The notes beneath the pieces are model-generated. The model did not search any database and was not told the DNA's origin. It saw only the letters and a program-made list of their open reading frames with translations. From the IMG/VR virus record IMGVR_UViG_3300049144_000052, positions 1 through 64,000 of that record: a DNA stretch of 64,000 nucleotides. One strand, given 5' to 3'. Position numbers and translations under genes: made by a program. This DNA is from a virus. Taxonomy: Duplodnaviria > Caudoviricetes. Shown here in pieces: positions 1 through 64,000 of this stretch (position 1 is its first letter; each line of letters opens with the position of its first letter).

Positions 1-41
1 CCCCCACCCCATTCCGGCATGACCAACCGAGGAGATCAGCC

Positions 42-344
42 ATGTCTTCTTCCATCCAGACCGCCCAGTCCGCTGCCTGGCCGGAGGGCGTCGTCGCCCG
101 CTACGTGACCCTCGCTGGCGCCACCGTCGACGTCAGCCACGACATGAGCCTCATCCAGGACACCGAGCCGAACCTCTCCATCGCTCGCTGCGGCGGCGAG
201 AACTGCGACGCCAGCCACCACGAGCGGTGGACGGACTACGGCTACCGCTCGGATGACGGCAGCAGGGGCGCTGACCGCGAGGTCGGCAAGTGGGCCCAGG
301 CCCACGCAGAGACCTGCCGCGCCCTGCCCCGCCCCACCGCCTAA
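42..344 (+). CDS. Hypothetical protein with Cys/His residues
   Basis: GAGGAG RBS before ATG; 100 aa; GC3-rich codons. Confidence 0.75.
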   Translation: MSSSIQTAQSAAWPEGVVARYVTLAGATVDVSHDMSLIQDTEPNLSIARCGGENCDASHHERWTDYGYRSDDGSRGADREVGKWAQAHAETCRALPRPTA

Positions 345-387
345 CCCGCACCACCCCCACCGTTCCTGTGATCTGAAAGGCACCCCC

Positions 388-618
388 ATGTCTACGTTTC
401 TGTCTGACGCCGATCTCGCTGTCACCGAGTTGGGCCGTCGTGCCCGTGCGGTCGCTTCGGTGGCTGATGCGACGGTCGCCAGCATTTTCGACGAGTTCGC
501 TGAGGCTCGTGCGGCTGGCCGTCACGACGTGATGAACCTGATCCGCGACCGTGCCTACGCCTTCGACCCGGATCTGCTGGCCGAGCTGGACGGCTTCGAC
601 TACCCGGCCGCCGCGTGA
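388..618 (+). CDS. Hypothetical protein
   Basis: GAAAGG RBS, ATG at 388 inside ORF 253..618 (MSTFLSDADL...). Confidence 0.7.
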   Translation: MSTFLSDADLAVTELGRRARAVASVADATVASIFDEFAEARAAGRHDVMNLIRDRAYAFDPDLLAELDGFDYPAAA

Positions 619-731
619 TGGCGGGGGTTCGGCGGCTGATCGCCGCATTGGCGCGCACCGCGAACTGGCGCTGCCCGGACTGCGACACCTGGAACGCCGA
701 CAGCGACGAAAAGTGCCACACCTGCGGCTGA
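618..731 (+). CDS. 37-aa RanBP2-type zinc-finger microprotein
   Basis: TGATG coupling; WRCPDCDTWNADSDEKCHTC matches W-x-C-x2-C-x3-N-x6-C-x2-C; too short for the ORF track. Confidence 0.7.
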   Translation: MAGVRRLIAALARTANWRCPDCDTWNADSDEKCHTCG

Positions 732-777
732 CCACCCCGATCCGCACCACCCATCCATCAACGAGAGAGGACCACCG

Positions 778-1158
778 ATGGCGACCGTCGAGATCACCTC
801 GTTCGGGTTCCTGCACGCGGGCGCCCCGGAGGCGGACGTTGTGCTGGATCTGCGGCGGGCGTTCCGTGACCCGCACGTCGACCCCCGGCTGCGGCAGCTG
901 ACCGGCCGCGATCGGCTCGTCAAGCGGGCCGTGCTCCGCACGAGCGGGGTTCGCCGTCTGCTGCGGGCGACGGTCCGGCAGGTGCAGGCCTACGACCGCG
1001 GCCCGTCCGTCGACCGGATCGTCATCGGCTCCGGCTGTGCAGGCGGCAGGCACCGGTCGGTGGTCGTCGCCGAGCAGCTCGCCCGTCGCCTCCGCCGCCG
1101 CGGCCACACCGTCACCGTCACCCACCGAGACCTGCACCAGCCCGTTGTACAGCGCTAA
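778..1158 (+). CDS. Stand-alone RapZ C-terminal-domain-like protein
   Basis: ITSFGFLH, DVVLDLR..FRDPH, IGSGCAGGRHRSV motifs; no N-terminal P-loop domain. Confidence 0.75.
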   Translation: MATVEITSFGFLHAGAPEADVVLDLRRAFRDPHVDPRLRQLTGRDRLVKRAVLRTSGVRRLLRATVRQVQAYDRGPSVDRIVIGSGCAGGRHRSVVVAEQLARRLRRRGHTVTVTHRDLHQPVVQR

Positions 1159-1199
1159 CCCCGCACAACCCACACCACTCACTCGAAGAGGAGAACGAC

Positions 1200-1379
1200 A
1201 TGCGATTCCGCACGAGCCCTTCCCCCGCCGTCGCCGAGACGAAGAGCCGCACCAGCGACGACCTGCGGAACGAGTACAGGTTGATCACCCGCGAGCGCTC
1301 CGGGGGTCACAACTCGCTCGGCGCGATCGCCGACCAGAACGACATCGCCCGCGAACTGGAGCGCCGCGGCGAGCTCTGA
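1200..1379 (+). CDS. Small hypothetical protein (59 aa)
   Basis: GAGGAG RBS, ATG 1200, TGA 1379. Confidence 0.6.
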   Translation: MRFRTSPSPAVAETKSRTSDDLRNEYRLITRERSGGHNSLGAIADQNDIARELERRGEL

Positions 1380-1521
1380 CCCACCCACAACCCCCGTACC
1401 GCCGGGCGCGGCCACCCCTCCGCGTCCGGCACCAGCCCCGAATCCCAGCGTGATGCTGCCGGATCGGATCCGGCCCGGGGCACGCACCACCACCCGACCA
1501 ACCAACCGAGAGGAGCCCGGC

Positions 1522-1659
1522 ATGGACGAGAAGAAGACCGACCTGTCCAGCAAGGAGAACGTGGCGAAGGGTCAGAAGGTCTACGACCAGATCGTGGCCG
1601 GCAAGGTCCGGGACGTGAACACGACGCTCGACGCCACCTACGGCCGGAAGGAGGGCTGA
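1522..1659 (+). CDS. Small hypothetical protein (45 aa)
   Basis: GAGAGGAG RBS, ATG 1522 within ORF 1450..1659. Confidence 0.6.
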   Translation: MDEKKTDLSSKENVAKGQKVYDQIVAGKVRDVNTTLDATYGRKEG

Positions 1660-1661
1660 CC

Positions 1662-1835
1662 GTGGGCTTCGGACAGATCGCCGCGCACCAGATCCAGCAG
1701 CTCGCCGCGCAGGCCCGGGCGGGCGCGCTCGACCCGGCAGCCGCCCGGCAGGCCGCCGACAACAACCTGGCCCGGCTCAGCCCGGCCGACCGGCAGGAAG
1801 CCGAGGCCATCCTCCGGCAGAACGCGCCCCAGTAG
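1662..1835 (+). CDS. Small hypothetical protein (57 aa)
   Basis: GGAGG RBS, GTG 1662, TAG 1835. Confidence 0.55.
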   Translation: MGFGQIAAHQIQQLAAQARAGALDPAAARQAADNNLARLSPADRQEAEAILRQNAPQ

Positions 1836-1919
1836 CTGACCGGCTGCCCGATCCGCCCGTCTCGCACGGGCGGTGAGGGGAACCGGTCAGCGCTTCCAAC
1901 CCAACCGAGAGGAACCCTG

Positions 1920-2084
1920 ATGGGCCGCAACTTCCCCGCCCAGACCGTCGAGGGCAACGGCGACACCTGGGAGCCCGCCGCCGGGCCCGGCCGCAACGGC
2001 GAACCCGTCTACTACCCGACCAGCGGACCGGAGACCCCAGCAGAGACGCCTTCCGAGATCGAGGCCAACTACGGCCGTCGCTGA
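1920..2084 (+). CDS. Small hypothetical protein (54 aa)
   Basis: GAGAGGA RBS, ATG 1920, TGA 2084. Confidence 0.55.
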   Translation: MGRNFPAQTVEGNGDTWEPAAGPGRNGEPVYYPTSGPETPAETPSEIEANYGRR

Positions 2085-2175
2085 CCGGCTGCCCGCGGCG
2101 CCCGACCTGCTCGGGCGCCAAGGAGAACTGGCGCAGCGTCACCCCACCCCGTCCGTTCCGACCAAAGAGGTCGTC

Positions 2176-2376
2176 ATGTTCCGTCGTGTCCTGCTGTGGT
2201 CGCTCCTCGCGGCCTACCTGATCGTCGTCGCCCTGTGGCCGGCGGCTGCAACCCCGGTCGATCTGGCGTTCACCGGCCTGGACTCGGTGATCGCCGCCAT
2301 CCCCGGCCCTGTGCTGCTGCTCGCCGCCGTCGCCGCGTGGCTGAAGCACCGGCCCACCCCAGTGAGGTCCGCCTGA
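2176..2376 (+). CDS. Small membrane protein, plasmid-spread-like
   Basis: Two hydrophobic segments; directly upstream of the transfer genes. Confidence 0.7.
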   Translation: MFRRVLLWSLLAAYLIVVALWPAAATPVDLAFTGLDSVIAAIPGPVLLLAAVAAWLKHRPTPVRSA

Positions 2377-2540
2377 TGGCCGCCGACAAGGCGCACGGCG
2401 CCCGCACCGACGACAGCCGCCGCCCCCAGGGCACGGCTCCGTTCCAGAACAGTGCCCCCGGTGACGCCCATTTCCAGGGCCGCGCGCCCTCTACCGCCAC
2501 CGACCACATCCGCCGACGCCCCCGCGTCACCGCGAGCTAG
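2376..2540 (+). CDS. Small hypothetical protein
   Basis: TGATG coupling to the previous gene. Confidence 0.55.
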   Translation: MAADKAHGARTDDSRRPQGTAPFQNSAPGDAHFQGRAPSTATDHIRRRPRVTAS

Positions 2541-2561
2541 ACCCAGAGAGGACTGATACCC

Positions 2562-3806
2562 GTGACCGCCACGTCGTTCGAAATGCTCAACGGCCAGGAC
2601 CGCTTTGACCCGGTTGCGCTGGCTGAGGCGGAGGCGATCCGGACCCGCGCCGAAGCTGAAGCCGAAGCCGCCCGCATCAAGGCCGCCGGCGCGGCCGAAG
2701 CCGAGCGCATCAAGGCCGCCGAGGAAGCCCGCAAGCAGAGGATCGCCAACGATAAGGCCGAGGCCCGTGCTCGTGAGGAGCAGGCCGCCCGAGAGGCCCG
2801 GATCGCCAAGCTGAACCGGGAGCGTGAGGAGGAGGAGCGCGCTGCCCGCGAGGCGGAGGAGAAGGCGGCCGCGCAGGAGCAGGCGGAAGCGGCGAAGGCC
2901 GCCGAGGTCGCTGCCGCTGAGGAGCAGTGGCGGCAGTACGCGCTGAGGTTCTACGCCGTCTGCTCGATCGTCGCCCTGCCGGTGCAGATCGCCGCGTTCT
3001 ACAACCCGAACGCCCTGTGGCTGATGGCCGCTCCGCTCATGCTTGAAGGCGGCGCGTGGGTTGTCCTCAAGGGCGCCCGGGCCGCCGCTGCCGACCACCG
3101 GCCGCACTGGCACTACCGGCTCATTGCCTGGGTGCTCGCCTTCATCGCGGCAGCGATCAACCTGTGGCACGGGCTGCACGCCTTCGACCCGGCCACCGCG
3201 ATCGGCACGGCGTTCGCGTCCATCGCCGGCCCCGGCGTGTACGACCTCCACGAGCACGGCCAGATCCGTAAGCGCGACGGCGCGCTCACTCGGAAGCAGC
3301 GCAAGGCCCAGGCGAAAGCCGAGCGTGCCGAGGCCGCCCGCAAGGCCGCGGAGGAGAAGCGCCGGGCCGCCGAGAAGGAGGCCGCCGAGCGGGCAGCAGT
3401 TGAGGCCGCGGAGAAGCTCGCGCAGGCGCGCGCCAAGGAGTTCCCGAAGGTGTGGCAGCACGCTCTGCGGCTCGCTGCGGCGCTCGGCGAGACGACCGTT
3501 ACCGAGGCCGTCTGGAAGCGCGCGCACCGAGACGTCGAGGGGGCCGACCCGTCGGAGTCCGCGGAGATTATCCGACTGCGCAACGCCGCCGAAGCGAGGG
3601 TCGAAGCCGCCCGGCAGAAGCGCTCCGTGAACGGATCATCGCAGCAGGTCGCATCGCAAGTGCCCGGCGCGAAGAAGCCCCGCGTCTACAACCCTCCCGC
3701 CCGCCGCGGCAAGCGCACTAAGGGCGACGTCAAATACGCCCCCGCCGCCCGCCGCCAGGCCTCCATCGCCGCCAAGCAGACCGCCGGCAAGAAGGACCCG
3801 TCATGA
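2562..3806 (+). CDS. Coiled-coil plus multi-TM membrane protein, Spd/DUF2637-like transfer protein
   Basis: Ala/Glu/Arg coiled coils flank about 4 hydrophobic helices; ATGA overlap with the translocase gene. Confidence 0.7.
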   Translation: MTATSFEMLNGQDRFDPVALAEAEAIRTRAEAEAEAARIKAAGAAEAERIKAAEEARKQRIANDKAEARAREEQAAREARIAKLNREREEEERAAREAEEKAAAQEQAEAAKAAEVAAAEEQWRQYALRFYAVCSIVALPVQIAAFYNPNALWLMAAPLMLEGGAWVVLKGARAAAADHRPHWHYRLIAWVLAFIAAAINLWHGLHAFDPATAIGTAFASIAGPGVYDLHEHGQIRKRDGALTRKQRKAQAKAERAEAARKAAEEKRRAAEKEAAERAAVEAAEKLAQARAKEFPKVWQHALRLAAALGETTVTEAVWKRAHRDVEGADPSESAEIIRLRNAAEARVEAARQKRSVNGSSQQVASQVPGAKKPRVYNPPARRGKRTKGDVKYAPAARRQASIAAKQTAGKKDPS

Positions 3807-5905
3807 GCATCGAGACGACCCCCAGTAGCACCCCCGACCCAGAGTGGGAGCGCATCGTCGGCGGCTACCTGAACGCCCCCGGCGAGGCGCCCGTCGAGAA
3901 GCAGACGACGTCCGTCGACCTGATGGGCGACACGCCCCTCACCCCAGCCTGGACGAAGACCCGCACCGGCTGGAAGAGCCGCGCCGAGGTCGGCCGCGTC
4001 AACACCGTCCGCAGCTTCCGGAAGTGGCTGCGCCGGCAGGCCACCGAGCACGGGCACGCCTCACAGATCGGCCGCGGGATCCGCCGCACGGTCCTGTGGG
4101 TGCAGGGCACTGAGGGCGCGCAGATCCTCGCCGCCCGGCACGAGGTGCAGCAGGCGCAGCGCGACTACAAGGCCGCGAAGTGGGCGCACGACCGGCGGCT
4201 CATGCCCGGCAAGGAAAAGGACAAGCGGCGCCGGGAGATGGAGGGAGCCTTCGCCGACTCCGTCGCGGCGATGAGCAAGTATCGGTCGGCGCAGCGGGAC
4301 GCCCGCGTGCGGCGGGCCGTGCGCGGCGTTGCGGCCCTCGCCCCGATCGCCGGTGTCGAGGGTGCCGGGCTGCACCTGCTCGGCGCGCCCGGCGGACTCG
4401 CAGCCACCGCCGCCACCCTGGCCACGTTCGCGCTGATCGGCCGGCGCACCACCGCTGGCGAGCTGTACACCGACCGCGACGCGAAGATCGGCGACGGGGA
4501 CCGCATGACCGACGAGATGGTCAACCGGGTCTATCGCGACGCTCGCGTCATCGCCGCCGACGACGAACTGCGCCTCATCACCCCCTGCACGCTCACCGCC
4601 GACGGCAAGGCCTGGCAGGTCGTGTTCCAGCTGCCGTCCGGCACCCCCGCCAAGAAGGCGCTCGGCGCGCGCGAAGGCATTGCAAACGGCTTCGGCGTGT
4701 CCGTGCAGCAGGTCCACCAGACCCGTGGCGACCGCGAGGACACCATTCACCTACGGGTGTCGCTGAAGCTGCCGTTCTCGTCCAAGCCGACCCGGGGCCC
4801 GCTGCTCGACGCAGAGCGGGTCAACCTGTGGCGGCCCATCCGGATGGGTGTCAACCTGCGCGGCGAGGAAGTTGTCACCTCGTGGGTCGAGCGGTCCGGA
4901 CTGTTCGGCGGCGAGCCAGGCTCCGGCAAGTCCGCCGCGGCCAACGACCTGCTGCTCGCTGCTGCCCTCGACCCGACGGTGCGCATGTACCTCGCCGACG
5001 GCAAGGCCGGCGCCGACATCACCCCGTTCGAGCCGATCGCCACGATGTTCGACACCGATGGTGACCCCGACAAGCTCCTCGACATCCTGCAGTACATGTG
5101 GGACGTCGAGATCAAGGAGCGGCGCGCCCTGGCGAAAGAGCACGGTTCCCGCAAGCTGACCGAGGCGATGGCCGCCGTCGACCCGCGGGTCTGCCTGGCC
5201 GTGCTCCTCGTCGACGAGTGGTCGTCCTACGGTGCCGCCGCCGACCAGAAGACCCGGCAGGAGATGGAACGGCTGCTGCGGCTGATCGTCCAGCAGGGCC
5301 GGGCGCTCGGCATCATCAGCCTCGCCGCCACACAGAAGCCCGACAGCGACTCCGTGCCCACCGGCATCCGCGACATCCTGTCCATCCGCTGGGCGATGCG
5401 CTGCCTCACCCCGCAGGCCTCCGACACGATCCTCGGCCAGGGCTACGCCTCCGCCGGGCACAACGCGCAGGACATCCTCAAGTCGCAGCGCGGCGTGGGC
5501 ATCTACATGGACGGTGAAGGAGCCGAACCGGAACTGGTCCGCGGCGACTACTACGACGATGACGAGGTCGCCGCCATCCTGGGCCGCGCCTACGCGCTGC
5601 GGCAGGAAGCTGGGACGCTCCCGGTAGGGGCCGAGCCGGACATCCTCGATCACCTGATCAAGGCCGCTTCGGGGACCGGCCGCGGCAACGTGACCCGCGC
5701 GGAGGTGTTCGCCTACCTCGCCACGGTCGACGAGGGGTTCGTCCGGGGGGACGACGAGAGCGATGAGCGTCACCGGTCCCGGGTCGGCAGTCTCCTCAAG
5801 GACCGCCTCGCTGAGCTCGGCGTCGAGGTGCCCGCCGTGCAGTTCCCGCTCGACGGTAAGCGCGTCTGGGGATGGACCTTGGAATCCCTCCAGGGCGCCC
5901 GATAG
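3803..5905 (+). CDS. traB: FtsK/SpoIIIE-family DNA translocase, TraB-like
   Basis: Walker A GGEPGSGKS, Walker B VLLVDE, ATQKP motif, hydrophobic segment before the ATPase, winged-helix-like C-terminus. Confidence 0.85.
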   Translation: MSIETTPSSTPDPEWERIVGGYLNAPGEAPVEKQTTSVDLMGDTPLTPAWTKTRTGWKSRAEVGRVNTVRSFRKWLRRQATEHGHASQIGRGIRRTVLWVQGTEGAQILAARHEVQQAQRDYKAAKWAHDRRLMPGKEKDKRRREMEGAFADSVAAMSKYRSAQRDARVRRAVRGVAALAPIAGVEGAGLHLLGAPGGLAATAATLATFALIGRRTTAGELYTDRDAKIGDGDRMTDEMVNRVYRDARVIAADDELRLITPCTLTADGKAWQVVFQLPSGTPAKKALGAREGIANGFGVSVQQVHQTRGDREDTIHLRVSLKLPFSSKPTRGPLLDAERVNLWRPIRMGVNLRGEEVVTSWVERSGLFGGEPGSGKSAAANDLLLAAALDPTVRMYLADGKAGADITPFEPIATMFDTDGDPDKLLDILQYMWDVEIKERRALAKEHGSRKLTEAMAAVDPRVCLAVLLVDEWSSYGAAADQKTRQEMERLLRLIVQQGRALGIISLAATQKPDSDSVPTGIRDILSIRWAMRCLTPQASDTILGQGYASAGHNAQDILKSQRGVGIYMDGEGAEPELVRGDYYDDDEVAAILGRAYALRQEAGTLPVGAEPDILDHLIKAASGTGRGNVTRAEVFAYLATVDEGFVRGDDESDERHRSRVGSLLKDRLAELGVEVPAVQFPLDGKRVWGWTLESLQGAR

Positions 5906-5917
5906 GAGCGATTTATC

Positions 5918-6075
5918 CCTGAGTGGCCGTGCCGGTATCTGTCATTTTGCCCCTGAGTGCCCCCTGTGCCGAGCAGGCGCCACCCTGTGTAGCACGCACA
6001 GGGGTACGGGCCACCTGCACAGGGGGCAGCACAGTCCACGACCTGCGGTTTCATCGCCGCGCACAGTCCCTGCAC
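5918..6075. repeat. Cluster of CCCTG(A/T)G / GCACAG(G/T) 8-mer repeats downstream of traB
   Basis: CCCTGAGT 5918 and 5951, CCCTGTGC 5962, CCCTGTGT 5983, GCACAGGG 5996 and 6017, GCACAGTC 6029 and 6061. Confidence 0.55.
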
Positions 6076-6097
6076 ACCCCTTACGAAGGAGATCACC

Positions 6098-6424
6098 ATG
6101 CCCGCCAAATACACCGCTGGAGAGATCGCCAAGCTCGCCCGCCTGGAGTTCAAAGCCGCCCGCCGCGTCGTCGCCGCCGGCCACGAAGCTGCTGGAGGCA
6201 ACGACCGGGCACAGGACCGCATCCACGACCGGGCACAGCAGCGCTGGGAGCGCGAAGCCGGCGTCGCCTTCAACCAGCTGGAGGCCGCGGAGAACGAACT
6301 CGCCACGGCCGAGGTGAACCTGCGCTCCGCCCGGGGCGAGGACAAGGCAGCCGCCCGTCGTGCCCGCAACGACGCCAAGGACAAGGTCCGCCGCGCCAAC
6401 AACGCCGCCCGCAAGTACCGCTGA
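6098..6424 (+). CDS. Hypothetical helical protein
   Basis: AAGGAG RBS; 108 aa. Confidence 0.75.
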   Translation: MPAKYTAGEIAKLARLEFKAARRVVAAGHEAAGGNDRAQDRIHDRAQQRWEREAGVAFNQLEAAENELATAEVNLRSARGEDKAAARRARNDAKDKVRRANNAARKYR

Positions 6425-6440
6425 CACGAAGGAGACCCGC

Positions 6441-6629
6441 ATGCCCCTGTTCCGCCGCACCCCCGAACCGCAGGGCTACCGCCCCACCGAAGCCGAAGTG
6501 GCCGACGCTGCCGTCCAGCTCAACTCGGGCAGCCACCACGCCGCCTACGACCTCACCGCCCACTCCGGCGACCGCCGCCAGGAGACCGTGATGCGGATCC
6601 TCGACCACTGCGTGGAGGACGCCGAATGA
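6441..6629 (+). CDS. Hypothetical protein
   Basis: AAGGAG RBS, ATG 6441. Confidence 0.65.
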   Translation: MPLFRRTPEPQGYRPTEAEVADAAVQLNSGSHHAAYDLTAHSGDRRQETVMRILDHCVEDAE

Positions 6630-6728
6630 AGCGCACCTACCACTTCACCGCGGCCATCAGCGACGGCCTCCGCAAGAAGCGCACCTGGACCGCCACCCAC
6701 ATCGAACTCAGCTGAGGAGACCCCGACT

Positions 6729-7190
6729 ATGTCCGTCCTGCCCGAGCCGACGCCCACCGCCCCCGCGGCCGGGCAGACCACCAGCCCCCTTACCGACGCC
6801 GTCATCAGTGCCGCCGTCGACAACGCCATCCACGAGTCGCGGCGCCGCAGCACCAGCCCGCCCGCGCGGAAGCCGGATCGCCCGGCGATGACGCCTCAGG
6901 CGACCGGCGTGAGCGTCATGATGATCGCGGGCGGCTTCCTCAGCCTGTGCCTCGGCACCGCCGTCTCCGCCGTCCTCCACTTCTCGCACGGCGCCAACGA
7001 GACCGTCGTCATCACCCTCTGCGCCGCGCCCCCCGCCGCGTTCTTCTCTCTCGGCGCCCTCGTCAAGAAGGTCAAGCAGGCCGCCCCCAACGAGATCCAC
7101 AACCACTACGACGGGCCTGTCTACCAGGACCAGCGCAACGTCCACAGCAGCACCCGCGGCGTGTGGGCCAAAACCAACAACCAGCAGTAG
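6729..7190 (+). CDS. Membrane protein with two hydrophobic segments, Spd-like
   Basis: GAGGAG RBS; hydrophobic core aa ~60-110. Confidence 0.7.
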   Translation: MSVLPEPTPTAPAAGQTTSPLTDAVISAAVDNAIHESRRRSTSPPARKPDRPAMTPQATGVSVMMIAGGFLSLCLGTAVSAVLHFSHGANETVVITLCAAPPAAFFSLGALVKKVKQAAPNEIHNHYDGPVYQDQRNVHSSTRGVWAKTNNQQ

Positions 7191-7199
7191 GAGAACCCC

Positions 7200-7427
7200 A
7201 TGACCACGATCACCCTGACCCGCGAGGACCTCCGCGAGACCGCGATCGCCAGCCTCGTCGAGTCCATGCAGCGGGAGCGTGCCGGAGAGGACGTCACCGG
7301 CCACTACCGCGACCAGGTCGAGCCCGCCGTTGACGCGGCCCTCGCCGCCGGATGGACCGGGCGGGACATCCACGGCGGCGCCGACCGACGCTACGGGCAG
7401 TGGCTCATCGACCAGGCCAGCAAGTAA
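7200..7427 (+). CDS. Hypothetical protein
   Basis: AGGAG RBS; 75 aa. Confidence 0.7.
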   Translation: MTTITLTREDLRETAIASLVESMQRERAGEDVTGHYRDQVEPAVDAALAAGWTGRDIHGGADRRYGQWLIDQASK

Positions 7428-7438
7428 GGAGACCCCGC

Positions 7439-7534
7439 ATGCCCGACAACGAATGCATCCTCTGCGGCGCCCCCGGCGGCTACCCGTACTGCAACGCCGC
7501 CTGCAAAGCCGCCGACAACCCCGACGACGAGTAG
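7439..7534 (+). CDS. 31-aa Cys-rich peptide
   Basis: AAGGAG RBS; MPDNECILCGAPGGYPYCNAAC... Confidence 0.5.
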   Translation: MPDNECILCGAPGGYPYCNAACKAADNPDDE

Positions 7535-7544
7535 GAGGACCCTG

Positions 7545-7814
7545 ATGGCGATCCGGAAGGTGACGTGCTTCGTCGCCGAATGCGACCTGTGCGGCACCAG
7601 CGAGACCGGCGACGGCTCCACCCCGCACGGTCCAACTGAGCAGGCCGTCATCGACATCGTCACCGAGAAATGGGGCGACCCGACATGCGGGTGGACGCTC
7701 ACCGTCGACGGTCAGCTCGTCTGCGACACCGTCGACGACACGGCGCACCGGACCGCGCACGAAGAAGCCGGTAAGACGATCAGCTCGTGCGCGATGACCG
7801 TGACGTTTGCCTGA
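7545..7814 (+). CDS. Hypothetical zinc-binding protein
   Basis: CDLC and C/H residues; AGGAGG RBS. Confidence 0.7.
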   Translation: MAIRKVTCFVAECDLCGTSETGDGSTPHGPTEQAVIDIVTEKWGDPTCGWTLTVDGQLVCDTVDDTAHRTAHEEAGKTISSCAMTVTFA

Positions 7815-7825
7815 TCAGGCAGCAG

Positions 7826-7856
7826 AAGGGCCCGGACCGTCATCGGTCCGGGCCTT
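7826..7856. terminator. Terminator hairpin closing the transfer-gene block
   Basis: AAGGGCCCGGACCG-TCAT-CGGTCCGGGCCTT. Confidence 0.75.
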
Positions 7857-8165
7857 CGCCATGTGCGGTACGGCGCGCGCCATCCACCGCTGGTCCGTCA
7901 ACTGCCGGGGTGGCATTGCGGGTGCGAGACCAGCATCAAGGAGCAGCTGCCAGCCCTCCGCCGTCTCCTGCTCGTCATCGCCCTGCACCGTGAAACGAAG
8001 CGCCATACCGGCAGTGTGACGCGGCGAACGAGGGCGCGTCGGCTGAACCGCCGAAGACGTGAGGGGCGGCTCCGACTGTGCCATTGGACGCTGTTGTCAA
8101 CCTCATGCGGCACCATTGGCTCAGTAGTGCCCACGCTTCCCGTACCACCGCCGAGGAGCTGCACC

Positions 8166-8873
8166 ATGCACGACCACACCCCCGACGACTCCGGCTATGA
8201 ATGGCCGGTCTGTGTCACCCCCCGCTGTAACCGTCAGCTCTGGGTCGCTGAAGCCGACCGGTGGGCGTGCCGGCCGTGTGAGGATCGCGCAGCCCAGTGG
8301 ATAGCCGAACTCCCCACCCTCTTCCGGCAGCTGGACACGACTGCCTCCCTGATGCGCGGCGCCCGCCGTCCAGGCGGCGGCAGTACCGGCAGTAAGACGC
8401 CGCCGATCCCGCCCCGCCTGGAAGTCCTCGCCCTGGTCGGCCCGGGCGGTGTCGCAGCGAGGTTGTCGGCGATTGAGGATGCGTGGCGGCAGGTGCTCGG
8501 CTGGACGGTTGCCCCGTGGCGCGGCTCCCCGGCGCAGGCCGTGCCGCACCTGGTGGAGTTCCTCGCCAACAACCTGCTGTGGGCGTGCTCCTCCTACGAG
8601 GAGGTTGGGCAGGACATCGAGGACCTGCGGCGCCTGCACGGCGAGATGAAAGCCATCGCCGACGGAGAGCGGCGGCCCGGGCGGGTGCAGATCGGGGCGT
8701 GCCCGGTCCGCGTCGACGACGGCTACTGCGCGGCGCCGTTGACCGCGTCCGCCGCCAGCCACCGCGTCCGATGCCCGGCATGCGGGAGCCGGTGGGAGAC
8801 GCTGGGGGAGTGGCGGGAACTCCGGGCCGCACAAGACGCCGTGCTCGCCGAAGCGGCAGGAGTCGCGGCGTGA
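8166..8873 (+). CDS. Zinc-finger protein, possible late-gene regulator
   Basis: Several CxxC pairs at N- and C-termini; GAGGAG RBS; lies before the late region. Confidence 0.7.
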   Translation: MHDHTPDDSGYEWPVCVTPRCNRQLWVAEADRWACRPCEDRAAQWIAELPTLFRQLDTTASLMRGARRPGGGSTGSKTPPIPPRLEVLALVGPGGVAARLSAIEDAWRQVLGWTVAPWRGSPAQAVPHLVEFLANNLLWACSSYEEVGQDIEDLRRLHGEMKAIADGERRPGRVQIGACPVRVDDGYCAAPLTASAASHRVRCPACGSRWETLGEWRELRAAQDAVLAEAAGVAA

Positions 8874-9106
8874 GTCCGGCGCCGCTGCCGCATGCGGCGG
8901 ACCGTCTGCCCATCGTGACCGCCAGCAACGGGCAGCCGTTCATCCCCTGCGACGCGGTCCTGGCCCTCCTGCGTGCCATCGCGGAATCCTGCGACAACCT
9001 CGCCGACGACCCCGACTGCGACCTTCGCACCGCCAGCGCAGGGATAGAGATCGAAGCCGACGCCCTGGAGGCGCGCGCCATCGCCCACACCACGGAGGCA
9101 GCATGA
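8870..9106 (+). CDS. Hypothetical protein
   Basis: GTGA overlap; in ORF 8483..9106. Confidence 0.6.
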   Translation: MSPAPLPHAADRLPIVTASNGQPFIPCDAVLALLRAIAESCDNLADDPDCDLRTASAGIEIEADALEARAIAHTTEAA

Positions 9107-9138
9107 ACGACATCGCCGAGCCGAACTAGGCAAGCTAC

Positions 9139-9167
9139 TTGACGAAAATGCGCCTATCTGTAATCGT
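9139..9167 (+). promoter_or_regulatory. Candidate sigma70-type promoter
   Basis: TTGACG followed after 16-17 nt by TAATCGT in an AT-rich patch. Confidence 0.45.
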
Positions 9168-9207
9168 GATTCTTGATCGTGGCACACGAGTCACAACACG
9201 CTTCTGG

Positions 9208-9240
9208 AGCCCCCGCCGTGGCAACACCGGTGGGGGCTTT
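9208..9240 (+). terminator. Terminator-like hairpin just downstream of the candidate promoter
   Basis: AGCCCCCGCCG...CGGTGGGGGCT followed by TT. Confidence 0.6.
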
Positions 9241-9261
9241 CGCGTACCTCGGGGAGGTGCC

Positions 9262-9543
9262 GTGGCCGCCTACCCGAACCCCGACGGGCTGGACATTCAC
9301 TTCTCCCAGCTCCAAGGAAACGAAGACCTCGGCGACCTCTGGGAAGCGGCCCGTGCTGCAGGCGTGAAGCCCGGCACCATCCGCGTCTGGGTAACCCGAG
9401 GAAAGATCGAACCCATCCTCGACGGCGAAGCAGGCCAGTACTTCCACCTCCCCACCGTGCGGCAAGCCGCAGCAGGCGGCGCCAAGTACAAGCCCGCCGA
9501 CCCCGCCGCCAACAGCCGCGGACCCCACGCCCACGCCGCCTGA
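9262..9543 (+). CDS. MerR-like HTH DNA-binding protein
   Basis: EAARAAGVKPGTIRVWVTRGKI; GGAGG RBS. Confidence 0.75.
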   Translation: MAAYPNPDGLDIHFSQLQGNEDLGDLWEAARAAGVKPGTIRVWVTRGKIEPILDGEAGQYFHLPTVRQAAAGGAKYKPADPAANSRGPHAHAA

Positions 9544-9741
9544 TCTCCTGCGCGCGGTGGTCGAGCGCAGGGAGGGCCTTGTAGCGCCACGCGCTCGGCC
9601 CGCCGTCCGCCCGGTCCTGTGGGGGCCCGGGCGGACGAAGACCTTCAAGCCGGGGCGGGTATCCGGTCCACGCCCCGAACGTCCCGCCGCCCGGCCATCC
9701 CCCTGTCACGGGCGGCGGGACAACCCCTTGAGGAGGTGACC

Positions 9742-11127
9742 GTGGCCTTCCCCAATGGCGCCAAAACGATCACCGTGACCGGCACCCTCCCATCCCCCGT
9801 CGCAGGCACCGCACGTGCAGGCCGCGTCGTATTCACCCCGTCCGCCCGCTTGGTAGATTCCACACAGCAGGCCATCTACAGCGGCGGCGGCACAGCCGCC
9901 CTCGACGCCGACGGCAAGTTCAGCGTCACCCTCCTGTGCACCGACGACACCGACGTACAGCCCGACGGCTGGCGCTGGCGCGTCGACGAGCAACCCTCAG
10001 GCGGCACACGCGCCATCTACTGGATCGACCTGCCCCACACCCTCGGCCCCACCATCGACCTTTCCGCACTGGCGCCCGTATCCGAGCCAGACGGCAGCGG
10101 TACCTCCACCCCGCCAACCGGGCCGGCAGGCGGCGCCCTCAGCGGCGCCTACCCCAACCCGGAACTGTCCGCTGCGACGATCGCCGCCTTCGACCCGGCC
10201 GGATCCGCGGCCACAGCGCAGACCACCGCGGCAGCCGATGCCACAGCGAAGGTGATCGCGCACGCCGCCGCGGCAGACCCCCACGGTGACCGGGTCGCAG
10301 CCACCAGCGCTATCGCAGCCCACGCCGCGGACACCACCGACGTGCACGGCATCCCGAACACGGCCGCACTCGAAACGAGCACAGGCGCCCAAGCGAAAGC
10401 AGACGCCGCCCAGGTCGCGGCTACAAGCGCAGCCGCTGCAGATGCTGCCAGCAAGGTAAGCGCCCACACAGCGGCCACCGATCCCCACGGCGACCGGGCC
10501 TGGGCGGACACCAAGTTCGCCACCCAACTCGACCTCAGCGCGTTGAACGGCACCGTCAACACAATGTCCGGGTCGGTGACCAGCCTGGACGGCTTCGTCC
10601 AGGACTGCCTCACCCGGGTTGCTGCCATCGAGCAGGGCACCGCCTACCTCGCCGCCGTCAACTCCACCGGCCCGGTCTACATCGACGACAACCTCACCGT
10701 CACCGGCTACACCACGCTCGCAGGCGGACAGTTCAACAGCGATTTCGCCGCATTCGGCGACATGACGCTGATCGGCACAGGGAAGCGGGTTCGTTTCCGC
10801 CGCGGCGGATCCGGAGTCGACGTCGAAGGAAGCGGCGCAGACGTCGTGTTCTCCGTCTGGGAAGAGGAAGACTTCTCAGGTGACCAGCACACCTACCTGC
10901 GGCTGGAATCCGGAGCGGCCCTCGCTCACGCGGTCGGCACGTGGGTGTTCTCCGACACCCCGTTCGGCGGCGGCCACACCCTGACGGGCACCACCGCCGG
11001 TTTCTTCGGTGCCACCCCCGCAGGCCGGCCCGCCGTCACCGGCTCCCGCAGCGACGGGACGGCCCTCACCAGCTTCCTCGCCGCGCTCAACACGCTCGGC
11101 CTCATCGACGACCAAACCACCGCGTGA
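9742..11127 (+). CDS. Virion fibre-like protein A
   Basis: N-terminal adaptor-like domain, Ala-rich DPHGDR repeats, beta-rich C-half, terminal VTGSR..ALTSFLAALNTLGLID motif. Confidence 0.7.
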   Translation: MAFPNGAKTITVTGTLPSPVAGTARAGRVVFTPSARLVDSTQQAIYSGGGTAALDADGKFSVTLLCTDDTDVQPDGWRWRVDEQPSGGTRAIYWIDLPHTLGPTIDLSALAPVSEPDGSGTSTPPTGPAGGALSGAYPNPELSAATIAAFDPAGSAATAQTTAAADATAKVIAHAAAADPHGDRVAATSAIAAHAADTTDVHGIPNTAALETSTGAQAKADAAQVAATSAAAADAASKVSAHTAATDPHGDRAWADTKFATQLDLSALNGTVNTMSGSVTSLDGFVQDCLTRVAAIEQGTAYLAAVNSTGPVYIDDNLTVTGYTTLAGGQFNSDFAAFGDMTLIGTGKRVRFRRGGSGVDVEGSGADVVFSVWEEEDFSGDQHTYLRLESGAALAHAVGTWVFSDTPFGGGHTLTGTTAGFFGATPAGRPAVTGSRSDGTALTSFLAALNTLGLIDDQTTA

Positions 11128-11140
11128 GGAGGCGAGTCCG

Positions 11141-11524
11141 ATCAGCGACAACCTCAGCAACACGGCCGAGAACCGGATCCTCGACTGGATCAATGGCCTG
11201 TCCGCCACGGCGCCGACAACGCCCCTCAAAGTGGCCCTCGTGACTGCGGCAGGCGATGACGCCACCGCGGGCACCGAGGTGACCGGCGGCAGTTACGCCC
11301 GCAAGACGCTCACCGTCGGCGCGGCAGCGTCCGGCGCCACCAGCAACAGCGCCGACCTCCTATGGACCGGCATGCCCGCCTGCACCATCGTCGGCTGGGA
11401 AATCTGGGACAGCGCAGGCACCCCCGTCCGCCTCTGGTACGGGCCCCTCGACGCGAACAAAACGCTGGCATCCGGCGACGAATACCGCATCTCGGCCGCA
11501 GGATTGAACCTGTCGATCAGCTGA
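11141..11524 (+). CDS. Small phage tail-fibre-associated protein, apparent ATC start
   Basis: GAGGAGG RBS 8 nt before ATC-AGC-GAC-AAC; SDNLSNTAENRILDWI...TEVTGGSYARKT resembles a common phage family. Confidence 0.7.
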   Translation: MSDNLSNTAENRILDWINGLSATAPTTPLKVALVTAAGDDATAGTEVTGGSYARKTLTVGAAASGATSNSADLLWTGMPACTIVGWEIWDSAGTPVRLWYGPLDANKTLASGDEYRISAAGLNLSIS

Positions 11525-11534
11525 GGGAGGCGAC

Positions 11535-12650
11535 ATGCCGTCCCTCTCGACGCTCGTCGACAACTTCAACGCGCCCGGCCTCGGCCCCGAGTGGGGCAAC
11601 TCCTACGGCGGCACCGCAGTCGTCGCCGGCCGGGCCCGCGTACCATGCACCACCGGCTACGCAGGCTGCCAAACCGCCTACGCATGGACCCTCGCCGGCG
11701 CCACCCTCTACGTGCAGGTGCCCACCACGCCGTCCGCGACCGGCGCCACAGTCGAGGCCTACGCCGCGGTCATGGTGCAAGGCACCGTCGAGGGCACCCG
11801 AGTTGGTTTCAGCATCAACAAAGTCTCCGGGATGCTCCGGATGGTCTCCGAGACGGGCTACTGGGACGACAACGCCGTCGAAGTCACCTACAACGCGACG
11901 ACACACCTCTTCCTCCGGCTACGCGAAGACGGCACCAACCTCTACTGGGACACCAGCCCAGACGGCACGACCTGGACGAACCGGCGCACCCTCGCCACCC
12001 CCGCCTGGATCACCGCCGACGTCGACGCGTGCGCGCTCGACATGAGCTCCCACCGCGACGCCGGAACCGCCGACTACGCGGAATTCGACCTGGTCAACAC
12101 CCTGTCGAACGGGGCTGTCTACACCGGCACCGGCACCGGCTCGGCGCAGTCCGCGGCCACCGCGACCGGGAAACGCACCGCGGTCGGCGCCAGCAATGGC
12201 ACCGCGCAGTCCGCGGCAGGCGCGACCGGTACCGCCATCTACCGCGGCACCGCCGCAGGCTCCGCGCAATCGAATGCCAGCGTCACCTCTGCCACCGATG
12301 AGTTCCCGGAGGTGGCTGCCTTGGCTGCTGGCGACCTCGACCTCGTCATCGAACAGGGCGTGACGTTCGTTCAGACCTACGTCTGCAACACAGAAGATCC
12401 GAACTTCACGTGGGCTGGCTGGTCTGCTCGAGCGCAGATCCGATCCTCTGCCTCAGCATCTGGGGAGCTCTATCTCGACCTCACCCCGTACCTCACCGTG
12501 GACGGCGCGTCCGTCCGCCTCGCGATCCCCGCCACGCAGACCGCGACCCTCGACAAGGACGGGCGCTGGGACCTGGAGATGGTGATGGGCGCGACCGTCG
12601 TCCGCATCCTCCAGGGACGGATGATCGTCTCACCGGAGGTGACCCGGTGA
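11535..12650 (+). CDS. Virion accessory protein: lectin-like N-domain, GTAQS repeats, C-terminal beta-sandwich adaptor
   Basis: GSAQSAATATG-type repeats; DLVIEQGVTF...ARAQIR...WDLEM...RILQG adaptor pattern. Confidence 0.65.
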   Translation: MPSLSTLVDNFNAPGLGPEWGNSYGGTAVVAGRARVPCTTGYAGCQTAYAWTLAGATLYVQVPTTPSATGATVEAYAAVMVQGTVEGTRVGFSINKVSGMLRMVSETGYWDDNAVEVTYNATTHLFLRLREDGTNLYWDTSPDGTTWTNRRTLATPAWITADVDACALDMSSHRDAGTADYAEFDLVNTLSNGAVYTGTGTGSAQSAATATGKRTAVGASNGTAQSAAGATGTAIYRGTAAGSAQSNASVTSATDEFPEVAALAAGDLDLVIEQGVTFVQTYVCNTEDPNFTWAGWSARAQIRSSASASGELYLDLTPYLTVDGASVRLAIPATQTATLDKDGRWDLEMVMGATVVRILQGRMIVSPEVTR

Positions 12651-13852
12651 AGATCCAGGTCGTTGGCGAGAACCCCACCGACCGCATCGACGTCGTCGGC
12701 GGCACCCCCTCGATGGTGATCGAAACCCACCCCGGGCTCGTCTGGTCCGTCATGGGGAAGACCGGCGCCGTCACCGGGTTGGCCCTCGCCGCCGACGTCG
12801 TGGCCGTGCAGGCTGCTGCCGCGGCCGACGCCACCGCCAAGGTTGCCGCGCACGTCGCCGCCACCGACCCGCACGGGGACCGGGCCTGGGCGTCCGGGCA
12901 GTTCCTGCCCCTCGCCGGCGGCAGCCTTACGGGCGCGGTCACCACGACCGGAGCCGTCACCGGGGCGTCGTTCAACACCGACGGCACCGTGAGGTCGGGG
13001 AACTTCCGCACTCAGTCCGACACCGAGCACGCCCTGACCGTCTACCAGCGGGCCACCGGCACCTCACCCGGCAGCGTCGCCCTGAACGTGATCTCGGACA
13101 AGCCGGGCGACAGCGCCATGTGGCTGACCGGCCACGAGTCCGCCCGCGGCACCCTGAAGATCGCCCACCTCAACCCAGGTTCCGGTGCGACGGCGGATAC
13201 CGGTTCGGCTGCGATCTCCATCGACCTGCAGCGCAACGGGCAGGGCGGCACCGCAGCGCAGGGGATCTTCCTCACCTCGACTGAAGGCCCGACCACCGGC
13301 CGGCTCCTGGTGCTGAGGAACTCGGATCCCAGCACGACGGACGACTTCGTCGTCAACGCGGCCGGTTTGACCGGCATCCGCATCCCCGTCGGCAACGTGC
13401 CCGCCGCGGCCCTGGAAGTACGGCAGCGAGACACGTCGACGGTTGGTCTCCTCGTGCAGGGCGCCGCATCCACCGCGCAGCCGATGTTCCAGGTCAAGAC
13501 GTCCGGCGGGACCGCGACACTGGAAGTTGGCACGTCCGGGGCGATCGTCACCCGGGCGATCACGTTCTTCACGAACGCCCTCCAACTCGGCTCCACGTCT
13601 ACCGACCTGGGCGGCTCCGGTGGCGCTGTCATATCGATGAAGGACGCCACGACGGCCCCAACGACGAACCCGACCGGCGGTGTCATCGCCTACAGCCAGG
13701 GCGGCGTGTTCAAGGTCCGCAACGCGGCCGGCGTCGTCTTCGACACCACCAAACGCACCGTCACCGGCAGCCGAGGCGGCAACGCGGCGTTGGCGTCGCT
13801 GCTCACGCAGCTCGCCGCCATCGGACTGATCACCGACAGCAGCAGCGCATAA
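12647..13852 (+). CDS. Virion fibre-like protein B, paralog of protein A
   Basis: Shares ATAKVAAHVAATDPHGDRAWA and the C-terminal VTGSR..ALASLL..L..IGLITD motif; Thr/Ser/Gly-rich. Confidence 0.7.
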   Translation: MKIQVVGENPTDRIDVVGGTPSMVIETHPGLVWSVMGKTGAVTGLALAADVVAVQAAAAADATAKVAAHVAATDPHGDRAWASGQFLPLAGGSLTGAVTTTGAVTGASFNTDGTVRSGNFRTQSDTEHALTVYQRATGTSPGSVALNVISDKPGDSAMWLTGHESARGTLKIAHLNPGSGATADTGSAAISIDLQRNGQGGTAAQGIFLTSTEGPTTGRLLVLRNSDPSTTDDFVVNAAGLTGIRIPVGNVPAAALEVRQRDTSTVGLLVQGAASTAQPMFQVKTSGGTATLEVGTSGAIVTRAITFFTNALQLGSTSTDLGGSGGAVISMKDATTAPTTNPTGGVIAYSQGGVFKVRNAAGVVFDTTKRTVTGSRGGNAALASLLTQLAAIGLITDSSSA

Positions 13853-13876
13853 CCCCACACCGGAAGGCCCGCGCCC

Positions 13877-14140
13877 ATGGCCGACGAGAACGACACCAGC
13901 CTCTTCCTGACCGTCAGCCAGACATCCGGCGTCGCGGTCAACCATCCGCCGCCGACCATAGTGATCAACGGGGATAACGGCTCCCCCCTCGTGAAGATCC
14001 ACCCCGATGGGGCGCTGGAGTACGGGCCGAACTACGACCCCGACGAAGCCGCCCGTCGCTTCTGGGACTCCATGCGCCACTACCTGCCCACCCGCTGCCC
14101 CGGCTGTGGCCGCATCGGCCTGCTGGAGGGTCCGCAGTGA
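13877..14140 (+). CDS. Hypothetical protein
   Basis: 87 aa, C-terminal CPGC. Confidence 0.65.
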   Translation: MADENDTSLFLTVSQTSGVAVNHPPPTIVINGDNGSPLVKIHPDGALEYGPNYDPDEAARRFWDSMRHYLPTRCPGCGRIGLLEGPQ

Positions 14141-14310
14141 GCGACGAAATCCAGGACGCCACCGACCCCGTCATCAAGGCCCGCCGCACTGTTGAGGAGT
14201 ACGAGCAGCAGCAGACCGAGGCGTGCCTTGCCGAGATCGAGCAGGTCCTCGCCAAGTACAGGCGGAAGCTCGTCATCACCCAGCCGCAGATCACCATCGC
14301 CCCGTTGTAG
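14137..14310 (+). CDS. Small hypothetical protein (57 aa)
   Basis: GTGA overlap, GGAGG RBS, TAG 14310. Confidence 0.6.
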   Translation: MSDEIQDATDPVIKARRTVEEYEQQQTEACLAEIEQVLAKYRRKLVITQPQITIAPL

Positions 14311-14320
14311 GAGGTGCGCC

Positions 14321-15031
14321 ATGGCCGACGACCTCCTCGTCATCATCCCCACCCGCGGCCGACCCCAGGCCATCCCGGAGATCATGCAAGCCTGGGATGA
14401 CACCGGGGCCACCGCCGACGTGCTGTTCTGCGTCGACAAGGACGACCCCGAACTCGCCGCGTACAAGCAGCAGGCCAAGGCGCTGGCGGACGACGAGCGG
14501 GTGCGGTTCGTGTACTGGGCGCGGAAGCGGCTCTGCGGCACCCTCAACCAGGCCGCCGTGAAGAACGCGGGCGGTTACCGGTTCCTCGCGTTCTTGGGTG
14601 ACGATCACCGGCCGCGGCCCGCCGCAATGCCGTGGGACGCGCGGATCCGTGAATGCCTCAGCGGGGGACCCGGCATCGTCTACGGCAACGACCTCCTCCA
14701 AGGCGAGAAGATGGCGACCGCCGTCGCGATGACGTCGGACATCGTGACGACGCTCGACTACATGGCGCCGCCGCAGCTGGTGCACCTCTGCCTCGACCTG
14801 GTCTGGATCGACTGGGGCCGCGGCATGCAGCGGATCACGTACCTCGACGACATGGTTATCGAGCACCTCCACCCGGCGGCAGGCAAGGCCAGCCTCGACG
14901 CCGTCTACGAGGACTGCAACAGCCCCGAACGCTCCCAGGCCGACGGCGCCGCCTACATCGACTACCGCGACAACGGCGGCCTCGCCGCCGACCTGGACAA
15001 GCTGCGGAAGCTCATTGAGGAAGCCGGGTGA
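14321..15031 (+). CDS. GT-A fold (GT2-like) glycosyltransferase
   Basis: LVIIPTRGRP start, LFCVDKDD, LNQAA, FLGDD (DxD-like), late EHLHP. Confidence 0.75.
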   Translation: MADDLLVIIPTRGRPQAIPEIMQAWDDTGATADVLFCVDKDDPELAAYKQQAKALADDERVRFVYWARKRLCGTLNQAAVKNAGGYRFLAFLGDDHRPRPAAMPWDARIRECLSGGPGIVYGNDLLQGEKMATAVAMTSDIVTTLDYMAPPQLVHLCLDLVWIDWGRGMQRITYLDDMVIEHLHPAAGKASLDAVYEDCNSPERSQADGAAYIDYRDNGGLAADLDKLRKLIEEAG

Positions 15032-15426
15032 CCGAGACGACCGCCTTCGGGATCCTCCTCGCCCACCTCGCCGGGGACTACCTCATCCAGTCGGATTGGA
15101 TGGCGAACGAGAAGACGAAGCGCTGGTGGCCCGCATGGGCGCACGCCGTCACCTATGGCCTGCCGTTCCTGCTCGTCACCCAGTCGCCTCTCGCGCTCGC
15201 GGTCATCGTCGTCACGCACGCGGTGATCGACCACTACCGGCTGGCCCGGCACGTCGTGTGGGCGAAGAACTTCCTGGCCCCGCGCTCTTACTGGCATCCG
15301 TGGTCGGACTGTTCGACAACGGGCTACCACAAGGATCGCCCGGCGTGGCTGGCCGTCTGGCTGATGATCATCGCGGACAACGCGATCCACCTCGCGATCA
15401 ACGCCGCTGCCGTCACCTGGCTCTAG
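15028..15426 (+). CDS. DUF3307-like membrane protein
   Basis: HLAGDYLIQSDWMA, AHAVTY and HAVIDHY motifs within hydrophobic helices. Confidence 0.7.
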   Translation: MTETTAFGILLAHLAGDYLIQSDWMANEKTKRWWPAWAHAVTYGLPFLLVTQSPLALAVIVVTHAVIDHYRLARHVVWAKNFLAPRSYWHPWSDCSTTGYHKDRPAWLAVWLMIIADNAIHLAINAAAVTWL

Positions 15427-15434
15427 GAGGTCTG

Positions 15435-16316
15435 ATGCGCGTCCTCCTCACCGGCGCTTCCGGGTTCGTCGGCCGCCACCTGCACCGGGCGCTCCTCGAT
15501 CGCGGCGACGACGTCTTCGGCATCGATCTCAACGCCACCTCGCTAGTTCGAGGCGGTGACGCCCTCGACTTCTTCCGTGAAAGCGACGCTACCTTCGATC
15601 TCGCCATTCACTGCGCGGCGATCGTCGGCGGACGGGCCAGCATCGACGGCTCCCCGCTCGGCGTCGGCACCAACCTCGCCCTCGACGCTTGGTACATGCG
15701 GTGGCTGATCCGCACCGGAACGCCGCGCGCCGTGTACTTCAGCTCGTCCGCCGCCTATCCCATCGCGCTTCAGCAGCCCGGCGACGTGCGGCGCCTGTAC
15801 GAAGAGGACATCAACCTCGCGTACATGGAAGAACCCGACGCAAGCTACGGCTGGGCGAAGCTGACCGGGGAGAAGCTCGCGTCCTACGCCGAAGCCGAAG
15901 GCTGCCGCATCCTCATCCCCCGCCCCTTCAGTGGCTATGGCGAGGATCAGGCGGACTGCTACCCGTTCCCCGCGTTCATCGCCCGCGCCAAACGACGCGA
16001 CGACCCGTTCGAAATCTGGGGCGACGGTAGCAGTACGAGGGATTGGATCCACATCTCGGACCTGGTGGGCGCCACCCTCGCGCTCCTCGACGCCGACGTC
16101 ACCGGACCGGTCAACCTCGGCTGGGGACGGGCAACCAGCTTCGACGACCTTGCCCACATCGTGTGCACAGCCGCCGGCTACATGCCGCAGTACAAGCACC
16201 GGCACGACGCCCCCCAAGGCGTCCACCACCGCGTCAGCGACCCGTCCCGCATGCTCAACCACTACGTGCCCACGATCACGCTCGAAGAAGGCGTGCGGCG
16301 GGCGCTCAACACCTGA
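15435..16316 (+). CDS. NAD-dependent nucleotide-sugar epimerase/dehydratase (extended SDR)
   Basis: TGASGFVG Rossmann motif, YFSSSAAY, catalytic YGWAK, IWGDGSSTRDWIH. Confidence 0.9.
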   Translation: MRVLLTGASGFVGRHLHRALLDRGDDVFGIDLNATSLVRGGDALDFFRESDATFDLAIHCAAIVGGRASIDGSPLGVGTNLALDAWYMRWLIRTGTPRAVYFSSSAAYPIALQQPGDVRRLYEEDINLAYMEEPDASYGWAKLTGEKLASYAEAEGCRILIPRPFSGYGEDQADCYPFPAFIARAKRRDDPFEIWGDGSSTRDWIHISDLVGATLALLDADVTGPVNLGWGRATSFDDLAHIVCTAAGYMPQYKHRHDAPQGVHHRVSDPSRMLNHYVPTITLEEGVRRALNT

Positions 16317-16331
16317 TCCACGGAGGCCCCC

Positions 16332-16598
16332 ATGCGTCGGCGACTGTCACCCGAAGAGATCGAAGCCGCCGAGGCAGCAGCACCTAAGGGCGTCGACATC
16401 GAGATCCTCGATCGGGCCCGCAGTGACATCGGCGTGATCGCACCCAGCGCGGTCCGCATCAACGGCACCGAGATCCCGATCCCAGGCGGGACGAAGATCC
16501 AGGTGCACGAGATCAGCGAAGACGAACTCGTCACCATCACCCTGACCGTCTTCGCCCGCAGCGTCTCCATCCGCCACGAACCGCCGCCCACCGACTGA
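16332..16598 (+). CDS. Hypothetical protein
   Basis: GGAGG RBS; 88 aa. Confidence 0.7.
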   Translation: MRRRLSPEEIEAAEAAAPKGVDIEILDRARSDIGVIAPSAVRINGTEIPIPGGTKIQVHEISEDELVTITLTVFARSVSIRHEPPPTD

Positions 16599-16620
16599 CT
16601 CGCACCCTGGAGCCCGCGCC

Positions 16621-16974
16621 ATGGCCCGCCTGCAGATCCTCGAACTCCCCACCATCTACCGCGACGAGGGCCCCGACGAGACCCCGTACATCCTCGTCAT
16701 CGACCAGGTCGACGACGAAACAGCCGCCGACATTGCCCGCTGGCCAGACGACATCGCGAAGCGCACCGGCGCCCGCCACGTCCTCTGCTTCACCGAAACC
16801 GTCGACATCCCCGCCAACGAGACACCGGTCGTGATCGACGAAGCGTTCAAGAGGGACGTGCAAGAGTGGGCCGAAGGCACGAACGGGACGCTCGGCCGCA
16901 TCGTTGAAGCAATCAGCCACCCTAGGAAGCGCCCGATGCGGGACGCCGGTAACCACGCCGTCCCCGATGCCTGA
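16621..16974 (+). CDS. Hypothetical protein
   Basis: GGAG RBS; 117 aa. Confidence 0.7.
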   Translation: MARLQILELPTIYRDEGPDETPYILVIDQVDDETAADIARWPDDIAKRTGARHVLCFTETVDIPANETPVVIDEAFKRDVQEWAEGTNGTLGRIVEAISHPRKRPMRDAGNHAVPDA

Positions 16975-17173
16975 CGTGACGGTGAAGCTGTCCGACGGCA
17001 TTCGCGAAATCACCGTCGAGATCAACGGCAGCAGCGACGACCCGCTCGCGCGCGCCGAGGAGGCAGCAGCCCGGCTGTACGGAGTCGCCACCGCAGGCAG
17101 TCCAGCCGACCGGCGAACCGGCTTCGGCGGATGGGCACTCGGCAGCGACACTGAACGCAGCCCCGAGGAGTAG
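16967..17173 (+). CDS. Hypothetical protein
   Basis: ATG 16967 in ORF 16904..17173. Confidence 0.6.
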   Translation: MPDVTVKLSDGIREITVEINGSSDDPLARAEEAAARLYGVATAGSPADRRTGFGGWALGSDTERSPEE

Positions 17174-17176
17174 ACG

Positions 17177-17470
17177 ATGGCCGGAGGCTGGTCCTCATCG
17201 AACCGCAAGGCGAGGCTCCCGTCCGGGTGGGCCCGCATCCGCGCCGAGATTCTGGCCCGCGACGTGACCTGCCAAATCTGCCACGTCAGGCCGTCCACGC
17301 ACTGCGATCACATCGTGGCCAAGGCGGACCGGAACGGTCCATCGGATCTTCAGGGCGTTTGCGGCCCCTGCCATGATCAGAAGTCCAGCCGCGAAGGGAA
17401 TGACGCGCAGCGCGCCAACCCGAAGCCTGGACGGCGCCGGCCCGACGAACCGCACCCCGGACTGAGGTGA
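17177..17470 (+). CDS. Small HNH endonuclease, packaging-associated type
   Basis: CQIC...CDHIV...LQGVCGPCHDQKS; upstream of terminase. Confidence 0.85.
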   Translation: MAGGWSSSNRKARLPSGWARIRAEILARDVTCQICHVRPSTHCDHIVAKADRNGPSDLQGVCGPCHDQKSSREGNDAQRANPKPGRRRPDEPHPGLR

Positions 17471-17474
17471 CGCG

Positions 17475-17744
17475 ATGCGCGAGTCCTTCACGGTCTTCAC
17501 TGACGAGGGCGTGGACCTCTCGGAGGCCGCAGCCCTGATCGCGGTGCTGCGTCGATGCACGGCAAACGGCACGAGTCTGGCCGACGAGCCGAACATTAAG
17601 ATCGACCGCGTCTACATCTTCAGCGGCGAAGGGGACGAGGAAGACGTCCCGCGTGACCTAGCAGATCTTGACGCCTGGTCTGTTGAGTACACGCCCGCAC
17701 CTCGGATTCCGCATAGGCGGTGGGTATGCCCGCCTACCTGGTAG
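17475..17744 (+). CDS. Hypothetical protein
   Basis: GAGGTG RBS; 89 aa. Confidence 0.5.
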   Translation: MRESFTVFTDEGVDLSEAAALIAVLRRCTANGTSLADEPNIKIDRVYIFSGEGDEEDVPRDLADLDAWSVEYTPAPRIPHRRWVCPPTW

Positions 17745-17956
17745 TCCACGCGGAACGACGCGGCGACGACACCGTCATCGAAGACCCCGACCTCACCGTC
17801 GAGTTCACCGACGGCTGGGTCCTCTTCAAAGACCGCGACCTGATGAAGCCCAACCGGGTCGCGCTCGCCATCCCCGCCACGCAAATCCTCCGCGTCGAAC
17901 GGGTAGACGAGAAACAAGACCCCCAACACGAGGAGCCCGCGCCGCAGAAGGAGTGA
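17726..17956 (+). CDS. Hypothetical protein
   Basis: Small beta-rich ORF. Confidence 0.6.
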   Translation: MPAYLVVHAERRGDDTVIEDPDLTVEFTDGWVLFKDRDLMKPNRVALAIPATQILRVERVDEKQDPQHEEPAPQKE

Positions 17957-18219
17957 GAGCTGTGGCAAGCCGAGGCAAAAGCAGCCGGCGCATCGTCCGC
18001 GAAGGCCGGCGGTACTGGAGCGACCGGCCCACCAGCGGAGGCAAAGCAGCCGGCATCGGCTACGGACTCCGCACCGGATCGTTCACACGCTGCGTATCCC
18101 GCGTGCAGCGCTTCATGGGGCCCAGGGCGCGCGGGTACTGCGCCCTTCGCTTCCACGAGGCGACCGGTGCATGGCCCGGGTCAAAAGCCAACCGGGGATC
18201 CAAAGGACGACGTAGCTAA
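17953..18219 (+). CDS. Basic phage protein with RC...GYCALRFHEATGAWPG motif
   Basis: GTGA overlap, AAGGAG RBS; motif resembles small actinophage head-region proteins. Confidence 0.65.
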   Translation: MRAVASRGKSSRRIVREGRRYWSDRPTSGGKAAGIGYGLRTGSFTRCVSRVQRFMGPRARGYCALRFHEATGAWPGSKANRGSKGRRS

Positions 18220-18337
18220 GCCAACTACCGCCTGCGCCGGGTGAGTTGGCCTGGGAGAATGGGACAAAGAACCCCGGCGAGTGCTGCGAACACTCCCGGG
18301 GCCACGGCCAGCCCTGACACCACAGACCAGGACCGAC

Positions 18338-19228
18338 ATGACCCAGGCTATACGCCCCGAGTTCATCAGCTGCGCCCGATGCGGATCCGAGAAGAAGGTC
18401 GGGCAGCGCGGCCCCATTCCAGTCTTCTGCTCAGGCGCATGCCGGGCCGGCAACAAGAACGACCGTCGCATAGATATCGAATGCACGCACTGCGGCCAGC
18501 CCGCCAGTGTTCGCGACGGCACCCGGTACTGCTCGTCCCGCTGCCGGAACGCCGGCAGCTATCGGGCCGCCCGGGAGGATGGGCGATACGACGCCGCCCT
18601 GGCAAAGTCCCGCGAGGCTACCGCCCACCGGCAAGCCGCCAATGCGCGACCTTGTCCCTACTGCGGCGATCCCATGCTGAACCCGAGACGAGTCCAGTGC
18701 GGCGAGCCAGACTGCAAGCGGGCATTCCAGCGCGATCGAGTACGCAAGTGGCACCGCGAATACCAGGCCAAGAACGGCCAGTGGTACGGGGCTGCCAACT
18801 ACGCCGAGCAGCAGCGCGAGTACAGCCGACGTCGGTACCGCGAGATGCCTCACTGGCGAGAGAGGTATCCGGAAGTGGCGGCACTTGCTGACGCACGTCG
18901 GCGCATGCTCATCCAACAGGCAGACCAAGGCGAGCGGTTCGCCCCTATCGAGGTGTACGAGCGGGACGGCTGGACGTGCGGGTTGTGCCAGCTGCCGGTG
19001 GACCCAGGTCTGCCGTGGCCGGACCCCGTGAGCGCCTCGGTGGACCACATCCTTCCTCTGTCCCAAGGCGGATCGCACACGCTTGCCAACGTGCAATGTG
19101 CTCATCTGAGCTGCAACAGTCGGAAGTGCGATCGATTCGATTTAGTCCAAGCGGACGGACATCAGAATGATCTAGCTGCCCGCTCGGAGACTTCCGATGG
19201 GATGGATCAAGAATCCACCCAACCATGA
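18338..19228 (+). CDS. HNH endonuclease with N-terminal zinc-finger repeats, free-standing homing type
   Basis: CxxC...FCSxxC repeats; YERDGWTCGLC...SVDHILPLSQGGSHTLANVQCAHLSCN. Confidence 0.85.
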   Translation: MTQAIRPEFISCARCGSEKKVGQRGPIPVFCSGACRAGNKNDRRIDIECTHCGQPASVRDGTRYCSSRCRNAGSYRAAREDGRYDAALAKSREATAHRQAANARPCPYCGDPMLNPRRVQCGEPDCKRAFQRDRVRKWHREYQAKNGQWYGAANYAEQQREYSRRRYREMPHWRERYPEVAALADARRRMLIQQADQGERFAPIEVYERDGWTCGLCQLPVDPGLPWPDPVSASVDHILPLSQGGSHTLANVQCAHLSCNSRKCDRFDLVQADGHQNDLAARSETSDGMDQESTQP

Positions 19229-19337
19229 TCACCTGGGGCAAGATCCCCTTCCCATGATCCTTTCGGATCGGGGCCGTGTACGCGCTAAGGCCGAGGACGG
19301 GTCTGGGGACTTTGAGATCTTGAGGGAGGTGGGTTCC

Positions 19338-19817
19338 GTGGCTGGTCGCGGCCCACAGCCGAAGGATCCGTCGCGCCGGGCCCGAGGGAACAAGGACCCG
19401 ATCGCCCAGACCGTTCTGCGCTTCGAGCATGCGGAGCCGCCCGAGTTGCCGACCCTGTCGGTGCTGAAGGATGGCGAACTGGTCGAGTACGCGTGGCCGG
19501 CGAGGACGTTGGACTGGTGGGAGATGTGGAAAGCGTCGCCTCAGGCGGAGCACTTCTCGTCGACCGACTGGGACTTTCTGCTCGACACCGCCGTTGTGCA
19601 CGCCCGGTTGTGGTCGGGGGAGATGTCGGCGGCGGCCGAGCTCCGGTTGCGGGTGGCGAAGTTCGGCGCGACTCCGGAGGACCGGGCCAGGTTGCGGATG
19701 CAGTTCGCTCAGGCCGATGAGGCGGACAGTAAGCGTCCTGAGGGTGGGCGGTCGGCGAGGGAGAGGCGCGGGGTTCTGCGGGCGCTGCCGCCCCCGGAGG
19801 AAGCGTCGGGGGGCTGA
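19338..19817 (+). CDS. terS: Terminase small subunit
   Basis: GRGPQPK start, AAELRLRVAKFGATPEDRARL; directly before terL. Confidence 0.8.
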   Translation: MAGRGPQPKDPSRRARGNKDPIAQTVLRFEHAEPPELPTLSVLKDGELVEYAWPARTLDWWEMWKASPQAEHFSSTDWDFLLDTAVVHARLWSGEMSAAAELRLRVAKFGATPEDRARLRMQFAQADEADSKRPEGGRSARERRGVLRALPPPEEASGG

Positions 19818-19818
19818 C

Positions 19819-21450
19819 ATGCCGTGGAAGCCGCCAGAACCGGGGGCGGTGCCGTCCCTGGGGTTCGAGGTCATTGACTGGATCTCGGAGATGCTGGCGG
19901 CTCCGGACCGCGGCGAGTACGAGCCGTTCCTGCTGTACCCGGAGCAGGAAGACTTCGTCCTTCGCTACTACGAGATCAACCCTCACACCGGCAAGCGTCG
20001 CTTCCGGCGAGGCGTCATCAGCCGGCCGCGCGGCTGGGGCAAATCGCCGTTCCTGGCCGCCCTGGCGATCGTCGAGGCACTCGGCCCGGTGGTCCCGGAT
20101 GGCTGGGACGCGGACGGTCAGCCGGTGGGCAAACCGTGGTCTGAGGTGCGAACTCCGCTGGTGCAGATCGCGGCTGTGTCGGAGACGCAGACGAAGAACA
20201 CGTGGGCGCCGTTGCTGGAGATGCTGCAAGGTCCGGTGCTTGAGGAGTATCCGGGGCTAGAGCCCTTGGACTCCTTTGTGAATCTGCCGCGGGGCCGGAT
20301 CGAGCCGATCACGTCGTCGGCTCGGACAGTGAAGGGCAATAAGCCTGTATTCGCGGTTCTTGACCAGACCGAGGAGTGGGTGCGGTCGAACAACGGGTTG
20401 CGCCTGGCGGAGACGATGCGGATCAACGCAGCGAAGGTCGGCGGCACAACGATCGAATCTCCGAACGCGTACATCCCGGGTGAGGGGTCGGTTGCCGAGG
20501 AGTCGGCGGCGTTCTGGACGAAGATTCGTGAGGGTCGGGCGAAGGATGACGGCCTCTACTACGACCATCGTGAAGCACCGCCCGAGACTGATCTGACGGA
20601 CCGGCAGTCATTGATCGCTGGGCTCGCGTACACCTACGGGGACTCAGCTGATCGCAACGGCGGGCATGTCGACCTGGACACGATCGTGGCAACGATCTGG
20701 GATCCGAGTACTGACCCTCAGACGTCGCGGGCGGACTTCCTCAACCAGATCACGCACGCCTCCGACTCGTGGATCTCTCAGCCCGAGTGGGCTGGTGTCG
20801 CGGCGCCGGACAAGGTGGTGGGGCACGGCGAGGAGATCGTTCTCGGGTTCGACGGCTCGCGGCGCCGTAATCGCGGTGTCACGGACGCTACGGCCCTCGT
20901 CGGGTGCCGGGTGTCGGACGGCCATCTTTTCCTTGTGGACTGCTGGGAGCAGCCAGATGGGCCGTTCGGTCAGGACTGGCAGGTGCCCACGGTGGAAGTG
21001 CTGGCGAAGGTCGAGGAGGCGTTCCGCGACTACAAGGTCGTCGGGATGTACGCGGACCCTGCCCGCTGGGAGTCCCACGTTGCGAAGTGGGAGGCCGAAC
21101 ACGGCCGCCGGTTGAAGCTGAAGGCTTCAGCCCAGCATCCGATCGAGTGGTGGATGACGGGCGGCCGATCCTTCCAGATTGTTCGGGCGCTGGAGAAGTT
21201 CCGGTCGAGCGTCGTGGATGGCGAACTGTCGCACGACGGGTCGAGCGTCCTCACGCGGCACATCCTGAATGCCCGGCGGCGTGAGTCGCGGAGCGGCATC
21301 CAGATCATGAAGGAGCACCCGGATAGCGCACGGAAGATCGATGCCGCTGTTGCGGCAGTTCTCGCCTGGCAATGCCGCGTGGACGCCATGGCCAAGGGGC
21401 TCGGCCGCAAGAAGGCCAGCAAGTCGGGACGGGTGGTGGTGCTGCGGTGA
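19819..21450 (+). CDS. terL: Terminase large subunit
   Basis: SRPRGWGKS Walker A, VLDQTE, LGFDGS nuclease motif, KIDAAVAAVLA. Confidence 0.92.
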   Translation: MPWKPPEPGAVPSLGFEVIDWISEMLAAPDRGEYEPFLLYPEQEDFVLRYYEINPHTGKRRFRRGVISRPRGWGKSPFLAALAIVEALGPVVPDGWDADGQPVGKPWSEVRTPLVQIAAVSETQTKNTWAPLLEMLQGPVLEEYPGLEPLDSFVNLPRGRIEPITSSARTVKGNKPVFAVLDQTEEWVRSNNGLRLAETMRINAAKVGGTTIESPNAYIPGEGSVAEESAAFWTKIREGRAKDDGLYYDHREAPPETDLTDRQSLIAGLAYTYGDSADRNGGHVDLDTIVATIWDPSTDPQTSRADFLNQITHASDSWISQPEWAGVAAPDKVVGHGEEIVLGFDGSRRRNRGVTDATALVGCRVSDGHLFLVDCWEQPDGPFGQDWQVPTVEVLAKVEEAFRDYKVVGMYADPARWESHVAKWEAEHGRRLKLKASAQHPIEWWMTGGRSFQIVRALEKFRSSVVDGELSHDGSSVLTRHILNARRRESRSGIQIMKEHPDSARKIDAAVAAVLAWQCRVDAMAKGLGRKKASKSGRVVVLR

Positions 21451-22913
21451 CCCTCTCGATCCCTGAACTCCCGCTGGTGTACCTGTCGGATGATGAACTC
21501 GCCCTGATCAACGTGCTGCGTGCGGATATGCAGCGGGACCGGTACGCCTTGCTGTTGCGGGACGCGTACTTCAACGGCGAGCAGCTGGTCCGCGATCTCG
21601 GCATCAGCATCCCCCCGCAGCTCAAGGGCCTGCACACGGTCATCGGCTGGCCGCGGGTAGGCGTCGAGAGTCTGGAAGAGCGCCTCGACCTGGAGGCGTT
21701 CCGCTGGGCTGACGGCGCGGACTCGTCGGAGTTGGCTGAGATCGCCGACGCCAATGATCTGTTCGACGAGTCGAGCCTCGCGCACCTTGATGCGCTCGTC
21801 TACGGCCGCGAGTATCTGGCGGTCGGTTCGGGGGATTGCCGCACGGATGACTGTCCGCCGTTGATCTCTGCGGAGTCGCCGCTGGATATGACGTTGATGT
21901 GGGATGCCCGTCTGCGGATGGGTACGGCGGCGCTGCGGGAGTGCCAGGCTGACGGATTCGTCGAGTCGGGTCCTGATGAGCGGATGATCGTCCTCTATCT
22001 GCCGGATCAGACCATCACCGCTCTGCCGTCCCCGTCGGGCGGCTGGGAGGTCGTCGACCGGGACATCCACAACTTGGGTGTCGTTCCGGTGGTGCGGATG
22101 GCGAACCGGCAGCGCACCGCGGACCGTGTCGGCAAGAGTGAGATCACCCCGGAGGTCATGTCGATCACGGATGCCGCGTGCCGGCGTCTGATGGGCATGG
22201 AGGTGGCTGCGGAGTTCTTCGGCGCCCCGCAGCGCTACATTCTCGGCGCGTCCGAGTCGGCTTTCCAGGACGCTGAGGGCAACGCCAAGAGCGCCTGGGA
22301 GACGTACATCGGCCGCGTGCTGGCGCTTGAGCGGGACGAGGACGGCCAGGTACCGACGGTCGGCCAGTTCGCCGCGCACGATCCGACGGCGATGACGCGG
22401 ATCATCGACCTGTACGCGCGGATCATGTCGAGCCAGTTCGGGCTGCCGCCGCACATGCTGGGCTACACCACCGACAACCCGGCGAGCGCGGATGCGATCC
22501 GGTCGACTGAGGCGAAGCTGGTCAAGCGGTCGGAGCGTCGGATCCGCAGGTATGGGGCGGCGTGGCAGCAGGCCATGCGGCTGGCCCTGTGGGTGCGTGA
22601 TGGGGAGCCGCCGGACAAGACCCGGCGGATCGAGACGGTATGGCGGAACCCGGCGACACCTACGGTGGCCGCTCAGGCGGACGCCACGGTGAAACTGGTC
22701 CAGGCGGGCATCCTGCCGGCGGATTCCGACGTCACGCTCGAGATGGCAGGACTGACCGAGGGGCAGCGCCAGCGAGTGAGGGCGGATCGCCGCCGCTCAG
22801 GCGCTGCGGCCACTGGCGGGCGGCTGCTGGATCGGCTGGCCGGCCTGGACGAACGGCCCTCGACGGCGCTGCCGGATGTGGTGGAGGTCGACGGTGGCGA
22901 CGACGGTCTCTGA
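21447..22913 (+). CDS. Portal protein, SPP1 gp6-like
   Basis: Position after terL; GWPRVGVESLEERL, NPASADAIRS and W..PATPT patterns. Confidence 0.9.
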   Translation: MTLSIPELPLVYLSDDELALINVLRADMQRDRYALLLRDAYFNGEQLVRDLGISIPPQLKGLHTVIGWPRVGVESLEERLDLEAFRWADGADSSELAEIADANDLFDESSLAHLDALVYGREYLAVGSGDCRTDDCPPLISAESPLDMTLMWDARLRMGTAALRECQADGFVESGPDERMIVLYLPDQTITALPSPSGGWEVVDRDIHNLGVVPVVRMANRQRTADRVGKSEITPEVMSITDAACRRLMGMEVAAEFFGAPQRYILGASESAFQDAEGNAKSAWETYIGRVLALERDEDGQVPTVGQFAAHDPTAMTRIIDLYARIMSSQFGLPPHMLGYTTDNPASADAIRSTEAKLVKRSERRIRRYGAAWQQAMRLALWVRDGEPPDKTRRIETVWRNPATPTVAAQADATVKLVQAGILPADSDVTLEMAGLTEGQRQRVRADRRRSGAAATGGRLLDRLAGLDERPSTALPDVVEVDGGDDGL

Positions 22914-23643
22914 CGGCGGCCGTGATCCGGACCGGTATCGGGCTGCACAGCGCAGCTTGTCTCGGCTGCTGTTGCGGGATGTTCGCAGGTTGCGGCGTCT
23001 GATCATTCCGTCGCGGTTGCGTTCGTCGGTGCCGGACTGGGCTGCTGCTGTTCAGGCCGTTGTTGACCAGTACGCGCAGACGTCGGCCGCTTTGGGTGCC
23101 GAGTTCTACGACGCCCAGCGGGAGGCTGCCGGGGTGACGGACTCGTTCACGGTGCCCGTTGCCGACCCGCCCCCTGAGGAGCGCACGGAGGCGAGCCTGC
23201 GGTGGGCGACGAAGGATGTGTGGGAGCGGGATCCCGACGTTGCGACGCCGGCGCAGTTGGAGCCTCTCGACGTCCGGCTGGAGCAGGCGGAGAAGAAGGC
23301 CGAGTTGGTGGTGCAGAAGCTCGTCACCGACGCGGGCCGTGGCACGGTGATTGAGGCGGTGCGTCAGGACCGGCAGGCGACCGCGTGGGCCCGTTCGGCA
23401 GCCCTGGGTGCCTGCGCCTTCTGCCGCATGCTCGCTATACGGGGCGCCGTCTATAAGCGGGACACGGTCGACTTCCGCGCCCATGACGGCTGCCACTGCA
23501 TGACCATTCCCGTGTTTGCCGGGCAGCGGTTCGAGCTGTCCGACAAGGCCAAGGAGTGGGAGCGGCTGTACCGGGAGTACGCCGCGCCCTACTCGGGCGA
23601 TCAGCTCCGCCGGTTCAGGCGGGCCATAGCCGAGCACGGCTGA
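22894..23643 (+). CDS. Capsid maturation / minor head protein
   Basis: Between portal and scaffold; ACAFCRMLA...FRAHDGCHC motif. Confidence 0.75.
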   Translation: MATTVSDGGRDPDRYRAAQRSLSRLLLRDVRRLRRLIIPSRLRSSVPDWAAAVQAVVDQYAQTSAALGAEFYDAQREAAGVTDSFTVPVADPPPEERTEASLRWATKDVWERDPDVATPAQLEPLDVRLEQAEKKAELVVQKLVTDAGRGTVIEAVRQDRQATAWARSAALGACAFCRMLAIRGAVYKRDTVDFRAHDGCHCMTIPVFAGQRFELSDKAKEWERLYREYAAPYSGDQLRRFRRAIAEHG

Positions 23644-23722
23644 GAGCCGAGCTCACCGTTCAACGAGGTCGCCCTGGTGGCGGCCTTTCTCATTTCCACA
23701 GCCCCTGGAGGGCCGATTCGTC

Positions 23723-24373
23723 ATGCCTGAAGAGACCGAGACGACCGAGCAGCAGGACACCGGCGCCGACGAAACCGCCGAGGAGACGGCGACCGAGGAG
23801 AGCGGCACCGACACCACGGAGGACACCCAGGAGGCGGACACCGGCGGCGAGGACAAGCCGTTCGACCGGAAGAAGTTCGAGGCGGAGCTGCGTAAGAAGA
23901 ACAGCGAGGCCGCGAACCTCCGAAAGCGCCTGAAGGAGCTCGAACCGCTGGCGAAGAAGGCCAAGGAGTTCGAGGACGCACAGAAGTCCGAGACTGAGCG
24001 CCTCAACGATCAGTTGGCCGCTGCGACCGAGCAGATCGCCAATACCCGCAAGCGCCTCGTCGAGGCGCGCGTGCAGGCTCTGGCTGGAACGGCGGCGGGC
24101 GAGCGTGCAGCGTTCACGGATCCCGAGGACGCACTCAGTTCGCTCGACCTCGGCTCGTACATCGACGACTCGGGTGACATCGACGAGTCCGCCATTGAGG
24201 CGGATCTCCAGGCGCTGTTGGAGCGCAAGCCGCACTGGGCCAAGACGGCTCAGCCCCAGGAGGGCCCGCGGCGACCTGCGCCGGACCGCACTCAGGCGTC
24301 CGGCGCCAACAAGAAGCAGGCCCCCAACCCTCGCGACGAGTTCGCCGGGTGGCTGAGTTCGAAGCTCACGTAG
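23723..24373 (+). CDS. Capsid scaffolding protein
   Basis: Acidic N-terminus, coiled coil, position before the capsid gene. Confidence 0.85.
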   Translation: MPEETETTEQQDTGADETAEETATEESGTDTTEDTQEADTGGEDKPFDRKKFEAELRKKNSEAANLRKRLKELEPLAKKAKEFEDAQKSETERLNDQLAAATEQIANTRKRLVEARVQALAGTAAGERAAFTDPEDALSSLDLGSYIDDSGDIDESAIEADLQALLERKPHWAKTAQPQEGPRRPAPDRTQASGANKKQAPNPRDEFAGWLSSKLT

Positions 24374-24392
24374 CTTCGGGAGAAGAGACATC

Positions 24393-25349
24393 ATGGCGGT
24401 CACCGCCCCCCTGACGCTGTCCAACGTGGACAGCGCGCTCCTGCCCCGCACGATCACGGCGCCGATCTTCGAGAAGTCGGTGGAGGCCAGCGCGGTCATG
24501 CAGCTGGCCCGTCCGGCGCCGCTGGCCCTGGACGCCACCACCTCGGTGCCGATCCCGATGGACGTGCCGACCGCCGACTGGGTCGGCCAGGCGGCGAAGA
24601 AGCCCCTGTCGACCGGCGGCGTCGACGTCAAGCAGATGCAGGCCAAGAAGGTCGCCGTGCTGATCCCGGTCGCGATGGAGGTCGCGAAGACCAACGCGGG
24701 CGGCCTGTACGACCAGCTTCAGAAGGATCTGCCGACGGCGTTCGCGCGGGCCTTCGACCACGCGACGATCCACGGAAAGACGATGAAGGGCGCCGCAGGC
24801 CCGTTCACCGAGTACCTGGCCGCGACTTCCAACAGCGTGGCGCTGGGTACGGCCACGCAGGCGCAGGGCGGCATTTGGGCCGACTTCGTCAACGGCATGG
24901 CCGAGGTCGTCGACGACGACTGGGACTACACCGGTACGGTGGCGGACCACCGGCTGAAGCCGTCGCTACTGCTGGCGACGGACACGACGGGCCGGCCGAT
25001 CCTGGTAGACACGCAGACGCCGGGCACGAACATGGCGGCGGCTGGCACGCTGATCGGCGAGCCGCTCGCGTACTCCCGCAGCGTGTCGGGTAAGCAGCGC
25101 CGGCAGTCGGCGAGCGTCGACACTGGCCTTCGGGCGATCGGCGGCGACTGGAGTCAGGCCGCATATGGGGTCGGAATGGACATTACGGTCCGGATCTCCG
25201 ACCAGGCGACCTACGTCGACGAGGAGGGCGGCGTCCACTCCGCCTTCCAGGAGAACCTCGTCCTGATCCTCGCGGAGGCCTACTACGGCTTCGTCATGGG
25301 CGACGTCGACGCGTTCGTCAAGTTCACCGGCACCCCTTCGGGGTCCTGA
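24393..25349 (+). CDS. Major capsid protein (HK97 fold)
   Basis: 318 aa after scaffold; KKVAVLIPV, FARAFD, FQENLVLILAEAYYG; ends TPSGS. Confidence 0.92.
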   Translation: MAVTAPLTLSNVDSALLPRTITAPIFEKSVEASAVMQLARPAPLALDATTSVPIPMDVPTADWVGQAAKKPLSTGGVDVKQMQAKKVAVLIPVAMEVAKTNAGGLYDQLQKDLPTAFARAFDHATIHGKTMKGAAGPFTEYLAATSNSVALGTATQAQGGIWADFVNGMAEVVDDDWDYTGTVADHRLKPSLLLATDTTGRPILVDTQTPGTNMAAAGTLIGEPLAYSRSVSGKQRRQSASVDTGLRAIGGDWSQAAYGVGMDITVRISDQATYVDEEGGVHSAFQENLVLILAEAYYGFVMGDVDAFVKFTGTPSGS

Positions 25350-26383
25350 TGGCGAGGGCTGTCCCGGCTTCCGCGCCGGGCGGGGCAGCCAAGCCCCTGA
25401 AGATCGTCGCCCGCGTGCATGCGATGCCGCCTGAGCACAATGCGGGCGCCGAACACATGCTCGTGTCGATGCTCCGGCCGCTGGTGGAGCGCGGGCATGA
25501 CGTGTCTGTGTGGCTGTCCCGCTACGGCAAGGCTCACAAGGAGTACGACTACCGGGGCATCCGGGTGGTGCCGTTGGAGTCGCGGCTCGACTTCCCGAAC
25601 GCGGTGAAGCGCTCCGATGTGCTGCTCGCTCATCTGGAGACGGTGCCGTCGGCGGCGTCTCTGGCCCGTGGTTGGGGCAAGCCGCTGGTGGTGGTCTGCC
25701 ACAACACGCACCGGCCGACGTTCCGGGACGCTGCGGCGGGTGGAACCGCACTGGCGGTCTACAACTCCCTGTGGATGGAGCGGGAGGCGGAGCTGTTCTT
25801 CGCCGAGTATCCGAAGTCCATCCGCCCCGAGTCGTCGCTGATTGTGCGCCCTCCGGTGTTCGCCGACGAGTACGCGACGAAACCCGGCAAGGCCATCACG
25901 CTGATCAACTGCAATCCGGAGAAGGGCGGCAAGGTCCTCGACGCGCTGGCCCGCCGCATGCCGGATCAGCAGTTCCTTGCCGTGAAGGGCGCCTATGGCG
26001 AGCAAGTCCTCCCGGATCTTCCCAACGTGGAGATCGTCGAGCATGTTCGTGGCGAGGACATGCGGGAGCAGGTGTACGCCCGCACCCGCGTTCTGCTGAT
26101 GCCGTCTTCCTACGAGTCGTGGGGGCGGGCTGGCTGCGAGGCGTTGGCGAGCGGTATCCCCGTAGTGGCTCACCCGACGCCGGGTCTGTGCGAGTCGCTG
26201 GGAGAGGCCGGAATCTTCGTGGACCGCGCCGACGTCGCGGGCTACGAGGCGGTCCTCCGGAAGCTGCTCACCGCGGCGGAGTATCGCCTCGCGTCGAAGC
26301 GGGCGAAGGCCCGGTCTGCCGAACTCGATCCGGCTGCTGATCTGGCTGCCTGGTGCAGTGCCGTGGAGGCTCTGGCCCGTTAG
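25349..26383 (+). CDS. GT-B fold (GT4-like) glycosyltransferase coupled to the capsid gene
   Basis: GAEH...LVERGHDV start, NPEKGG, LLMPSSYESWGRAGCEALASGIPVVA, GLCESLG; TGATG overlap. Confidence 0.88.
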   Translation: MARAVPASAPGGAAKPLKIVARVHAMPPEHNAGAEHMLVSMLRPLVERGHDVSVWLSRYGKAHKEYDYRGIRVVPLESRLDFPNAVKRSDVLLAHLETVPSAASLARGWGKPLVVVCHNTHRPTFRDAAAGGTALAVYNSLWMEREAELFFAEYPKSIRPESSLIVRPPVFADEYATKPGKAITLINCNPEKGGKVLDALARRMPDQQFLAVKGAYGEQVLPDLPNVEIVEHVRGEDMREQVYARTRVLLMPSSYESWGRAGCEALASGIPVVAHPTPGLCESLGEAGIFVDRADVAGYEAVLRKLLTAAEYRLASKRAKARSAELDPAADLAAWCSAVEALAR

Positions 26384-26391
26384 GAGGCGTC

Positions 26392-26805
26392 GTGGCTTTC
26401 GTCCCTCCGACCGCTGAGCAGCTCGGCCTCTATCTGGGGCTCGACGAGATCCAGGGCGACCGGGCCGACCTGTTGCTCACGACAGCGGTCGCCCTCTGCC
26501 AGACGGTGATCAAGCCGCTCCCGGAGGGTGCCGAAGCTGTCGTCCTGTCGGTTGCGGGCCGCGCCTACGTGAACCCGCAGCAGGTGTCCTACGAGACGAT
26601 CGGCCCGATGTCGGTGCAGCGTCCCCAGGGTTCTGGCGGCCTGTACCTGACCAAGGCGGACAAGTCCGCGCTGAAGTCGCTGGCCGGCCGCGGGGGCGCG
26701 TTCACGGTGGATCCGACACCGGCGACGGCGGATCCGTCGCCGACGTGGCCGATCGACGACGCCGGCTTCGCCGACGAGTTCGAGCCCGGATGGGGGTACT
26801 CCTGA
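26392..26805 (+). CDS. Head-tail connector/adaptor
   Basis: Position; RAYVNPQQVSYETIGP motif. Confidence 0.75.
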   Translation: MAFVPPTAEQLGLYLGLDEIQGDRADLLLTTAVALCQTVIKPLPEGAEAVVLSVAGRAYVNPQQVSYETIGPMSVQRPQGSGGLYLTKADKSALKSLAGRGGAFTVDPTPATADPSPTWPIDDAGFADEFEPGWGYS

Positions 26806-27176
26806 TGCCGGCGCCGTACCCGTTCGGGGAGACGGTGCGGATTGTGCGTACCGGTCCGTCGCCGGGAAGGGATCCGCGCGGGCATCCGTTGCCGGGCCCG
26901 GACGAGTCGTTCGACATCGAGGGCTGTGTGGTGACGCCGCGGGCGGAGACGCCGCAGGTGGGCGGCAGCCAGCAGCAGGACCGGGACACGGTCATCGTCG
27001 GCTGGACGGTGTACGCCCCTGCTGGCCATCCGGGGATGCCGCTACGCACCACGGACGGGGCTGTGATTCGCGGCGTGAGGTGTGAGATCACGGGCGAGCC
27101 GGGCGACTGGGGGCGGTCCCCGTTCACCGGCACCCGCGGTGTGGTCCAGTTCGCTGCCGACCGTGTCACTGGCTGA
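26805..27176 (+). CDS. Head-to-tail stopper
   Basis: Position; TGATG coupling; EITGEPGDW motif. Confidence 0.7.
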   Translation: MPAPYPFGETVRIVRTGPSPGRDPRGHPLPGPDESFDIEGCVVTPRAETPQVGGSQQQDRDTVIVGWTVYAPAGHPGMPLRTTDGAVIRGVRCEITGEPGDWGRSPFTGTRGVVQFAADRVTG

Positions 27177-27194
27177 CCAGGAAGGCGGTGGACG

Positions 27195-27524
27195 GTGCCT
27201 GCCCGGTTCAAGATGAAGCGTAAGGGCGTCGGGGAGATGCTGCGGATGCCGTCGATGCAGGCGGAGATGCTGCGGCGTGCCGAGGTCATCAAGGGTGTGG
27301 CGGTGGGCTTGTCCCCGGTGGACGAGAACGGTCCTCATCCTGGGCATTACAAGGAGTCGTGGGAGACGGACAGCACGGCTCGTGGTGGCCGGCGCCGAGA
27401 CCGGGCGACAGCCGTCGTCCGTAACACGGCCTATTACGCCCGCTGGGTGGAGTACGGCACGGAGAAGGTCCACGCCCATCATGTGCTGCTGCGGGCAGCG
27501 CAGTTGGGTGGGCGGAACCAGTGA
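27195..27524 (+). CDS. HK97 gp10-like neck protein
   Basis: GHYKESW and YARWVEYGT motifs. Confidence 0.78.
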   Translation: MPARFKMKRKGVGEMLRMPSMQAEMLRRAEVIKGVAVGLSPVDENGPHPGHYKESWETDSTARGGRRRDRATAVVRNTAYYARWVEYGTEKVHAHHVLLRAAQLGGRNQ

Positions 27525-27913
27525 CCGCCCTCGTCGACATCGAGCTGGAGCTCATCGGCCGCGGCCAGGCCCGATTCCCGGACGCGGTGGTGCGGGACGA
27601 GCTCGACAACAACCTGCTCAACGAGTTGCCGACGATCCAGATCCAGCAGATCCCCGGCGGCGACGATGACGGGCTGAGGCTCGGCCGGATGCTCGTCGAC
27701 ATCGACGTGTACGCCACCACCAGGGCTGATGCGATCACGCTGGCCCGTGCGGTGCACGACTGGGTGACTGGCGAACTTCGCGGCTCGACCAGCGACACCG
27801 CCGTCATCGGCCGCACAGGCGGCCTCACGCTGCCGGCACCTCGCCCCTACGACAACACCGCCCTGCGCCGTGTCGGGGCGACCTACGAAATCTTCTGCCA
27901 CCCGGTCTCCTGA
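27521..27913 (+). CDS. Tail terminator protein
   Basis: Position before the major tail gene; VDIDVYATTRADA. Confidence 0.72.
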   Translation: MTALVDIELELIGRGQARFPDAVVRDELDNNLLNELPTIQIQQIPGGDDDGLRLGRMLVDIDVYATTRADAITLARAVHDWVTGELRGSTSDTAVIGRTGGLTLPAPRPYDNTALRRVGATYEIFCHPVS

Positions 27914-27985
27914 CCGGCTGCTGGGCCCGCGCCGGACCCGTTTCTCCCGCCCGTGCGCGGGCTCTTCCATGTCTGGAGACATCTC

Positions 27986-28573
27986 ATGGTCAACATCACC
28001 CGCGCTGCCGACTTGGCGCTCGTGGGCGCGAACGGCGGGGGTTTCGTCGCCCCGGTGGGGACGGCGGCGCCGGCGGATCCCCGGAATCAGCCGCAGGCTC
28101 CGTGGGAGCCGCTGGGCGCGATCTCGGACGACGGTCTGACCTACGGGTTCGACGAGGACAGCCAGGAGTTCACCCCCTGGGGTCTGACCAGCCCGTTCCG
28201 CACGCAGATCACCAAGTCCGTGCGGACGTTCGGACTGACGGTGTGGGAGACGTCCCGTATCGCTGTCCAGTCGCTGCAGTACCGGCTGGACGCGGCAGAT
28301 CTGGAGCCGGACGGGGACGGTCTGACGAAGTACGCGGAGACCGCGTCGCCCTCGCCGGACCGCCGGGCGTTCTGGTTTCTCGTCATCGACGGGGACGCCT
28401 ACAAGGGCTTCTACGTGCCCGAGGGCGAGATCAACGACCGGTCGGACGTGACTTTCAAGCAGGACGAGATGTCCGGCTACGAGTGGACGATCACGACCTA
28501 CCCGGACGCGTCCGGGAACACCGTCTACCACGTCGACAAGATCCCGGTCACGCCCGCGTACAGCGGGTCCTGA
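27986..28573 (+). CDS. Major tail (tube) protein
   Basis: LGAISDDGL, EFTPWG, YEWTITTYPD; ends AYSGS. Confidence 0.88.
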   Translation: MVNITRAADLALVGANGGGFVAPVGTAAPADPRNQPQAPWEPLGAISDDGLTYGFDEDSQEFTPWGLTSPFRTQITKSVRTFGLTVWETSRIAVQSLQYRLDAADLEPDGDGLTKYAETASPSPDRRAFWFLVIDGDAYKGFYVPEGEINDRSDVTFKQDEMSGYEWTITTYPDASGNTVYHVDKIPVTPAYSGS

Positions 28574-28678
28574 GACGGGTGGACGGGCCGTAGGCACCTT
28601 GAGTGCCGCCGTTGGCGCGGGCCCGGCCCGTCCACCTCTACATTCCGCCCGCGCCGTTGATGTGAAGGAGCCCGCGCC

Positions 28679-29122
28679 GTGGCCGCAACACCACGCAAGA
28701 CCGCCAACTCGAGCAGGAAGCCGCGCAGTGCGGCCCGAGCAACATCCCGCCCCGCCACCAACCGCCGCGTCGTGGACGAGGTAGAGGAGCCGGACATCGA
28801 TGAGACAGACGTGACGGCCGCCGACGCACAGGAGACTGAGGCCGAGGGCCACTACGTCACCGCGTCCCTGTGTGGCGAGGAACTCCAGATCATCCCGCCG
28901 GGCGCCTGGCGGCAGTCTTGGCACCGGCTTCTGAACCGCGGCATGTTCGACGAGTTCGCCGAGCTCGTACTGCACCCGGACGACGTCGACGTGTACTTCG
29001 ACATCGACCCGACGAACGACGAGTTCAACGACTTCGTGACCGACGCGGCCAGCCAGTCCGGTGAGAGCCTGGGGAAATCGCGTGGACCCGCTCGGTCGTC
29101 GAAGCGCACGCGGAGGCGGTAG
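28679..29122 (+). CDS. Tail assembly chaperone, short form
   Basis: Between major tail and tape measure; ends ...SLGKSRGPARSSKRTRRR. Confidence 0.8.
   Translation: MAATPRKTANSSRKPRSAARATSRPATNRRVVDEVEEPDIDETDVTAADAQETEAEGHYVTASLCGEELQIIPPGAWRQSWHRLLNRGMFDEFAELVLHPDDVDVYFDIDPTNDEFNDFVTDAASQSGESLGKSRGPARSSKRTRRR
29071..29077 (+). other. Candidate -1 programmed frameshift site GGGGAAA
   Basis: CTG GGG AAA in frame 0; -1 frame stays open (EIAWTRSVVEAHAEAVEADL...) into ORF 29167..29532. Confidence 0.75.
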
Positions 29123-29532
29123 AAGCCGACCTGCTCCGCTACTACCAGGGCGTTGACCTTCTGGATGTGTATCGGGGGGCGATGTCGTGGCGTCGGCTGC
29201 GGGTGCTGATCCAGCATCTGCCGTCGGAGTCGTCGACGTGGACGGCTCTGCGGAATGCGATGTCGCCGGAGGAGCTGGCGGAGCAGGCCGACAAGGGCGA
29301 GCCGGAGAAGGCCCGCTGGTCGCAGGAGGAGCAGCTCCTCGCGTCCGTGCTGGACGCGGTCCGCCGTGTCGAGTGGGTCCTGATCTGCGCGAACAGCGAC
29401 TCGAAGTCGAAGCGCCCGAAAGCCCCGGAGCCGGTCCGCCGGCCCGGTGCGAAGCCGCTGCGGGCGAAGCAGAAGCTCACGGACGCGCAAGCACACGACC
29501 TCTTCCGCATCATCAACGGAGGCGCCGCGTAG
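29071..29532 (+). CDS. Tail assembly chaperone frameshift extension
   Basis: ADLLRYYQGVDLLDVYRGAMSWRRLRVLIQHLP; no clear RBS of its own. Confidence 0.75.
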   Translation, partial: GEIAWTRSVVEAHAEAVEADLLRYYQGVDLLDVYRGAMSWRRLRVLIQHLPSESSTWTALRNAMSPEELAEQADKGEPEKARWSQEEQLLASVLDAVRRVEWVLICANSDSKSKRPKAPEPVRRPGAKPLRAKQKLTDAQAHDLFRIINGGAA

Positions 29533-29554
29533 CGCTGCGGAGAGGGGGCTCCGC

Positions 29555-32500
29555 ATGGCGATCAGCGTTGGCTCCGTCGAGGTTGATGTCGTCCCCAACA
29601 CTCGCGGCATCTACAACCAGTTGCGTGGTGCTCTCGTGCCTGCGGCGACGCGGGCTGGCGAGGACGCCGGCAATGCTGCTGGGCGGGCGTTTGGGCCCGC
29701 GATGCGGTCCGAGGTGGGCGGCATCGGCCTGCAGATTGGCGAGCAGATCGGTCGGCAGATCGCCGCCCGTATCAGTGCGTCGGTGCGCGGTGCTCTGCGG
29801 GACGGGGTCACGCAGGGCGGCCAGACGGCGCGCCCTGCGGCGACCCGGCAGGGCGAGGAGACTGGTGGCGCTTTCGCGCGCTCGCTGCGGGCCAAGCTGC
29901 AGGAAGCGTTCCGGTCGATGCCGAAGCTCAACGTGTCGCTTTCCGACACTGGGGTGGACGCGGACCTGGCCCGCCTTCGGGCCCGCATGGAAACCCTGTC
30001 AAACAAGACCATCGGCATTGACATCGATGCGGCGACGGCTCGGGCGCAGGCCGCGGACATCGAGGAGCGGCTTCGCCGTCTCGGCGCCGCGCACCCGAAC
30101 GTCGCAGTGCGCGCTGACACGGCGGGTGCGATCGCCCAACTGCAGGCGCTGCAGGCGCAGATCGACGAGGTGTCGGCGGATCCGTTGCGGATCCGGGTGG
30201 AGACGGACGGCGGTCTGGGTGCCCGGCTGCGGGCCGCCGTGCAGCAGGCGGAGGCGTCGCTGCCGAACGTCAACATCGACGCCGATACGACGCCGGCCCA
30301 ACTGGAAGTTGCCCGGCTTCGGGCACAGCTGACGCAACTGCGGGATGCTCGGATCGGTATCGATGTTGATGCCGGTACGGCTCTGGCGCGCATCGAGGAG
30401 ATCCAGAACCGCCTGGCGCGGTTGTCGGCGCAGGATGCGGACGTGTCGGTCCGCGTCGATGCGGGGGCGGCGTCGGCACAGCTGGCAGCGTTCCAAGCGC
30501 AGGTCAACCGGCTGGACGGGCAGACCGCGCGGGTCGATGTGGATACGTCGTCGGCCCAGTCGAGCATGGGCATGCTCGTGGCGTCGGCGATCATGTTCGG
30601 CCCTGCGATCATTCCGGCGCTTCCGGTGATCGCGGCGGGGCTGGGTGCGATCGCGGCTGCGGGTGTGGCGGCTGCCGCCGGGATCGGTGGTATCGCGCTG
30701 GTGGCGGCCCCGGCGTTCAAGGGCATCGCGGGCGCTCTCACAGCGCAGAAGGCTGCGCAGGATGCGGCGACGAACGCCACCTATCAGGGCGGCCAGGCGG
30801 CCGGGCAGGGCGCGTCGAAGGCTTTGCAGATGGCGGGCGCGCAGCAGGCGCTGGCGTCGGCGCAACGTAATGCGGCCAGGCAGATCTCGGATGCGGAGCG
30901 GGGTGTGTCGGATGCGGTCCGGCAGGCCGCTCAGAACAATGCGCGTGCCGCTGAGCAGGTGAAGTCTGCTCGCCAGTCGTTGGCGGATGCGTACACGCAG
31001 GCCGCGGAGCGGATGCAGCAGGCGAACGCTGACGTGTCGCGTGCGGAGCGGGATCTCGCGCAGTCGCAGAAGGCCGCCCGGCAGGCGCAGCTGGATTTGG
31101 TCGCGGCCCGTAAGGAGGCCGCGCAGCAGCTGGAGGACCTGAACAACCGTCTGACCGACAGCACGCTGTCGCAGCGGGACGCACAGATTGCACTGGCCGA
31201 GGCGACGGCCGAACGCGACAAAGTTCTCCGCTCGGAGACGTCGACCGAGCTCGACAAGCAGAAGGCGCTGCTCCAGTACGACCAGGCCGTCCAGCGCCTG
31301 AAGGAGCAGACCACCGAGACGAAGCGCCTCAAGGATGAGACGGCCGCCGCGAACAAGGCGGGCGTCGAAGGCTCGACCACCGTCAAGTCGGCGCAGGAGC
31401 AGCTGGCGAACGCCCAGCAGGACGTCACCGACAAGACGACGGCGCTGAAGACGGCGCAGCAGAACGTCGCCAAGACGCAGATCCAGAACACGCGCACGAT
31501 CGCCGAGGCGCAGTCGAAGCTGGCGGAGGCGCAGAAGAACGTTGCGGAGACGCAGCGGCAGGGCGCCGAGACGATCGCCCGCGCCCAGGAGCGGGTGGTT
31601 CAGGCCCAGCAGGCCGGCGCGGACTCGATCGCGTCGGCGCAGCGGCAGATCCAGTCGGCTTCGATTTCGGCGGCCGGCGGGGTGGATCAGGCGGCGATCG
31701 CGCAGGCCAAGTACCGGGCCGAGCTGGCGAAACTGACGCCGTCCGCGCGGGAGACGTTCAACGCGTTCATCGACTTGCGCAAGGTCTTCGGTGAGTGGTC
31801 GAAGGCCCTGCAGCCTGCCGTGATGCCCATCTTCACCCGGGCGCTGGTCGGGCTGAAGAACTCCCTGCCGGGGTTGACGCCGTTCGTGCTGGCTGCGGCG
31901 GATGCGATCAGCGGCCTGCAGGACCGGGTGTCGCGGGGCTTCAAGTCGCCGTGGTGGCAGCAGTTCAAGACTGAACTTGCCGGCTCGGTCGGGCCTGCGA
32001 TCACGGGTCTAGGTGTCTCCTTCGGCCGGATCTTCAAGGGCATGGCGGGCATCGTTGATGCCTTCCTGCCGCACATGGACTCCATTTCGGAGCGCATGCA
32101 GCGCATCACCGGCAGGTTCGCGAACTGGGGCACGTCACTGAAGGGTTCGCCGGAGTTCGAGCAGTTCCTCGACTACTCGGCGAAGCACGCCCCGCTGCTC
32201 GCGGAGACCTTCGGCGATATCGGCGGGGCTCTCCTCGACATCGGGCAGGCGCTGGAGCCGGTATCAGGCCCGCTGCTGCAGGTGGTCGGCGCGCTGGCGC
32301 AGGGCCTGAGCTCTATCGCCACCTACCTGCCCGAGCTGGTGCTCGGCATGTACGGGCTGTGGGTTGCGACCCGGTTGTGGGCGGCGGCGCAGGTCATCGC
32401 CAACGGAGCAATGCTCGCCTTCAATCTGATCTCGAAGGCCGGCCCGTGGGGCTGGATCATCCTCGGGATCACCGCGGTGGTTCTTGCGGTGATCTACATG

Positions 32501-34519
32501 TACCGGCGGTTCGAGTGGTTCCGCGACGGCGTTCAGGCCGTGTGGACGGCGATCCAGACGGTGGCGATGTGGGTGTGGACGACTGTCCTCCAGCCGGTGT
32601 TCTCCGCCATCTGGGGGGCGTTGCAGACGGTGGGCCGGTGGGCGATGTGGCTGTGGACGAACGCCATCAGTCCAGCCTTCAACTTCATCGTCCTCGCCGG
32701 GAAGATCCTGCTGACGGCGATCGTCACCTTGGTCCTGCTGCCGATCATCGCCACGATCAAGATTGTCGGCGCGATCGCGATGTGGCTGTGGACCCACGCA
32801 ATCAAACCCGCTTTCGAGGGTATCGCCGCAGTCGCATCCTGGCTGTGGACGAACGCCATCCAGCCGACGTTCCAGTGGATCGGCGACAAGGCGAAATGGC
32901 TGTGGACCTCGGCTATCAAGCCTGCCTGGGACGGCATCAAGGCTGGCGCCAAGTTCATGTGGGAGAAGGTCCTCCAGCCGATCTTCCGGTACTTCTGGGA
33001 GGGCCTGAAGACGATCGGCGGCTGGGCGTCCTGGCTGTACACGGAGGCCATCAAGCCTGCCTTCGACCGCATCGTGGCGGTCGGGAAGACAGCTTGGGAG
33101 AAGGGCATCAAGCCCGTCTTCGACGGCTGGAAGCTGATCATCAAGGGGCTAGGTGGGCTCTTCGACGATGCGGTCGGCGCGATCGGCACGGCCTGGGACA
33201 AGCTGAAGGGCGTTGCGAAGGCGCCCGTGAAGTTCGTCGTCGACACCGTCTACAACAACGGCATCGTCGGCGTCTGGAACAAGGTCGCTGCGGCCTTCGG
33301 CGCACCCAAGTTGTCGAAGTTCAAGTTCGCCGACGGTGGCGTCATGCCGGGCTACACGCCGGGCCGAGATGTGCACAAGTTCCTGTCCCCGACCGGTGGG
33401 GCGCTCGAGCTCAGCGGCGGCGAGGCCATCATGCGGCCCGAGTTCACCCGCGCGGTCGGCTCCAGTTTCGTCGGGACGATGAACTCGATCGCCAAGTCCC
33501 GGGGCGCCCAAGGCGTCAAGGCGGCCCTGGCACCCGTGTTCGGCGGCAACCCGAAGACGCCGACCGACCGGTCCCTGCCCTACGCCAACGGCGGCATCGT
33601 GCAGTCCTTCGCGGACGGCGGCATCTTCGGCTGGATCGGCAAAGCCGCATCCACCGTGGCAGGCGCGGGATCGGAAGCCTGGAACGCCATCAAAAAGGGC
33701 GCTTCCTGGATCGGCGACACGCTCGAATCGTCAGCTCGCGCAGGCGTGAAAGCAGTCGTCAACCCGCTCCTGAAGGGCTTCCCCGGCATGGACACCGGGC
33801 TCGGCCAGATGATCCGCCACATCCCGGACCAGATCCTGGATGCCCTGTTCGGCTACAGCAAGAAAGCCGACGACAAGGGCGCTGGCGGCATCGGCGGCCC
33901 GCGCATCCAGGCAGGCCTGAAGTGGGCGAAAACCCAGAACGGCAAGCCTTACCAGTGGGGCGGCAACGGCAATCCCAGCTGGGACTGCTCCGGGTTCATG
34001 TCCGCGATCGAGTCCGTCATCCGGGGCCAGAAGCCTCACCGGCGGTGGGCAACGGGGGCGTTCTCCGGGAAGACCGCGCCTCCCGGCTGGGTGTACCACG
34101 GCAACTCGCCGTTCCGCATCGGCATCACCAACGACGGTGTCGGGCACACCGCGGGCACGTTGGGCCGCACCAACGTGGAGTCGCGTGGCGGTGACGGCGT
34201 CATCGTCGGCCCGCGGGCACGCGGCTACAAGGCGCCGCTGTTCGACTCGTGGTACGGCTTCAAACCGGGGTCTTACGACAGTGGCGGCTACCTGCAGCCC
34301 GGCATGAACATGGCGTTCAACGGCACCGGGCGCCCGGAGCCGGTCTTCACGACGGCGCAGGCCAACGCGCTCACCTCGCTGGCGGCGCGGTCGGCGTCGC
34401 AGCAGCTCGGCGACCTGTCTGTGTCGGTGTTCGTCGGCAACGAGCAGATCACCGACATCGCCCGCACCGAAGTGCGGACGGCGCAGGGCGAGCTCATTCA
34501 GGTACTCAACGCGGGCTGA
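29555..34519 (+). CDS. Tape measure protein with C-terminal NlpC/P60-like peptidase domain
   Basis: About 1654 aa of Ala/Gln helices and Trp repeats; KPYQWGG...WDCSGF...GHTAG near the C-terminus. Confidence 0.93.
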   Translation: MAISVGSVEVDVVPNTRGIYNQLRGALVPAATRAGEDAGNAAGRAFGPAMRSEVGGIGLQIGEQIGRQIAARISASVRGALRDGVTQGGQTARPAATRQGEETGGAFARSLRAKLQEAFRSMPKLNVSLSDTGVDADLARLRARMETLSNKTIGIDIDAATARAQAADIEERLRRLGAAHPNVAVRADTAGAIAQLQALQAQIDEVSADPLRIRVETDGGLGARLRAAVQQAEASLPNVNIDADTTPAQLEVARLRAQLTQLRDARIGIDVDAGTALARIEEIQNRLARLSAQDADVSVRVDAGAASAQLAAFQAQVNRLDGQTARVDVDTSSAQSSMGMLVASAIMFGPAIIPALPVIAAGLGAIAAAGVAAAAGIGGIALVAAPAFKGIAGALTAQKAAQDAATNATYQGGQAAGQGASKALQMAGAQQALASAQRNAARQISDAERGVSDAVRQAAQNNARAAEQVKSARQSLADAYTQAAERMQQANADVSRAERDLAQSQKAARQAQLDLVAARKEAAQQLEDLNNRLTDSTLSQRDAQIALAEATAERDKVLRSETSTELDKQKALLQYDQAVQRLKEQTTETKRLKDETAAANKAGVEGSTTVKSAQEQLANAQQDVTDKTTALKTAQQNVAKTQIQNTRTIAEAQSKLAEAQKNVAETQRQGAETIARAQERVVQAQQAGADSIASAQRQIQSASISAAGGVDQAAIAQAKYRAELAKLTPSARETFNAFIDLRKVFGEWSKALQPAVMPIFTRALVGLKNSLPGLTPFVLAAADAISGLQDRVSRGFKSPWWQQFKTELAGSVGPAITGLGVSFGRIFKGMAGIVDAFLPHMDSISERMQRITGRFANWGTSLKGSPEFEQFLDYSAKHAPLLAETFGDIGGALLDIGQALEPVSGPLLQVVGALAQGLSSIATYLPELVLGMYGLWVATRLWAAAQVIANGAMLAFNLISKAGPWGWIILGITAVVLAVIYMYRRFEWFRDGVQAVWTAIQTVAMWVWTTVLQPVFSAIWGALQTVGRWAMWLWTNAISPAFNFIVLAGKILLTAIVTLVLLPIIATIKIVGAIAMWLWTHAIKPAFEGIAAVASWLWTNAIQPTFQWIGDKAKWLWTSAIKPAWDGIKAGAKFMWEKVLQPIFRYFWEGLKTIGGWASWLYTEAIKPAFDRIVAVGKTAWEKGIKPVFDGWKLIIKGLGGLFDDAVGAIGTAWDKLKGVAKAPVKFVVDTVYNNGIVGVWNKVAAAFGAPKLSKFKFADGGVMPGYTPGRDVHKFLSPTGGALELSGGEAIMRPEFTRAVGSSFVGTMNSIAKSRGAQGVKAALAPVFGGNPKTPTDRSLPYANGGIVQSFADGGIFGWIGKAASTVAGAGSEAWNAIKKGASWIGDTLESSARAGVKAVVNPLLKGFPGMDTGLGQMIRHIPDQILDALFGYSKKADDKGAGGIGGPRIQAGLKWAKTQNGKPYQWGGNGNPSWDCSGFMSAIESVIRGQKPHRRWATGAFSGKTAPPGWVYHGNSPFRIGITNDGVGHTAGTLGRTNVESRGGDGVIVGPRARGYKAPLFDSWYGFKPGSYDSGGYLQPGMNMAFNGTGRPEPVFTTAQANALTSLAARSASQQLGDLSVSVFVGNEQITDIARTEVRTAQGELIQVLNAG

Positions 34520-34528
34520 GGAGGAATC

Positions 34529-36757
34529 TTGGCGATCCCCGGAAACCTCCTCAGCCCGACCACCGAGAGCATTGACCCGAACACCTCTGGCTGGACGCCG
34601 AAGCTGAACTGCACGATCGCCAAGGGCATCGGTGGCAGGAACGGCGACGGCTGCCTCGCCGTCAAGAGTGTGGCGGCCGGCGAGATGCAGGTCCGCACCG
34701 TCTCCTCCTACCCGGTCACCGCAGGCACCGTCTACTACACGTTCGCGGACACGGCCGGGGTGGTGGGGGAGCGGATCGGCATCCGCTGGCTCAACAGCGC
34801 CGGCGGCGAGGTCGGGGTGGCCTGGTCGGCGACGACAGCCGGGTCCTCGTCGTCATGGCACCGGGTCAGCGTGGCCGGTGTAGCGCCGTCCGGGACCACA
34901 AAAGCCCAGGTGCTCCTCGGCAGCACCGAGACGGGCGCGAACGTCAACCACTACTGGGAGAACGTCTACCTGGGACTACCGGTCCGGGTGCTCGGTAACC
35001 TGCTCCCCTTCAACACGGAGTCGTCGGAGGTCGACGCCTCCGGATGGACGCCCGTCGTCAACGCCAGCATCAGCCGCCAGGTGCCAGTGATGAGCTGGGC
35101 TGTCAACAACTACTACGCCGGTGGGCACGCCCTGGCGCTGACCGCGGTCGCCGCTGGCAACGCATCGATCCTGACGGTGGAGCGGCCCACCGTGACGCCG
35201 TTCACCGAATACCTGGCCTACGCCTACCTGCAGCCGCCGACGATCGCCTCCACGTGCTGGATCGAACTCCGCTTCTACGACGTCAACGGCAACCAGGTCG
35301 GCGCCCAACGGTCCACGTTGGCGCCGCCGACGCCGGCGACAGGCATGTACCGGCAGCGGGCGTCGATGGTGGCGCCGGCGAATGCGGCTACCTGCTCGGT
35401 GGCGGCGGGCCTGGATTCGGCGTCGGCCGGGCAGGTGCTGCGACTGGAGACGGTCGTCGTTACCGTGGCGCCGAAGCTGCAGGCCGGCTCGGTGCTCCCG
35501 TATGCGGACTCCAGCTTCGAGCAGGGCATCGCCGGGTGGACGGTTGCGTCGGGTGTCGCGACGATCGCCCGCACCACCCCGTGGGGGCTGTCCGCATTCG
35601 ATGGCTCCTACGCGCTCGCCATCACCTCATCCACTGCCACCGCCTCCACAATCCGCTCAGCGAAGTTCCCGGTCCACGCGGGCACGAACTGGCGAGCCCA
35701 GATGCTCGCCCACCCGGCGGCCGGCACGTGGTCTTCAGCGACAACCCGGATCCACTGGTACGACGCCGCGAACACGGACCTCGGCACTTCTACCGGCACG
35801 ACTTTCGCTCTGCCTGGCACGTCTTGGTATGTGATCCCCACCGATGCGGTCGCGCCTGCAGGGGCGACGCAGGCCGCGGTAGAGCTGGCGGCTACAGCGT
35901 CGACGACGGCCAGTGTCCTGCACGTTGACCAGGTGGTGCTGTGGGAGGTTTTGCCGCTTACCGCGGTGGAGGCGCACTCGAGCGACGGCTACGTCGAGTT
36001 GACGTTGCGGGAGCTGATCCTCGACTACGAACTGTCCGTGTTCCGGGAGCTGCAGGATGGGTCCCGCACTCTGGTGCGGGGCCCGTATGGGCTGATCGAC
36101 CACCAGGTCATCTCTTCTGATCTGATGGTGATCGAGGACCATGAGGCGCCGTTGAACGTGCCGGTCAGGTACTACATCGAGCAGTGGCCGCCCGGATCGC
36201 TCACCGCATCCACCCGCACCACCGGCTACGTCACCATCACCCTCGACGACATCAACCAGGTGTGGCTGAAGGACCCGGGCAACCCGCAACGCAACATGAA
36301 GGTGCTGGTAGCGAAGGCCCCGGACTGGAACCGGCCCATCGACCAAGCCAGCTACGTCGTCCGCGGCCGACGCAACAAAGTCACGCTCAGCGGGAAACGC
36401 CAAGGGCTGGAGGGCGACCTCGCGATCTGGACTCTGTCCGACCAGCAGCGCAAAGCCCTGCACCTGCTCCTCGACGACGGCAACGTCCTGCTGTGGCAGG
36501 CCGCACCCGGGATGGGCGTCGACGACATGTACGTGTCCTTCGGCCAAGTCCCGGAGGCGCGGACGGGCGGGCTGGCGCAGGAGCAGATGCGGGCCTGGAC
36601 GCTGCCGCTCGTCGAGCAGGACATGCCGGTCACGGTCGGTGTCGGCGGACCGGCAGGCCGCACCTGGCAGGACGTCGTCACCGAGTTCGCGACCTGCGCC
36701 GATCTGCTGCCCGTGTACGCGACCAGCGAGGATCTGCTGCTCGACCGAAGGCGGTGA
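34529..36757 (+). CDS. Minor tail (distal tail) protein with three carbohydrate-binding-like repeats
   Basis: GNLLSPTTESIDPNTSGW / GNLLPFNTESSEVDASGW / GSVLPYADSSFEQGIAGW. Confidence 0.8.
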   Translation: MAIPGNLLSPTTESIDPNTSGWTPKLNCTIAKGIGGRNGDGCLAVKSVAAGEMQVRTVSSYPVTAGTVYYTFADTAGVVGERIGIRWLNSAGGEVGVAWSATTAGSSSSWHRVSVAGVAPSGTTKAQVLLGSTETGANVNHYWENVYLGLPVRVLGNLLPFNTESSEVDASGWTPVVNASISRQVPVMSWAVNNYYAGGHALALTAVAAGNASILTVERPTVTPFTEYLAYAYLQPPTIASTCWIELRFYDVNGNQVGAQRSTLAPPTPATGMYRQRASMVAPANAATCSVAAGLDSASAGQVLRLETVVVTVAPKLQAGSVLPYADSSFEQGIAGWTVASGVATIARTTPWGLSAFDGSYALAITSSTATASTIRSAKFPVHAGTNWRAQMLAHPAAGTWSSATTRIHWYDAANTDLGTSTGTTFALPGTSWYVIPTDAVAPAGATQAAVELAATASTTASVLHVDQVVLWEVLPLTAVEAHSSDGYVELTLRELILDYELSVFRELQDGSRTLVRGPYGLIDHQVISSDLMVIEDHEAPLNVPVRYYIEQWPPGSLTASTRTTGYVTITLDDINQVWLKDPGNPQRNMKVLVAKAPDWNRPIDQASYVVRGRRNKVTLSGKRQGLEGDLAIWTLSDQQRKALHLLLDDGNVLLWQAAPGMGVDDMYVSFGQVPEARTGGLAQEQMRAWTLPLVEQDMPVTVGVGGPAGRTWQDVVTEFATCADLLPVYATSEDLLLDRRR

Positions 36758-36760
36758 GGC

Positions 36761-37855
36761 GTGTACGCCGTCTCCGACCGGTTCCTGAAGCGCCTCGCCG
36801 AAAGCCACACGCCGGTCACCCTGGTGCAGCTGCTGCTGACAGACGGGCGCACCGTCGACCTGGAGCACACGGGCGGCAGCGTCACCGTGGACCGCGGGCA
36901 GGCCATCCGCCGCACCTGCACCGTCACCGTCGCTGACCCGTCGCTGATTCCCAGGACGCCAGCTGACCAGCTCGCCACCTACGGCGCGCAGCTGCGAATC
37001 TCGCGGGGCGTCGAGTACGGCAACGCCGACGACGTGGAACTCGTGCCACTCGGCGTGTTCCGCCTCGACTCCGTGGACGGCGATGTCAACGAGGGCCCGG
37101 TCACCCTGGCGGGGAAAGACCTGTCGGCGATCGTCGCCGACGACAAGCTCACCGCCCCCTACACGGCGTCAGGCACCGTCGTCAGCGCGGTCACCGCCCT
37201 CATCCAGCGGTCCATCCCGACAGCCGCCGTCATCAGCAGCATCGTCGACCAGGGCATCGGGAAACGCACGTTCGACGTCGAGGCCGACCCGTGGGCTGGC
37301 TGCCAGGAGATCGCATCCGGTGCCGGCGCCGAGGTCTACTGCAACCCGGACGGCGTGTTCGTCATCGCCACCCTGCCCGACCTGGCGACAGCCACCCCGG
37401 TGTGGGAGATCGCAGCGGCTGAGGGCGGCGCCTACATCAAGGCAAACCGCGGCATGTCCAGCGCGGGCGTAAACAACGGCGTGCTGGCCCGCGGCGAGAA
37501 CACCAGCGAGAACGCGCCCCCGGTCCAGTACCTGGCCATCGATGGCGACCCCAACAGCCCTACCTACTGGGGCGGCCCGTTCGGACGCCGACCCGATTTC
37601 TTCACGTCCAGCACCCTGACGACGACCGCCGCCTGCCAGAACGCGGCCACCCTGAAGCTGGCCCAGGCCAAGGCGCCAAACGCCACCGGAGACATCAGCT
37701 CCCTCCCGAACCCAGCCCTTGAATCGGGCGATGTGCTGCGGGTGCAGCACGAGGACGGCAGCCGCGAACTCCACCAGGCCGCCAGCTTCACCGTGCCCCT
37801 CGACCTCGGCGGCGACTTCCCCATCAGCACGATCAGCGCCAAGGAGGACGCGTGA
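36761..37855 (+). CDS. Minor tail / baseplate hub protein, DUF5047-like
   Basis: GGSVTVDRGQAIRRT, PNPALESGD; position. Confidence 0.78.
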   Translation: MYAVSDRFLKRLAESHTPVTLVQLLLTDGRTVDLEHTGGSVTVDRGQAIRRTCTVTVADPSLIPRTPADQLATYGAQLRISRGVEYGNADDVELVPLGVFRLDSVDGDVNEGPVTLAGKDLSAIVADDKLTAPYTASGTVVSAVTALIQRSIPTAAVISSIVDQGIGKRTFDVEADPWAGCQEIASGAGAEVYCNPDGVFVIATLPDLATATPVWEIAAAEGGAYIKANRGMSSAGVNNGVLARGENTSENAPPVQYLAIDGDPNSPTYWGGPFGRRPDFFTSSTLTTTAACQNAATLKLAQAKAPNATGDISSLPNPALESGDVLRVQHEDGSRELHQAASFTVPLDLGGDFPISTISAKEDA

Positions 37856-38454
37856 CGAAGTCCTCGCACGCCTCCACCCGCGACCTCAAGTACGCGATCC
37901 AGCAGGCAGCGAAACGCACCGGCGAACAGGCCCCCAGCGTGCGCGGCTCCGACTGGCGGCTCGCCACCGTCACTGCAGACAACGCAGACGGCACCGTCGA
38001 CGCCGACGGCATCCCTGACATCCGCTGCATGGAGACCTACTCCCAGCCCCGAGTCGGTGACCTCATCGTCATCACCCAGTCCTCCTCAGGGAACTGGCTG
38101 GCCTGGGGACGCACCGCGACAGCAGCCCCAGACTGGACACCACTCACCCTGGCCTCCGGATTCCAGAACCCAGGCCACGGCTACACCGCCTCCTACCTGC
38201 GGCAGGGGCACCGCGTCTGGCTACGCGGACGCATCGGCCCGACATCGGGGACGATCGCCGACAACGCCACCTTGCTCACCCTGCCGGCTGCGATCCAGCC
38301 CGCCGCGGTGTGCGCGTGGGCTGTGGTGAGGGACGCGACGGTAATGCCGGCCGTGTGCCGCCTGGAGATCAGCCTTGGCGGCATCGTGCGCACCTTCCAG
38401 TCCTCGAATCTGCCGTCGTGGGTTGCCCTCGACGGCATCAGCTACACGATCTAG
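37852..38454 (+). CDS. Minor tail protein
   Basis: GTGA overlap; VGDLIVITQ..GNWLAWG then a beta-rich tip domain. Confidence 0.72.
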   Translation: MTKSSHASTRDLKYAIQQAAKRTGEQAPSVRGSDWRLATVTADNADGTVDADGIPDIRCMETYSQPRVGDLIVITQSSSGNWLAWGRTATAAPDWTPLTLASGFQNPGHGYTASYLRQGHRVWLRGRIGPTSGTIADNATLLTLPAAIQPAAVCAWAVVRDATVMPAVCRLEISLGGIVRTFQSSNLPSWVALDGISYTI

Positions 38455-38462
38455 GAGGCCCT

Positions 38463-39107
38463 GTGCCGGAGCCCGATGACTGGGGCCAGGGCATTGATCT
38501 CTGGCAGCTCACCGACGCGCCCAGCATTCCCGCCGCGATCCAGGCCCTGGCGGTGGGGTTGATCCCGCGTAGCAACATGCGGTTCGCGTCAGCTGCGGCG
38601 CGTAACGCGGCGATCGACAGCCCTGAGGAGGGCATGCAGGCGTGGCTGATCGCCGAGGGCCGTCTGGAGATCTACCGCAACGGGTCCTGGCTGCCCTGGC
38701 CGCCGGTCCCTGTGCAGACCTTTCAGGTGTCGGACGCCCCGTACAACGCCACCCAGACCACCACGGACTATTCGTCGTCGGCTTGGCCGCGCCCGCAGTT
38801 CGTGGCGCCGCCGTCGGGTCGCGCCTACGTGACGATCGGCGCGGCGGTCTCCAACTACAACACAGACACGTCGACGATCTGGGCTGCGTGGCGGGCCACC
38901 GGCTCCATGGGGTACAGCTACATCGACCTCACCAAGACCGGTATCTCCGCTCAGGGAACACGCGTGGTCGCGTCGCGGCGGCTGATGCTCACCGGCATGA
39001 CGCCGGGGGAAACCATCACGATCATCCCGCAGTGGAACATCAGCTCCGGATCAGCGTCCAAGGCAGAGACCAGCGGCGGTGTCCTCCTCGTCGAACCCGC
39101 ACCATGA
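38463..39107 (+). CDS. Minor tail / fibre protein
   Basis: DAPSIPAAIQALA...RFASAAARNAAI..PEEGM..W pattern. Confidence 0.7.
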   Translation: MPEPDDWGQGIDLWQLTDAPSIPAAIQALAVGLIPRSNMRFASAAARNAAIDSPEEGMQAWLIAEGRLEIYRNGSWLPWPPVPVQTFQVSDAPYNATQTTTDYSSSAWPRPQFVAPPSGRAYVTIGAAVSNYNTDTSTIWAAWRATGSMGYSYIDLTKTGISAQGTRVVASRRLMLTGMTPGETITIIPQWNISSGSASKAETSGGVLLVEPAP

Positions 39108-39168
39108 CCTGCCGCACCCTGCTCGCCCCGCGCCGTTCGCCGGGGCCTTCTTCATTCCTGGAGGCCTC

Positions 39169-40221
39169 ATGGCCAAGACCGGCCCGCAGCGGTACCCGGG
39201 CGCCAGCACGGCCTACTGGTACGGGGCGAAGTACCCAGGCTCCGCGATGGAGTCGAACGTCATCGTCTGGCACACCACGGAAGGGACCTCCCTGCCGTCC
39301 TACGACGGCGGATCGCAGGCCCCCACCTTCACAGCCAAGCCCAACTGGGCTGCTCAGAAGCTGGACTGGTACCAGCACTTCGACTTCGACGTCTCGGCCC
39401 GCGCCCTCGTCAACCTCGCCGGCGGCGTGGAGACGAACACGCTGAATGCGGTGCAGGTGGAGATCGTCGGCACCTGCGACCCTGCCGCCCACAGCAAGTG
39501 GGTGAAGGCTGGCTACCAGCACCTGTACGCCCCTGAGTTGCCGAACTGGGCGATCCGCGACCTGGGTGCTTTTGCGCGGTGGGCGCACGACAACCACGGC
39601 GTGCCCCTCGCCGCCGATGTGACGTTCAAGGCGTATCCGGGCAGCTACGGCACCAGCAACGGCGTCCGCATGTCCGCCGCAAGGTGGAACAGCTTCACCG
39701 GGCACTGCGGCCACCAGCACGTCCCCGAGAACCTCCACGGCGACCCGGGCGCACTGCCGATCGCCGCGATCCTCACCGCCGCCAAGGGCGGCGCCACCAC
39801 CCCGCCCGAGGAGAACGACGTGGCACTCACCGACGCCGAAATCAACAAGATCGCTGACGCCGTTTTCAAGAAGATCGCGGCAGGCGACGGCGTCCTCGAA
39901 GGCGCCGACCTCAAGCGCGTCTGGGCTGTCGACGCCATCCCCGCCGCACGGCCGCCCTACCACAACACCGACTACTACCAGGCAGACGGCAAAACCCTCA
40001 ACAACACGACGTGGACCGCCGGATACACGCAGCAGACCCAAACCGAGGGGATCCGCGAGGCAGTCACCCTGATCAAGCAGCTCGCGGGTAACAGCGGCAC
40101 GATGCAGCTGTCGGACTCGCAGATCGCCACGCTCGGCGCCGTGATCGCCGCGAACCCAGCGCTGGCAGAGCGGATTGCGGACCTGGTCGCGACGAAGCTC
40201 GCGGAACGGCTCGCCGAATGA
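39169..40221 (+). CDS. Endolysin, amidase-2-like
   Basis: IVWHTTEG, NAVQVEIVG, GHQHVPENLHGDPG zinc-amidase motifs. Confidence 0.82.
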   Translation: MAKTGPQRYPGASTAYWYGAKYPGSAMESNVIVWHTTEGTSLPSYDGGSQAPTFTAKPNWAAQKLDWYQHFDFDVSARALVNLAGGVETNTLNAVQVEIVGTCDPAAHSKWVKAGYQHLYAPELPNWAIRDLGAFARWAHDNHGVPLAADVTFKAYPGSYGTSNGVRMSAARWNSFTGHCGHQHVPENLHGDPGALPIAAILTAAKGGATTPPEENDVALTDAEINKIADAVFKKIAAGDGVLEGADLKRVWAVDAIPAARPPYHNTDYYQADGKTLNNTTWTAGYTQQTQTEGIREAVTLIKQLAGNSGTMQLSDSQIATLGAVIAANPALAERIADLVATKLAERLAE

Positions 40222-40571
40222 TCGTCAACTACACGCCCCACCCGGTTCGGATCTACGCCGACGACCGGCCCGACGGCATCGACGACCTGGAACCCAGCCT
40301 CCGCCTGGTGATTGAGCCGGAGGACACGCCGGCCCGGCTCAGTATGGTGCCGCTCAGCAGCGACAACCGGGGCGGCATCACGGTCGAGGTCGTCGAATAC
40401 GGGCACGCCGTAGGCATCCCGCCTGAGCGGGCGGGCGTGTGGTGCGTCGTCTCCCTGCCAGTCGCGCTCGCGCTGGCCCCCCGCCGGTCCGACTTGCTCG
40501 TCCCCTACCGCGAAGTCCGTAACGCCTCCGGAACCGTCATCGGCTGCCGCCAACTAGCCCAGCCCATCTGA
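40218..40571 (+). CDS. Small phage protein with N-x-T-P-H motif
   Basis: MIVNYTPHPV...GIPPE..GV..VVS...RSDLLVP...VRN..G.VIGCR; ATGA overlap with the endolysin. Confidence 0.75.
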   Translation: MIVNYTPHPVRIYADDRPDGIDDLEPSLRLVIEPEDTPARLSMVPLSSDNRGGITVEVVEYGHAVGIPPERAGVWCVVSLPVALALAPRRSDLLVPYREVRNASGTVIGCRQLAQPI

Positions 40572-40585
40572 GAAACGAGACACCC

Positions 40586-40969
40586 ATGCGCATATTCGGC
40601 AGAGAACCCGTCTACATCCTGGCAGCGGTCGCGATCGCCCTGAAGCTGGCCGCCGCCTACGGGCTGGACGTCAGCGGCGACCAACAGGCCCTCATCAACA
40701 CAGTGCTGTCCTGCATCGTCGCCGTCGCATCCGCGGTCGTCCTGCGCAACGGCGCGCTCGGCGCTGCCGTCCTGCAACTCGCGTCCGCCGGCCTCGCCCT
40801 GTTCGTCGGCTTCGGCCTCGACCTGTCCGCAGAGCAGCAGGCCGGATGGATGTCCCTCGTCGCTGCGATCCTCGCGCTCTTCGAGCATCGCGAGGTCACC
40901 GCCCCCGTACCGGCCGTGCCCCTCGAACAGTCCAGCCCCGTCAAGGCATCCCCCGTCCAGGGGGTGTGA
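40586..40969 (+). CDS. Holin-like membrane protein
   Basis: GREPVYIL start, about 4 hydrophobic helices, lysis cassette position. Confidence 0.7.
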   Translation: MRIFGREPVYILAAVAIALKLAAAYGLDVSGDQQALINTVLSCIVAVASAVVLRNGALGAAVLQLASAGLALFVGFGLDLSAEQQAGWMSLVAAILALFEHREVTAPVPAVPLEQSSPVKASPVQGV

Positions 40970-41419
40970 GTGCATCGCCGGGCGGCCCGCTGGTTCAGCG
41001 GGCACCTCGGTAGCCGCGGCCCTTTCCTCGTCTTCATGGGCATCGGGAAAGTCTGCTTCGGCTTCAGCTTCATCTTCGACCCGCCATGGACGACCGAGGG
41101 GCTGCAAATGCTGGCCCGCTTCGCCCCCATCCACTGCTGGGCCTGGGTGTGGATCATCTGCGGCGCCGCCACATTCAGCAGCGCCTGGCTGGAGTTCGCC
41201 AGGGACCGCTGGGGCTTCGTCGCCGCCAGCATCCCGCCCGCGATCTGGGCGTTCACCTACGGATGGGCCGGAATCCTCGGCGACTACTCCCGCGGCCTGT
41301 GGCTGTTCGTCTGGTACATCACATCGCACTGTGGGGTGATCTGGTGCGCGTCTCGTGTTCCACCCAGCGCCGGATCGCCTGATCTGCCCGGCCGGGTGGT
41401 TGAGGGGAGACCCGGGTGA
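40970..41419 (+). CDS. Membrane protein in the lysis cassette
   Basis: About 4 hydrophobic helices. Confidence 0.68.
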   Translation: MHRRAARWFSGHLGSRGPFLVFMGIGKVCFGFSFIFDPPWTTEGLQMLARFAPIHCWAWVWIICGAATFSSAWLEFARDRWGFVAASIPPAIWAFTYGWAGILGDYSRGLWLFVWYITSHCGVIWCASRVPPSAGSPDLPGRVVEGRPG

Positions 41420-41745
41420 ACGGTGTCTTGGGCCTGGTTGGTGCTGGGGTGACGCTGATCGGTGTGGTCGTGACGGGCTGGTTCACGTACCGCGGCGGGC
41501 GGACCGCAGCGGCGATCCAGGCGGCGCCAGCCGCGAAGGCGCAGGACTTCGCCGTGTTGCAGGCGACGGTGGAGCGCGTCGACGGGGAGAACAAGGAACT
41601 GCGAGGCCGGCAGTCGCGGCTGGAGTCGCTGCTGCGCGCGTTTGCGTGGACGACGGACCGGTGGGCGCGCCAGATGCATCAGGCGGGGATCGAGCCGGAG
41701 CCGCCGCATCCTCTGGTGGACGAGTACAACCGAACTGGAGTGTGA
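41416..41745 (+). CDS. Membrane-anchored coiled-coil protein in the lysis cassette
   Basis: N-terminal TM followed by a coiled coil. Confidence 0.7.
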   Translation: MNGVLGLVGAGVTLIGVVVTGWFTYRGGRTAAAIQAAPAAKAQDFAVLQATVERVDGENKELRGRQSRLESLLRAFAWTTDRWARQMHQAGIEPEPPHPLVDEYNRTGV

Positions 41746-41749
41746 GCCG

Positions 41750-42049
41750 ATGCTTGATGCCGTCCTGCGTGTCCCGCGCCGAGACGACACCGCCGCCGAC
41801 ACTGGCAGCCTCGCCCGCATGGGCCGCATCGAAGAACAGCCGGTTCCGACAGCGACCCCCGAGCTGGCGGCGGAATCGCCCGCTGAGACGGCGCCCCCGG
41901 CTGAGCTGGAAAAGGCACTCGCAGGCGCCGGCGTCACCGCAATCTCTGCGGACCACACCGCGATGCAGGCCCTCGGACAGCTTGATGCCGCAACGCTCGA
42001 AGCTGTCACGCGCTGGGTCCAGTCGAAGCCCGGAAAGGCCAGCAAGTAG
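41750..42049 (+). CDS. Hypothetical protein
   Basis: ATG 41750 in ORF 41642..42049. Confidence 0.6.
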   Translation: MLDAVLRVPRRDDTAADTGSLARMGRIEEQPVPTATPELAAESPAETAPPAELEKALAGAGVTAISADHTAMQALGQLDAATLEAVTRWVQSKPGKASK

Positions 42050-42059
42050 AGGAGGCCGC

Positions 42060-42164
42060 GTGCCCGAAGAGACCCCCGAGACGGAGACACCGTTCTGGCT
42101 GTCGCCGTGGCCGTTCATCGAACCCGACCTGCCACCCGCCGAACCCGGTGACGAACCCGCATGA
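42060..42164 (+). CDS. 34-aa Pro/Glu-rich peptide
   Basis: GAGGAGG RBS, GTG 42060. Confidence 0.45.
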   Translation: MPEETPETETPFWLSPWPFIEPDLPPAEPGDEPA

Positions 42165-42166
42165 GT

Positions 42167-42192
42167 AACGCCCCTCCTTCGGGAGGGGCGTT
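42167..42192. terminator. Terminator ending the late operon
   Basis: AACGCCCCTCC-TTCG-GGAGGGGCGTT, 11-bp stem. Confidence 0.85.
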
Positions 42193-42276
42193 CCGTCGTG
42201 TCTGGTGGGGGAGTTGCGGTATCTGCTGGACGTGTTACCGCTTGATGCGGGTATGGTGGTCACACAACTTCATGCA

Positions 42277-42346
42277 CCTCCCGGTGCGCAGGCCGCGGCT
42301 ACTTCTTTGGAAAAGTCCGCCGCACGCCGACTTTGATCTCGGGAGG
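42277..42346 (+). ncRNA. Short Y RNA-like element (Ro-binding stem only)
   Basis: CCTCCCG/CGGGAGG closing stem; GTGCGCAGG and CTTTGATCT internal bulged helix; near-duplicate of the ends of the next RNA; upstream of Ro60. Confidence 0.72.
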
Positions 42347-42356
42347 CACAGCATCG

Positions 42357-42503
42357 GGGGTGCCCGGTGCGCAGGCAGCGGATACTTCTCCTGCTAAGAG
42401 AGAGACGCGGGTTCGAATCCCGTCCACCGGTCCAGCGGGCCGGAGGTAGCTCAGCGGCCCAGAGCGCTTTGTCTCCGCAGCCGACCTTGATCTCGGGCAC
42501 CCC
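42357..42503 (+). ncRNA. yrlA: YrlA-like Y RNA with a circularly permuted tRNA-like domain
   Basis: GGGGTGCCCG/CGGGCACCCC stem; T arm GCGGG-TTCGAAT-CCCGT precedes acceptor-like stem and D arm GCTC-AGCGGCCCA-GAGC; adjacent to the Ro60 gene. Confidence 0.82.
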
Positions 42504-42515
42504 ACTGCTGATCCT

Positions 42516-42538
42516 CCCCTCCACGTGAGGGGCTTTTT
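42516..42538 (+). terminator. Terminator-like hairpin overlapping the Ro60 RBS
   Basis: CCCCTC-CACGT-GAGGGG-CTTTTT immediately before ATG 42540. Confidence 0.65.
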
Positions 42539-42539
42539 C

Positions 42540-44177
42540 ATGACCAGATTCAACCAGCGCGGCACCCGTCCCGCCGTCCACTCGCCCGTGACCACCACCG
42601 GGGAGCGGGCTCGCACCACAGAGGGCGCCACCGGCTTCCTGCGAGACGCAAAGTCCGAGCTCTTCCTGCTCGCCGTCTCCAACTTCGTTGGCCAGGACGC
42701 CTTCTACGAGAAGGGCGGCGACCGCGACGACCGCTACACGCAGCTCGTCCGCAAGCTCGCCATCGAGGACCCTGCGTGGACTGCGGGCCTGCTGGGCTGG
42801 CTCCGCGGCGAGGGCAACATGCGGACTGCGGCCCTCGTCGGTGCTGCGGAGTTCACCGCCGAACGACTCCTGCACGAGGCCCCCGGGTACTCCCGGCAAG
42901 TCATCGACTCCGTGCTTCAGCGCGCCGACGAGCCGGGGGAGATGCTCGGTTACTGGACCAGCAAGTACGGCCGCCGCCTGCCGAAGCCCGTCAAGCGCGG
43001 CATCGCCGACGCCGTACAGCGCCTGTACAACGGCAAATCCCTACTGAAGTACGACACCACCTCAAAGGGCTACCGCTTCGGTGACGTCCTCAACCTCGTG
43101 CACGCAGCCCCGGACCCGGCCAAGCCATGGCAGGGCGACCTGTTCCAGTACGCCCTCGACCGCCGACACAACCCGACCGAGGCCGTCGAGCCGCCGACGA
43201 ACCGAACACTTACCGCACGCCGGGAACTGATGGAGCTCCCGGTCGACGAACGGCGGGCCCTGCTGACAGCCGAGGACTGCTCCGAGCGGCTCGCGGCGGC
43301 TGGCATGACGTGGGAGGCGCTGGCCGGCTGGCTTCAAGGGCCGATGGACAAGGCGGCCTGGGAGGCGGCCATCCCGTCCATGGGCGTAATGGCCCTTGCG
43401 CGGAACCTGCGCAACTTCGACGAGGCTGGCGTCTCCGACGCGGTCGCCGCCCAGATCTGCACCCGCTTCACCGATGCGGAACAGGTCGCCAAGTCCCGCA
43501 TGTTCCCCTTCCGCTGGTGGGCCGCCTACAAGCACGCCCCCTCCCTGCGGTGGGCGCACGCCCTGGAGCAGGCACTGAACCACTCGCTGGCCAACGTGCC
43601 GCAGCTGGCCGGCCGGACGCTGATCCTGGTGGACCGGTCGCCGTCGATGTTCCCCGGCTACGGTTTCTCCACCCCGAACAGCTCGGACATCACCCTTGCC
43701 GAGCAGGCCGCCGTGTTCGGGTCCGCTCTCGCGCTACGGGCGGAGGCTCCCACGCTCGCCGAGTTCGGATGGACCAGCAACCGCATCGACGTGCCCAAGG
43801 GCGGCAGCGTCCTCAAGCTCATCGAGAACTACGGGCAGATCGACGGCACTGACATCCCGTCTGCGGTAAAGCAGCACTTCGATCTCCTCCGCCACGACCG
43901 GATTGTCATCGTCACCGACGAACAGACCCGTCCTGGCTGGCTGCCTTCAAACGCCTACGGACACGGCGGCATGCGGGAGACGGCGATCGATGACCTCGTT
44001 CCAAAGACGGTGCCCGTCTATATGTGGAACATGGCTGGCTACAAGCCCGGCGCCATGCCGTCCGGGACTGCTGGTCGGCACACATTCGGCGGACTGACGG
44101 ACCACGCCTTCCGCATGGTGCCGCTCCTCGAGGCCGGCCGCGACGCGACCTGGCCGTGGATGCAGCAGCCCGCCTGA
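42540..44177 (+). CDS. rsr: Ro60/TROVE-domain RNA-binding protein with vWA domain
   Basis: SELFLLAV..F...FYE, GNMRT, ALARNLRNF, MFPFRW, vWA MIDAS LVDRSPSM and IVTDEQ. Confidence 0.92.
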   Translation: MTRFNQRGTRPAVHSPVTTTGERARTTEGATGFLRDAKSELFLLAVSNFVGQDAFYEKGGDRDDRYTQLVRKLAIEDPAWTAGLLGWLRGEGNMRTAALVGAAEFTAERLLHEAPGYSRQVIDSVLQRADEPGEMLGYWTSKYGRRLPKPVKRGIADAVQRLYNGKSLLKYDTTSKGYRFGDVLNLVHAAPDPAKPWQGDLFQYALDRRHNPTEAVEPPTNRTLTARRELMELPVDERRALLTAEDCSERLAAAGMTWEALAGWLQGPMDKAAWEAAIPSMGVMALARNLRNFDEAGVSDAVAAQICTRFTDAEQVAKSRMFPFRWWAAYKHAPSLRWAHALEQALNHSLANVPQLAGRTLILVDRSPSMFPGYGFSTPNSSDITLAEQAAVFGSALALRAEAPTLAEFGWTSNRIDVPKGGSVLKLIENYGQIDGTDIPSAVKQHFDLLRHDRIVIVTDEQTRPGWLPSNAYGHGGMRETAIDDLVPKTVPVYMWNMAGYKPGAMPSGTAGRHTFGGLTDHAFRMVPLLEAGRDATWPWMQQPA

Positions 44178-44188
44178 CCAAGCGGGAA

Positions 44189-44213
44189 GCCCCGCTCTCC
44201 TTCGGGAGGGGGC
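44189..44213. terminator. Terminator between rsr and the convergent lipoprotein genes
   Basis: GCCCC..CTCC-TTCG-GGAG-GGGGC. Confidence 0.65.
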
Positions 44214-44224
44214 GCGTCGTCGTG

Positions 44225-44839
44225 TCAGAACTCCAGCTGCTTCTTCACCTCGGCCACGTTCGGGCCGCTATCCGTTGCGGGCATCTTCCAGCGGAACGCC
44301 TTCTCCTCGCCGTCGATGTAGATCAGCGTTCCGCCCTTCGCCTGCGCGGGCGTCAGATCGAAGACCTGGGCACGCCACTGGTAGGTGCCGGGCTGCACGG
44401 GGTCGGCGTTGTTGTACTTGTCCATGACCACGCCGGACGAGTTGCCGCTGTCGAAGGCAACCATCTCCCCATCAGGCGCCATCCACTTCCACCCGCCGCC
44501 ACCGATCGGGGCCGGCTCGTCGGCGGCGACGGCGGTTGTGGCTTTGTCTTTCATTGTGACGACGGCGAACACGCCGTTCTCTGCAGTCTCCCCGCTGCCT
44601 TCCTTCGTGAACACGATCGTGTCCGGTGTGACCTCCAGGACGCCGGTGCCGCCGTCGCCTGTGGTCTTCGCTGAGTCGCCAAGGGCCAGGGTCTGTGACT
44701 CGTCGACTGTCCCGGACTTTTCGACGCGGGTCGGAGCAGCCTCGGGCGCCGAGTCGGCCTTGTCGCTGCTGCCACTACCGCATGCGGTGAGGGCGGCCAG
44801 GAGCAGGGCGGTGGTGACGGCGGTAGCGTGAACGCGCAT
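44225..44839 (-). CDS. Lipoprotein with an Ig-like beta-sandwich domain
   Basis: Signal peptide with lipobox ALTAC; Ser/Ala linker; beta-rich body. Confidence 0.8.
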   Translation of the reverse strand: MRVHATAVTTALLLAALTACGSGSSDKADSAPEAAPTRVEKSGTVDESQTLALGDSAKTTGDGGTGVLEVTPDTIVFTKEGSGETAENGVFAVVTMKDKATTAVAADEPAPIGGGGWKWMAPDGEMVAFDSGNSSGVVMDKYNNADPVQPGTYQWRAQVFDLTPAQAKGGTLIYIDGEEKAFRWKMPATDSGPNVAEVKKQLEF

Positions 44840-44881
44840 TATTCCCCCAAGTGTTGAACGTCGGAAACGGCAGGGCGCCCG

Positions 44882-45526
44882 CTACGGGCAGGACTCGCCG
44901 AACTTGACCGCAGTGAACGTGACCGGCTGCCCATTCAGTGCTGCTCCCTGAGCGGGGGACTGGCTGCACACCTGCCAGTTACTCTCCACAAGCACGAAGC
45001 GGTCCTCCGCCGACGCGTCGTTCACGGTGATCGACGTGCTCGAATCCAGCGCACCACGGGCTGCCTTCACCGACTTGCCCTTGAAGTCGGGCATCTTGCC
45101 TCCTTCTGCCGCCAGTGGCTTCTCGTCCTTCGCTGGGCACGTCTCGTCCAGCTTCACCGCCCCGAAGTCCAGCTTGCTGCCCGTCGAAATCGAGGAGCCG
45201 GCCTTGATGTTCTGGCTGCACACCTGCCAGTTGCGGTCGAACGCCTGCATGCGGTCACGGCCGAGCGCGTCGTGCGAGGTGAGCCCGTAGAAGCCGAGTT
45301 CCTGCGCCTTGTCCTGCGCGGACTGGAGACCCATGCCGACGAAGTCCGGCATGTTCGCCTTCTCTGCGGCAGGCTTGGCGTCGGTCGGCGCACTGCTGGT
45401 CGGGGCCGCGGGTGTTGACGGGCTTGCGACGCCAGATGGCTTGGCGGTGTCCGTTGGCTGGCAGGCGACGATGCTGACTGTGGCGGCGCAGCAGAGCAGG
45501 GCTGCAGAGATGATGCGGGTACGCAC
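44882..45526 (-). CDS. Lipoprotein with two PASTA-like domains
   Basis: SIVAC lipobox; MPDFVGMGLQSAQD and MPDFKGKSVKAA repeats, each with WQVCSQ. Confidence 0.8.
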   Translation of the reverse strand: MRTRIISAALLCCAATVSIVACQPTDTAKPSGVASPSTPAAPTSSAPTDAKPAAEKANMPDFVGMGLQSAQDKAQELGFYGLTSHDALGRDRMQAFDRNWQVCSQNIKAGSSISTGSKLDFGAVKLDETCPAKDEKPLAAEGGKMPDFKGKSVKAARGALDSSTSITVNDASAEDRFVLVESNWQVCSQSPAQGAALNGQPVTFTAVKFGESCP

Positions 45527-45563
45527 TGATTCCCCCGAGTGATGTTGGTACAGGCGGAACACG

Positions 45564-45580
45564 GTAGACGAAATGTGGAC
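45564..45580 (-). promoter_or_regulatory. Candidate operator matching sites in the immunity region
   Basis: Reverse complement GTCCACATTTCGTCTAC versus CGAGACACTTCGTCTAC at 58197. Confidence 0.4.
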
Positions 45581-45666
45581 GCTGCGTGAACGCGCGTCAC
45601 CAGGTCGTGACACGACGACGCCCCTGCTCCTCGCCGTTGCGGCGGGGAGCAGGGGCGTCGTCGTGT

Positions 45667-46329
45667 TCAGGCGAGCTCGCGGGCGCGCTTCTCCGCGCGG
45701 GCAATCAGCTCTCCCTCGCCCTCACAGAGGTCGTCGAGCGTCCGAGTGGACAGCCCGGCGAGGAAGACGCTGGCCTGGGCGGAGGTGTCGCGGATGCCGA
45801 GCGCCTGGAACAGCATGCCCTGGTCCTCCTTGCTCATGTCGCGGCGGACCAGCGTGTAGATGGCGTCGTTGAACAGGGAGCGATCTGCCTGCTCCTGAAT
45901 CCACTTGTCGAGGGTGGGGCGAGAGATACCGAGAGCCTCGGCGATCTCGCTCTTATGGATGCCGCTCTCGCGCGCCTGCTCGATGAGGGTCAGCTTGTAG
46001 GCGCGGCTGATCCGCTCGTGACGGTCCTCCGCCTCGGCGTGCGCCTTCAGCTCCCGCAGCTTGCCCGCCGCTGCCTCCTCCGAGGCGATCTCCTTGCGCT
46101 GCTGGACGGCGCACTCGATCTCCATGGGGATCCAGGCGAGCAGGTCGGCGAAGGAATCCTGGGCGCTCTCGGTGACCTGGGTGCCGTAGTCGGAGATGTA
46201 GCGGTCGGCGATGACGGCGTGGGGGAGGGTGCCGTCGATCAGCTGGTCCAGCTCGTCGGGCGTGACGTAGTCCTGGAGGGTTGGGCCGTCCATGTGGATC
46301 AGGTCGATGATGCTGGTGAAGCGCTGCAT
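45667..46329 (-). CDS. Protein with an internal HTH domain
   Basis: KSEIAEALGISRPTLDKWI; RBS GAGGGG before ATG 46329. Confidence 0.78.
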   Translation of the reverse strand: MQRFTSIIDLIHMDGPTLQDYVTPDELDQLIDGTLPHAVIADRYISDYGTQVTESAQDSFADLLAWIPMEIECAVQQRKEIASEEAAAGKLRELKAHAEAEDRHERISRAYKLTLIEQARESGIHKSEIAEALGISRPTLDKWIQEQADRSLFNDAIYTLVRRDMSKEDQGMLFQALGIRDTSAQASVFLAGLSTRTLDDLCEGEGELIARAEKRARELA

Positions 46330-46356
46330 GGGATCCCCCTCGGTCGTGCCCTGCTG

Positions 46357-46408
46357 ACGTAAAGAGACTTTACGTTGAACCTGAGGGAGATGTAAAGCGA
46401 TTTTACGT
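46357..46408 (-). promoter_or_regulatory. Promoter overlapped by two 19-bp palindromic operators
   Basis: ACGTAAAG-AGA-CTTTACGT (46357) and ATGTAAAG-CGA-TTTTACGT (46390); minus-strand TTTACA-N18-TAAAGT. Confidence 0.72.
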
Positions 46409-46528
46409 TTCCGGGTGGGTGAGGTGCGTAGGCGTGGCCGTCGGCCGACGACGAACCCGCGCGACACCGCCCCCGCCACCTCACCGCAACAGTGGCGGGG
46501 GAGCGGGGGCGTACTGCTGGGCAGGTGG

Positions 46529-47002
46529 TCAGTCGGTGAGCGTCATCCTGTACTTGCTGCCGTCGTCAGCGGAATGCGCGGTCGCCGCGAAGACCCGCAC
46601 TGCGGGAACTGCTTGGTCCGCGTCGAAGTAGGGAGGTCGACCCGGCGTGAGCGTGAGCCGCGGCGCCGACACCCGGTTGTACGGCAGACCCTCCCCGCCG
46701 AGCGCCGCCTCCAGCGAGAACTCCCGCAGCAGGCCATCAGTTGAATGTGCGCCCAGGGCGTCGCCCACCCGCCGCGCCTCCGCCTCGCAGCGGTGCACTG
46801 CGCTGGCTGCAGACGGCACCAGGTCGACCGTGAACCGGATCTGCGGCGGAGGCCCGACGGTGAGCGGGTCGAGATGCCCGTCGTAGGGGACCGGGGCCAC
46901 GAGCAGCCGCAGCTCGATACCCGACGACGGGACCAAGGAGAGTTCGTCGTCGCCGATCGTGAGGCGGATCCAATCGACGGACGGAAGCGCGGCAGTCGTC
47001 AT
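46529..47002 (-). CDS. Hypothetical protein
   Basis: ATG 47002 in ORF 46529..47224. Confidence 0.55.
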   Translation of the reverse strand: MTTAALPSVDWIRLTIGDDELSLVPSSGIELRLLVAPVPYDGHLDPLTVGPPPQIRFTVDLVPSAASAVHRCEAEARRVGDALGAHSTDGLLREFSLEAALGGEGLPYNRVSAPRLTLTPGRPPYFDADQAVPAVRVFAATAHSADDGSKYRMTLTD

Positions 47003-47038
47003 ATGGCGACGGTAGCGCGGGAGTCTCGTTTGCAGGTC

Positions 47039-47245
47039 ATGACCGAACCCTTCTGCTTCTCCTGCGCCGAGGATCTCCTCGGCCCTGCGGCCATCGAGAC
47101 CGCCCGCCGAAACGTGGCGAACGCCCCGCCGGTCAGCCCCGAATTGAGGGCGCAGGTTCGTTCCGTGTTCCAGTCCGCACGCGACAGTCGAACGACCATT
47201 CCCCGGCGAAGGGCTTGCGGGCACGGGGGGATGGGCGAGAGCTAG
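47039..47245 (+). CDS. Hypothetical protein
   Basis: ATG 47039 in ORF 46745..47245. Confidence 0.4.
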   Translation: MTEPFCFSCAEDLLGPAAIETARRNVANAPPVSPELRAQVRSVFQSARDSRTTIPRRRACGHGGMGES

Positions 47246-47259
47246 CGCATAACGTTCCC

Positions 47260-47610
47260 TTATGTGCCGTCGGGCCTCGACGCAACGAACGGGGCCGGCC
47301 CCAAGCCTGAGCAGCCAGACTCACGAGGCCCGCTGGTGGCCATGAACTCGCTCTCACGGCCGTCAGGCAAGCGCAGGACTCCAGGTGCTGCATCGAAGAG
47401 GTCAACGTCCGAGACCTCGTCAGCGAGCTTGATGCTTCCGGCCCAAGTGCTGTTGCGGTCAGACTCGCGGTTGTCTGTCCGGCTCGGGTCGAAGCGCAGC
47501 ACGAGAGAAGCGGTGACGGGCGCCTCGCGGCCGTCGGGGAAGACCACGACGGCAGGTCCTACGTAGCGTGGGCGCCCGTCGGCGGGGTGAAAGCGGGGAC
47601 TTGAAGGCAT
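47260..47610 (-). CDS. Hypothetical small beta-rich protein
   Basis: 116 aa; YVGPAVVV...W.G pattern. Confidence 0.5.
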   Translation of the reverse strand: MPSSPRFHPADGRPRYVGPAVVVFPDGREAPVTASLVLRFDPSRTDNRESDRNSTWAGSIKLADEVSDVDLFDAAPGVLRLPDGRESEFMATSGPRESGCSGLGPAPFVASRPDGT

Positions 47611-47721
47611 GGCGCGATGCTAGCGACTGCCCTTCCAACCACGGTCTACCCGAACCTAGTTGATCAGCTACAGCTCTCGATAACATGCCATATCACGGGC
47701 GTCAAAACGGTACAATCAGCT

Positions 47722-48009
47722 ATGCCTTCAGACTCCCGTGCCCGCCTCATCGCATACCTCTGCCAAGCCGGGTTGAGCACTGCTCGCGCCAACGCTCTCC
47801 TCGACGACCACATCGCCGAAGTCATCGGGAAGAAGCGTGAGCCGGTGGCTGCCTGCATTCCGGCGCCTGCTCCTGGGGAGGTCTACGGCATCGAGGACCC
47901 AGGCGCCCTACCGGTGGCTGTTGGGTGCGAGCACTGGCGGCGGGAGCACCGGGCGGACCTCTGCCCCATGGGTGGGTGCCAGCGGTGCCGGTACCTGGAG
48001 CGGCTGTGA
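47722..48009 (+). CDS. Hypothetical protein with C-terminal Cys cluster, probably leaderless
   Basis: TACAAT 47711-47716 five nt before ATG; GTGA overlap with the recombinase. Confidence 0.55.
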   Translation: MPSDSRARLIAYLCQAGLSTARANALLDDHIAEVIGKKREPVAACIPAPAPGEVYGIEDPGALPVAVGCEHWRREHRADLCPMGGCQRCRYLERL

Positions 48010-49040
48010 CGCTGAATGAGTCGGTGGCTCTTGCGTCGCATTCCCAGGAGGCCGCCCCCGCCATCTACGACGCGGCAACGCTCGCCGTCCTGGCCGCCAT
48101 GGAAGAGGCCGCCGAGAAGCACCTCAACGCCATCCGCCCCCACAACACCAAGCGCAGCTACGCCAACGACTGGGCATTGTGGGAGGAGTTCCACGACTGG
48201 CTGGGAGAGCGTACCGGGCACCGCATCGCCTCGACCAACGTCACCAAGGGCACGCTCGTCGGGTTCGTCGTCTGGCTCGACACCATCAAACTCGCCGCGC
48301 CCAACAGCATCGACCGGCGCATCACCGGCGTCACCGTCACTGCTCGCAACGAGCACGGTGTCGAAGTCCCCAAGGCTGCCACTGTTGCAGCCCGGCAGGC
48401 GCTCAAGCCGCTGAAGAACGACCCCGAACGCATGGCGCGCGGACGCGGCAAGGCCGCCGCCGTCACACCCGAGCAGCTCCGCCAGATGAACGACGCCGTA
48501 GCCGACGGGCTCACCGGACTCCGCGACCGCGCCCTCTGGCTCATGGCCTTCGCCATCGCCGGACGCTCCGCCGAAGTCGCCGCACTCCGCGCCGAGGCGA
48601 TCGTCCACGTCAGCCAAGGCCTCGAAGTCCACGTCCCCGCCGTCAAAGGCCGACCGCCCCGGGACGTCGTCGTCCACTACGGCAAGAACCCCGACACCTG
48701 CCCCGTCCGCGCCTGGCTCACCTGGCGCGCCGCCGCAGGCATCACCGGCGGGCCTGCCTTCCTGCCTATCACCGTCCACGGCCGCCTCGGCGACCGCGCC
48801 CTCTCCCCGGAAGCCGTCCGCGAGATCATCGTCCGCAACGCCGAACGCGCCGGGCTGTCGGTGCGGCTCACCGGACACAGCATGCGAGCCGGGTTCATCA
48901 CCACCTCTCGACGCGCAGGCAAGCGAGAGGAGAAGATCCGCGAACAGTCCGGCCACGCCGAGAACAGCCCCGCCTTCTGGGGATACATTCGCGAGGCTGA
49001 CAAGTGGACTGACGCGGCCAGCGAGGACATCGGACTATGA
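48006..49040 (+). CDS. Cre-like tyrosine recombinase
   Basis: N-terminal core-binding domain; RDRAL....F..AGRSAEV, HSMRAG, SGH, WGYIR catalytic set. Confidence 0.85.
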   Translation: MTLNESVALASHSQEAAPAIYDAATLAVLAAMEEAAEKHLNAIRPHNTKRSYANDWALWEEFHDWLGERTGHRIASTNVTKGTLVGFVVWLDTIKLAAPNSIDRRITGVTVTARNEHGVEVPKAATVAARQALKPLKNDPERMARGRGKAAAVTPEQLRQMNDAVADGLTGLRDRALWLMAFAIAGRSAEVAALRAEAIVHVSQGLEVHVPAVKGRPPRDVVVHYGKNPDTCPVRAWLTWRAAAGITGGPAFLPITVHGRLGDRALSPEAVREIIVRNAERAGLSVRLTGHSMRAGFITTSRRAGKREEKIREQSGHAENSPAFWGYIREADKWTDAASEDIGL

Positions 49041-49049
49041 GGAGGAACC

Positions 49050-49268
49050 GTGCGGGTCATCATCGACGGCGACCTGGTGCTAGATCTGCCATCCCCGCCC
49101 CGCGTGGGGGAGATCATTGCTTGGGGCCCGCAGGTTCGACGCGTGCAGGACGTCGTGTGGTGGCTCCCGAAGACGGGTCGGGATGGCGGCGCACCGACAG
49201 CTGAAGACATCTCGGTCCACGTGCAGCTAGAGCAGGAGCGCACGGAGGCAGCGGAAGACGGACGCTGA
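49050..49268 (+). CDS. Hypothetical protein
   Basis: GAGGAGG RBS; 72 aa. Confidence 0.6.
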   Translation: MRVIIDGDLVLDLPSPPRVGEIIAWGPQVRRVQDVVWWLPKTGRDGGAPTAEDISVHVQLEQERTEAAEDGR

Positions 49269-49350
49269 CCGGCCGCCCCGTGCCACACTGGCCGCAGGCC
49301 CCGCCGGGCCCCCCGTCTCGGCGGGGCTTCTGCTTGGGGTGGAGGGTTGC

Positions 49351-49719
49351 ATGGCTGACGAGTTGCGGGAGTTGCTGAAGGCTCGGCGCGAGGAACTGGG
49401 CTTGTCGTACCACTCGCTTGCCGCGGCCTGCACCAGGGCCGGGTCGGGCGTCTCGGTATCGACGGGCTGGCTGCACCGGTTGGAGACGGGGGCTCCGGTC
49501 GTTGCGCCGAGCGCTGAGCTTTTGACGGCCTTGGCGGCCGGCCTGCGGCTGGAGACGGAGCGTCTTCGGGAGGCCGCTGCCGCACAGTTCTTCGGTCTCC
49601 GCTTGCCGTGGACAGCGTCGGGGGAGGCGGCTGAGCTGCTGGAGCAGGTCGCGGTCTTGCCGGAGGATCAGCGGCGAGCACTGCTCGATCTGATTCAGGT
49701 GATGGCGAAGAACCGGTGA
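49351..49719 (+). CDS. XRE-family HTH regulator, paralog of the immunity repressor
   Basis: LGLSYHSLA...WLHRLE...APS..LLTALAAGL...RLREAAAAQF. Confidence 0.78.
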   Translation: MADELRELLKARREELGLSYHSLAAACTRAGSGVSVSTGWLHRLETGAPVVAPSAELLTALAAGLRLETERLREAAAAQFFGLRLPWTASGEAAELLEQVAVLPEDQRRALLDLIQVMAKNR

Positions 49720-49796
49720 CGGGACGCCTGCTCTGGCATAGCTGGCGCACAGCCTTGCGGCCCGCTCTCCGCCGGTGAGAGCGGGCCGCGCGTGCG

Positions 49797-49982
49797 TCAC
49801 GCCTTCGCTTCGGGCAGCTGCCCGGGCCTGACGGGCGCTATCTCGACGCCGCTGCACCCATTGCCTTCGAGCGTCTCCTTCTGCCGTTCGGCGGACGGCT
49901 TGTCGTAGGCGACGGCGGAGGCGCGCGGGGTGCCGTCGGGGCCGGTCCAGGTGAGTCCGTAGTTCTGCATGGTGATCGTCAT
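49797..49982 (-). CDS. Small hypothetical protein, leaderless
   Basis: ATG 6 nt after the CATGAT -10 element. Confidence 0.65.
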   Translation of the reverse strand: MTITMQNYGLTWTGPDGTPRASAVAYDKPSAERQKETLEGNGCSGVEIAPVRPGQLPEAKA

Positions 49983-49988
49983 GCGCTC

Positions 49989-50010
49989 ATCATGGCTGGC
50001 GGCACTGACA
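49989..50010 (-). promoter_or_regulatory. PafBC-type (RecA-NDp) DNA-damage promoter
   Basis: TGTCAG-N10-CATGAT on the minus strand. Confidence 0.65.
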
Positions 50011-50237
50011 TCGCCGGATGAACTACTTCTAGCCGGGATCTTCCCGGGTGGCTGGTTAGTGGCGCATGCTGTGCGTCCGGGCGCTTCCCCTTCCCCCAGG
50101 TGGAGCCCCTGTTGGGCCCTGCCGTTCGCTTCGGGTGGCAGGGCCCGCCGCCCCTCCCGGTCCTCCCCACGGGAGGGCTTGCGGCTGCCCAAGGCGCGAC
50201 TGCCCGCCCCTTACGTGATGGGGCGGGCAGTCCTGGT

Positions 50238-50531
50238 TCAGCCGCCCTGGCGTTCCTGCGCCTTCTCTATCCAGAGGTCGCGGACGCTGGTGGTGAGGGT
50301 GCCTTCGGTCTGTTCGTAGTGGGAGAGGGCGACGCCGAGGCCGAAGAAGGTGGGGGCCCATTCGCCGACGAAGATGCCCCAGCGGTCGGCGCGGGCGAGG
50401 TCGGCGTGGCCGCCGGGTTCGGTCTTGAGGCTGGTGGCCCAGGTGAAGACGGACAGGCCGATTGAGGCCATGGCTGCGGTGTAGGCGTGTTCGCTGCGGA
50501 TGCCCATGTCGTGCAGTCTCTTGATGATCAT
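50238..50531 (-). CDS. Small two-TM protein resembling conserved streptomycete proteins
   Basis: ADRWGIFVGEWAPTFFGLGVAL. Confidence 0.7.
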   Translation of the reverse strand: MIIKRLHDMGIRSEHAYTAAMASIGLSVFTWATSLKTEPGGHADLARADRWGIFVGEWAPTFFGLGVALSHYEQTEGTLTTSVRDLWIEKAQERQGG

Positions 50532-50670
50532 GGCGGCTCCGTTCCGTGTGGGGCTTCACAGGCCGGAGTGCCCACACCAGCCAGTCCGTATTCGCACCTT
50601 TCGCCGGATATGCCGTTTCCTGTGTCGGCTCGTAGGCTGATCCTGCTCGGGGCTCACGCGGAGGTCAGCC

Positions 50671-51558
50671 ATGCCCCGAACCATTTGGAGCGGCGCCATC
50701 TCGTTCGGCCTGGTCACGGTGCCTATCCATGTCCAGAGCGCGACCGAAAACCACTCGATCCAGTTCCACCAGTACCACCTGGAAGACATGGGCCGGGTGC
50801 GGGTGAAGAAGGTGTGCGAGGTCGAGGACCGCGAGGTCTCCCAGTCCGAGATCGGCAAAGGCTACGAGTACGCCAAAGGCCAAGTCGTGCCGATCTCCGA
50901 CGCCGAACTGCGGGAGCTGCCACTGCCGACGGCGAAGGCCATCGAGATCGAAGCGTTCGTGCCGCTCGACAGCATCGACCCGATCCAGATCGGCGAGGGC
51001 TACTACCTGGCGCCGGACGGGCAGGTCGCGGCGAAACCCTACAAGCTGCTCGTGCAGGCGTTGGGCCGGTCGTCGAAGGTAGCCGTCGCCAAGTACGCCT
51101 GGTCCGGCCGCGAACGCCTCGGCCTGCTACGAGTGCGAGACGACGTGATCGTGCTGCACGCCATGCGCTGGCCCGACGAAATCCGTGACCCGTCCTCGCT
51201 GCTCCCGCCGCCGACCGAAGTCTCCGAGGACGAGATCGAAAGGGCGGTCACCCTCATGGAGTCGATGACCCGCGACGACCTCGACGGCCCGGAGTTCGAG
51301 GACGCCTACACCGACGCCATCGCGAAAATCATCGAAGCAAAGCGGGAAGACAAGCCCCTTCCGGAGACGCCGGAGCCTGAGAAGCCGGCACAAGTCCTCG
51401 ACCTCATGGCCGCCCTCACGGAGTCCGTGGAGAAGGCCAAGGCATCCCGCGGCGAGGACGCCGACGTGCGCGATCTGCCGAAGAAGACCGCGGCCAAGAA
51501 GACGGCGAAGAAGCAGCCGGCCAAGAAGACGGCCAGCCGGAAGTCCCGGAGCGCCTAG
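50671..51558 (+). CDS. ku: Ku protein (NHEJ DNA end-binding)
   Basis: MPRTIWSGAISFGLVTVPI, VLHAMRWPDEIR, VLDLMAALTES, basic PAKK tail. Confidence 0.95.
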   Translation: MPRTIWSGAISFGLVTVPIHVQSATENHSIQFHQYHLEDMGRVRVKKVCEVEDREVSQSEIGKGYEYAKGQVVPISDAELRELPLPTAKAIEIEAFVPLDSIDPIQIGEGYYLAPDGQVAAKPYKLLVQALGRSSKVAVAKYAWSGRERLGLLRVRDDVIVLHAMRWPDEIRDPSSLLPPPTEVSEDEIERAVTLMESMTRDDLDGPEFEDAYTDAIAKIIEAKREDKPLPETPEPEKPAQVLDLMAALTESVEKAKASRGEDADVRDLPKKTAAKKTAKKQPAKKTASRKSRSA

Positions 51559-51890
51559 CCGTCGAGGTACCCGAGCTCCGAGTCGGGCCGGCAGTGGCTG
51601 CACGCGGCGACCCCTTCGGCGAGTGCCCGGAGCGCTGCCTCCCGCGTCACTCCTTTCGGCCGGGGCCCGGCCATGTGGCAGCCGCCGGCGTGGACGGCGA
51701 GGGGGTGTCGTCCGCCGAGGCTGAGTTGCAGCGTCCAGTCGGGTTCGGGTGGCCTGGCCTGGATGCCGCGCTGGTGTTCTTGCTCGCGCCGTTCGGCGTC
51801 TGCGATCTGCTGCCGGACCCTGTCGAGGCTGAGCTGTAGCCACGTCTCCAGGGTGCGGAGGCGGGGCAGATCCGGCGGCAGGTCGTTCAC
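51555..51890 (-). CDS. DUF6233-like protein
   Basis: VHAGGCHM...REAALRAL..GVAACSHCRPDSELG; GTG 51890. Confidence 0.72.
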   Translation of the reverse strand: MNDLPPDLPRLRTLETWLQLSLDRVRQQIADAERREQEHQRGIQARPPEPDWTLQLSLGGRHPLAVHAGGCHMAGPRPKGVTREAALRALAEGVAACSHCRPDSELGYLDG

Positions 51891-51903
51891 GTGTTCGATT
51901 CTA
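51883..51903 (-). promoter_or_regulatory. LexA (SOS) box overlapping a TAGAAT -10 element
   Basis: Minus strand TAGAATCGAACACGTGAACGA matches TCGAAC-N4-GNNCGA. Confidence 0.75.
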
Positions 51904-51945
51904 GGGGGTAGGCTGCCCACCGCATCCCGAGGGTGAGGAGGACCG

Positions 51946-52203
51946 ATGAGGCTGCTGCAGCTGCTCGAGCAGCACGGCATCGACCTGTCCGCCCTCGATC
52001 AGGCGCCTGCCAACCCGACCCGCCACGACTCGGGCGCCCGGATCCGCCGGCTCCCGCCGTGGCCGTGCGTGCTGTGCGGGGCGATGAGCCCCACCGCCTG
52101 GGTAGTCGACGCGCCCGGGCTGGGCCCGCGGTGGGTGGGGCTGTGCAGCACGCATGCTGTGGAGGCGGGCCAGTCAGGGCTGCCATGGAACAGACAGAGA
52201 TAG
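51946..52203 (+). CDS. Hypothetical protein with CxxC...LC motif
   Basis: GAGGAGG RBS; 85 aa. Confidence 0.62.
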   Translation: MRLLQLLEQHGIDLSALDQAPANPTRHDSGARIRRLPPWPCVLCGAMSPTAWVVDAPGLGPRWVGLCSTHAVEAGQSGLPWNRQR

Positions 52204-52210
52204 GAGCGAC

Positions 52211-52408
52211 GTGAACCCCGAACGCTTCCACCTCACCCTCTCGTCGGCTGGCCGCACCGTGATGCAGGGTTGGTGGGGGAACGAGGCCGTGGCGCGCCGC
52301 CAGTTCACGACGTGGATCGGGGAGCGCGGATCGATGCCGGACGCCCGGGTCGTCCTCGTCGACGAGGAGACCGGCGCCGTGTTGACGAGCTGGCCGGACG
52401 AGCCGTAG
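52211..52408 (+). CDS. Small hypothetical protein
   Basis: AGGAG RBS, GTG 52211; GWW...ARR.F..W motif. Confidence 0.68.
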   Translation: MNPERFHLTLSSAGRTVMQGWWGNEAVARRQFTTWIGERGSMPDARVVLVDEETGAVLTSWPDEP

Positions 52409-52428
52409 CCGTCTGCCATCCTGGCGGC

Positions 52429-52557
52429 ATGAGCGACGAGACGGAGACGGTCCAGCAGCAGGACGATGACGAGTTCGACGACGTCTACGGCGAGGCCCCG
52501 CCCGCCGACGAGCACAGCCTGGTGTCACGCCCCAGCGTTGTCGGTGGCGGGTCGTAG
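52429..52557 (+). CDS. Acidic peptide, probably leaderless
   Basis: CATCCT 6 nt before ATG. Confidence 0.45.
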   Translation: MSDETETVQQQDDDEFDDVYGEAPPADEHSLVSRPSVVGGGS

Positions 52558-52650
52558 GCTGATCGCATCAATCAGCCCATGCTGGCTGCGTGTGCTGACC
52601 CCGCCCCGGCCGTGATGCAGCCGGGGCGGGCTGCTATCCGGGAGGGAATC

Positions 52651-52860
52651 GTGGACGAGCTGGACGTGGAGTCACTGCGGGAGCGCCTCAGCGAGCTGGA
52701 TTCGCTGCGCTCGCGCGTGAAGGAGCTGGAAGACGCAGTCCTGTACCTGTCGAACACGCTCGCCATGCACGGGCTCATCGACTCGACCGAAGCTGGAGTG
52801 GCACGGCGTATGTACGACTCGGCCCAGCAGGCGGAGCGGGAGGCGGGCCGCCGCCGCTAA
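52651..52860 (+). CDS. Hypothetical coiled-coil protein
   Basis: GGAGGG RBS, GTG 52651 in ORF 52579..52860. Confidence 0.55.
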   Translation: MDELDVESLRERLSELDSLRSRVKELEDAVLYLSNTLAMHGLIDSTEAGVARRMYDSAQQAEREAGRRR

Positions 52861-53063
52861 GCCGTCTCCTCCGCCGGATGCCGCACGGCCTTCTTGAGCC
52901 CCATCTCGGCCGTGTATCGGTCGATGCCCGCGTCGGCCGCGAACGCGGTGAGCCGCTCCTGTACGGCGGCGGCCGTGGCGACGGTGAGGCGTCCGGCCTG
53001 GATCTCCTCCCAGGCGGCACGTTCCAGCGCGATCAGATCCTCGGGGAAGTCGATGGTGGCCAC
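52857..53063 (-). CDS. Small hypothetical protein, leaderless
   Basis: TAAGAT -10 six nt before GTG. Confidence 0.7.
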   Translation of the reverse strand: MATIDFPEDLIALERAAWEEIQAGRLTVATAAAVQERLTAFAADAGIDRYTAEMGLKKAVRHPAEETA

Positions 53064-53072
53064 CGCAGGATC

Positions 53073-53267
53073 TTAAGCTGCTTCGACGATGCTTTCGCGC
53101 AGGCGTTCGGCCGCGTCGGCGACCATCCACTCCGCCACCAGCTGCTCGTACCGCTGGCGTGACGGCCCGTACAGCCAGCCGCCGCACGCCAGGACCAGCG
53201 CGCGGATCTCCTCATTCACCACAGCAGCAGGCCGTACCGGGCCGGGCGGTGGGGGAGTGGGGATCAT
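53073..53267 (-). CDS. Small hypothetical protein, leaderless
   Basis: TAGAAT -10 seven nt before ATG. Confidence 0.7.
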   Translation of the reverse strand: MIPTPPPPGPVRPAAVVNEEIRALVLACGGWLYGPSRQRYEQLVAEWMVADAAERLRESIVEAA

Positions 53268-53274
53268 GCCGCCG

Positions 53275-53296
53275 ATTCTAGAGCGCGGGTCTGACA
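53275..53296 (-). promoter_or_regulatory. PafBC-type (RecA-NDp) DNA-damage promoter
   Basis: TGTCAG-N10-TAGAAT on the minus strand. Confidence 0.72.
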
Positions 53297-53300
53297 GTGG

Positions 53301-53564
53301 TCAGCCCTCGGCGGGCGGCTGGCCGACGTAGGTGCCGCGCCCCTGCACGGTCCACACGACGCCTTCTTCGGCGAGTGCGGCGATCGCGCGCCGGACTGTG
53401 GACCGGGCCAGCCCGTACTCCTGCACCAGCCGCGTCTCCGAGGCGATCGGCCGGCCTTCGGCCCAGTCGCCGCGCGCGATCCGAGCTTTCAGGATCTCGG
53501 CGAGCTGCCGATAAGGGGTTACAGGGCCCTCGTGGTCGATCTCAGCATCAGGATCAGTCGCCAT
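53301..53564 (-). CDS. GntR-family winged-HTH regulator, HTH only
   Basis: YRQLAEILKARIARG...SETRLVQEYGLARSTVRRAI..L..EG.V. Confidence 0.9.
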   Translation of the reverse strand: MATDPDAEIDHEGPVTPYRQLAEILKARIARGDWAEGRPIASETRLVQEYGLARSTVRRAIAALAEEGVVWTVQGRGTYVGQPPAEG

Positions 53565-53608
53565 GATCCGAAGCTAGGCAGGGCGGTACAGGTCAGCACC
53601 TCGGGCTA

Positions 53609-53620
53609 CGTATCGATACG
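53609..53620. promoter_or_regulatory. Palindromic operator in the divergent promoter of the GntR gene
   Basis: CGTATCGATACG, perfect 12-bp palindrome; partial copy GTCGATAC at 53632. Confidence 0.55.
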
Positions 53621-53697
53621 GCGCGAGACAGGTCGATACAAGCACGACTAGCCTGCAATTACATGGACCCCCGCGGCCGAGGGCACGGCCCGGGGGC

Positions 53698-53952
53698 GTG
53701 GCCGACGAACGGAGCGTCGACGTGACCGAGCCTACGGAACCCGGGCGCACGCCTGAAAGGCGGCAGTTAGTCGCTGCAGGTAGCCGCCTCAGCCCAGTGC
53801 AGGAAGCGTGGAGTAGGTATGTCGGCCACGCCTTGGACCAGTGCCCAGACTGCCGCAGCGCGCGCGGCGCGGCCTGCGATGAGGCCGAGGCCCTGTATCG
53901 CGCCTACCAGGAGGCGGGCCAGCAGGCGTACCGGCGACTACTGGACAGCTAA
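53698..53952 (+). CDS. Hypothetical protein with H-x3-CxxC...C motif
   Basis: Divergent from the GntR gene; start may be the GTG at 53722. Confidence 0.62.
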   Translation: MADERSVDVTEPTEPGRTPERRQLVAAGSRLSPVQEAWSRYVGHALDQCPDCRSARGAACDEAEALYRAYQEAGQQAYRRLLDS

Positions 53953-54188
53953 TCGGGGTGACCGGTCGGTTCAGATCAGGCCATCCCGTTGCGCGCCTGC
54001 GGCCCCTCCCGGCCAGTGACCTGGGGCAATGCAGAAACGGTTGGCCAACGCCTCCACCTGCAGTAACGGAAACATACGGGGCATGAACAGAAGGTTGCAA
54101 AAATGCAGGTGGAAACCTTCACTCCGGGCCGAAACTCGGCTTTACTCGTGACCCGGGCGCCCCCCAACGCCCGGCCTGAAAGCGCTCA

Positions 54189-54818
54189 CTACTGCCCACG
54201 CGTGGGCGCAAGACGAACCAACCAACGATCCATCGGCAAAATCAGATCAGCAGTCTCCAGGGGGCGACCTAAATGGTCGAGGCGAGTACGCACCACACGG
54301 AACGCGACAGCGTCCACCAGCAGCCCAAGCGCATGCGCGTGCTCCTCGGCCAGCGACACCACACCCAGCTCAGCCGTATAGGAAGCATGCGGCTGACGAG
54401 CGCCACGCCACCACGACGAGACGAGCATCGCCGACCTGCCACCCGGGTCCAGGCACTCCACCGTCTCGTGCCGCAGCATCGCGCCCACGTGGACGCCAAG
54501 CCTCTCCGCCAGCTCCACCGTGGCGGCACGCGGGCGGGTGTCGGTGGTCTCGCTGGAAAAGGGCCACTCAGCGTCCGGAAGCGTGAGAGTGCGCATAGCA
54601 GGAGGATGCGCCACATACACAGCCCGGCGCTCCTCACCCTCCAAGACGCCGGCCCGCCGCAGCAGAACGTAGGCGAGGCGAACTGTTTGTGGGTGTACGC
54701 CGAGTTCGGCAGCTAGCTCGGCTCTCGAAGGCAGGTCTTGGCCTGGCCGCCACTCCCCGGCGGCGATACGGCGCTGGATGTCAGCAGCGATACGCCTATG
54801 GCGCGCACCCTCTGGCAT
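54189..54818 (-). CDS. GntR-family regulator with UTRA-like C-terminal domain
   Basis: HRRIAADIQRRIAAGEW.PG..LPSR.ELA..LGV...TVRLAY..L...G. Confidence 0.82.
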   Translation of the reverse strand: MPEGARHRRIAADIQRRIAAGEWRPGQDLPSRAELAAELGVHPQTVRLAYVLLRRAGVLEGEERRAVYVAHPPAMRTLTLPDAEWPFSSETTDTRPRAATVELAERLGVHVGAMLRHETVECLDPGGRSAMLVSSWWRGARQPHASYTAELGVVSLAEEHAHALGLLVDAVAFRVVRTRLDHLGRPLETADLILPMDRWLVRLAPTRGQ

Positions 54819-54934
54819 CGGAACCCCTGCCGACGATCATGACGTGGAGTCCGACGCTATGAGGCGGTTGAGGCTCTGGATATATCCAGCCTGTGGCCTG
54901 GCATGCGCCACAGATCGCCGAGTAGTGTCCACAA

Positions 54935-54950
54935 TCGAACACACGTTCAC
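54935..54950 (+). promoter_or_regulatory. Candidate LexA box next to a CACAAT -10 element
   Basis: TCGAACACACGTTCAC (GAAC-N4-GTTC core). Confidence 0.55.
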
Positions 54951-55054
54951 CCAATCGCGTGAACCGCTGCCGGCCAGAGCATCCCGGCCCAAACGCCGGG
55001 AACCAGAACGACACCCCCACCCACCCGTCGGCCACCAAACCCAGGAGAGCGGGC

Positions 55055-55291
55055 ATGAACCTCCAGCAGATCCTCGACCTCTACGAGTGGGAGGAAGGGA
55101 TCTGCTTCCGGCATCCCTGCAAGGGTGAGGTGCTTACGGCTCACATCAAGACGATCCGACCGCCCGCTGGGGGCATCCAAGACATCCGCGCCTGCCAGGG
55201 CTGCGTATTGGATATGGAGGCTCAACGAGCCGGGGCGGCCGAGCGGCGTGGGCAGACCTATGCGCCAGGGAGTCTTCAGCGGGATGAGTAA
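55055..55291 (+). CDS. Small zinc-binding hypothetical protein
   Basis: AGGAG RBS; ICFRH...ACQGC. Confidence 0.68.
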   Translation: MNLQQILDLYEWEEGICFRHPCKGEVLTAHIKTIRPPAGGIQDIRACQGCVLDMEAQRAGAAERRGQTYAPGSLQRDE

Positions 55292-55490
55292 GGGCTGGTG
55301 GAGGGCGCGTAGAGCTTCTCCTCGTGGGGAGCGTCGGGGGAGAATGGCGCCGCTGGGGGGTGGTCGGGGAGATCCAAGATGAACGGATGCGGTGAGCAAT
55401 GCTCGACTATGCATTGCTAAGCACGGCAAAGACTGGCAGTTCAGAAGGCATTTGAGGGTTGCCGCTGGAATTGACGCAGGATCGCGCTGA

Positions 55491-55646
55491 ATGAGCAGCC
55501 ATACGGAGAACATCTGGCTCAGAACCAAGCGGTACAACGCCTCCGGCAAGGTCGTCTCCGGCACCGGTGGCGTCTGCTACCTGTACTTTCCCGCCCGTCT
55601 TTCCCCAGGTCAACGACTCGCACTGGCCTCCGTAGGGATCCGCTGA
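55491..55646 (+). CDS. 51-aa ORF inside the att region; possibly a replacement 3' end of a host gene
   Basis: MSSHTENIWLRTKRYNASGKVVSGTGGVCYLYFPARLSPGQRLALASVGIR; no clear RBS. Confidence 0.35.
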   Translation: MSSHTENIWLRTKRYNASGKVVSGTGGVCYLYFPARLSPGQRLALASVGIR

Positions 55647-55654
55647 CCGTACAA

Positions 55655-55689
55655 GAGGGAGCCCTCCCGGCAGGGGGGAGGGCTCCCTC
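55655..55689. terminator. Strong hairpin between the att ORF and the integrase
   Basis: GAGGGAGCCCTCCC / GGGAGGGCTCCCTC, 14-bp perfect stem. Confidence 0.8.
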
Positions 55690-55733
55690 CAAAGCATGAT
55701 CTGCTCTGGCCGGGGAGAATCTGGGGAGATCCA

Positions 55734-57032
55734 CTACGGAGTAGTCTCGAACCAGTTCTGCATCGCGGTCCGGCCCCGGCCATCCGCCTCGGGCATCATG
55801 TGCGCGTAGATCCGGAGAGTGATCGACGGATCCGCGTGGCCCAGCCACTTCGAGACTGCCACGATCGGCTCACGCGCGTCCAGCTGCACGCTCGCGAACG
55901 TGTGCCTGAGTGCATGGAAGCCGTTCTCCCGGCTTTCCTCGTAGGTGAGGACCCTGCGGAAAGTCCCCGGGCGGTGCAGTATCGGCTGCTTCGTCTCCAC
56001 GGGCTCCGGGATGACGCCGGCGCCGGCCAGCGCTGGCTTCCACACATGATGATCGAAGCCGTCCCGGCGGATGGCCCCGCCGCGGGCCGCGGTGAGAACC
56101 AACGCGTGCGTCTGCGGAGCCCGTTCGTCCCTCTCTCGCTCTGTTTTCGCCGGACGCGGATCCTTCCAGGGCAGTGTCACAGGACGCGCAGGACGACGCT
56201 CCAGCGATTCGGCAATCCGCTTCAGCAGATAATCCGGCACCGGCACCTCCCGCGTCTTCTCGCCCTTGGGCAGCGCGAACGCCAGCTTCGCCCCGACCTT
56301 CTTCACCTGCCGCCGGACCAGAATCCGCCCGCCCCCGAAGTCGATGTCGTCCTCCGACAGACCGAAAACCTCACCCGAGCGCAGCCCGGCCCCCACGCCC
56401 AAGTCGACACAGAGCCGGAACCGCTCGTCCATCGCGGCCTGGACGGCGAGGACACGCTCCTTGGGCCACGCCCGCGGCTTGGCCGGCGGCCGGGTAGGTA
56501 CGCGGAGGGTGGTCTGCTTGCGGCACGGGTTCCGGGTCAGGCGCTCATCGTCGATGGCCGACTGGAAGATCGCGGACAGGTAGCGCCACGACTCGTTGGC
56601 GGTACCGGGCCCGGCAGTCTCCTTGAGCGTCTTCAGCCACTCGCCGAGCTGCTTCGTCTTGATGGAGTTGAGCTGGTAGTTCCCGAGGTGCGCGACGATG
56701 TGCGTCCACACCCGGCCGCGAACCGTGGCCTCGGTGGAAGGGTTGTCGTAGTCCCTTCGGGGCCACCACTCCAACTCGATGTAGTCCTTCAGGAGCATCT
56801 GGCCGCGGCGGGGGTCGATGAACTCGCCGGCGGTGGACTCGTGCTGAGCTTTGGCCAGCCAGGCGTTAGCCCCCTCCGGCCCGTGCAGCTTCTCGAAAGA
56901 CCGGTCCTTGACTCCTGGGATGCCAGCGACTCGGTATCTCTTCCCCTTGCCCCAGCGCTCCGTCTTGCGCTTCTGGCCGGTCGAGGGGTCCGGCTTCTTC
57001 GTCATCCACCGGTCTTCGATGTAACCGGGCAT
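55734..57032 (-). CDS. int: Tyrosine integrase
   Basis: GAGLRSGEVFGL, FHALRHTFAS, LGHADPSITLRIYAH; N-terminal arm-binding region. Confidence 0.95.
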   Translation of the reverse strand: MPGYIEDRWMTKKPDPSTGQKRKTERWGKGKRYRVAGIPGVKDRSFEKLHGPEGANAWLAKAQHESTAGEFIDPRRGQMLLKDYIELEWWPRRDYDNPSTEATVRGRVWTHIVAHLGNYQLNSIKTKQLGEWLKTLKETAGPGTANESWRYLSAIFQSAIDDERLTRNPCRKQTTLRVPTRPPAKPRAWPKERVLAVQAAMDERFRLCVDLGVGAGLRSGEVFGLSEDDIDFGGGRILVRRQVKKVGAKLAFALPKGEKTREVPVPDYLLKRIAESLERRPARPVTLPWKDPRPAKTERERDERAPQTHALVLTAARGGAIRRDGFDHHVWKPALAGAGVIPEPVETKQPILHRPGTFRRVLTYEESRENGFHALRHTFASVQLDAREPIVAVSKWLGHADPSITLRIYAHMMPEADGRGRTAMQNWFETTP

Positions 57033-57054
57033 ATGGCCCCCTCGTGCTTACCCC

Positions 57055-57504
57055 TCAGGCCGCGGACGCCTCGGGCGGATCCATCGTGACGATCTCACCC
57101 TGCCACAGCTGGAACCACTGGCCTCCCGCCAGGAAGCGCTCAGTTGCGGGGTTCATGGCCCGGACGAAATCGTCCGCTGTTGCAGCGCTGGCGACGTGGA
57201 CGGCGACAAGGCCACGACGTTCTCGGACCTCAACGCATTTGCGGAGGTCGATCTGGTCGTCCACCTGGTATGTGACGGTGAGCGGGCTGTCGGGGGAGTT
57301 GGCGCTGATGATCTGGCCGCGCCAGATCTGGAACCAGCAGCAGTTGGCGAGGAACCGTTTCAGCTCGGCGTTGAGGGCTGCGGTGTAGGCAGCGGCGTCG
57401 GCGCTTTCGTGGATGCTGACGTCTATGTGGCCCCGCGATTCCTGCAGGTCGACGAGGCATCCGGGGTTGAGGTCCGGCGTGGTTCTGTACACAACGCGCA
57501 GCAT
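57055..57504 (-). CDS. Hypothetical protein made of two tandem domain repeats
   Basis: Halves end in RFLANCCWFQIWRGQII and RFLAGGQWFQLWQGEIV. Confidence 0.75.
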   Translation of the reverse strand: MLRVVYRTTPDLNPGCLVDLQESRGHIDVSIHESADAAAYTAALNAELKRFLANCCWFQIWRGQIISANSPDSPLTVTYQVDDQIDLRKCVEVRERRGLVAVHVASAATADDFVRAMNPATERFLAGGQWFQLWQGEIVTMDPPEASAA

Positions 57505-57662
57505 GCGACGCCCTCCCGTTGGTGCGGTGCGCTAGGGCTTCGTGTGCCGGAAGCGCACGGTTGTGGAAGGGTACGCCGCGTGAACGAGTGGCGACAATCC
57601 GTTCACGCAATTGTCTACATGGGGACTTTTCCGGTCGATTACCTCGACCGGGTGGGGTTCTT

Positions 57663-58097
57663 CTAGTCGCTCTCGCGGCGTGCACGCTCGTCGGCTTCGA
57701 TCATCGCCCGCCAGCGCCGCAGCTCCGCCTCAGGCATGCCCGCCAAGTGGCCCACGATGATGCGAACTTCGTCGTTGTAGCCGGCCAGCTCGGTGGCTTC
57801 GTACTCGAGCCATTGAGCGGCTGCTGCGGCCTTGAGGCGGCGTTCGCTGACATTCAGCGCAGCAGCGAGGGCCTTGATCTGCTTCGGGCTGGGCGCGTTG
57901 GCCGGCGGGTTGGTAACGAGGCGCTGAAGGTAGGGCTTGGACAGTCTGGTGCCCGACTCGCGGTCAACCGCTCGCTCGGACATCTTGGCGTAGGAGAGGC
58001 CGCGATCGTTGGCGTCCTGGATGAGCCTAGAGAGGGCGCCTACAGGGGGGGTGGGCTGGGCCGCGCCTTGGTCAGGGGCGGTGGCCGCTGCCGTCAT
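57663..58097 (-). CDS. Immunity repressor, XRE-like HTH
   Basis: RGLSYAKMSERA...LSKPYLQRLV...ALAAALNVS; divergent from the Cro-like gene, upstream of int. Confidence 0.8.
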   Translation of the reverse strand: MTAAATAPDQGAAQPTPPVGALSRLIQDANDRGLSYAKMSERAVDRESGTRLSKPYLQRLVTNPPANAPSPKQIKALAAALNVSERRLKAAAAAQWLEYEATELAGYNDEVRIIVGHLAGMPEAELRRWRAMIEADERARRESD

Positions 58098-58196
58098 GTC
58101 CTCTTCCTCTCGGGTCACTGCAGATACCGACTGTCTCTATAGGGGGCGTTGGGCGTCGAGAAAATACCAGCTCAGTCCGTACAACCATCCAGGATC

Positions 58197-58290
58197 CGAG
58201 ACACTTCGTCTACAGATGCATGGTAACGAGCCGGGACTTTTGCCGATAGTCGACTCCGAGTCGTCTCGGATCCGTAGACGATTCGGCTCG
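58197..58290. promoter_or_regulatory. Operator-like repeats in the repressor/Cro intergenic region
   Basis: CGAGACACTTCGTCTAC (58197), inverted CGAGCCGAATCGTCTAC (58274-58290), palindrome CGACTC-C-GAGTCG (58251). Confidence 0.55.
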
Positions 58291-58340
58291 ACTGTGGTTA
58301 CCTATGTCAGGCAAACAGTTCCGCACCACTCGGGGGAATC

Positions 58341-58631
58341 GTGAGTCGACGCTGGGCCCTGCGCAGCATCCCGTTCTTCAGGCACTGCATGCTCAACCCC
58401 GGCCGATGCGAGTCCTTCTCGGTTCGCTCCCTGGCTGAGGCCTCAGGCGTCAGTGCGGGAGTGATTGACAAGCTCCTGACGGGAAGGCAGCGCACCGCCG
58501 ACGTCGATGACGCCATAGCCCTCGCGGAGGCCCTCGGGGTCGCCATAAACCCTCTTTTCGCGCCCCCATCGTCTCCGGAATCGAACCGAACGTCTCGAAC
58601 TAACACCCCGAACACTGAGAGCGAGGAATAG
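58341..58631 (+). CDS. Cro-like XRE HTH protein
   Basis: FSVRSLAEASGVSAGVIDKLLTGRQ...ALAEALGV. Confidence 0.8.
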   Translation: MSRRWALRSIPFFRHCMLNPGRCESFSVRSLAEASGVSAGVIDKLLTGRQRTADVDDAIALAEALGVAINPLFAPPSSPESNRTSRTNTPNTESEE

Positions 58632-58635
58632 ACCA

Positions 58636-58860
58636 ATGCCCAACAAGCCCAAGACCCCACCCAAGGGCTGGCTCTGGAGTGAAGACGCCGCTGACTACCT
58701 GGGCGTCAGCGTCACGACGCTCTACCGCTGGCGACGCGACGGCGTAGGCCCGGCCGGCACGCGCCACGGACTCCGCCCCTACCGCTACAAGATCGCCGAC
58801 CTCGACGCCTGGCTCGAAGGCGACCACGCCGACACCAAGCCGACCCGCGTCGCCGCCTAG
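58636..58860 (+). CDS. Excisionase-like (AlpA/HTH_17) DNA-binding protein
   Basis: EDAADYLGVSVTTLYRWRRDGVGP...RYKIADLDAWL. Confidence 0.85.
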   Translation: MPNKPKTPPKGWLWSEDAADYLGVSVTTLYRWRRDGVGPAGTRHGLRPYRYKIADLDAWLEGDHADTKPTRVAA

Positions 58861-58965
58861 CACCAAACAGCCCCCACCGCCGGGCTTCCACACACCGGCA
58901 GCAGGGGCGTCGCGGCCAAAGCCGCGCGATCCACCCGAAACCATCCGTGAACAGAAGGGCGAACC

Positions 58966-59154
58966 GTGCCTGACATTGTCTCATCCGCCCCGGTAGACGA
59001 CCGCTGCCCCAAGGCCCCGAGTGGCTCACACTCCTGGCGGCCTCCGACGTTCCCCGGGTTCCCGCACCGCTGCGACCACTGCGCCGAGCGCCGCGAGATC
59101 ACCGTCATCGACCTCCGCGAAGCCCTCCGCATCCTCACCGGCGGTGCGTCGTGA
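58966..59154 (+). CDS. Small zinc-binding protein
   Basis: C..H...CDHC residues. Confidence 0.6.
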   Translation: MPDIVSSAPVDDRCPKAPSGSHSWRPPTFPGFPHRCDHCAERREITVIDLREALRILTGGAS

Positions 59155-59891
59155 CCGAGTACGCCGAGATTGCTGCCCACGTCGCCCGCGATGTGAAGGA
59201 CGGCAAGCTGACCGAGCTCCGCGAGGACGGCCTGTACAGGCACGTCGAGTTCACGGCCCTGAAGGGCTGGTCCCGGATCATCCTGGTGACCTGGCCGTAC
59301 AACCTGCTGGTGGCAGGCTCCCACGGCTCGTACCACTTCGAGCGCTTCGGCCCGGACACCGAGGACATGTTCGACTGGCTGCGCGGCATCCGGGTCGAGC
59401 CGGACCGGTGGGCTTCGAAGCTGATCAACGGGGCCGACAGTGTCCGCGAGTACGACCAGGAGCGGCTGAAGAACCAGGTCAAGGCCGAGGTAGCCGAGGC
59501 CGTCAAGGACGGCGCCCCGCGGGGGCTGCGGGCTGCGGTCCGTGAGCAGATCCTGGAGAGCGACCGGCTGCACTCGCGGGACTGGGCCATGCAGATGGTC
59601 TACGACTTCGAGCACGGCGTCACCTACCGCGCCGAGTGCTCGTGCGGCGCCTCCGAGGACCACGACAATCAAAGCGACGCCTATCGCTGGGAGTTCGGCA
59701 AGCATCCCATCCGCCGCTTGGAAGGTGAACACGAGGTCAAGGTCCGCGAGATCGGCGGCTTCGCCTTCTCCGACGTCGGCGACTGGAACCTCGACAAGCT
59801 GAACTACCACTTCGTCTACCAGTGCCACGCCGCATCGTGGGCGATCGGCCAGTACGACGCCACCCGGAAGCAGGTGGCCGCCAATGCCTGA
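59151..59891 (+). CDS. Phage early hypothetical protein
   Basis: GTGA overlap; 246 aa; strong GC3 bias. Confidence 0.78.
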   Translation: MTEYAEIAAHVARDVKDGKLTELREDGLYRHVEFTALKGWSRIILVTWPYNLLVAGSHGSYHFERFGPDTEDMFDWLRGIRVEPDRWASKLINGADSVREYDQERLKNQVKAEVAEAVKDGAPRGLRAAVREQILESDRLHSRDWAMQMVYDFEHGVTYRAECSCGASEDHDNQSDAYRWEFGKHPIRRLEGEHEVKVREIGGFAFSDVGDWNLDKLNYHFVYQCHAASWAIGQYDATRKQVAANA

Positions 59892-60498
59892 GATCGCCCC
59901 CGATCTCGCGGACGAGAGTCGCTGCGTCTCCGTGCACTGGAACTTGCCTGTGCAGTGTGTCTTGCCGCGCGGCCACCGGGAGAACTGGCACGAAGCCTGG
60001 CACCCCCAAACCGGTAACCGACTCCGCTACCAGCGCTCCATGGGCGGCTACGTCACCGAGGAGTTGCACCACGGCAAGTGGCACGACTTGGAGATTCCTC
60101 CGCCGGGCGGCTTCTGCGGCGACCAGTTCGTCAGCACCTTCAACGGCGCTCCGAATGTCCGCTGCACGGGGCAGTACGGCCACGGCTGGAACCACCGCGC
60201 CATCGTCGACGGCTGCACCTACTCGTGGAACACGCCCATCCCGAAGGGCCTGACCGTCGACCAGCTGACCCGCGACGTGAAGCAGCTGCGCGGCATGCTC
60301 GTCGCCGCCCACTCGCGGCTCGCCGAGCTCGAGCGTCCGGCCGTCGAGGCGAACCGCAACGAGATCCGCCAGTCGTTCGCCGATCTCGTCGCCGCAGCCG
60401 AGGAGGCCAAGGACTACGAAGGCGCCTTCGACGTTCAGTGCCGACTCCGCGAGCGAGAGGAGCAGTGGAAGCGCGAAGACGAGGAGGCCACGTCATGA
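59884..60498 (+). CDS. Phage early hypothetical protein
   Basis: Cys/His N-terminal region and a coiled-coil C-terminus. Confidence 0.72.
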   Translation: MPEIAPDLADESRCVSVHWNLPVQCVLPRGHRENWHEAWHPQTGNRLRYQRSMGGYVTEELHHGKWHDLEIPPPGGFCGDQFVSTFNGAPNVRCTGQYGHGWNHRAIVDGCTYSWNTPIPKGLTVDQLTRDVKQLRGMLVAAHSRLAELERPAVEANRNEIRQSFADLVAAAEEAKDYEGAFDVQCRLREREEQWKREDEEATS

Positions 60499-60716
60499 CC
60501 CGCCCGATGCGTGACGTCGACGTCCCGCTGCCGGTGTTGACGCTGCAGGTGGCTGCCGCTCACACCGCGTCCCCGTCGGACCGTCTCGCCTACGCCCTCG
60601 ACGAGTGGCTGCTCGGCCACCCCGAGGCACCCGTCGCCACCGACGCCGACTACCCCGCATGGGCCGCCCAGCTGGCCACCCAACCCACCTACTTCCGCGC
60701 CAAGGAGATGTCGTGA
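60495..60716 (+). CDS. Hypothetical protein
   Basis: ATGA overlap, GAGGAGG RBS; translated by eye. Confidence 0.6.
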   Translation: MTRPMRDVDVPLPVLTLQVAAAHTASPSDRLAYALDEWLLGHPEAPVATDADYPAWAAQLATQPTYFRAKEMS

Positions 60717-61030
60717 CGACGTTCGCTGACCTGTCTCGCCCGATGGCCCTCATGCGTCTCCTCGCCGCCGACCATCCGCACCTGCCCGCCCCGCACGTTG
60801 GGGTGTCGCCGCACTACCCGTACCGGCTGGAACTGTCCGTGCACGGCGACCTCGGCGCATTCGAGGCGTGGCGTGAGGCCCTCGGTGTCGACCCGGAAGC
60901 GGTCCGCCGCAACACGCAGTCCGGCGGCATGACGCTCGTCCTCACCGCCGCCACGACCATCGCGGACGCCCACGTCGAGCTCGTCGGCTACAGCCCCAAC
61001 CTGGCCCTCGTCGCAGAGGCGGTGGCGTGA
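60713..61030 (+). CDS. Hypothetical protein
   Basis: GTGA overlap, AAGGAG RBS. Confidence 0.68.
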   Translation: MTTFADLSRPMALMRLLAADHPHLPAPHVGVSPHYPYRLELSVHGDLGAFEAWREALGVDPEAVRRNTQSGGMTLVLTAATTIADAHVELVGYSPNLALVAEAVA

Positions 61031-61230
61031 TGACGACCGCGACGGAACCCCGCAGGCTGGAGGACTTGGAGCAGGACGCGATCGCCCGCGTGGATGCCGA
61101 GTTCCAGCGCCGCGCCCTCGGCGTCAAGCCGTGGACGTTCGCCGAGTACATCGAGCGTTGCTGCCGCGTCCACGCCCGCTACGAGGCGTTCCGCCAGTGG
61201 CAGCGCCTCCACCCGCAGGCGGTGGCCTGA
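61027..61230 (+). CDS. Hypothetical protein
   Basis: Coupled overlap; 67 aa. Confidence 0.65.
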   Translation: MMTTATEPRRLEDLEQDAIARVDAEFQRRALGVKPWTFAEYIERCCRVHARYEAFRQWQRLHPQAVA

Positions 61231-61412
61231 TGACCATCCTCGACCTGCCCCCGATGCCCGCCGACGCCAACCCGGTCATCCTGCCCGGCCTGCTGTCCGG
61301 CCTTGGTATCACGCCCCGCACCCCGGACCCCGACTTCAAGGCCAGCGTCGACGGCGGATTCACCGAATCGTTCGAGGACTACTGCCAGCGCATCAGCCAG
61401 CTGGACGCCTGA
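61230..61412 (+). CDS. Hypothetical protein
   Basis: TGATG coupling. Confidence 0.6.
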   Translation: MTILDLPPMPADANPVILPGLLSGLGITPRTPDPDFKASVDGGFTESFEDYCQRISQLDA

Positions 61413-61663
61413 TGAGCGGCGGGGAGATAGACACGCTTGGCGTCGGCCCGGTCACCAGCCTGCCGCCGACCCTGCAGCGGGCCGCCGCGATCCGCATCGC
61501 CGACCAGGTCGCCGCGGAGAACCCGAATCCGCTCGACGACACCATGCCGAAGCTCGCCGGCCGCCTCCTCGCCAAAGACCCGGTGGTCGCCGCCGGACTG
61601 CGGGAACTCCTCGACGCCGTCTTCGGTACCCGACTCAACCGCGAACCCCAGGAGGGGCCGTGA
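61412..61663 (+). CDS. Hypothetical protein
   Basis: TGATG coupling. Confidence 0.6.
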   Translation: MSGGEIDTLGVGPVTSLPPTLQRAAAIRIADQVAAENPNPLDDTMPKLAGRLLAKDPVVAAGLRELLDAVFGTRLNREPQEGP

Positions 61664-62097
61664 GCCTGCACCTCCCCAAGCTGAAGGGCCACGGCCGACG
61701 CCGCGCCGTCGACAAGGTCGCGGAGCTCCGCGACGAGAACCGACGGCTGCTCACGATCACGCACCGCGCCGGGGACGACATCGCCCTCCTGCAGGAGAAC
61801 CTCGCCGAGGCCCACGCCAAGCAGGCCGATGCGGAGCTGATCGTCGTGCAGCAGCAGGCCGATATCGACGAGCTCACCGCCGAGCGTGACCTGCTCCGGG
61901 ATGAAGTCCTCAAGTTCCGGGCCCGCTTTGGCCCGCAGCTCGCCGCCGAAGCCAACGCCAACCGCATCACCGTGCCGCCGATGCAGCGCATCGGCGCCGA
62001 TCAGGACACCGGCACGTTCGACGTCACCACGCTCTGGGATGCGGCCGATGCCGGACTCCTCGGACCCGTCACCGACCCCGGCCGCGTGCACGGCTAG
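61660..62097 (+). CDS. Coiled-coil hypothetical protein
   Basis: GTGA overlap, AGGAGG RBS. Confidence 0.7.
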   Translation: MSLHLPKLKGHGRRRAVDKVAELRDENRRLLTITHRAGDDIALLQENLAEAHAKQADAELIVVQQQADIDELTAERDLLRDEVLKFRARFGPQLAAEANANRITVPPMQRIGADQDTGTFDVTTLWDAADAGLLGPVTDPGRVHG

Positions 62098-62109
62098 GGG
62101 GTGGCGTAG

Positions 62110-62385
62110 ATGGCAGTCAAGCCGGCAGTGCACTACATCGCCGCCTGCAACATCTGCGGCGCCGAGTACGACGACGGCGAAGTCGGCGGCTGGTCCGACA
62201 CACCCGCCGACGCAATCGACTGGGTCAACCGCGACGAAGAGTGGACCGCCTACCAGGACGACTGGGTGATCTGCCCCATCGCCGACCCGGCCCACAACCA
62301 CGCCCGCGGCCACGAACCCGACACCAGCGTCCACGTCGGACCGGACCAGATGGCCATCCGCTTCCCCGCCGAACCCGCCGCCTGA
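62110..62385 (+). CDS. Hypothetical zinc-binding protein
   Basis: CNIC...CP..H; similar Cys pattern to 7545..7814. Confidence 0.68.
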   Translation: MAVKPAVHYIAACNICGAEYDDGEVGGWSDTPADAIDWVNRDEEWTAYQDDWVICPIADPAHNHARGHEPDTSVHVGPDQMAIRFPAEPAA

Positions 62386-62497
62386 TCTCGCCGCCGCGCC
62401 GGATGCCACCGGCCGGCGCAGCGGCGGCCAACGCACGAACCCCCGAGCGCTAGAGACGCCCGGGGATCCGACACCAGCATCCCACGGAGGGATTCCC

Positions 62498-63040
62498 GTG
62501 ATCAACGAGACCACCGAGTACCGAATGGTCGTCCACGGCGAGCAGAAGTACACCGTCCGCAACGCCATCCAGGCGGCGCCCGGACTGGTCGTCTTCCGGA
62601 TGCCCGCCGACCAGTCCCTGAACAACCCGGCTCGCTGGCGGATCGGCCACCACGAGGGCCTCGCTATCGCCGAAGCAATGACCCGCGAGAACGCGTTCAA
62701 GGGCGTCGAGATCCTCGTCCAGTCCGGCATCGACTGGACGCAGGGCACCGAAACCATCCAGGCCGCGGTCAGCGGCGACACCGTCCACGACTTGACCACC
62801 AAGCTCAGCTGGGCCTGGTGCGAGCGGCCCGGCAGCAACTACCTGCCCGGCGACGTCAGCAACAACGGCACCTACACCGATGCCGGCATCGAGGAAGCAG
62901 CGGCTGCGGCGAAGGCGGACGGGTTCAACGCCGCGGACATCCTCGTCGCAATGACCCACACCGTGCCGTGGATGGGCCTCGACACCGAGGACTTCAACGA
63001 GGCCCACAACCGCATCACGGAACTCGCCGACGGCGACTAG
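62498..63040 (+). CDS. Hypothetical protein
   Basis: GGAGGG RBS; 180 aa. Confidence 0.72.
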   Translation: MINETTEYRMVVHGEQKYTVRNAIQAAPGLVVFRMPADQSLNNPARWRIGHHEGLAIAEAMTRENAFKGVEILVQSGIDWTQGTETIQAAVSGDTVHDLTTKLSWAWCERPGSNYLPGDVSNNGTYTDAGIEEAAAAAKADGFNAADILVAMTHTVPWMGLDTEDFNEAHNRITELADGD

Positions 63041-63174
63041 CCGGCCCGCCTCCCACAGCCCGCCGTCTGGCGCCTTCCCCCTCGCGCCGCGGCTTCCGAA
63101 GGGTCCCGCTCCCCGACCCTCCCCCTCGTCGAGGAGCGGGACCCACCACCCAGCACACCCATTTGGAGCCTCAC

Positions 63175-63429
63175 ATGAGCACCAGCAGCCCCACCATCCC
63201 GGCGGACGTCGCCGCGCACGTCCTGTTCCACTACGGCCGCGAAGGCGGCTACCAGGCCGGCGGATTCACCGAACTCATCATCAGCGCCATCGACCGCGCC
63301 GACCCCGCCAACAAGGCGAAGCTGGAACTCGGCTTCCCCGACTACGTCGCCGCCGTCAACGTCATCCAGTACTCCGGCACCGGCGTGGAGTACCTGCAGA
63401 CCATCGTCCGCGGCGGGGCCGCCGCATGA
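63175..63429 (+). CDS. Hypothetical protein
   Basis: GGAG RBS, ATG 63175. Confidence 0.68.
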   Translation: MSTSSPTIPADVAAHVLFHYGREGGYQAGGFTELIISAIDRADPANKAKLELGFPDYVAAVNVIQYSGTGVEYLQTIVRGGAAA

Positions 63430-64000
63430 CCACCGTGATCGCGCCGACCGGCGTCCTCCTCGGCTCCTTCAAGCCGGGTACGCCCGAGTGGAACGAAGCC
63501 CGCAAGGGCCTGTGCATCACCGCCACCGAGATCGCCGCCGTCGTCGGCCTGTCGCCCTGGACGTCGAAGTTCACGCTGTGGCACAAGAAGGCCGGCCTGC
63601 CGTCCGCGCCGTTCGAGCCGTCGCCGGAGATGAAGTGGGGCGTCCGCTTCGAGGACGACGTGGCCGAGGAGTTCGCCGAGCGCCACCCCGAGCACCCGCT
63701 GCTGCACACCGGCACCTGGAAGCACCGGGAGCGGGAGTGGCAGCGCGCCACCCCAGACCGGCTGCACGGCGGCAGCATCGTCGAGATCAAGACTGCAGCC
63801 TCCCCTGACGGCTGGGGGCCGGACGGTAGCGATGAGTTCCCGGTGCACTACCGCTGTCAGGTGCTCTGGCAGCAGGACACGCTGGGACTTCGCCAGCCAG
63901 CTCGACTCGCCGTCCTGATCCTGCCCTACGACTACCGCGAGTACGTCGTCGAGTACGACGACGCCGAAGCGAAGATTCTGCGCGACGCCGCCGAACGCTT
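63426..64000 (+). CDS. YqaJ-like viral recombinase/exonuclease, truncated by the window end
   Basis: EWNEARKG.CITATEIAAVVGLSPW...WGVRFE...ATPDR...VEIKT...YRCQVLWQ; no stop before 64000. Confidence 0.88.
   Translation, partial: MTTVIAPTGVLLGSFKPGTPEWNEARKGLCITATEIAAVVGLSPWTSKFTLWHKKAGLPSAPFEPSPEMKWGVRFEDDVAEEFAERHPEHPLLHTGTWKHREREWQRATPDRLHGGSIVEIKTAASPDGWGPDGSDEFPVHYRCQVLWQQDTLGLRQPARLAVLILPYDYREYVVEYDDAEAKILRDAAER

Follow-up and report, generated by a model that had tools for sequence, protein, structure and literature searches.

A temperate Streptomyces phage very probably gives its virion a sugar coat, in the manner known from a few mycobacteriophages. In the window, that is, the whole stretch of 64,000 nucleotides analyzed here, the capsid and the tail tube protein both end in serine and a glycosyltransferase gene is joined to the capsid gene; because this combination is kept in more than 130 related phages, a sugar coat is judged very probable from the genes and by analogy. 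We put the probability that the GT4-family enzyme would O-glycosylate the C-terminal Ser or Thr of both proteins at about 70%.

Capsid, tail tube and sugar genes of the window

Translation of the open reading frames bore out the protein ends given in a first-pass annotation of this DNA: the HK97-type capsid protein ends in KFTGTPSGS and the tail tube protein in VTPAYSGS. Both genes also terminate, as had been stated, in GGGTCCTGA; these nine nucleotides are identical because both genes encode Gly-Ser-stop with the same codon bias. Assignment of the first protein to the HK97-fold major capsid proteins was confirmed by its Pfam Phage_capsid match and by an AF2 model with the HK97 fold (pLDDT 88), for which the best Foldseek match was the Bxb1 capsid (9d9x). 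The tail GTPSGS lies past the last beta strand (residues 308-312) of this model, and alignments to capsid homologues end at residue 311-313, short of the tail. The second protein was confirmed as a siphophage tail tube by its match to Phage_TTP_17 and by the position of its gene, downstream of the tail terminator gene (27521-27913) and upstream of the chaperone (28679-) and tape-measure genes. Six of the 68 predicted proteins of the window end in Ser, and only capsid and tail tube end in GS.

The gene behind the capsid gene had been described as GT4-like and coupled to the capsid stop, and both statements proved correct. Its ATG begins with the A that closes the TGA of the capsid gene (TCC TGA TGG), so that the two genes overlap by one base. 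The predicted protein scored above the Pfam cut-offs for Glyco_trans_1_4, Glycos_transf_1, Glyco_transf_4 and GT4-conflict (PF13692, 52.4 bits with a cut-off of 27; PF00534, 42.2 and 26.4; PF13439, 29.6 and 28.5). The two-Rossmann-domain GT-B fold was confirmed by an AF2 model (pLDDT 90.1, pTM 0.87) with at least 500 Foldseek matches, of which those listed were GT-B enzymes, mostly GT4. The best were the retaining GT4 enzymes 7qsg, MshA (3c4q), and BshA and PimA (3mbo and 2gej), at a TM of about 0.7. An EX7E motif is located in the C-terminal domain, with E256 and E264 invariant in 20 homologues down to an identity of 57%. Judged by this motif and by the confident model with its GT4 neighbors, the enzyme looks catalytically intact.

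Fold and EX7E motif are shared with the GT4 enzymes of CAZy, namely MshA, BshA, PimA and the mycobacterial methylmannose-polysaccharide mannosyltransferase, and partial NCBIfam matches to MshA and BshA were obtained. However, identity to these enzymes ranges over 12-20%, and in NCBIfam the family cut-offs were missed by a wide margin. Furthermore, the acceptors of the CAZy enzymes are inositol phosphate, malate, lipids or glycans, whereas a protein C terminus is proposed here.

A second, GT-A type glycosyltransferase is encoded upstream, close to a putative sugar epimerase (Table 1). The GT-A had no match in Pfam and NCBIfam; its homologues at NCBI are named 'glycosyltransferase family A/2 protein', and it carries an IIPTRGRP strand at the N-terminus and an invariant GDDH. 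A single copy of the gene, roughly 10 kb ahead of the capsid gene, was found in 26 of the genomes of 40 relatives. The nearest NCBIfam family of the epimerase is GDP-L-fucose synthase (E 1e-22, under the family cut-off).

Table 1. Positions of the genes and protein tails considered, with the basis of each assignment.
Feature	Position	Strand	Basis
Second glycosyltransferase, GT-A type, 236 aa, candidate accessory enzyme that may extend the glycan	14321..15031	+	Homologue names, motifs
DUF3307 small protein between GT-A and epimerase	15028..15426	+	Pfam PF11750 E 9e-10
NAD-dependent sugar epimerase/reductase (extended SDR), which may tailor the donor sugar	15423..16316	+	Pfam Epimerase E 1e-33
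Portal, VG15-like protein and scaffold, head genes located upstream in this late operon	21372..24373	+	Pfam SPP1_portal, VG15; PHROG head scaffolding
Major capsid protein, HK97 fold, 318 aa	24393..25349	+	Pfam Phage_capsid PF05065 E 3e-21; PHROG major head protein
Capsid C-terminal tail, residues 313-318 (GTPSGS), proposed acceptor Ser318	25329..25346	+	Model, alignments, conservation
GT4-family (GT-B) glycosyltransferase, 344 aa	25349..26383	+	Pfam GT1/GT4 families over cut-off; model; EX7E
Head-tail connector genes between GT4 and tail tube (adaptor, head closure, neck, tail terminator)	26353..27913	+	PHROGs 137, 501, 5, 123
Tail tube (major tail) protein	27953..28573, likelier start 27983 (196 aa)	+	Pfam Phage_TTP_17 E 6e-17; PHROG major tail protein
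Tail tube C-terminal tail (AYSGS), terminal Ser as proposed acceptor	28556..28570	+	Conservation of last residue

Conservation of the last residue

The last residue of the capsid protein was compared over 138 related loci carrying the GT4 gene and was found to be Ser in 116, Thr in 18 and Ala in four. The tail tube protein ended in Ser at 120 of 121 loci. Counting distinct tails gave the same picture, with 29 S-ended, five T-ended and two A-ended among 36 capsid tails, and 64 S-ended among 65 tail tube tails. Entropy at the last position of the capsid was 0.88 bit as compared to 1.7-2.6 bits at positions -2 to -6, and only 0.11 bit at the last position of the tail tube. The terminal Ser was the sole hydroxyl residue within the last six in seven capsid tails and 13 distinct tail tube tails. 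Portal, scaffold, adaptor and neck proteins encoded at the same loci lacked such a pattern; unlike in capsid and tail tube, the last residues of the connector proteins were variable or part of fixed motifs. Across these alignments the signal is thus evolutionary: the last residue is kept as Ser or Thr in both proteins at more than 130 loci, with the preceding residues changing. The terminal-serine motif had been proposed as the acceptor of a phage glycan. In support of this proposal, the end is conserved and occurs together with glycosyltransferases, but the conserved element, as aligned here, is a C-terminal Ser or Thr, usually behind a small residue, rather than the motif SGS, and the role as acceptor is one that we infer. 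Four capsids end in SGSA and one, from a separate subfamily, in STSA; therefore, a strictly terminal Ser is not obligatory.

At each of the 51 genome loci with a capsid identity of at least 68%, found in Streptomyces, Nonomuraea, Sphaerisporangium, Streptosporangium and Actinomadura, the GT4 gene is located right behind the capsid gene, and this order was also found in a sister clade at 58% identity. Every relative down to this identity has the two genes in immediate succession, and both proteins end in Ser or Thr except for the few capsids with Ala. The diverged tail tube of the sister clade escaped tblastn, yet it ends in GPGS, GAGS or GTAS. The GT4 start is placed on the capsid stop in 51 of 80 viral contigs. 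As the GT4-bearing loci essentially form one clade, counts within it stand for one origin maintained by selection and not for many independent gains.

The common end of the two proteins could be due to chance or to a constraint on the nucleotides, TCG GGG TCC TGA being kept because it contains the ribosome binding site (GGGG, at a distance of 5 nt from the ATG) and overlaps the GT4 start. A G-run is indeed located 6-9 nt upstream of the GT4 ATG within the Ser-Gly codons, and a tripeptide end shared inside one window of about 70 proteins is statistically unremarkable, not improbable by chance and weak evidence by itself. However, the tail tube gene has no coupled gene downstream (about 105 nt separate it from the next ORF), yet its Ser is the stricter one. 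Moreover, in L029, L032, L043 and others the GT4 start lies about 100-130 nt downstream, and the capsids still end in Ser behind quite different tails. Among the relatives, the terminal Ser is written by TCC, TCG and AGC, hence by both the TCN and the AGC class of serine codons, and the constraint therefore acts on the amino acid. This explanation was already disfavored and is considered very improbable.

Occurrence of serine ends with glycosyltransferases in other phages

The first-pass annotation had also suggested checking whether such ends co-occur with glycosyltransferase genes. Among relatives, the Ser ends track these genes. Capsids of relatives lacking a glycosyltransferase end in AAF, DAN, DAA, DLI, HTA, PTP or ANV, and their tail tubes do not end in Ser; four viral genomes of this group, each at least 97% complete, gave no GT1 or GT2 match. 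The control phages Bxb1, TM4 and Muddy likewise gave no glycosyltransferase match, and none of their capsid and tail tube ends is Ser. In contrast, the independent glycosyltransferase-bearing lineages of Che8, Corndog, Brujita and TurkishDelight have Ser ends on both proteins. Counted by lineage, both proteins end in Ser in five of five glycosyltransferase-positive and in none of ten negative lineages (Fisher exact p about 3e-4, our own arithmetic). The layout of a capsid gene followed by a glycosyltransferase gene was found again in a separate capsid subfamily (39% identity) represented by L242, with the capsid end NDSGS and two GT-A genes, and L243, with the capsid end SPSTSA and a GT4 41% identical to that of the window, followed by a Che8 gp109-like protein, a DXD glycosyltransferase and a methyltransferase. 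In one subclade, insertion-domain capsids end in THAxGS, one of the tail tubes (L181) ends in PAS, and no glycosyltransferase was found in the fragments available, which are only 19-44% complete.

In the O-glycosylated mycobacteriophage virions described by Freeman et al. (2023, Cell Host Microbe 31:1216), Che8 included, capsid and tail tube reportedly carry their glycans at the C terminus. The ends compared are KTGS and SDGS in Che8, LVGS and KGDS in Corndog, and PSGS and YSGS in the window for capsid and tail tube, respectively. All three phages encode glycosyltransferases (gp108-110 in Che8, gp35-38 in Corndog), and in Corndog these genes are also located within the head gene block. According to PMC12363180, PMC11600133 and PMC11256854, capsid and tail tube of Che8, Corndog and Myrna virions are glycosylated by phage glycosyltransferases; the precedent of Che8 cited in the first-pass annotation agrees with what is given in the first two, which both refer to Freeman et al. 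2023. The enzymes differ, however. Those of Che8 and Corndog are of GT-A types (GT2 plus methyltransferase, and GT25-like) and belong to other Pfam families than the GT-B GT4 of the window, and comparison of the window enzymes with Che8 gp108-110 and Corndog gp36-38 by BLASTP and phmmer revealed nothing below an E of 0.25. Furthermore, in the window a single glycosyltransferase gene is coupled stop-to-start to the capsid gene, and the phage represents a widespread temperate family with Streptomyces as host; glycosylation is reported for Che8 and Corndog and is here predicted from the genes.

Streptomyces phage TurkishDelight is the only INPHARED phage with a homologue of the window's GT4 (gp20, 42% identity). 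This gene, annotated as glycosyltransferase, is also located between the genes for capsid (end PGSTS) and major tail protein (end CVAS). However, gp20 consists of two GT4 units in tandem (678 aa), and the 93.6-kb phage belongs to another lineage with a capsid of a different, larger family unmatched by tblastn.

Proposed glycosylation of the virion and alternative targets

Late in infection, the stop-start coupling would yield the GT4 from the capsid message. The predicted soluble enzyme of the retaining GT-B type would use a nucleotide-sugar donor and transfer the sugar onto the terminal residue of the capsid and tail tube subunits, at the hydroxyl of a Ser or, in some cases, a Thr. These putative acceptors would form the tips of short, unstructured, variable tails, usually behind Gly, Ala or another small residue, so that the GT4 probably reads 'small residue-Ser-COOH' and not a fold. 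The GT-A and the epimerase/reductase encoded 10 kb upstream in this phage and in about two thirds of its relatives may extend or diversify the glycan. We infer from these genes the attachment of the sugar itself and the GT4 as its initiator, as well as a donor sugar and a benefit to the phage.

It is possible, though unlikely, that the tails are glycosylated but receive their first sugar from the GT-A or a host enzyme and that the GT4 only extends it. Acceptors in known GT4 structures are mostly non-protein, the Ser-ended capsid gene of L242 is followed by GT-A genes only, and the GT-A-type Che8 gp110 and Corndog gp38 are named essential for capsid glycosylation in PMC12363180. However, the GT-A is absent from 14 of the 40 relatives' genomes, e.g. 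L007, which keep both Ser ends. All of these have the GT4 gene, and it is this gene that is joined to that of the capsid.

Prophages commonly encode glycosyltransferases acting on polymers of the host surface, and the GT4 might accordingly act off the virion. Its target would then be the envelope of the host, as in lysogenic conversion or superinfection exclusion, or else a small molecule or a secreted polysaccharide, with Ser kept for assembly or stability. The GT4-conflict match would fit such a role; furthermore, terminal Ser is frequent in the capsid family (29 of 106 representatives, regardless of glycosyltransferase context), and some Ser-ended capsids have no glycosyltransferase nearby. 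Yet the conflict match is confined to the shared nucleotide-binding part (residues 227-292), a PADLOC search gave no match for the GT4, and in every relative the gene is located within the late head operon, outside lysogeny and moron regions. An off-virion target would also leave unexplained why two unrelated folds have the same last residue only where a glycosyltransferase is present, and why the same pattern occurs in Che8, Corndog, Brujita and TurkishDelight. We therefore regard it as quite unlikely.

Finally, the GT4 could glycosylate phage DNA (hydroxymethyl-base hypermodification) and not protein, as DNA-glucosylating GT-B enzymes are known from phages (T4; bioRxiv 10.1101/2023.12.21.572611). 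The 76.6-kb record (estimated 100% complete) contained no thymidylate-synthase-like hydroxymethylase and no Tet/JBP-type dioxygenase, the latter half of the search being weak because none of the control genomes gave a match in the Tet control. Since covariation with the protein ends is left unexplained as well, a DNA target appears highly improbable.

The proposed glycosylation of a terminal serine has a counterpart in the group I pilin of Pseudomonas aeruginosa. TfpO/PilO attaches an O-glycan to the serine at the C terminus of this abundant structural subunit of the cell surface, and recognition depends mainly on that residue. TfpO, mentioned in PMC13445384, is an oligosaccharyltransferase of the membrane and acts in the periplasm with a lipid-linked O-antigen unit. 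In contrast, the window enzyme is a predicted soluble cytoplasmic GT4 with matches to GT-B Pfam families only and none of the O-antigen-ligase type; the comparison is thus an analogy and not a membership.

If the GT4 indeed glycosylates both tails, the two proteins most abundant on the particle surface would carry a glycan on each of their copies. The phage and its relatives would then represent a variant of virion glycosylation of the type of Freeman et al. 2023, achieved with unrelated enzymes.

Late operon and the C termini of the capsid protein and the tail tube protein

The virus record behind the window comprises 76.6 kb and is 100% complete according to CheckV; the window represents its first 64 kb, with a G+C content of ~68%, and its nearest relatives are Streptomyces prophages. 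A siphophage late operon of standard type was located on the + strand between 19.5 and 39 kb (see table). The first-pass annotation had proposed that the capsid end TGTPSGS and the tail tube end TPAYSGS form a shared glycosylation tag for the GT4-like gene coupled to the capsid gene. Both protein ends were read as described in the window ORFs, both genes carry the identical nucleotide end GGGTCCTGA, and the TGA of the capsid gene supplies the A of the GT4 start codon.

Coordinates of features in the window and in loci used for comparison
Sequence	Feature	Position	Strand
Window	Other fibre-like ORFs	9619-12650	
Window	HylP-like gene	12410-13852	
Window	GT-A glycosyltransferase	14321-15031	
Window	Large terminase	19471-21450	+
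Window	SPP1-type portal	21372-22913	+
Window	VG15-like head protein	22876-23643	+
Window	Scaffold	23723-24373	+
Window	HK97-type major capsid protein	24393-25349	+
Window	GT4 glycosyltransferase	25349-26383	+
Window	Connector genes, four	26353-27913	+
Window	Head-tail adaptor	26353-26805	
Window	Tail terminator	27521-27913	
Window	Tail tube protein	27953/27983-28573	+
Window	Chaperones	28679-	+
Window	Tape measure, 1690 aa	29447-34519	+
L007 and L008, Streptomyces acidicola NZ_VMNX01000001.1	Capsid-GT4-tail tube modules	164742-177695 and 74861-87814	
L051, Actinomadura sp. CNU-125	Tail tube protein	9858-10505	
L241, Muddy NC_022054	Capsid and tail tube proteins	3659-4648, 6553-7194	
L242	Region of the two GT-A genes	4455-6688	
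L243	Region of the glycan-building cassette	4300-8081	

Six of the 68 predicted proteins of the window end with Ser, and a Gly-Ser end is limited to the capsid protein and the tail tube protein. A terminal tripeptide common to two proteins among ~70 is not a rare event, and the identical nine bases at both gene ends result from Gly-Ser-stop and codon bias. Within the window alone, the shared SGS end is only weakly beyond chance; the real evidence for a tag is comparative, across relatives.

Upstream of the packaging genes, the window also encodes a fibre-like protein with a strong match to Pfam HylP (streptococcal phage hyaluronidase; E 1.6e-42), which other fibre-like ORFs adjoin and which is followed by the trio of GT-A, DUF3307 and epimerase genes.

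Conservation of the last residue in relatives

A capsid-anchored genome search yielded 54 loci. GT4 directly followed the capsid gene in 51 of the 51 loci with a capsid identity of at least 68%, the hosts being many Streptomyces species, Nonomuraea, Sphaerisporangium, Streptosporangium, and Actinomadura. A GT4-anchored scan identified 493 IMG/VR contigs encoding a GT4 relative; the same layout was present in the best 80 of these 493, which in this alignment-based scan were close relatives only, with no independent GT4 lineages among them. The same capsid-GT4 pair occurs in a sister clade with 58% capsid identity, whose tail tube proteins, too diverged for tblastn, end with GPGS, GAGS or GTAS. 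No sequenced phage has a capsid protein >60% identical to that of the window, and no phage genome matched the module in a megablast search. The GT4-bearing loci are essentially one clade.

Two modules (L007 and L008) with identical protein ends and identities lie ~90 kb apart on one contig of S. acidicola and could represent either a pair of related prophages or one large duplication. A Streptomyces-type module with a capsid identity of 80-82% was also found in a Micromonosporaceae MAG (L026) and in a MAG assigned to the myxobacterial Kofleriaceae (L023); the latter assignment is probably a binning error.

Among 138 pooled capsid proteins, 116 end with Ser, 18 with Thr and four with Ala (SGSA in every case), and no other last residue was found. 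Tail tube proteins end with Ser in 120 of 121 cases, never with Thr or Ala. Since the loci are often near-duplicates, distinct ten-residue tails were counted as well: 29 of 36 capsid tails end with Ser, five with Thr and two with Ala, and 64 of 65 tail tube tails end with Ser. At the last position, capsid proteins show an entropy of 0.88 bit and tail tube proteins one of 0.11 bit, against 1.6 to 2.6 bits at positions -2 to -6. The sole tail tube protein without a Ser end (L051) overruns the usual end by ~20 residues (..DPASLPGAG...TAQ), which appears to reflect a frameshift, loss of the stop codon with apparent read-through, or a sequencing error.

Hence, the terminal Ser, or Thr, of the proposed SGS tag is kept, but the residues before it vary across relatives, both in capsid tails (TPSGS, TNGYIS, AAGNIS, AGSDIS, LAAGGAS, VATAGAS, KGGGS) and in tail tube tails (AYSGS, AYTGS, ADPLS, AEPAS, DEVNS, EVPLS, VGGGS, AGPGS). 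The comparative data thereby reduce the proposed acceptor to one terminal residue. Seven capsid and 13 tail tube tails contain no further Ser, Thr or Tyr within the last six residues. Ser is not required strictly at the last position, as SGSA and STSA ends exist.

At the same loci, the portal, VG15, scaffold, adaptor, and neck proteins vary freely in their last residue, and the Gly end of the head-closure protein and the HPVS or HPA end of the tail terminator are parts of fixed motifs. About 80% of relatives have the HPVS end and most others the HPA end; the adaptor ends with Ser (GWGYS) in the window phage only. The ends of tail terminator and adaptor are unlike the capsid and tail tube tag in behaviour.

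The terminal Ser is encoded by TCC, TCG or AGC, and this use of several codons places the constraint on the amino acid, not on the DNA. It is very improbable that the Ser ends stem from a nucleotide-level or ribosome-binding-site constraint, or from chance: no coupled gene lies downstream of the tail tube gene, the Ser end persists in variants with a spaced glycosyltransferase gene, and AGC is used besides TCN codons. A ribosome-binding-site or codon constraint was rejected as the cause.

Three of the 54 loci, from Leifsonia, Nocardioides, and Mycobacterium (capsid identity 52-65%), lack a glycosyltransferase gene; their capsid proteins end with AAF, DAN and AAF, respectively. The capsid family was present in 11 of 401 sampled genomes of the class. 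Prophage relatives in this sample (capsid identity 26-56%) have no glycosyltransferase of the panel within ~8 kb, their capsid proteins end with DAA, DLI, AAGS, HTA, NAS, PTP, DHS or ANV, and none of their presumed tail tube proteins ends with Ser. In IMG/VR, most capsid proteins of a large insertion-domain clade end with TKGTAAF or TKGSAAF/Y, and four genomes of this clade, each at least 97% complete, gave no Pfam GT1 or GT2 match. In the wider capsid family, 29 of 106 representatives (27%) are Ser-ended. THAxGS ends were found in a capsid subclade with an inserted domain (L161, L171, L174, L177, L178, L181, L193, L210, L226, L233, L062), the fragments of which are 19-44% complete and contain no GT1 or GT2 gene; the tail tube protein of L181 (Phage_TTP_16) is Ser-ended (TYPAS) and that of L178 ends with TVRG. 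This subclade is either a counter-example to the tag rule, or its glycosyltransferase gene is located elsewhere in the genome. Viral-contig scans with the queries P0186, P0150, and P0156 gave no relatives, and with P0134 only short or non-Ser-ended ones.

Glycosyltransferases and a proposed mechanism

The GT4 model has a pLDDT of 90. Its structural neighbours, at 12-20% identity, are the mycobacterial methylmannose-polysaccharide mannosyltransferase, MshA, BshA, and PimA, i.e. retaining GT4 enzymes, and the EX7E pair E256 and E264 is invariant in homologues down to 57% identity. The protein matches phrog_26352 almost end to end (E 5e-168), a family labelled 'unknown function'; the enzyme would therefore escape routine annotation of phages, and its identification closes this annotation gap. 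A role in a defence system was rejected, as PADLOC gave no match.

About 10 kb upstream, three genes encode a GT-A enzyme of 236 aa, a protein with DUF3307, and an extended-SDR sugar epimerase/reductase whose closest family is GDP-fucose synthase. GT-A is not recognized by Pfam; its homologues are named GT family A/2 by NCBI and share an invariant GDDH motif. Of 40 genomes of relatives, 26 have a single GT-A copy next to the prophage, and both Ser ends are kept in the 14 genomes without it. GT-A is therefore accessory, and it is GT4 that accompanies the tag throughout. It is rather unlikely that another enzyme starts the glycan and GT4 merely extends it.

Strand 308-312 marks the end of both the homologue alignments and the capsid model, and residues 313-318 form a coil of lower confidence; the tag is therefore a short appended tail outside the HK97 core. 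Given this unstructured tail and the general properties of the folds, the C termini are assumed to be surface-exposed in the particle.

We propose, with a probability of about 0.7, that GT4 O-glycosylates the C-terminal Ser or Thr of the capsid protein and the tail tube protein. GT4 would be translated off the capsid message through stop-start coupling, would recognize a flexible 'small residue-Ser-COOH' end, and would place an O-glycan on the terminal residue of both subunits. Where the respective genes occur, GT-A and the epimerase may extend or alter this glycan. That GT4 glycosylates DNA instead is highly improbable; this candidate was rejected, as neither a hydroxymethylase nor a Tet-type gene was found in the 76.6-kb record, although the Tet search matched none of the control genomes either.

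Terminal serine and glycosyltransferases in independent lineages

Virions of the mycobacteriophages Che8, Corndog, and Myrna carry capsid and tail tube proteins glycosylated by phage glycosyltransferases (PMC12363180, PMC11600133, PMC11256854), and other actinophages with such genes are suspected of the same virion glycosylation (PMC13313380). The window system has the tag in common with Che8 and would work in the same way. However, gene placement in the window is unlike that in Che8, and similarity of GT4 to Che8 gp108-110 and Corndog gp36-38, which are GT-A types, was undetectable. Hence, we class the window system as a putative variant of Che8-type virion glycosylation with an unrelated enzyme. 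Freeman and co-workers (2023) reportedly found O-linked glycans on the capsid protein and the tail tube protein, attached at their C termini, and are said to have noted putative glycosyltransferases in some Gordonia and Streptomyces phages. To our knowledge, experimental proof of phage virion glycosylation is limited to a few mycobacteriophages.

Capsid and tail tube proteins end with KTGS and SDGS in Che8, with LVGS and KGDS in Corndog, and with ETAS and EAGS in Brujita, which has a GT2 match at its right end. Streptomyces phage TurkishDelight encodes a tandem GT4 between the capsid and major tail genes, the sole homologue of the window GT4 among sequenced phages; the two proteins of this phage end with PGSTS and CVAS. 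Bxb1, TM4, and Muddy, which served as controls, have no GT1, GT2 or Che8 gp110 match and no Ser-ended capsid or tail tube protein. The co-occurrence expected for a tag was borne out: counted per lineage, both proteins are Ser-ended in 5/5 lineages with a glycosyltransferase and in 0/10 without (Fisher exact p ~3e-4), some tail tube proteins being assigned by position and absence of the enzyme being judged by the glycosyltransferase panel or two Pfam families only. It is unlikely that GT4 acts on a target outside the virion and that the Ser ends are kept for another reason.

In Muddy, a similar acidic Gly-Glu repeat ends both the capsid (..GGSGEGEGESE) and the tail tube protein (..GGGGEGEGEGE), a different tail chemistry on the same two proteins.

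A separate capsid subfamily with 39% identity shows the same architecture, with a glycan-building cassette directly after the capsid gene. One locus (L242) encodes the capsid end NDSGS followed by two GT-A genes. In another (L243), where the capsid protein ends with SPSTSA, the next gene encodes a GT4 with 41% identity to that of the window, and the cassette also encodes a protein resembling Che8 gp109, a DXD glycosyltransferase, and a methyltransferase; the enzyme type of the window and a Che8-type enzyme are thus present in one cassette.

It is conceivable, though doubtful, that virion glycosylation in actinobacterial phages follows a general acceptor code, a free C-terminal Ser or Thr preceded by a small residue, independent of enzyme family. 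Unrelated enzymes would then have converged, namely GT-A in Che8 and Corndog and the GT-B type GT4 in the window and TurkishDelight, and a single GT4 would recognize two unrelated folds by an identical end of one or two residues. If this code is true, glycosylated virions would be predictable from sequence alone, and the tag would be a minimal, portable handle for adding sugars to phage particles. The terminal-residue rule is very simple and testable, and the capsid tail with GT4 provides a compact two-gene model for recognition of a protein C terminus by a soluble glycosyltransferase.

For a phage in soil, selection cannot act through shielding from antibodies as reported for mycobacteriophages. 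The proposed glycosylation would depend here on an enzyme unrelated to those of the mycobacteriophages and coupled straight to the capsid gene; dozens of genomes carry the capsid-GT4 module and 493 IMG/VR contigs a GT4 relative, which suggests widespread use of this strategy among temperate phages that infect Streptomyces and Streptosporangiales.

What the first reader, a model, noticed from the sequence alone, without database searches (positions are those of the whole stretch)
42167..44213. Phage-borne Ro60 (Rsr) plus two tandem Y RNAs as a terminator-bounded cassette with no RtcB nearby
Seen: right after the lysis-operon terminator come two RNA elements sharing GGTGCGCAGGC(C/A)GCGG(C/A)TACTTC and GCCGAC(T/C)TTGATCTCGGG ends, then a full TROVE+vWA gene and another terminator. 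Established: bacterial Ro60 binds Y RNAs, tethers PNPase, and is often encoded with the RtcB tRNA-repair ligase; it has been reported only rarely in phages. No rtcB, rtcA or rtcR is recognisable in this window. Inference: a stand-alone RNA surveillance or decoy module acquired by the phage, possibly protecting translation from tRNA-targeting defences.
Basis: partly seen in the sequence, partly recalled or inferred. Interest (0 to 1): 0.85.

Follow-up and report, generated by a model that had tools for sequence, protein, structure and literature searches.

The report
Phage Ro60 with two Y RNAs
A temperate Streptomyces phage carries a self-contained 2-kb add-on that encodes the ring-shaped RNA-binding protein Ro60 and two partner Y RNAs; the module is real and well supported, but it is a new example of a kind already described in phages and bacteria.

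Summary
Between two copies of one terminator hairpin (42167-42192 and 44189-44213) lie four things: a promoter-like region, a 70-nt short Y RNA (42277-46), a 145-nt YrlA-type Y RNA with a tRNA-like module (42358-42502), and a full Ro60/Rsr gene (42540-44177).

The long RNA's fold is backed by strong covariation in 100 relatives. The protein folds as Ro60, and its best match is the Thermus phage phiLo Ro60. A 95-97% identical sibling phage lacks exactly this 2.0 kb, so it is a discrete optional cassette. It sits in the lysis-to-integrase 'moron' slot.

It is not novel in kind:
- Chen et al. 2014 listed YrlA next to Ro60 in 22 phages.
- phiLo Ro60 with two Y RNAs was characterised in 2025.
- Isolated Streptomyces and Gordonia phages carry the same pairing, and some of their Y RNAs are annotated as tRNAs.
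- This scan's notes mention such modules in over 1,000 genomes.

'No RtcB nearby' is true but uninformative, because Streptomyces rsr lies megabases from rtcB. The anti-defence decoy idea is untested. The most likely role is a Ro60-Y RNA particle that recruits a host tRNA-elbow-binding or exonuclease partner.

Useful extras:
- Rfam's YrlA model misses this whole lineage.
- The hairpin before the start codon sequesters the ribosome-binding site.
- The host loci have a related three-RNA layout.

The parts
42167..42192 (+). Terminator hairpin closing the lysis operon; left copy of the duplicated hairpin that flanks the cassette
   Evidence: Fold of -27.3 kcal/mol, z = -6.3. The sibling phage L125 has a single copy of this hairpin where the window has two.
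42227..42257 (+). Promoter-like region: TGGACG, a 19-nt spacer, then the -10-like TATGGT (42252-42257)
   Evidence: A -10-like TAnnnT box is invariant at T, A and the final T in 22 related upstream regions and is seen in most of the 117 loci. The generic sigma-70 scan found nothing, so this is inferred, not shown.
42263..42274 (+). Conserved leader CACAACTTCATG before the short RNA
   Evidence: Nearly invariant in phage-type loci. The same words form the linker between the first long RNA and the short RNA in host-type Streptomyces loci.
42277..42346 (+). Short Y RNA (YrlB-like): the Ro-binding bulged helix plus a small hairpin, with no tRNA module
   Evidence: 74 relatives: 97.4% of cells paired, 7 of 16 pairs with compensatory change, slid controls at most 48%. 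Mean identity to 16 clade members is 92%, against 80% for the coding sequence. Model R1 scores it 59.8 bits.
42358..42502 (+). Long Y RNA of YrlA type: the Ro-binding helix carrying a circularly closed tRNA-like module
   Evidence: 100 relatives: 32 pairs, 97.8% of cells paired, 23 pairs with compensatory change, 0 of 500 shuffles as high, slid controls at most 50%. Rfam YrlA matches only the core at 19.3 bits, against a gathering score of 69.
42386..42465 (+). tRNA-like module: V hairpin with loop CUGCUAA (42386-42402), T arm (42407-42423), closed acceptor-like hairpin (42424-42446), D arm (42449-42465)
   Evidence: Rfam alignments to the tRNA and YrlA models. ARAGORN miscalls 42364-42434 as tRNA-Ser(gct). 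Helices 4-6 show compensatory changes.
42516..42538 (+). Hairpin CCCCUC/GAGGGG followed by U5. It looks like a terminator and pairs the ribosome-binding site (GAGGGG, 42527-42532) 7 nt before the start codon
   Evidence: The only terminator-like site found by the scan. It is conserved in the phage clade and, with changed letters on both strands (UCCCCC/GGGGGA), in host-type loci.
42540..44177 (+). rsr: Ro60 orthologue, 545 aa, TROVE ring plus vWA domain with an intact metal-binding site
   Evidence: D365, S367, S369, T437 and D460 are invariant in 32 relatives and align to the phiLo metal-site residues.
44189..44213 (.). Right copy of the duplicated terminator hairpin; a two-way terminator between rsr and the convergent gene 44225-44839
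   Evidence: Fold of -22.3 kcal/mol. Its core and 3' tail repeat the left hairpin, and the sibling phage joins the two flanks through one copy.

Best explanation
This is an optional, self-contained Ro60-Y RNA gene cassette (a 'moron') in the central lysis-to-integrase region of a temperate Streptomyces phage. A promoter of its own most likely drives one transcript that is cut into a short Y RNA and a YrlA-type Y RNA. A hairpin with a U-tract then lets only part of the transcription continue into rsr, and it holds the ribosome-binding site paired. This would give more RNA than protein. Both RNAs bind the Ro60 ring through the shared bulged helix (GGUGCGCAGG opposite CUUGAUCUC). By analogy with Deinococcus, Salmonella and Thermus phage phiLo, the tRNA-shaped module of the long RNA then tethers Ro60 to a host partner. 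That partner is most plausibly the exonuclease PNPase or another protein that recognises the tRNA elbow. The particle would then handle structured or damaged RNA in the infected or lysogenic cell. Shown here: the identity and fold of the protein, the conserved structure of both RNAs, their linkage, and the cassette's gain or loss as a unit. Inferred: co-transcription, attenuation, RNA-protein binding, the partner, and the benefit to the phage.
For: Protein: TROVE hit, full-length match to phiLo Ro60, Ro60 fold and an intact metal site. RNAs: both strands occur exactly twice. Covariation is strong for the long RNA and modest for the short one. Both RNAs are conserved at or above the level of the coding sequence (92% and 84% against 80%). 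Linkage: the same RNA-then-rsr order holds in about 100 loci from Streptomyces genomes and viral contigs. It also holds in six isolated actinophages found with my model R1. Cassette status: a sibling phage that is 95-97% identical lacks exactly about 42203-44196, and only 1 of 33 contigs with a related holin has Ro60. Position: endolysin and holin lie upstream, and an HTH protein and a tyrosine integrase lie downstream. Hairpin before the start codon: it is conserved and changes on both strands between the phage and host types. Precedent: in M. smegmatis YrlA and YrlB are processed from one precursor upstream of Rsr (PMC4201824), and phiLo Ro60, its Y RNAs and host PNPase form a ternary complex in vitro (PMC12135203).
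Against: No expression data could be obtained; no RNA run holds the sequence. The generic sigma-70 scan finds no promoter. Rfam's YrlA model does not reach its threshold (19.3 against 69 bits). The published Ro-binding motif GNCGAAN0-1G is present only as a variant, CGCA instead of CGAA. Folding of the single sequences is not better than shuffles (z = -0.8 and -1.6), so the support rests on the comparative data. PNPase binding is known for only a few systems, and the effector of YrlA-type RNAs is still called unknown in 10.1101/312249.
Confidence: 0.85

Rival explanations
1. The role is lysogenic conversion. The prophage expresses the Ro60 particle to help its host survive DNA damage, starvation or other stress, as Rsr does in Deinococcus. 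The molecular mechanism is the same as in the best explanation.
For: The cassette sits in the central region next to the integrase and HTH regulators. It has its own promoter-like region and terminators. It is optional among sibling phages. Four related loci carry a match to the actinobacterial DNA-damage promoter tTGTCRgtg-8 nt-TAnnnT (consensus from PMC5656591). Many members of the clade are prophages in Streptomyces genomes.
Against: The window's own promoter does not match the DNA-damage motif. Strictly lytic, tRNA-rich phages such as BRock and Alone3 carry the same pairing, so a function in lytic growth must also exist. Streptomyces hosts often have their own rsr locus.
Confidence: 0.3
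2. The tRNA-shaped Y RNA, with or without Ro60, acts as a decoy or sensor that shields translation from host defences that cut tRNAs, or otherwise counters an RNA-based defence.
For: The long RNA mimics a tRNA closely enough for ARAGORN to call it tRNA-Ser. It carries a 7-nt loop with the anticodon-loop signature CU-NNN-AA, which is found in 42 of 102 relatives against about 7 expected. In lytic actinophages the gene lies inside tRNA arrays, or next to an RNA ligase or a nucleotidyl transferase. The phiLo authors propose hijack of PNPase to escape CRISPR (PMC12135203).
Against: The anticodon-like loop is missing in more than half of the relatives and its 'anticodon' varies. No repair enzyme (RtcB, RtcA) is in the genome. 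The same RNAs and protein are chromosomal in Streptomyces, flanked by housekeeping-type genes. There is no functional data.
Confidence: 0.1
3. The cassette is a passenger: a fragment of the host rsr locus picked up by the phage, with no function for it.
For: Host-type Streptomyces loci share the short RNA, the long RNA, the linker words and the hairpin before the start codon. The cassette is dispensable, since siblings lack it.
Against: The window's Ro60 sits in a well-supported clade of 26 sequences, 25 of them in phage context, separate from the host clade. Within that clade the RNAs and the protein are conserved, with compensatory changes and an intact metal site. The phage version has its own promoter region and a reduced two-RNA layout.
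Confidence: 0.05
4. The second element is a real tRNA-Ser(GCU) gene, as ARAGORN reports and as the equivalents in Alone3 and VanLee are annotated.
For: ARAGORN call at 42364-42434. Rfam tRNA alignment end to end at 19.9 bits.
Against: The score is below the Rfam tRNA threshold of 29 bits. There is no D arm in that reading and no long variable arm as in bacterial tRNA-Ser. The 'acceptor' pairing is not kept in relatives, whose corresponding strand varies freely while the 5' strand is invariant. The Y RNA fold, by contrast, is kept in 97.8% of cells. Rfam at gathering score does not call the Alone3 or VanLee elements tRNA either.
Confidence: 0.02

Closest known systems
Actinobacterial rsr locus with YrlA and YrlB (Mycobacterium smegmatis; Chen et al. 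2014, PMC4201824), and the chromosomal Streptomyces loci found here
   Same: Y RNAs lie directly upstream of rsr on the same strand. One RNA carries T, acceptor-like, D and V stem-loops, and one is a short hairpin RNA. The Ro-binding strand is shared. There is no rtcB linkage. Streptomyces host loci share the linker words and the hairpin that pairs the ribosome-binding site.
   Different: The host loci have three RNAs (long, short, long) between PhoX and TerD genes, with Ro60 62-64% identical. The phage has two RNAs (short, long), a different promoter region, and forms its own clade.
Thermus phage phiLo Ro60 with Yrl1 and Yrl2 (PMC12135203; PDB 9KOP, 9L5Y)
   Same: A phage-encoded Ro60 with two Y RNA-like genes just upstream. 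It is the best sequence and fold match among solved structures. The vWA metal site is conserved.
   Different: Identity is only 23-27%. phiLo is a 178-kb phage of a thermophile, whereas this is a 77-kb temperate actinophage. phiLo's Yrl RNAs were described through a CGAA motif; here the motif is CGCA, and one RNA carries a full tRNA-like module.
Ro-like RNA binding protein genes of isolated actinophages (Streptomyces phages BRock, Alone3 and JustBecause; Gordonia phages VanLee, Rabbitrun and BearBQ)
   Same: Homologous Ro60 at 43-50% identity, with one or two homologous Y RNAs directly upstream, found with model R1 at 55-109 bits. BearBQ also has it next to its integrase.
   Different: Most are large lytic phages in which the gene lies inside tRNA arrays or next to an RNA ligase. 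Their records do not annotate the Y RNAs, or call them tRNA-Ser or tRNA-Arg. No isolated phage is closer than 50% to the window's protein.
Salmonella rsr-yrlBA-rtcBA RNA repair operon (PMC7790460; PMC4201824)
   Same: Ro60 with a YrlA-type and a second Y RNA.
   Different: No RtcB, RtcA or sigma-54 activator context here. In Streptomyces rsr and rtcB are unlinked.

Membership tests
Ro60 / Rsr (TROVE + vWA ring protein) | TROVE domain above Pfam's curated cut-off | tested here: met
   PF05731 at 45.1 bits against a cut-off of 23. The hit covers only residues 276-334, but PHROG 850 covers residues 25-547.
Ro60 / Rsr (TROVE + vWA ring protein) | Full-length helical-repeat ring closed by a vWA domain | tested here: met
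   AlphaFold2 model with pLDDT 84 and pTM 0.79. The 12 best Foldseek matches (ranks 1-13) are all Ro60 structures (phiLo, D. radiodurans, Xenopus, human), with TM 0.61-0.76.
Ro60 / Rsr (TROVE + vWA ring protein) | Metal-ion site of the vWA domain (DxSxS ... T ... D) | tested here: met
   D365-R-S367-P-S369, T437 and D460 are invariant in 32 relatives and align to the phiLo motif residues.
Ro60 / Rsr (TROVE + vWA ring protein) | Binds Y RNA in vivo | not testable with these tools
   Needs immunoprecipitation or a gel-shift assay.
YrlA-type Y RNA (Rfam RF02553; Chen et al. 2014) | Reaches Rfam's gathering score | tested here: not met
   19.3 bits against 69, and only model positions 28-81 align. 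No YrlA hit at gathering score in 12 related host and phage loci either.
YrlA-type Y RNA (Rfam RF02553; Chen et al. 2014) | Encoded within 2 kb of Ro60 on the same strand | tested here: met
   It ends 38 nt before the rsr start codon. The same holds in about 100 loci.
YrlA-type Y RNA (Rfam RF02553; Chen et al. 2014) | Conserved T and D stem-loops with a closed acceptor-like stem-loop between them, and a V stem-loop before T | tested here: met
   Helices 4, 5 and 6 are paired in 94-99% of cells, with compensatory changes in 3, 7 and 3 pairs. The V hairpin lies at 42386-42402.
YrlA-type Y RNA (Rfam RF02553; Chen et al. 2014) | 5' motif GNCGAAN0-1G, thought to contact Ro60 | tested here: inconclusive
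   The window has GUGCGCAGG in both RNAs. Among relatives 75 of 102 long RNAs have CGCA and 19 have CGAA. It resembles GGUCCGA of animal Y RNAs (quoted in PMC4201824) but is not an exact match.
Short second Y RNA (YrlB / Yrn2 type) | Long hairpin with the Ro-binding strand, no D arm, encoded beside YrlA | tested here: met
   70-nt hairpin sharing both Ro-binding strands, conserved in 74 loci. No sequence family exists to test against, and the 'pyrimidine-rich loop' is only partly matched.
Genuine tRNA-Ser(GCU) | tRNA covariance score, D arm, long variable arm, conserved acceptor pairing | tested here: not met
   19.9 bits against 29. The D region is unaligned. The acceptor pairing is not conserved in relatives.
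rsr-rtcBA RNA repair operon | RtcB ligase and RtcA cyclase adjacent to rsr | tested here: not met
   No match in the whole 76.6-kb record. In five Streptomyces genomes rtcB is megabases away from rsr.
Phage moron (independent accessory transcription unit) | Present or absent between otherwise collinear phage genomes, and flanked by a terminator | tested here: met
   Sibling L125 lacks about 42203-44196, with 95-97% identity on both sides. Only 1 of 33 holin-related contigs has Ro60.
Phage moron (independent accessory transcription unit) | Own promoter | tested here: inconclusive
   A conserved -10-like TAnnnT box is present, but there is no sigma-70 consensus match and no transcript data.

The most novel reading that the evidence does not exclude
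The 2-kb unit is a mobile Ro60 particle that temperate Streptomyces phages gain and lose at a terminator hairpin. It would be expressed from the prophage, in some relatives from a DNA-damage promoter, and its tRNA mimic with an anticodon-like loop would act in phage-host or phage-phage conflict. It might serve as a decoy or sensor for tRNA-cutting defences, or as a way to redirect host PNPase. On this reading it is not general RNA housekeeping.
Probability: 0.12. Interest if true: 0.7.

Novelty: new member of a known kind. Interest (0 to 1): 0.3.

Why it matters
Nobody yet knows what phage-encoded Ro60 particles do. This locus adds a clean natural experiment: two sibling temperate phages that differ by exactly the cassette, in a genetically tractable host genus that has a related chromosomal locus for comparison.

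In practical terms, it shows three things:
- A whole actinobacterial and actinophage lineage of YrlA-type RNAs escapes Rfam's curated threshold.
- Some of these RNAs are annotated as tRNA genes in GenBank phage records.
- About 170 aligned sequences and a working covariance model are now available to fix that.

It does not change what is known about the kind of system.

Tried and rejected
- Rfam at gathering score found nothing in the window and no YrlA in 12 related loci. In E-value mode it gave only sub-threshold tRNA and YrlA core matches.
- Single-sequence folding did not set the RNAs apart from shuffles (z = -0.8 and -1.6). The case rests on comparative data.
- The generic sigma-70 scan found no promoter.
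- I looked for the actinobacterial DNA-damage promoter motif. The window does not match it; only L009, L012, L020 and L048 do.
- The tRNA-Ser reading was rejected.
- The 'internal CCA' after the acceptor-like strand, noted by another first-stage reader, is lineage-specific: 7 of 99 RNAs.
- A first attempt to find the anticodon-like hairpin by minimum-energy folding failed, because the folds paired loop bases. A direct stem-and-loop search replaced it.
- My first start-codon coordinate (42541) was off by one.
- The supplementary tables of Chen et al. 2014 are not held. I therefore could not check whether Streptomyces or these phages were on their list.
- RtcR was not searched.
Full report
WHAT IS THERE

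The window is the first 64 kb of a 76.6-kb IMG/VR virus record that CheckV rates complete. Its G+C content is about 68%. The region has a clear anatomy.

- The last small genes of the lysis operon (endolysin 39079-40221, holin 40586-40969) end at 42164.
- A very stable hairpin follows at 42167-42192 (-27.3 kcal/mol, z = -6.3).
- Next comes a promoter-like stretch with a -10-like TATGGT at 42252-42257.
- A conserved leader, CACAACTTCATG, lies at 42263-42274.
- RNA 1 spans 42277-42346 and RNA 2 spans 42358-42502.
- A short hairpin with a U-tract lies at 42516-42538.
- An ORF runs from ATG 42540 to 44177.
- A second hairpin at 44189-44213 faces the stop codon of a convergent gene (44225-44839).
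- Further downstream are a PASTA-domain gene and an HTH gene on the minus strand, a tyrosine integrase (47925-49040) and a Cro/CI-like HTH gene.

This is the central lysogeny region of a temperate actinophage.

Chance expects 0.00 and 0.03 matches. The outer stems of the two RNAs differ in a fully compensated way (CCUCCCG/CGGGAGG against GGGUGCCCG/CGGGCACCC), which already points to RNA structure.

THE PROTEIN IS RO60

- Pfam TROVE is above its cut-off, and PHROG 850 covers residues 25-547.
- phmmer against the PDB finds only the Thermus phage phiLo Ro60, at 1.2e-28 and over both halves of the protein.
- An AlphaFold2 model built on 32 relatives (pLDDT 84, pTM 0.79) matches all solved Ro60 structures and nothing else at comparable scores.
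- The vWA metal-site residues D365, S367, S369, T437 and D460 are invariant in the relatives.

THE RNAS ARE Y RNAS

Rfam finds nothing at gathering score. With loose thresholds its YrlA model aligns only the T arm, the acceptor-like hairpin and the D arm, at 19.3 bits against a threshold of 69. Its tRNA model reads the 5' half at 19.9 bits. ARAGORN calls the same stretch tRNA-Ser(gct).

I collected 37 viral and 80 genomic loci that encode relatives of the protein. Almost all carry the same strands upstream of the gene.

- Long RNA. An alignment of 100 distinct long RNAs supports a 32-pair structure. 97.8% of cells are paired and 23 pairs show compensatory change. None of 500 shuffles reached the observed values, and slid controls stayed at or below 50%.
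- Architecture. It has an outer stem, the Ro-binding bulged helix, an inner stem, a V hairpin, a T arm, a closed acceptor-like hairpin and a D arm. This is the architecture described for YrlA (PMC4201824, 10.1101/312249).
- Short RNA. It is nearly invariant in sequence across 74 loci, with modest covariation in its inner stem.
- Conservation. Against 16 members of the window's clade, the short RNA is 92% identical and the long RNA 84%. The coding sequence is 80% identical and the region upstream of the leader 67%.
- Ro-binding motif. The published motif has CGAA. Here it is CGCA, as in 75 of 102 related long RNAs, and 19 have CGAA.

I therefore file RNA 2 as a YrlA-type Y RNA by architecture and linkage. 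I note that it fails the Rfam score test, as does its whole lineage.

IT IS A DISCRETE, OPTIONAL CASSETTE

I anchored a search on the holin gene. Of 33 related viral contigs with at least 4 kb of downstream sequence, only one has Ro60.

One sibling, L125, is 95-97% identical on both sides. Window 40592-42202 aligns to L125 6007-7618, and window 44197-44733 aligns to L125 7589-8125. The 30-nt overlap is the terminator hairpin. A three-way alignment shows that the sibling has one hairpin where the window has two copies flanking the 2.0-kb unit.

So the unit was inserted at this two-way terminator, or was deleted through it. The direction cannot be told from these data.

WHERE IT COMES FROM

A census of neighbouring genes separates two contexts.

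- 31 loci are chromosomal in Streptomyces, with PhoX upstream and TerD downstream. Their Ro60 is 62-64% identical to the window's, and the RNA order is long, short, long.
- 32 loci have phage neighbours, namely the same lysis genes and an integrase. Their RNA order is short, long.

In a Ro60 tree the host-context sequences form one supported clade. The window lies in a separate, fully supported clade of 26 sequences, 25 of them in phage context.

The leader before the phage's short RNA uses the same words as the linker between the first long RNA and the short RNA in host loci. The phage layout therefore looks like the host layout without the first long RNA and with a new promoter region. This shows relatedness. 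I did not test which is the donor.

REGULATION (INFERRED)

A -10-like TAnnnT box sits a fixed distance upstream of the first RNA in nearly all loci. The hairpin before the start codon pairs the ribosome-binding site GAGGGG with CCCCUC and is followed by U5. It is conserved in the phage clade, and in host loci it has changed on both strands (UCCCCC/GGGGGA).

In M. smegmatis both Y RNAs are cut from one precursor upstream of Rsr (PMC4201824). Taken together, this suggests one transcript, partial termination and restrained translation of rsr. No RNA data were available to check this.

WHAT IS KNOWN ALREADY

- Chen et al. 2014 reported YrlA-like RNAs next to Ro60 in 254 bacteria and 22 phages, and at least two Y RNAs in each species studied (PMC4201824).
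- The phiLo study described a phage Ro60 with two upstream Y RNA-like genes and a ternary complex with host PNPase (PMC12135203).
- In GenBank, 76 of 50,697 phage records have a homologue of the window's protein. The closest isolated phage, BRock, is 50% identical.
- My covariance model finds homologous Y RNAs just upstream of the gene in VanLee, Rabbitrun, BRock, Alone3, JustBecause and BearBQ. One of these RNAs is annotated tRNA-Arg (VanLee) and another tRNA-Ser(gct) (Alone3).
- This scan's own notes mention phage Ro60 and Y RNA modules in over 1,000 genomes.

THE RTCB POINT

No RtcB or RtcA is in the record. But in five Streptomyces genomes rtcB lies megabases from rsr, and no RtcB-like neighbour cluster appeared among the 117 loci. 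The absence is the norm for this lineage.

FUNCTION

The best-supported mechanism is a Ro60-Y RNA particle whose tRNA-like module recruits a host partner, by analogy with the systems in print.

- Lysogenic role. A role in the lysogen is suggested by the position, the optional nature of the cassette, and DNA-damage-type promoters in four relatives (consensus in PMC5656591).
- Lytic role. This must exist in the tRNA-rich lytic phages that carry the same pairing.
- Decoy idea. It remains possible but unsupported. The anticodon-like loop (CU-NNN-AA) is enriched (42 of 102 against about 7 expected) but is neither universal nor constant.

VERDICT

This is a real, well-built and comparatively well-documented example of a known kind. 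Interest is modest.

Noticed in passing
L121:2153-2305 (Streptomyces phage Alone3) and L001:3994-4138 (Gordonia phage VanLee): Elements annotated in GenBank as tRNA-Ser(gct) and tRNA-Arg(tct) directly upstream of the Ro-like gene match my Y RNA model end to end (54.7 and 109 bits). Rfam does not call them tRNA at gathering score. They are most likely YrlA-type RNAs miscalled as tRNAs.
   Followed up: partly
window 42275-42283 and 42339-42351: The outer stem of the short Y RNA (CACCUCCCG / CGGGAGGCAC) is identical in 72-74 of 74 relatives, while the same stem of the long RNA varies freely with compensation. Its 5' strand reads like the anti-Shine-Dalgarno end of 16S rRNA (as I recall it) and its 3' strand like a ribosome-binding site. 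This suggests a sequence-specific role beyond pairing.
   Followed up: no
L009, L012, L020, L048, about 30-55 nt upstream of the short RNA: The promoter region reads TTGTCA-NNN-8 nt-TACAGT. This matches the RecA-independent DNA-damage promoter consensus of actinobacteria (tTGTCRgtg-8 nt-TAnnnT, PMC5656591). The window and most relatives have a different upstream region.
   Followed up: partly
window 42216-42240: An inverted repeat, GCGGTA ... TACCGC, spans the -35 position of the promoter-like region. Relatives of the same promoter class have GGTAAC-N10-GTTACC there (L005, L018). It may be an operator for a repressor.
   Followed up: no
L122:873-1625 (JustBecause) and L123:276-1121 (Rabbitrun): In some lytic actinophages the Ro-like gene sits directly after an annotated RNA ligase, or near a nucleotidyl transferase and tRNA genes. 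In BRock and Alone3 it lies inside a tRNA array. The window has no such link to RNA repair or tRNA genes.
   Followed up: no
L103, L105, L108, L111, L112 and others, about 4550-4990: Chromosomal Streptomyces rsr loci carry three Y RNAs in the order long, short, long, between a PhoX phosphatase gene and a TerD gene. The first long RNA has a different outer stem (GUCCAG/CUGGAC).
   Followed up: partly
window 42424-42446: The acceptor-like hairpin reads as a 7-nt strand followed by U-CCA, as another first-stage note pointed out. This N-CCA is present in only 7 of 99 related long RNAs, so it is a lineage quirk rather than a family feature.
   Followed up: yes
window 44882-45613 (minus strand): A 243-aa protein with two PASTA repeats (Pfam 7.5e-13) is encoded between the cassette and the integrase, next to a 204-aa protein with no family. 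This is an unusual domain for a phage lysogeny region.
   Followed up: no

What the first reader, a model, noticed from the sequence alone, without database searches (positions are those of the whole stretch)
42386..42475. Larger Y RNA holds a complete circularly permuted tRNA-like unit with a Ser(GCU) anticodon-like loop and internal CCA
Seen, in 5' to 3' order: stem TTCTC/GAGAG with 7-nt loop CTGCTAA (canonical CU-GCU-AA), variable AGAC, T arm, acceptor 3' strand CCACCGG, discriminator T, CCA, 5-nt linker, acceptor 5' strand CCGGAGG (one A-A mismatch), TA, D arm, G. This is tRNA positions 27-76 followed by 1-26. The AGAG strand can instead pair with CTTT (42467-42470), giving the usual YrlA topology, so two folds are possible. 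Established: YrlA mimics the D, T and acceptor arms. Inference: a displayed anticodon loop could be bait for anticodon nucleases, or the RNA could be processed into a CCA-ended tRNA mimic.
Basis: partly seen in the sequence, partly recalled or inferred. Interest (0 to 1): 0.85.

Follow-up and report, generated by a model that had tools for sequence, protein, structure and literature searches.

The report
Phage Y RNA with anticodon arm
A small RNA encoded next to a phage Ro60 gene is a known kind of tRNA look-alike (YrlA Y RNA), but it and about 100 relatives also keep a complete anticodon arm, which the structural paper on YrlA says the family lacks.

Summary
Window 42356-42505 is a YrlA-class Y RNA. 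A smaller Y RNA (42273-42351) lies upstream and a phage Ro60/Rsr gene (42540-44177) downstream.

The hairpin is not chance. Of 90 distinct homologs chosen by length alone, 77 form the same 5-bp stem with a 7-nt loop. C32, U33, A37 and A38 are conserved and the triplet varies (16-23 different triplets). The 15:48 Levitt pair covaries without exception, which places the hairpin at tRNA positions 27-43.

One correction. Covariation shows that positions 41-43 pair with the three bases after the D arm (C-Y-U), while 30:40 and 31:39 pair within the hairpin. The anticodon stem is therefore composite. The Ro-binding stem is inserted in its 5' strand, and the invariant UUC only competes for pairing.

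The encoded CCA is not conserved (9 of 90).

The permuted order, the "V" stem-loop, RNase P cutting and CCA addition were published for YrlA in 2014-2018. The reading of "V" as an anticodon arm appears new.

The junction of a tandem tRNA-Asn gene pair in Streptomyces matches the module, which supports the published dimeric-tRNA origin model.

The decoy function remains untested.

The parts
42273..42351 (+). Smaller Y RNA (YrlB-like). It has the Ro-binding stem and the YUAC-UUC motif, but only a mini hairpin where the larger RNA has the tRNA-like domain.
   Evidence: Model R1 matches only its outer Y-stem positions, at 42.1 bits. Sequence.
42356..42505 (+). Larger Y RNA of the YrlA class (whole RNA; ends are inferred from the model match, not mapped).
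   Evidence: R1 was built from 57 homologs without the window and scores it 124.3 bits, E 1.5e-28. Rfam YrlA RF02553 matches only the T, acceptor and D part, at 19.3 bits against a cut-off of 69.
42361..42385 (+). 5' strand of the Ro-binding Y stem, with the motif GGTGCGCAGG, the inner helix GCGGA and the conserved ATAC (YUAY).
   Evidence: Nearly invariant columns in A1 and A2. The Y-stem pairs covary.
42386..42388 (+). Invariant UUC. It can pair with G41-A42-G43 to form the top of a plain 5-bp hairpin, but it does not covary with them.
   Evidence: Invariant in 90 of 90. The pairs vary on one side only.
42389..42399 (+). Lower anticodon stem (30:40 is T42389-A42399; 31:39 is C42390-G42398) enclosing the 7-nt loop C32 U33 G C U A37 A38 (42391-42397).
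   Evidence: 30:40 and 31:39 each show four Watson-Crick pair types.
42400..42402 (+). Positions 41-43 (G-A-G), the partner of the 3' linker C-T-T at 42467-42469.
   Evidence: 27':43 shows GC 96, AU 12, CG 8, UA 5. 28':42 shows GC 80, AU 34, CG 8. In the anchor-based count 28':42 is Watson-Crick in 77 of 77.
42403..42406 (+). Variable loop, equivalent to tRNA 44-48 (4 nt here), ending in C48.
   Evidence: The 15:48 Levitt pair is G:C in 72 and A:U in 18, with no exceptions.
42407..42423 (+). T arm (stem GCGGG/CCCGT, loop TTCGAAT).
42424..42446 (+). Closed acceptor stem: 3' strand 42424-42430, T73, CCA 42432-42434, GCGGG, then 5' strand 42440-42446. The predicted RNase P site is 42439|42440.
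   Evidence: The 7-bp stem has many compensatory changes; 72 of 90 have 7 of 7 pairs. The cut site is inferred from M. smegmatis YrlA (PMC4201824).
42447..42466 (+). U8-A9, the D arm (GCTC / AGCGGCCCA / GAGC) and purine 26.
   Evidence: Position 26 is A or G in 90 of 90.
42467..42469 (+). Linker C-T-T, which forms positions 27'-29', the top 5' strand of the composite anticodon stem.
42470..42504 (+). 3' strand of the Y stem.
42516..42538 (+). Terminator-like hairpin and T run between the Y RNAs and rsr.
42540..44177 (+). Ro60/Rsr ortholog (545 aa, TROVE domain).
   Evidence: Pfam TROVE, E 1.1e-11. PHROG 850 RNA-binding protein, E 2e-47.

Best explanation
Window 42356-42505 is a YrlA-class Y RNA of a temperate-looking 76.6-kb actinophage. 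It lies just upstream of the phage Ro60/Rsr gene, together with a smaller Y RNA.

Its effector domain is a nearly complete tRNA mimic: T arm, a closed 7-bp acceptor stem, D arm, purine 26, a 4-nt variable loop, and a full anticodon arm with a 7-nt loop of the form C32-U33-NNN-A37-A38.

The anticodon stem is most likely composite. Positions 27-29 are supplied by C-U-U directly after G26 (42467-42469). Positions 30-31 are supplied by the bases after the conserved YUAC-UUC motif. Both sets pair with the continuous 3' strand 39-43. The Ro-binding stem therefore leaves the side of the anticodon stem.

The arm is probably the surviving anticodon arm of the upstream tRNA of an ancestral tandem tRNA pair. 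Selection keeps the loop frame and size but not the triplet, which has drifted.

By analogy with M. smegmatis YrlA, host RNase P should cut at 42439|42440. The 5' piece would then end in CCA (encoded here), leaving a two-piece tRNA mimic held on Rsr that recruits or occupies a tRNA-binding factor.

Shown: the anatomy, its conservation, the covariation and the likeness to tRNA junctions. Inferred: processing, Rsr binding and function.
For: Identity. rsr lies 35 nt downstream on the same strand. R1, built without the window, scores the RNA 124.3 bits. Rfam YrlA aligns the T, acceptor and D parts.

Hairpin. 77 of 90 length-selected homologs form it, and shifted registers fail. RNAalifold predicts it, together with a 7-bp acceptor stem.

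Loop. It is 7 nt in 97 of the 102 sequences with the lower pairs formed. U33 is kept in 95 of 97, A38 in 97 of 97, C32 in 85 of 97 and a purine at 37 in 90 of 97. There are 23 triplets.

Placement. The 15:48 pair is G:C in 72 and A:U in 18 with no exceptions, and position 26 is always a purine.

Composite stem. 28':42 is Watson-Crick in 77 of 77. The covariation score is 0.731 for the composite against 0.484 for the plain hairpin, on an alignment fitted to the hairpin. L057, L138, L139, L141 and phage Neville change positions 41-43 with matching changes in the linker, while UUC stays fixed.

Origin. R1 hits the junction of tandem tRNA-Asn(GTT) genes at 64-71 bits in 6 genomes. CUGUUAA is the commonest YrlA loop, and 60 of 77 triplets are within one change of GUU. 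One subgroup is 76-78% identical to that junction. The window's clade shares its D loop, 4-nt variable loop and T arm with Streptomyces tRNA-Glu.

Processing precedent: PMC4201824.
Against: Nearest-neighbour energies favour the plain 5-bp hairpin (-68.8 kcal/mol) over the composite stem (-61.1 kcal/mol), and RNAalifold also picks the plain hairpin.

On well-supported tree branches only 3 independent 28':42 switches can be counted (p = 0.25). The figure of 11 rests on an unresolved tree.

Phage Alone3 has a self-contained hairpin whose linker does not pair, so the topology is not uniform.

In the window, T-C-C of TCCA pairs with the 5' leader. That makes a 10-bp hairpin, which could hinder RNase P.

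No RNA ends, modifications or Rsr binding were observed here.

The likeness to tRNA-Asn could partly reflect the model's own consensus loop and short spacer.
Confidence: 0.7

Rival explanations
1. The hairpin is only the 'V' (variable-arm-like) stem-loop already drawn for YrlA. In this view it is a structural spacer with no anticodon-arm meaning, and the CU...AA frame reflects shared ancestry or loop stability.
For: Chen et al. [quoted passage not shown] The triplet is no more variable than other free columns. ARAGORN still-82 of 90 de-permuted sequences as tRNA when the hairpin is shuffled, so the tRNA-finder calls are not evidence for the arm.
Against: A true variable arm sits after positions 44-45 and 1-2 nt before the T stem. 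This hairpin is followed by 4-5 nt that end in the covarying position 48. It is also joined through 41-43 to the bases right after purine 26. The loop length is fixed at 7, and 32, 33, 37 and 38 are far more conserved than 34-36 across clades with different stems. Loci with a real long V arm carry it in addition, with an open anticodon stem.
Confidence: 0.12
2. The displayed anticodon loop is a bait or decoy (or a damage sensor) for host nucleases that cut tRNA anticodon loops, and triplets diversify to match local defences.
For: The loop frame is conserved with 16-23 different triplets. Rsr and Y RNA sit inside tRNA arrays or next to an RNA ligase or a nucleotidyltransferase in other actinophages. 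The Salmonella rsr-yrlBA-rtcBA operon responds to damaged tRNAs (abstract of PMC7790460).
Against: No nuclease, ligase, RtcB or CCA-adding enzyme is encoded in this phage. Triplet variation looks like point-mutation drift around GUU and equals that of other unconstrained columns. No cleavage data exist.
Confidence: 0.12
3. It is an ordinary, non-permuted tRNA-Ser(GCU) gene at 42364-42434, as ARAGORN calls it and as GenBank annotators called the equivalents in phages VanLee and Alone3.
For: ARAGORN calls it. CCGGTG at 42364-42369 can pair with CACCGG at 42425-42430. 45 of 90 native homologs also get a tRNA call.
Against: The Rfam tRNA score is 19.9 bits against a cut-off of 29, and there is no D arm. 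The supposed acceptor 5' strand is the invariant Ro-binding motif, and its true partner at 42490-42500 covaries with it. The real D arm and acceptor 5' strand lie downstream and are conserved. There is no long variable arm as in tRNA-Ser.
Confidence: 0.02

Closest known systems
Mycobacterium smegmatis YrlA (Chen et al. 2014, PMC4201824)
   Same: It is about 147 nt and lies upstream of rsr together with a smaller YrlB. It has T and D arms in permuted order and a closed 7-bp acceptor stem, and the paper draws a 'V' stem-loop for many YrlAs, this one among those aligned. The reported halves of 82 and 65 nt after RNase P cutting and CCA addition fit the 79 and 65 nt predicted here.
   Different: The published reading calls the extra stem-loop a variable arm, and no anticodon-like loop is discussed. 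I could not fetch the M. smegmatis sequence to check its loop. Here the RNA is phage-borne, the CCA is encoded, and the acceptor hairpin is extended to 10 bp.
Salmonella Typhimurium YrlA, crystal structure 6CU1 (Wang et al., bioRxiv 10.1101/312249)
   Same: It has the tRNA L-shape with the same tertiary pairs. Its anticodon-stem analogue is formed between the strand before the variable loop and the strand after the D arm, as for 41-43 with the linker here. It also has the conserved UA kink motif.
   Different: That paper states that YrlA lacks the anticodon loop, and its stem runs straight into the Ro-binding module. Here two further pairs and a 7-nt loop cap the stem, and the Ro module branches off. 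Rfam's model, built on that type, misses the window (19.3 bits against a cut-off of 69).
Junction of tandem tRNA-Asn(GTT) genes in Streptomyces (dimeric-tRNA origin model of Sim and Wolin 2018, as cited in 10.1101/312249)
   Same: The order is anticodon arm, 5-nt variable loop, T arm, acceptor 3' strand, 4-5 nt spacer, acceptor 5' strand, D arm. It matches the YrlA model at 64-71 bits. The loop CUGUUAA equals the commonest YrlA loop.
   Different: These are two real tRNA genes with no Ro-binding stem. The window's own module is only 60% identical to the junction and looks closer to tRNA-Glu in its D loop, variable loop and T arm.
Circularly permuted tRNA genes of red algae and some archaea
   Same: The acceptor stem is closed in the precursor, and the 3' half is encoded before the 5' half.
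   Different: Those precursors are spliced at a bulge-helix-bulge motif and circularised to yield working tRNAs. No such motif or enzyme is known in bacteria, and here the break is filled by a Ro-binding module.
tmRNA and the TYMV tRNA-like structure
   Same: They are tRNA mimics that have both a CCA end and an anticodon-domain mimic.
   Different: They are aminoacylated and act on ribosomes. Nothing here shows charging, and the side-branching Ro module would probably not fit a ribosome.

Membership tests
YrlA Y RNA | Encoded near and on the same strand as a Ro60/Rsr (TROVE) gene | tested here: met
   rsr at 42540-44177 (+) starts 35 nt after the RNA.
YrlA Y RNA | T arm 5' of the D arm, with a closed acceptor-like stem-loop between them | tested here: met
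   Rfam YrlA model positions 28-81 align to 42404-42465. The helices covary.
YrlA Y RNA | tRNA tertiary signature: 15:48 Levitt pair with compensatory change, U8-A9, and the conserved YUAY motif | tested here: met
   15:48 is G:C in 72 and A:U in 18. TA precedes the D arm. The window has AUAC at 42382-42385, while most relatives have YUAC.
YrlA Y RNA | 5'/3' terminal stem with the Ro-binding motif GNCGAAN0-1G | tested here: inconclusive
   The stem is present and covaries. The motif here is GGUGCGCAGG (GGUGCGAAGG in many relatives), which is related to the published consensus but not an exact match.
YrlA Y RNA | Reaches the Rfam RF02553 gathering score | tested here: not met
   19.3 bits against a cut-off of 69. 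The model does not cover the actinobacterial type. The custom model R1 gives 124.3 bits.
YrlA Y RNA | Bound by Rsr; modified by TruB and DusA; (M. smegmatis type) cut by RNase P and given CCA | not testable with these tools
   The RNA-library contigs hold relatives but cannot show ends or binding.
Canonical tRNA gene | Cloverleaf in the normal order, reaching the Rfam tRNA gathering score | tested here: not met
   19.9 bits against a cut-off of 29, with no D arm in the un-permuted reading.
Permuted tRNA gene (algal/archaeal type) | Bulge-helix-bulge splice motif at the joined ends and processing to a functional tRNA | not tested
   No splicing endonuclease is known in the hosts. The ends here form a Ro-binding stem.

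The most novel reading that the evidence does not exclude
After RNase P cutting, the Rsr-bound two-piece RNA presents both a CCA end and a genuine anticodon loop. It is then used by the phage as a programmable tRNA decoy or sensor: host anticodon nucleases or anticodon-loop enzymes bind or cut it instead of cellular tRNA, and the triplet is tuned by selection to the host's defences.
Probability: 0.1. Interest if true: 0.85.

Novelty: new variant of a known kind. Interest (0 to 1): 0.5.

Why it matters
YrlA RNAs are described as tRNA mimics that lack both a free CCA end and an anticodon loop, and their partner protein is unknown. This work shows that a large actinobacterial and actinophage branch keeps a complete anticodon arm with a conserved U-turn-type loop frame, and that the Ro-binding module branches from the side of that arm. 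Three things follow.

- The search for the effector narrows to proteins that read the anticodon-loop shape but not the triplet.
- There are concrete predictions: t6A37 at A42396 in loops ending U36-A37-A38, and loss of function in U33 or A37-A38 mutants but not in triplet mutants.
- The proposed origin from tandem tRNA transcripts gains direct sequence support.

There is also a practical point. About half of these RNAs are called tRNA genes by a standard finder, and at least two GenBank phage records carry such calls.

Tried and rejected
- **ARAGORN on de-permuted sequences.** 88 of 90 were called tRNA, but 78-82 of 90 were still called after the hairpin was shuffled. I rejected this as evidence for the arm.
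- **MAFFT alignments A1 and A3.** They put gaps inside the hairpin or linker, so column counts there were unreliable. I used anchor-based counts and alignments A2 and A4 instead.
- **UGG triplet with G37 as a tRNA-Pro signature.** I rejected this, because UUGGGA is a motif shared with the open-type YrlA paralogs.
- **Excess triplet variation as a sign of diversifying selection.** None was found. Entropy at positions 34-36 is like that of other free columns.
- **Tree-based independent contrasts for 28':42.** Only 3 supported pairs were found, too few for significance.
- **RNA-library runs.** Contigs from four studies hold relatives, and many diverge right after 42388. They cannot show transcription, ends or processing.
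- **Literature.** The Annual Review 2020 on bacterial Ro60 could not be read, and the 2018 Microbiology Spectrum review was not found in the searches, so prior mention of an anticodon-like loop there cannot be excluded.
- **M. smegmatis and mycobacteriophage YrlA.** These sequences could not be fetched.
- **RtcB and CCA-adding enzyme.** Both were searched for in the phage and neither was found.

Full report
**What is in the window**

The genome is a 76.6-kb virus record. A lysis cassette with an endolysin-like gene and a holin lies upstream.

Two small RNAs follow it, at 42273-42351 and 42356-42505. After them come a terminator-like hairpin at 42516-42532 and a 545-aa Ro60/Rsr gene at 42540-44177 (TROVE domain; PHROG 850).

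The whole-window Rfam scan found nothing at gathering level. A permissive scan aligned the T arm, closed acceptor stem and D arm to the YrlA family at 19.3 bits against a cut-off of 69. It aligned 42364-42431 to tRNA at 19.9 bits against a cut-off of 29. ARAGORN calls 42364-42434 a tRNA-Ser(gct).

**The observation**

The parts list gives them in full.

**Relatives**

The Rsr protein recovered 40 IMG/VR loci and 80 loci in Streptomyces, Kitasatospora and other actinobacterial genomes. Annotated phages also carry it: Gordonia phages VanLee, BearBQ, Neville and Rabbitrun, Streptomyces phages BRock, Alone3, Kela and Satis, and Arthrobacter phage Atuin.

I anchored on the T loop and the conserved YUAC-UUC motif. 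I kept every distinct module with 21-22 nt between them and applied no pairing filter, which gave 90 sequences.

Registers shifted by one to three columns give 38-70%. All five pairs form in 77 of 90.
- Pairs 30:40 and 31:39 each show four Watson-Crick types. Positions 27-29 are an invariant UUC.
- In the loop, C32 is kept in 84%, U33 in 93%, A37 in 88% and A38 in 92%. Positions 34-36 are the most variable, with 16 triplets.

The counting tool agrees. It gave 99.3% paired on 57 sequences, reached by 0 of 500 shuffles, and 94.6% on 126 sequences. RNAalifold predicts the hairpin, a 7-bp acceptor stem, the T and D arms and the Y stems, most with compensatory changes.

On the alignment of 126 distinct YrlAs, 97 have the lower two pairs and a loop of exactly 7 nt. 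Among those 97, U33 is kept in 95, A38 in 97 and a purine at 37 in 90, and there are 23 triplets.

**Where the hairpin sits**

The 4-5 nt after the hairpin end in a base that pairs with D-loop position 15 in every case: G:C in 72 and A:U in 18. They are therefore tRNA positions 44-48, and the hairpin occupies 27-43. A variable arm would not sit there.

**The stem is composite**

The base after the D stem is always a purine (position 26), and it is followed by C-Y-U.

- In the 77 full hairpins the second linker base is Watson-Crick to position 42 in all 77 (U:A in 21, C:G in 56). The first linker base pairs with position 43 in 76 of 77.
- On the larger alignment, which was fitted to the plain hairpin and so leans towards it, 27':43 shows GC 96, AU 12, CG 8, UA 5. 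28':42 shows GC 80, AU 34, CG 8. 29':41 is mostly G.U.
- The covariation score there is 0.731 for the composite stem and 0.484 for the plain hairpin.
- Where positions 41-43 change (L057, L138, L139, L141, phages Neville and Rabbitrun), the linker changes with them and UUC does not.

The best-supported picture is a 5-bp anticodon stem whose 5' strand comes in two pieces. Positions 27-29 follow directly from G26. Positions 30-31 follow the YUAC-UUC motif. The Ro-binding stem enters between them.

Four cautions apply.
- Nearest-neighbour energies prefer the plain hairpin by about 8 kcal/mol.
- Only three independent switches sit on well-supported tree branches.
- Alone3 has a self-contained hairpin.
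- About a quarter of the YrlAs are of the open type, with no capped loop.

**CCA and the acceptor stem**

The acceptor stem is 7 bp in nearly all homologs, as in M. smegmatis YrlA. An encoded CCA after the discriminator occurs in only 9 of 90. In the window its TCC pairs with the leader. The CCA is therefore a local feature.

**What was already known**

- Chen et al. 2014 described YrlA with T, D and closed acceptor arms and a fourth stem-loop, V. They showed that M. smegmatis YrlA is cut by RNase P and gains CCA, giving halves of 82 and 65 nt.
- Wang et al. 2018 solved the Salmonella domain and stated that YrlA lacks the anticodon loop. They discussed the resemblance to permuted tRNAs and cited the dimeric-tRNA origin model.
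- None of the other YrlA papers I opened and searched mentions an anticodon-like loop.

**Origin**

A covariance model of these RNAs, R1, scores the window at 124.3 bits.

R1 also hits the junction of a conserved tandem tRNA-Asn(GTT) gene pair at 64-71 bits in six genomes of a 151-genome Actinomycetes sample. The two genes are 4-5 nt apart.

That junction has the same order of parts and the loop CUGUUAA, which is the commonest YrlA loop. Of 77 triplets, 60 are within one change of GUU. One subgroup is 76-78% identical to the junction, acceptor stem included, while the window is 60% identical.

The window's clade shares its D loop, 4-nt variable loop and T arm with Streptomyces tRNA-Glu.

These results fit descent from, or repeated remodelling on, tandem tRNA genes, with the hairpin as the upstream tRNA's anticodon arm. 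They show resemblance and do not prove descent.

**Function**

Family-level knowledge says that Y RNAs tether Ro60 to an effector, and that YrlA's tRNA-like domain is the effector side.

The new constraint is that selection keeps the loop size and positions 32, 33, 37 and 38 but not the triplet. The triplet is as variable as other free columns. This points to a partner or processing step that reads the anticodon-loop shape.

Two-thirds of the loops fit the C-U-N-N-U-A-A pattern. From my own knowledge of t6A determinants, this is the pattern of t6A37 substrates. That is a prediction and was not tested.

The decoy idea is compatible with the neighbouring tRNA arrays, RNA ligase and nucleotidyltransferase genes in other phages. 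It has no direct support here, and this phage has no RtcB or CCA-adding enzyme.

**Verdict**

The object is a member of a known family. The anticodon-arm reading and the composite stem are a modest but genuine addition to what is published.

Noticed in passing
L001 1497-1568 (Gordonia phage VanLee) and L124 1274-1347 (Streptomyces phage Alone3): GenBank records annotate the YrlA tRNA-like region as tRNA-Arg(tct) and tRNA-Ser(gct). ARAGORN makes such calls on 45 of 90 native YrlA modules, so phage tRNA counts next to Ro-like genes are probably inflated.
   Followed up: partly
L001 1190-1740: VanLee carries four Y-RNA-like units in a row upstream of its Ro-like gene. Two are YrlA-like, one with and one without the capped anticodon arm. 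A HicA-like toxin gene lies just upstream.
   Followed up: no
L088-L122 and L135 (Streptomyces chromosomal loci): Many loci hold two YrlA paralogs side by side. One has the capped anticodon arm. The other is an open type in which the Ro module enters at the anticodon loop, and some of these have a true long variable arm and a D arm of the GTGGCGGAAC type.
   Followed up: partly
L127 about 1250-1330 (Gordonia phage Rabbitrun): The acceptor hairpin of its YrlA is replaced by a long insert that contains a second T-arm-like hairpin and another stem-loop, as if a further tRNA piece were nested in it. L065 and L067 also have long acceptor inserts.
   Followed up: no
window 42265-42276; also L061, L135, L136: A short motif, CACAACTTCA, recurs just before or between Y RNA units in several loci. 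It may be a processing or promoter-related signal.
   Followed up: no
L134, L146, L147, L148, L157, L160: A tandem tRNA-Asn(GTT) pair with a 4-5 nt spacer, followed by tRNA-Met, is conserved in several actinomycete genomes.
   Followed up: partly
L125 729-1481 (Streptomyces phage Kela); L127 and L128 1-520: An RNA ligase gene directly precedes the Ro-like gene in Kela. A nucleotidyltransferase gene lies about 1 kb upstream in Neville and Rabbitrun. BRock, Alone3 and Atuin embed the Ro gene in tRNA arrays.
   Followed up: no
window 42364-42369 with 42425-42430: The Ro-binding 5' strand CCGGTG is complementary to the acceptor 3' strand CACCGG. This could allow a non-permuted alternative fold when the Y stem is open. 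Similar partial complementarity is seen in VanLee and in one Streptomyces clade.
   Followed up: partly
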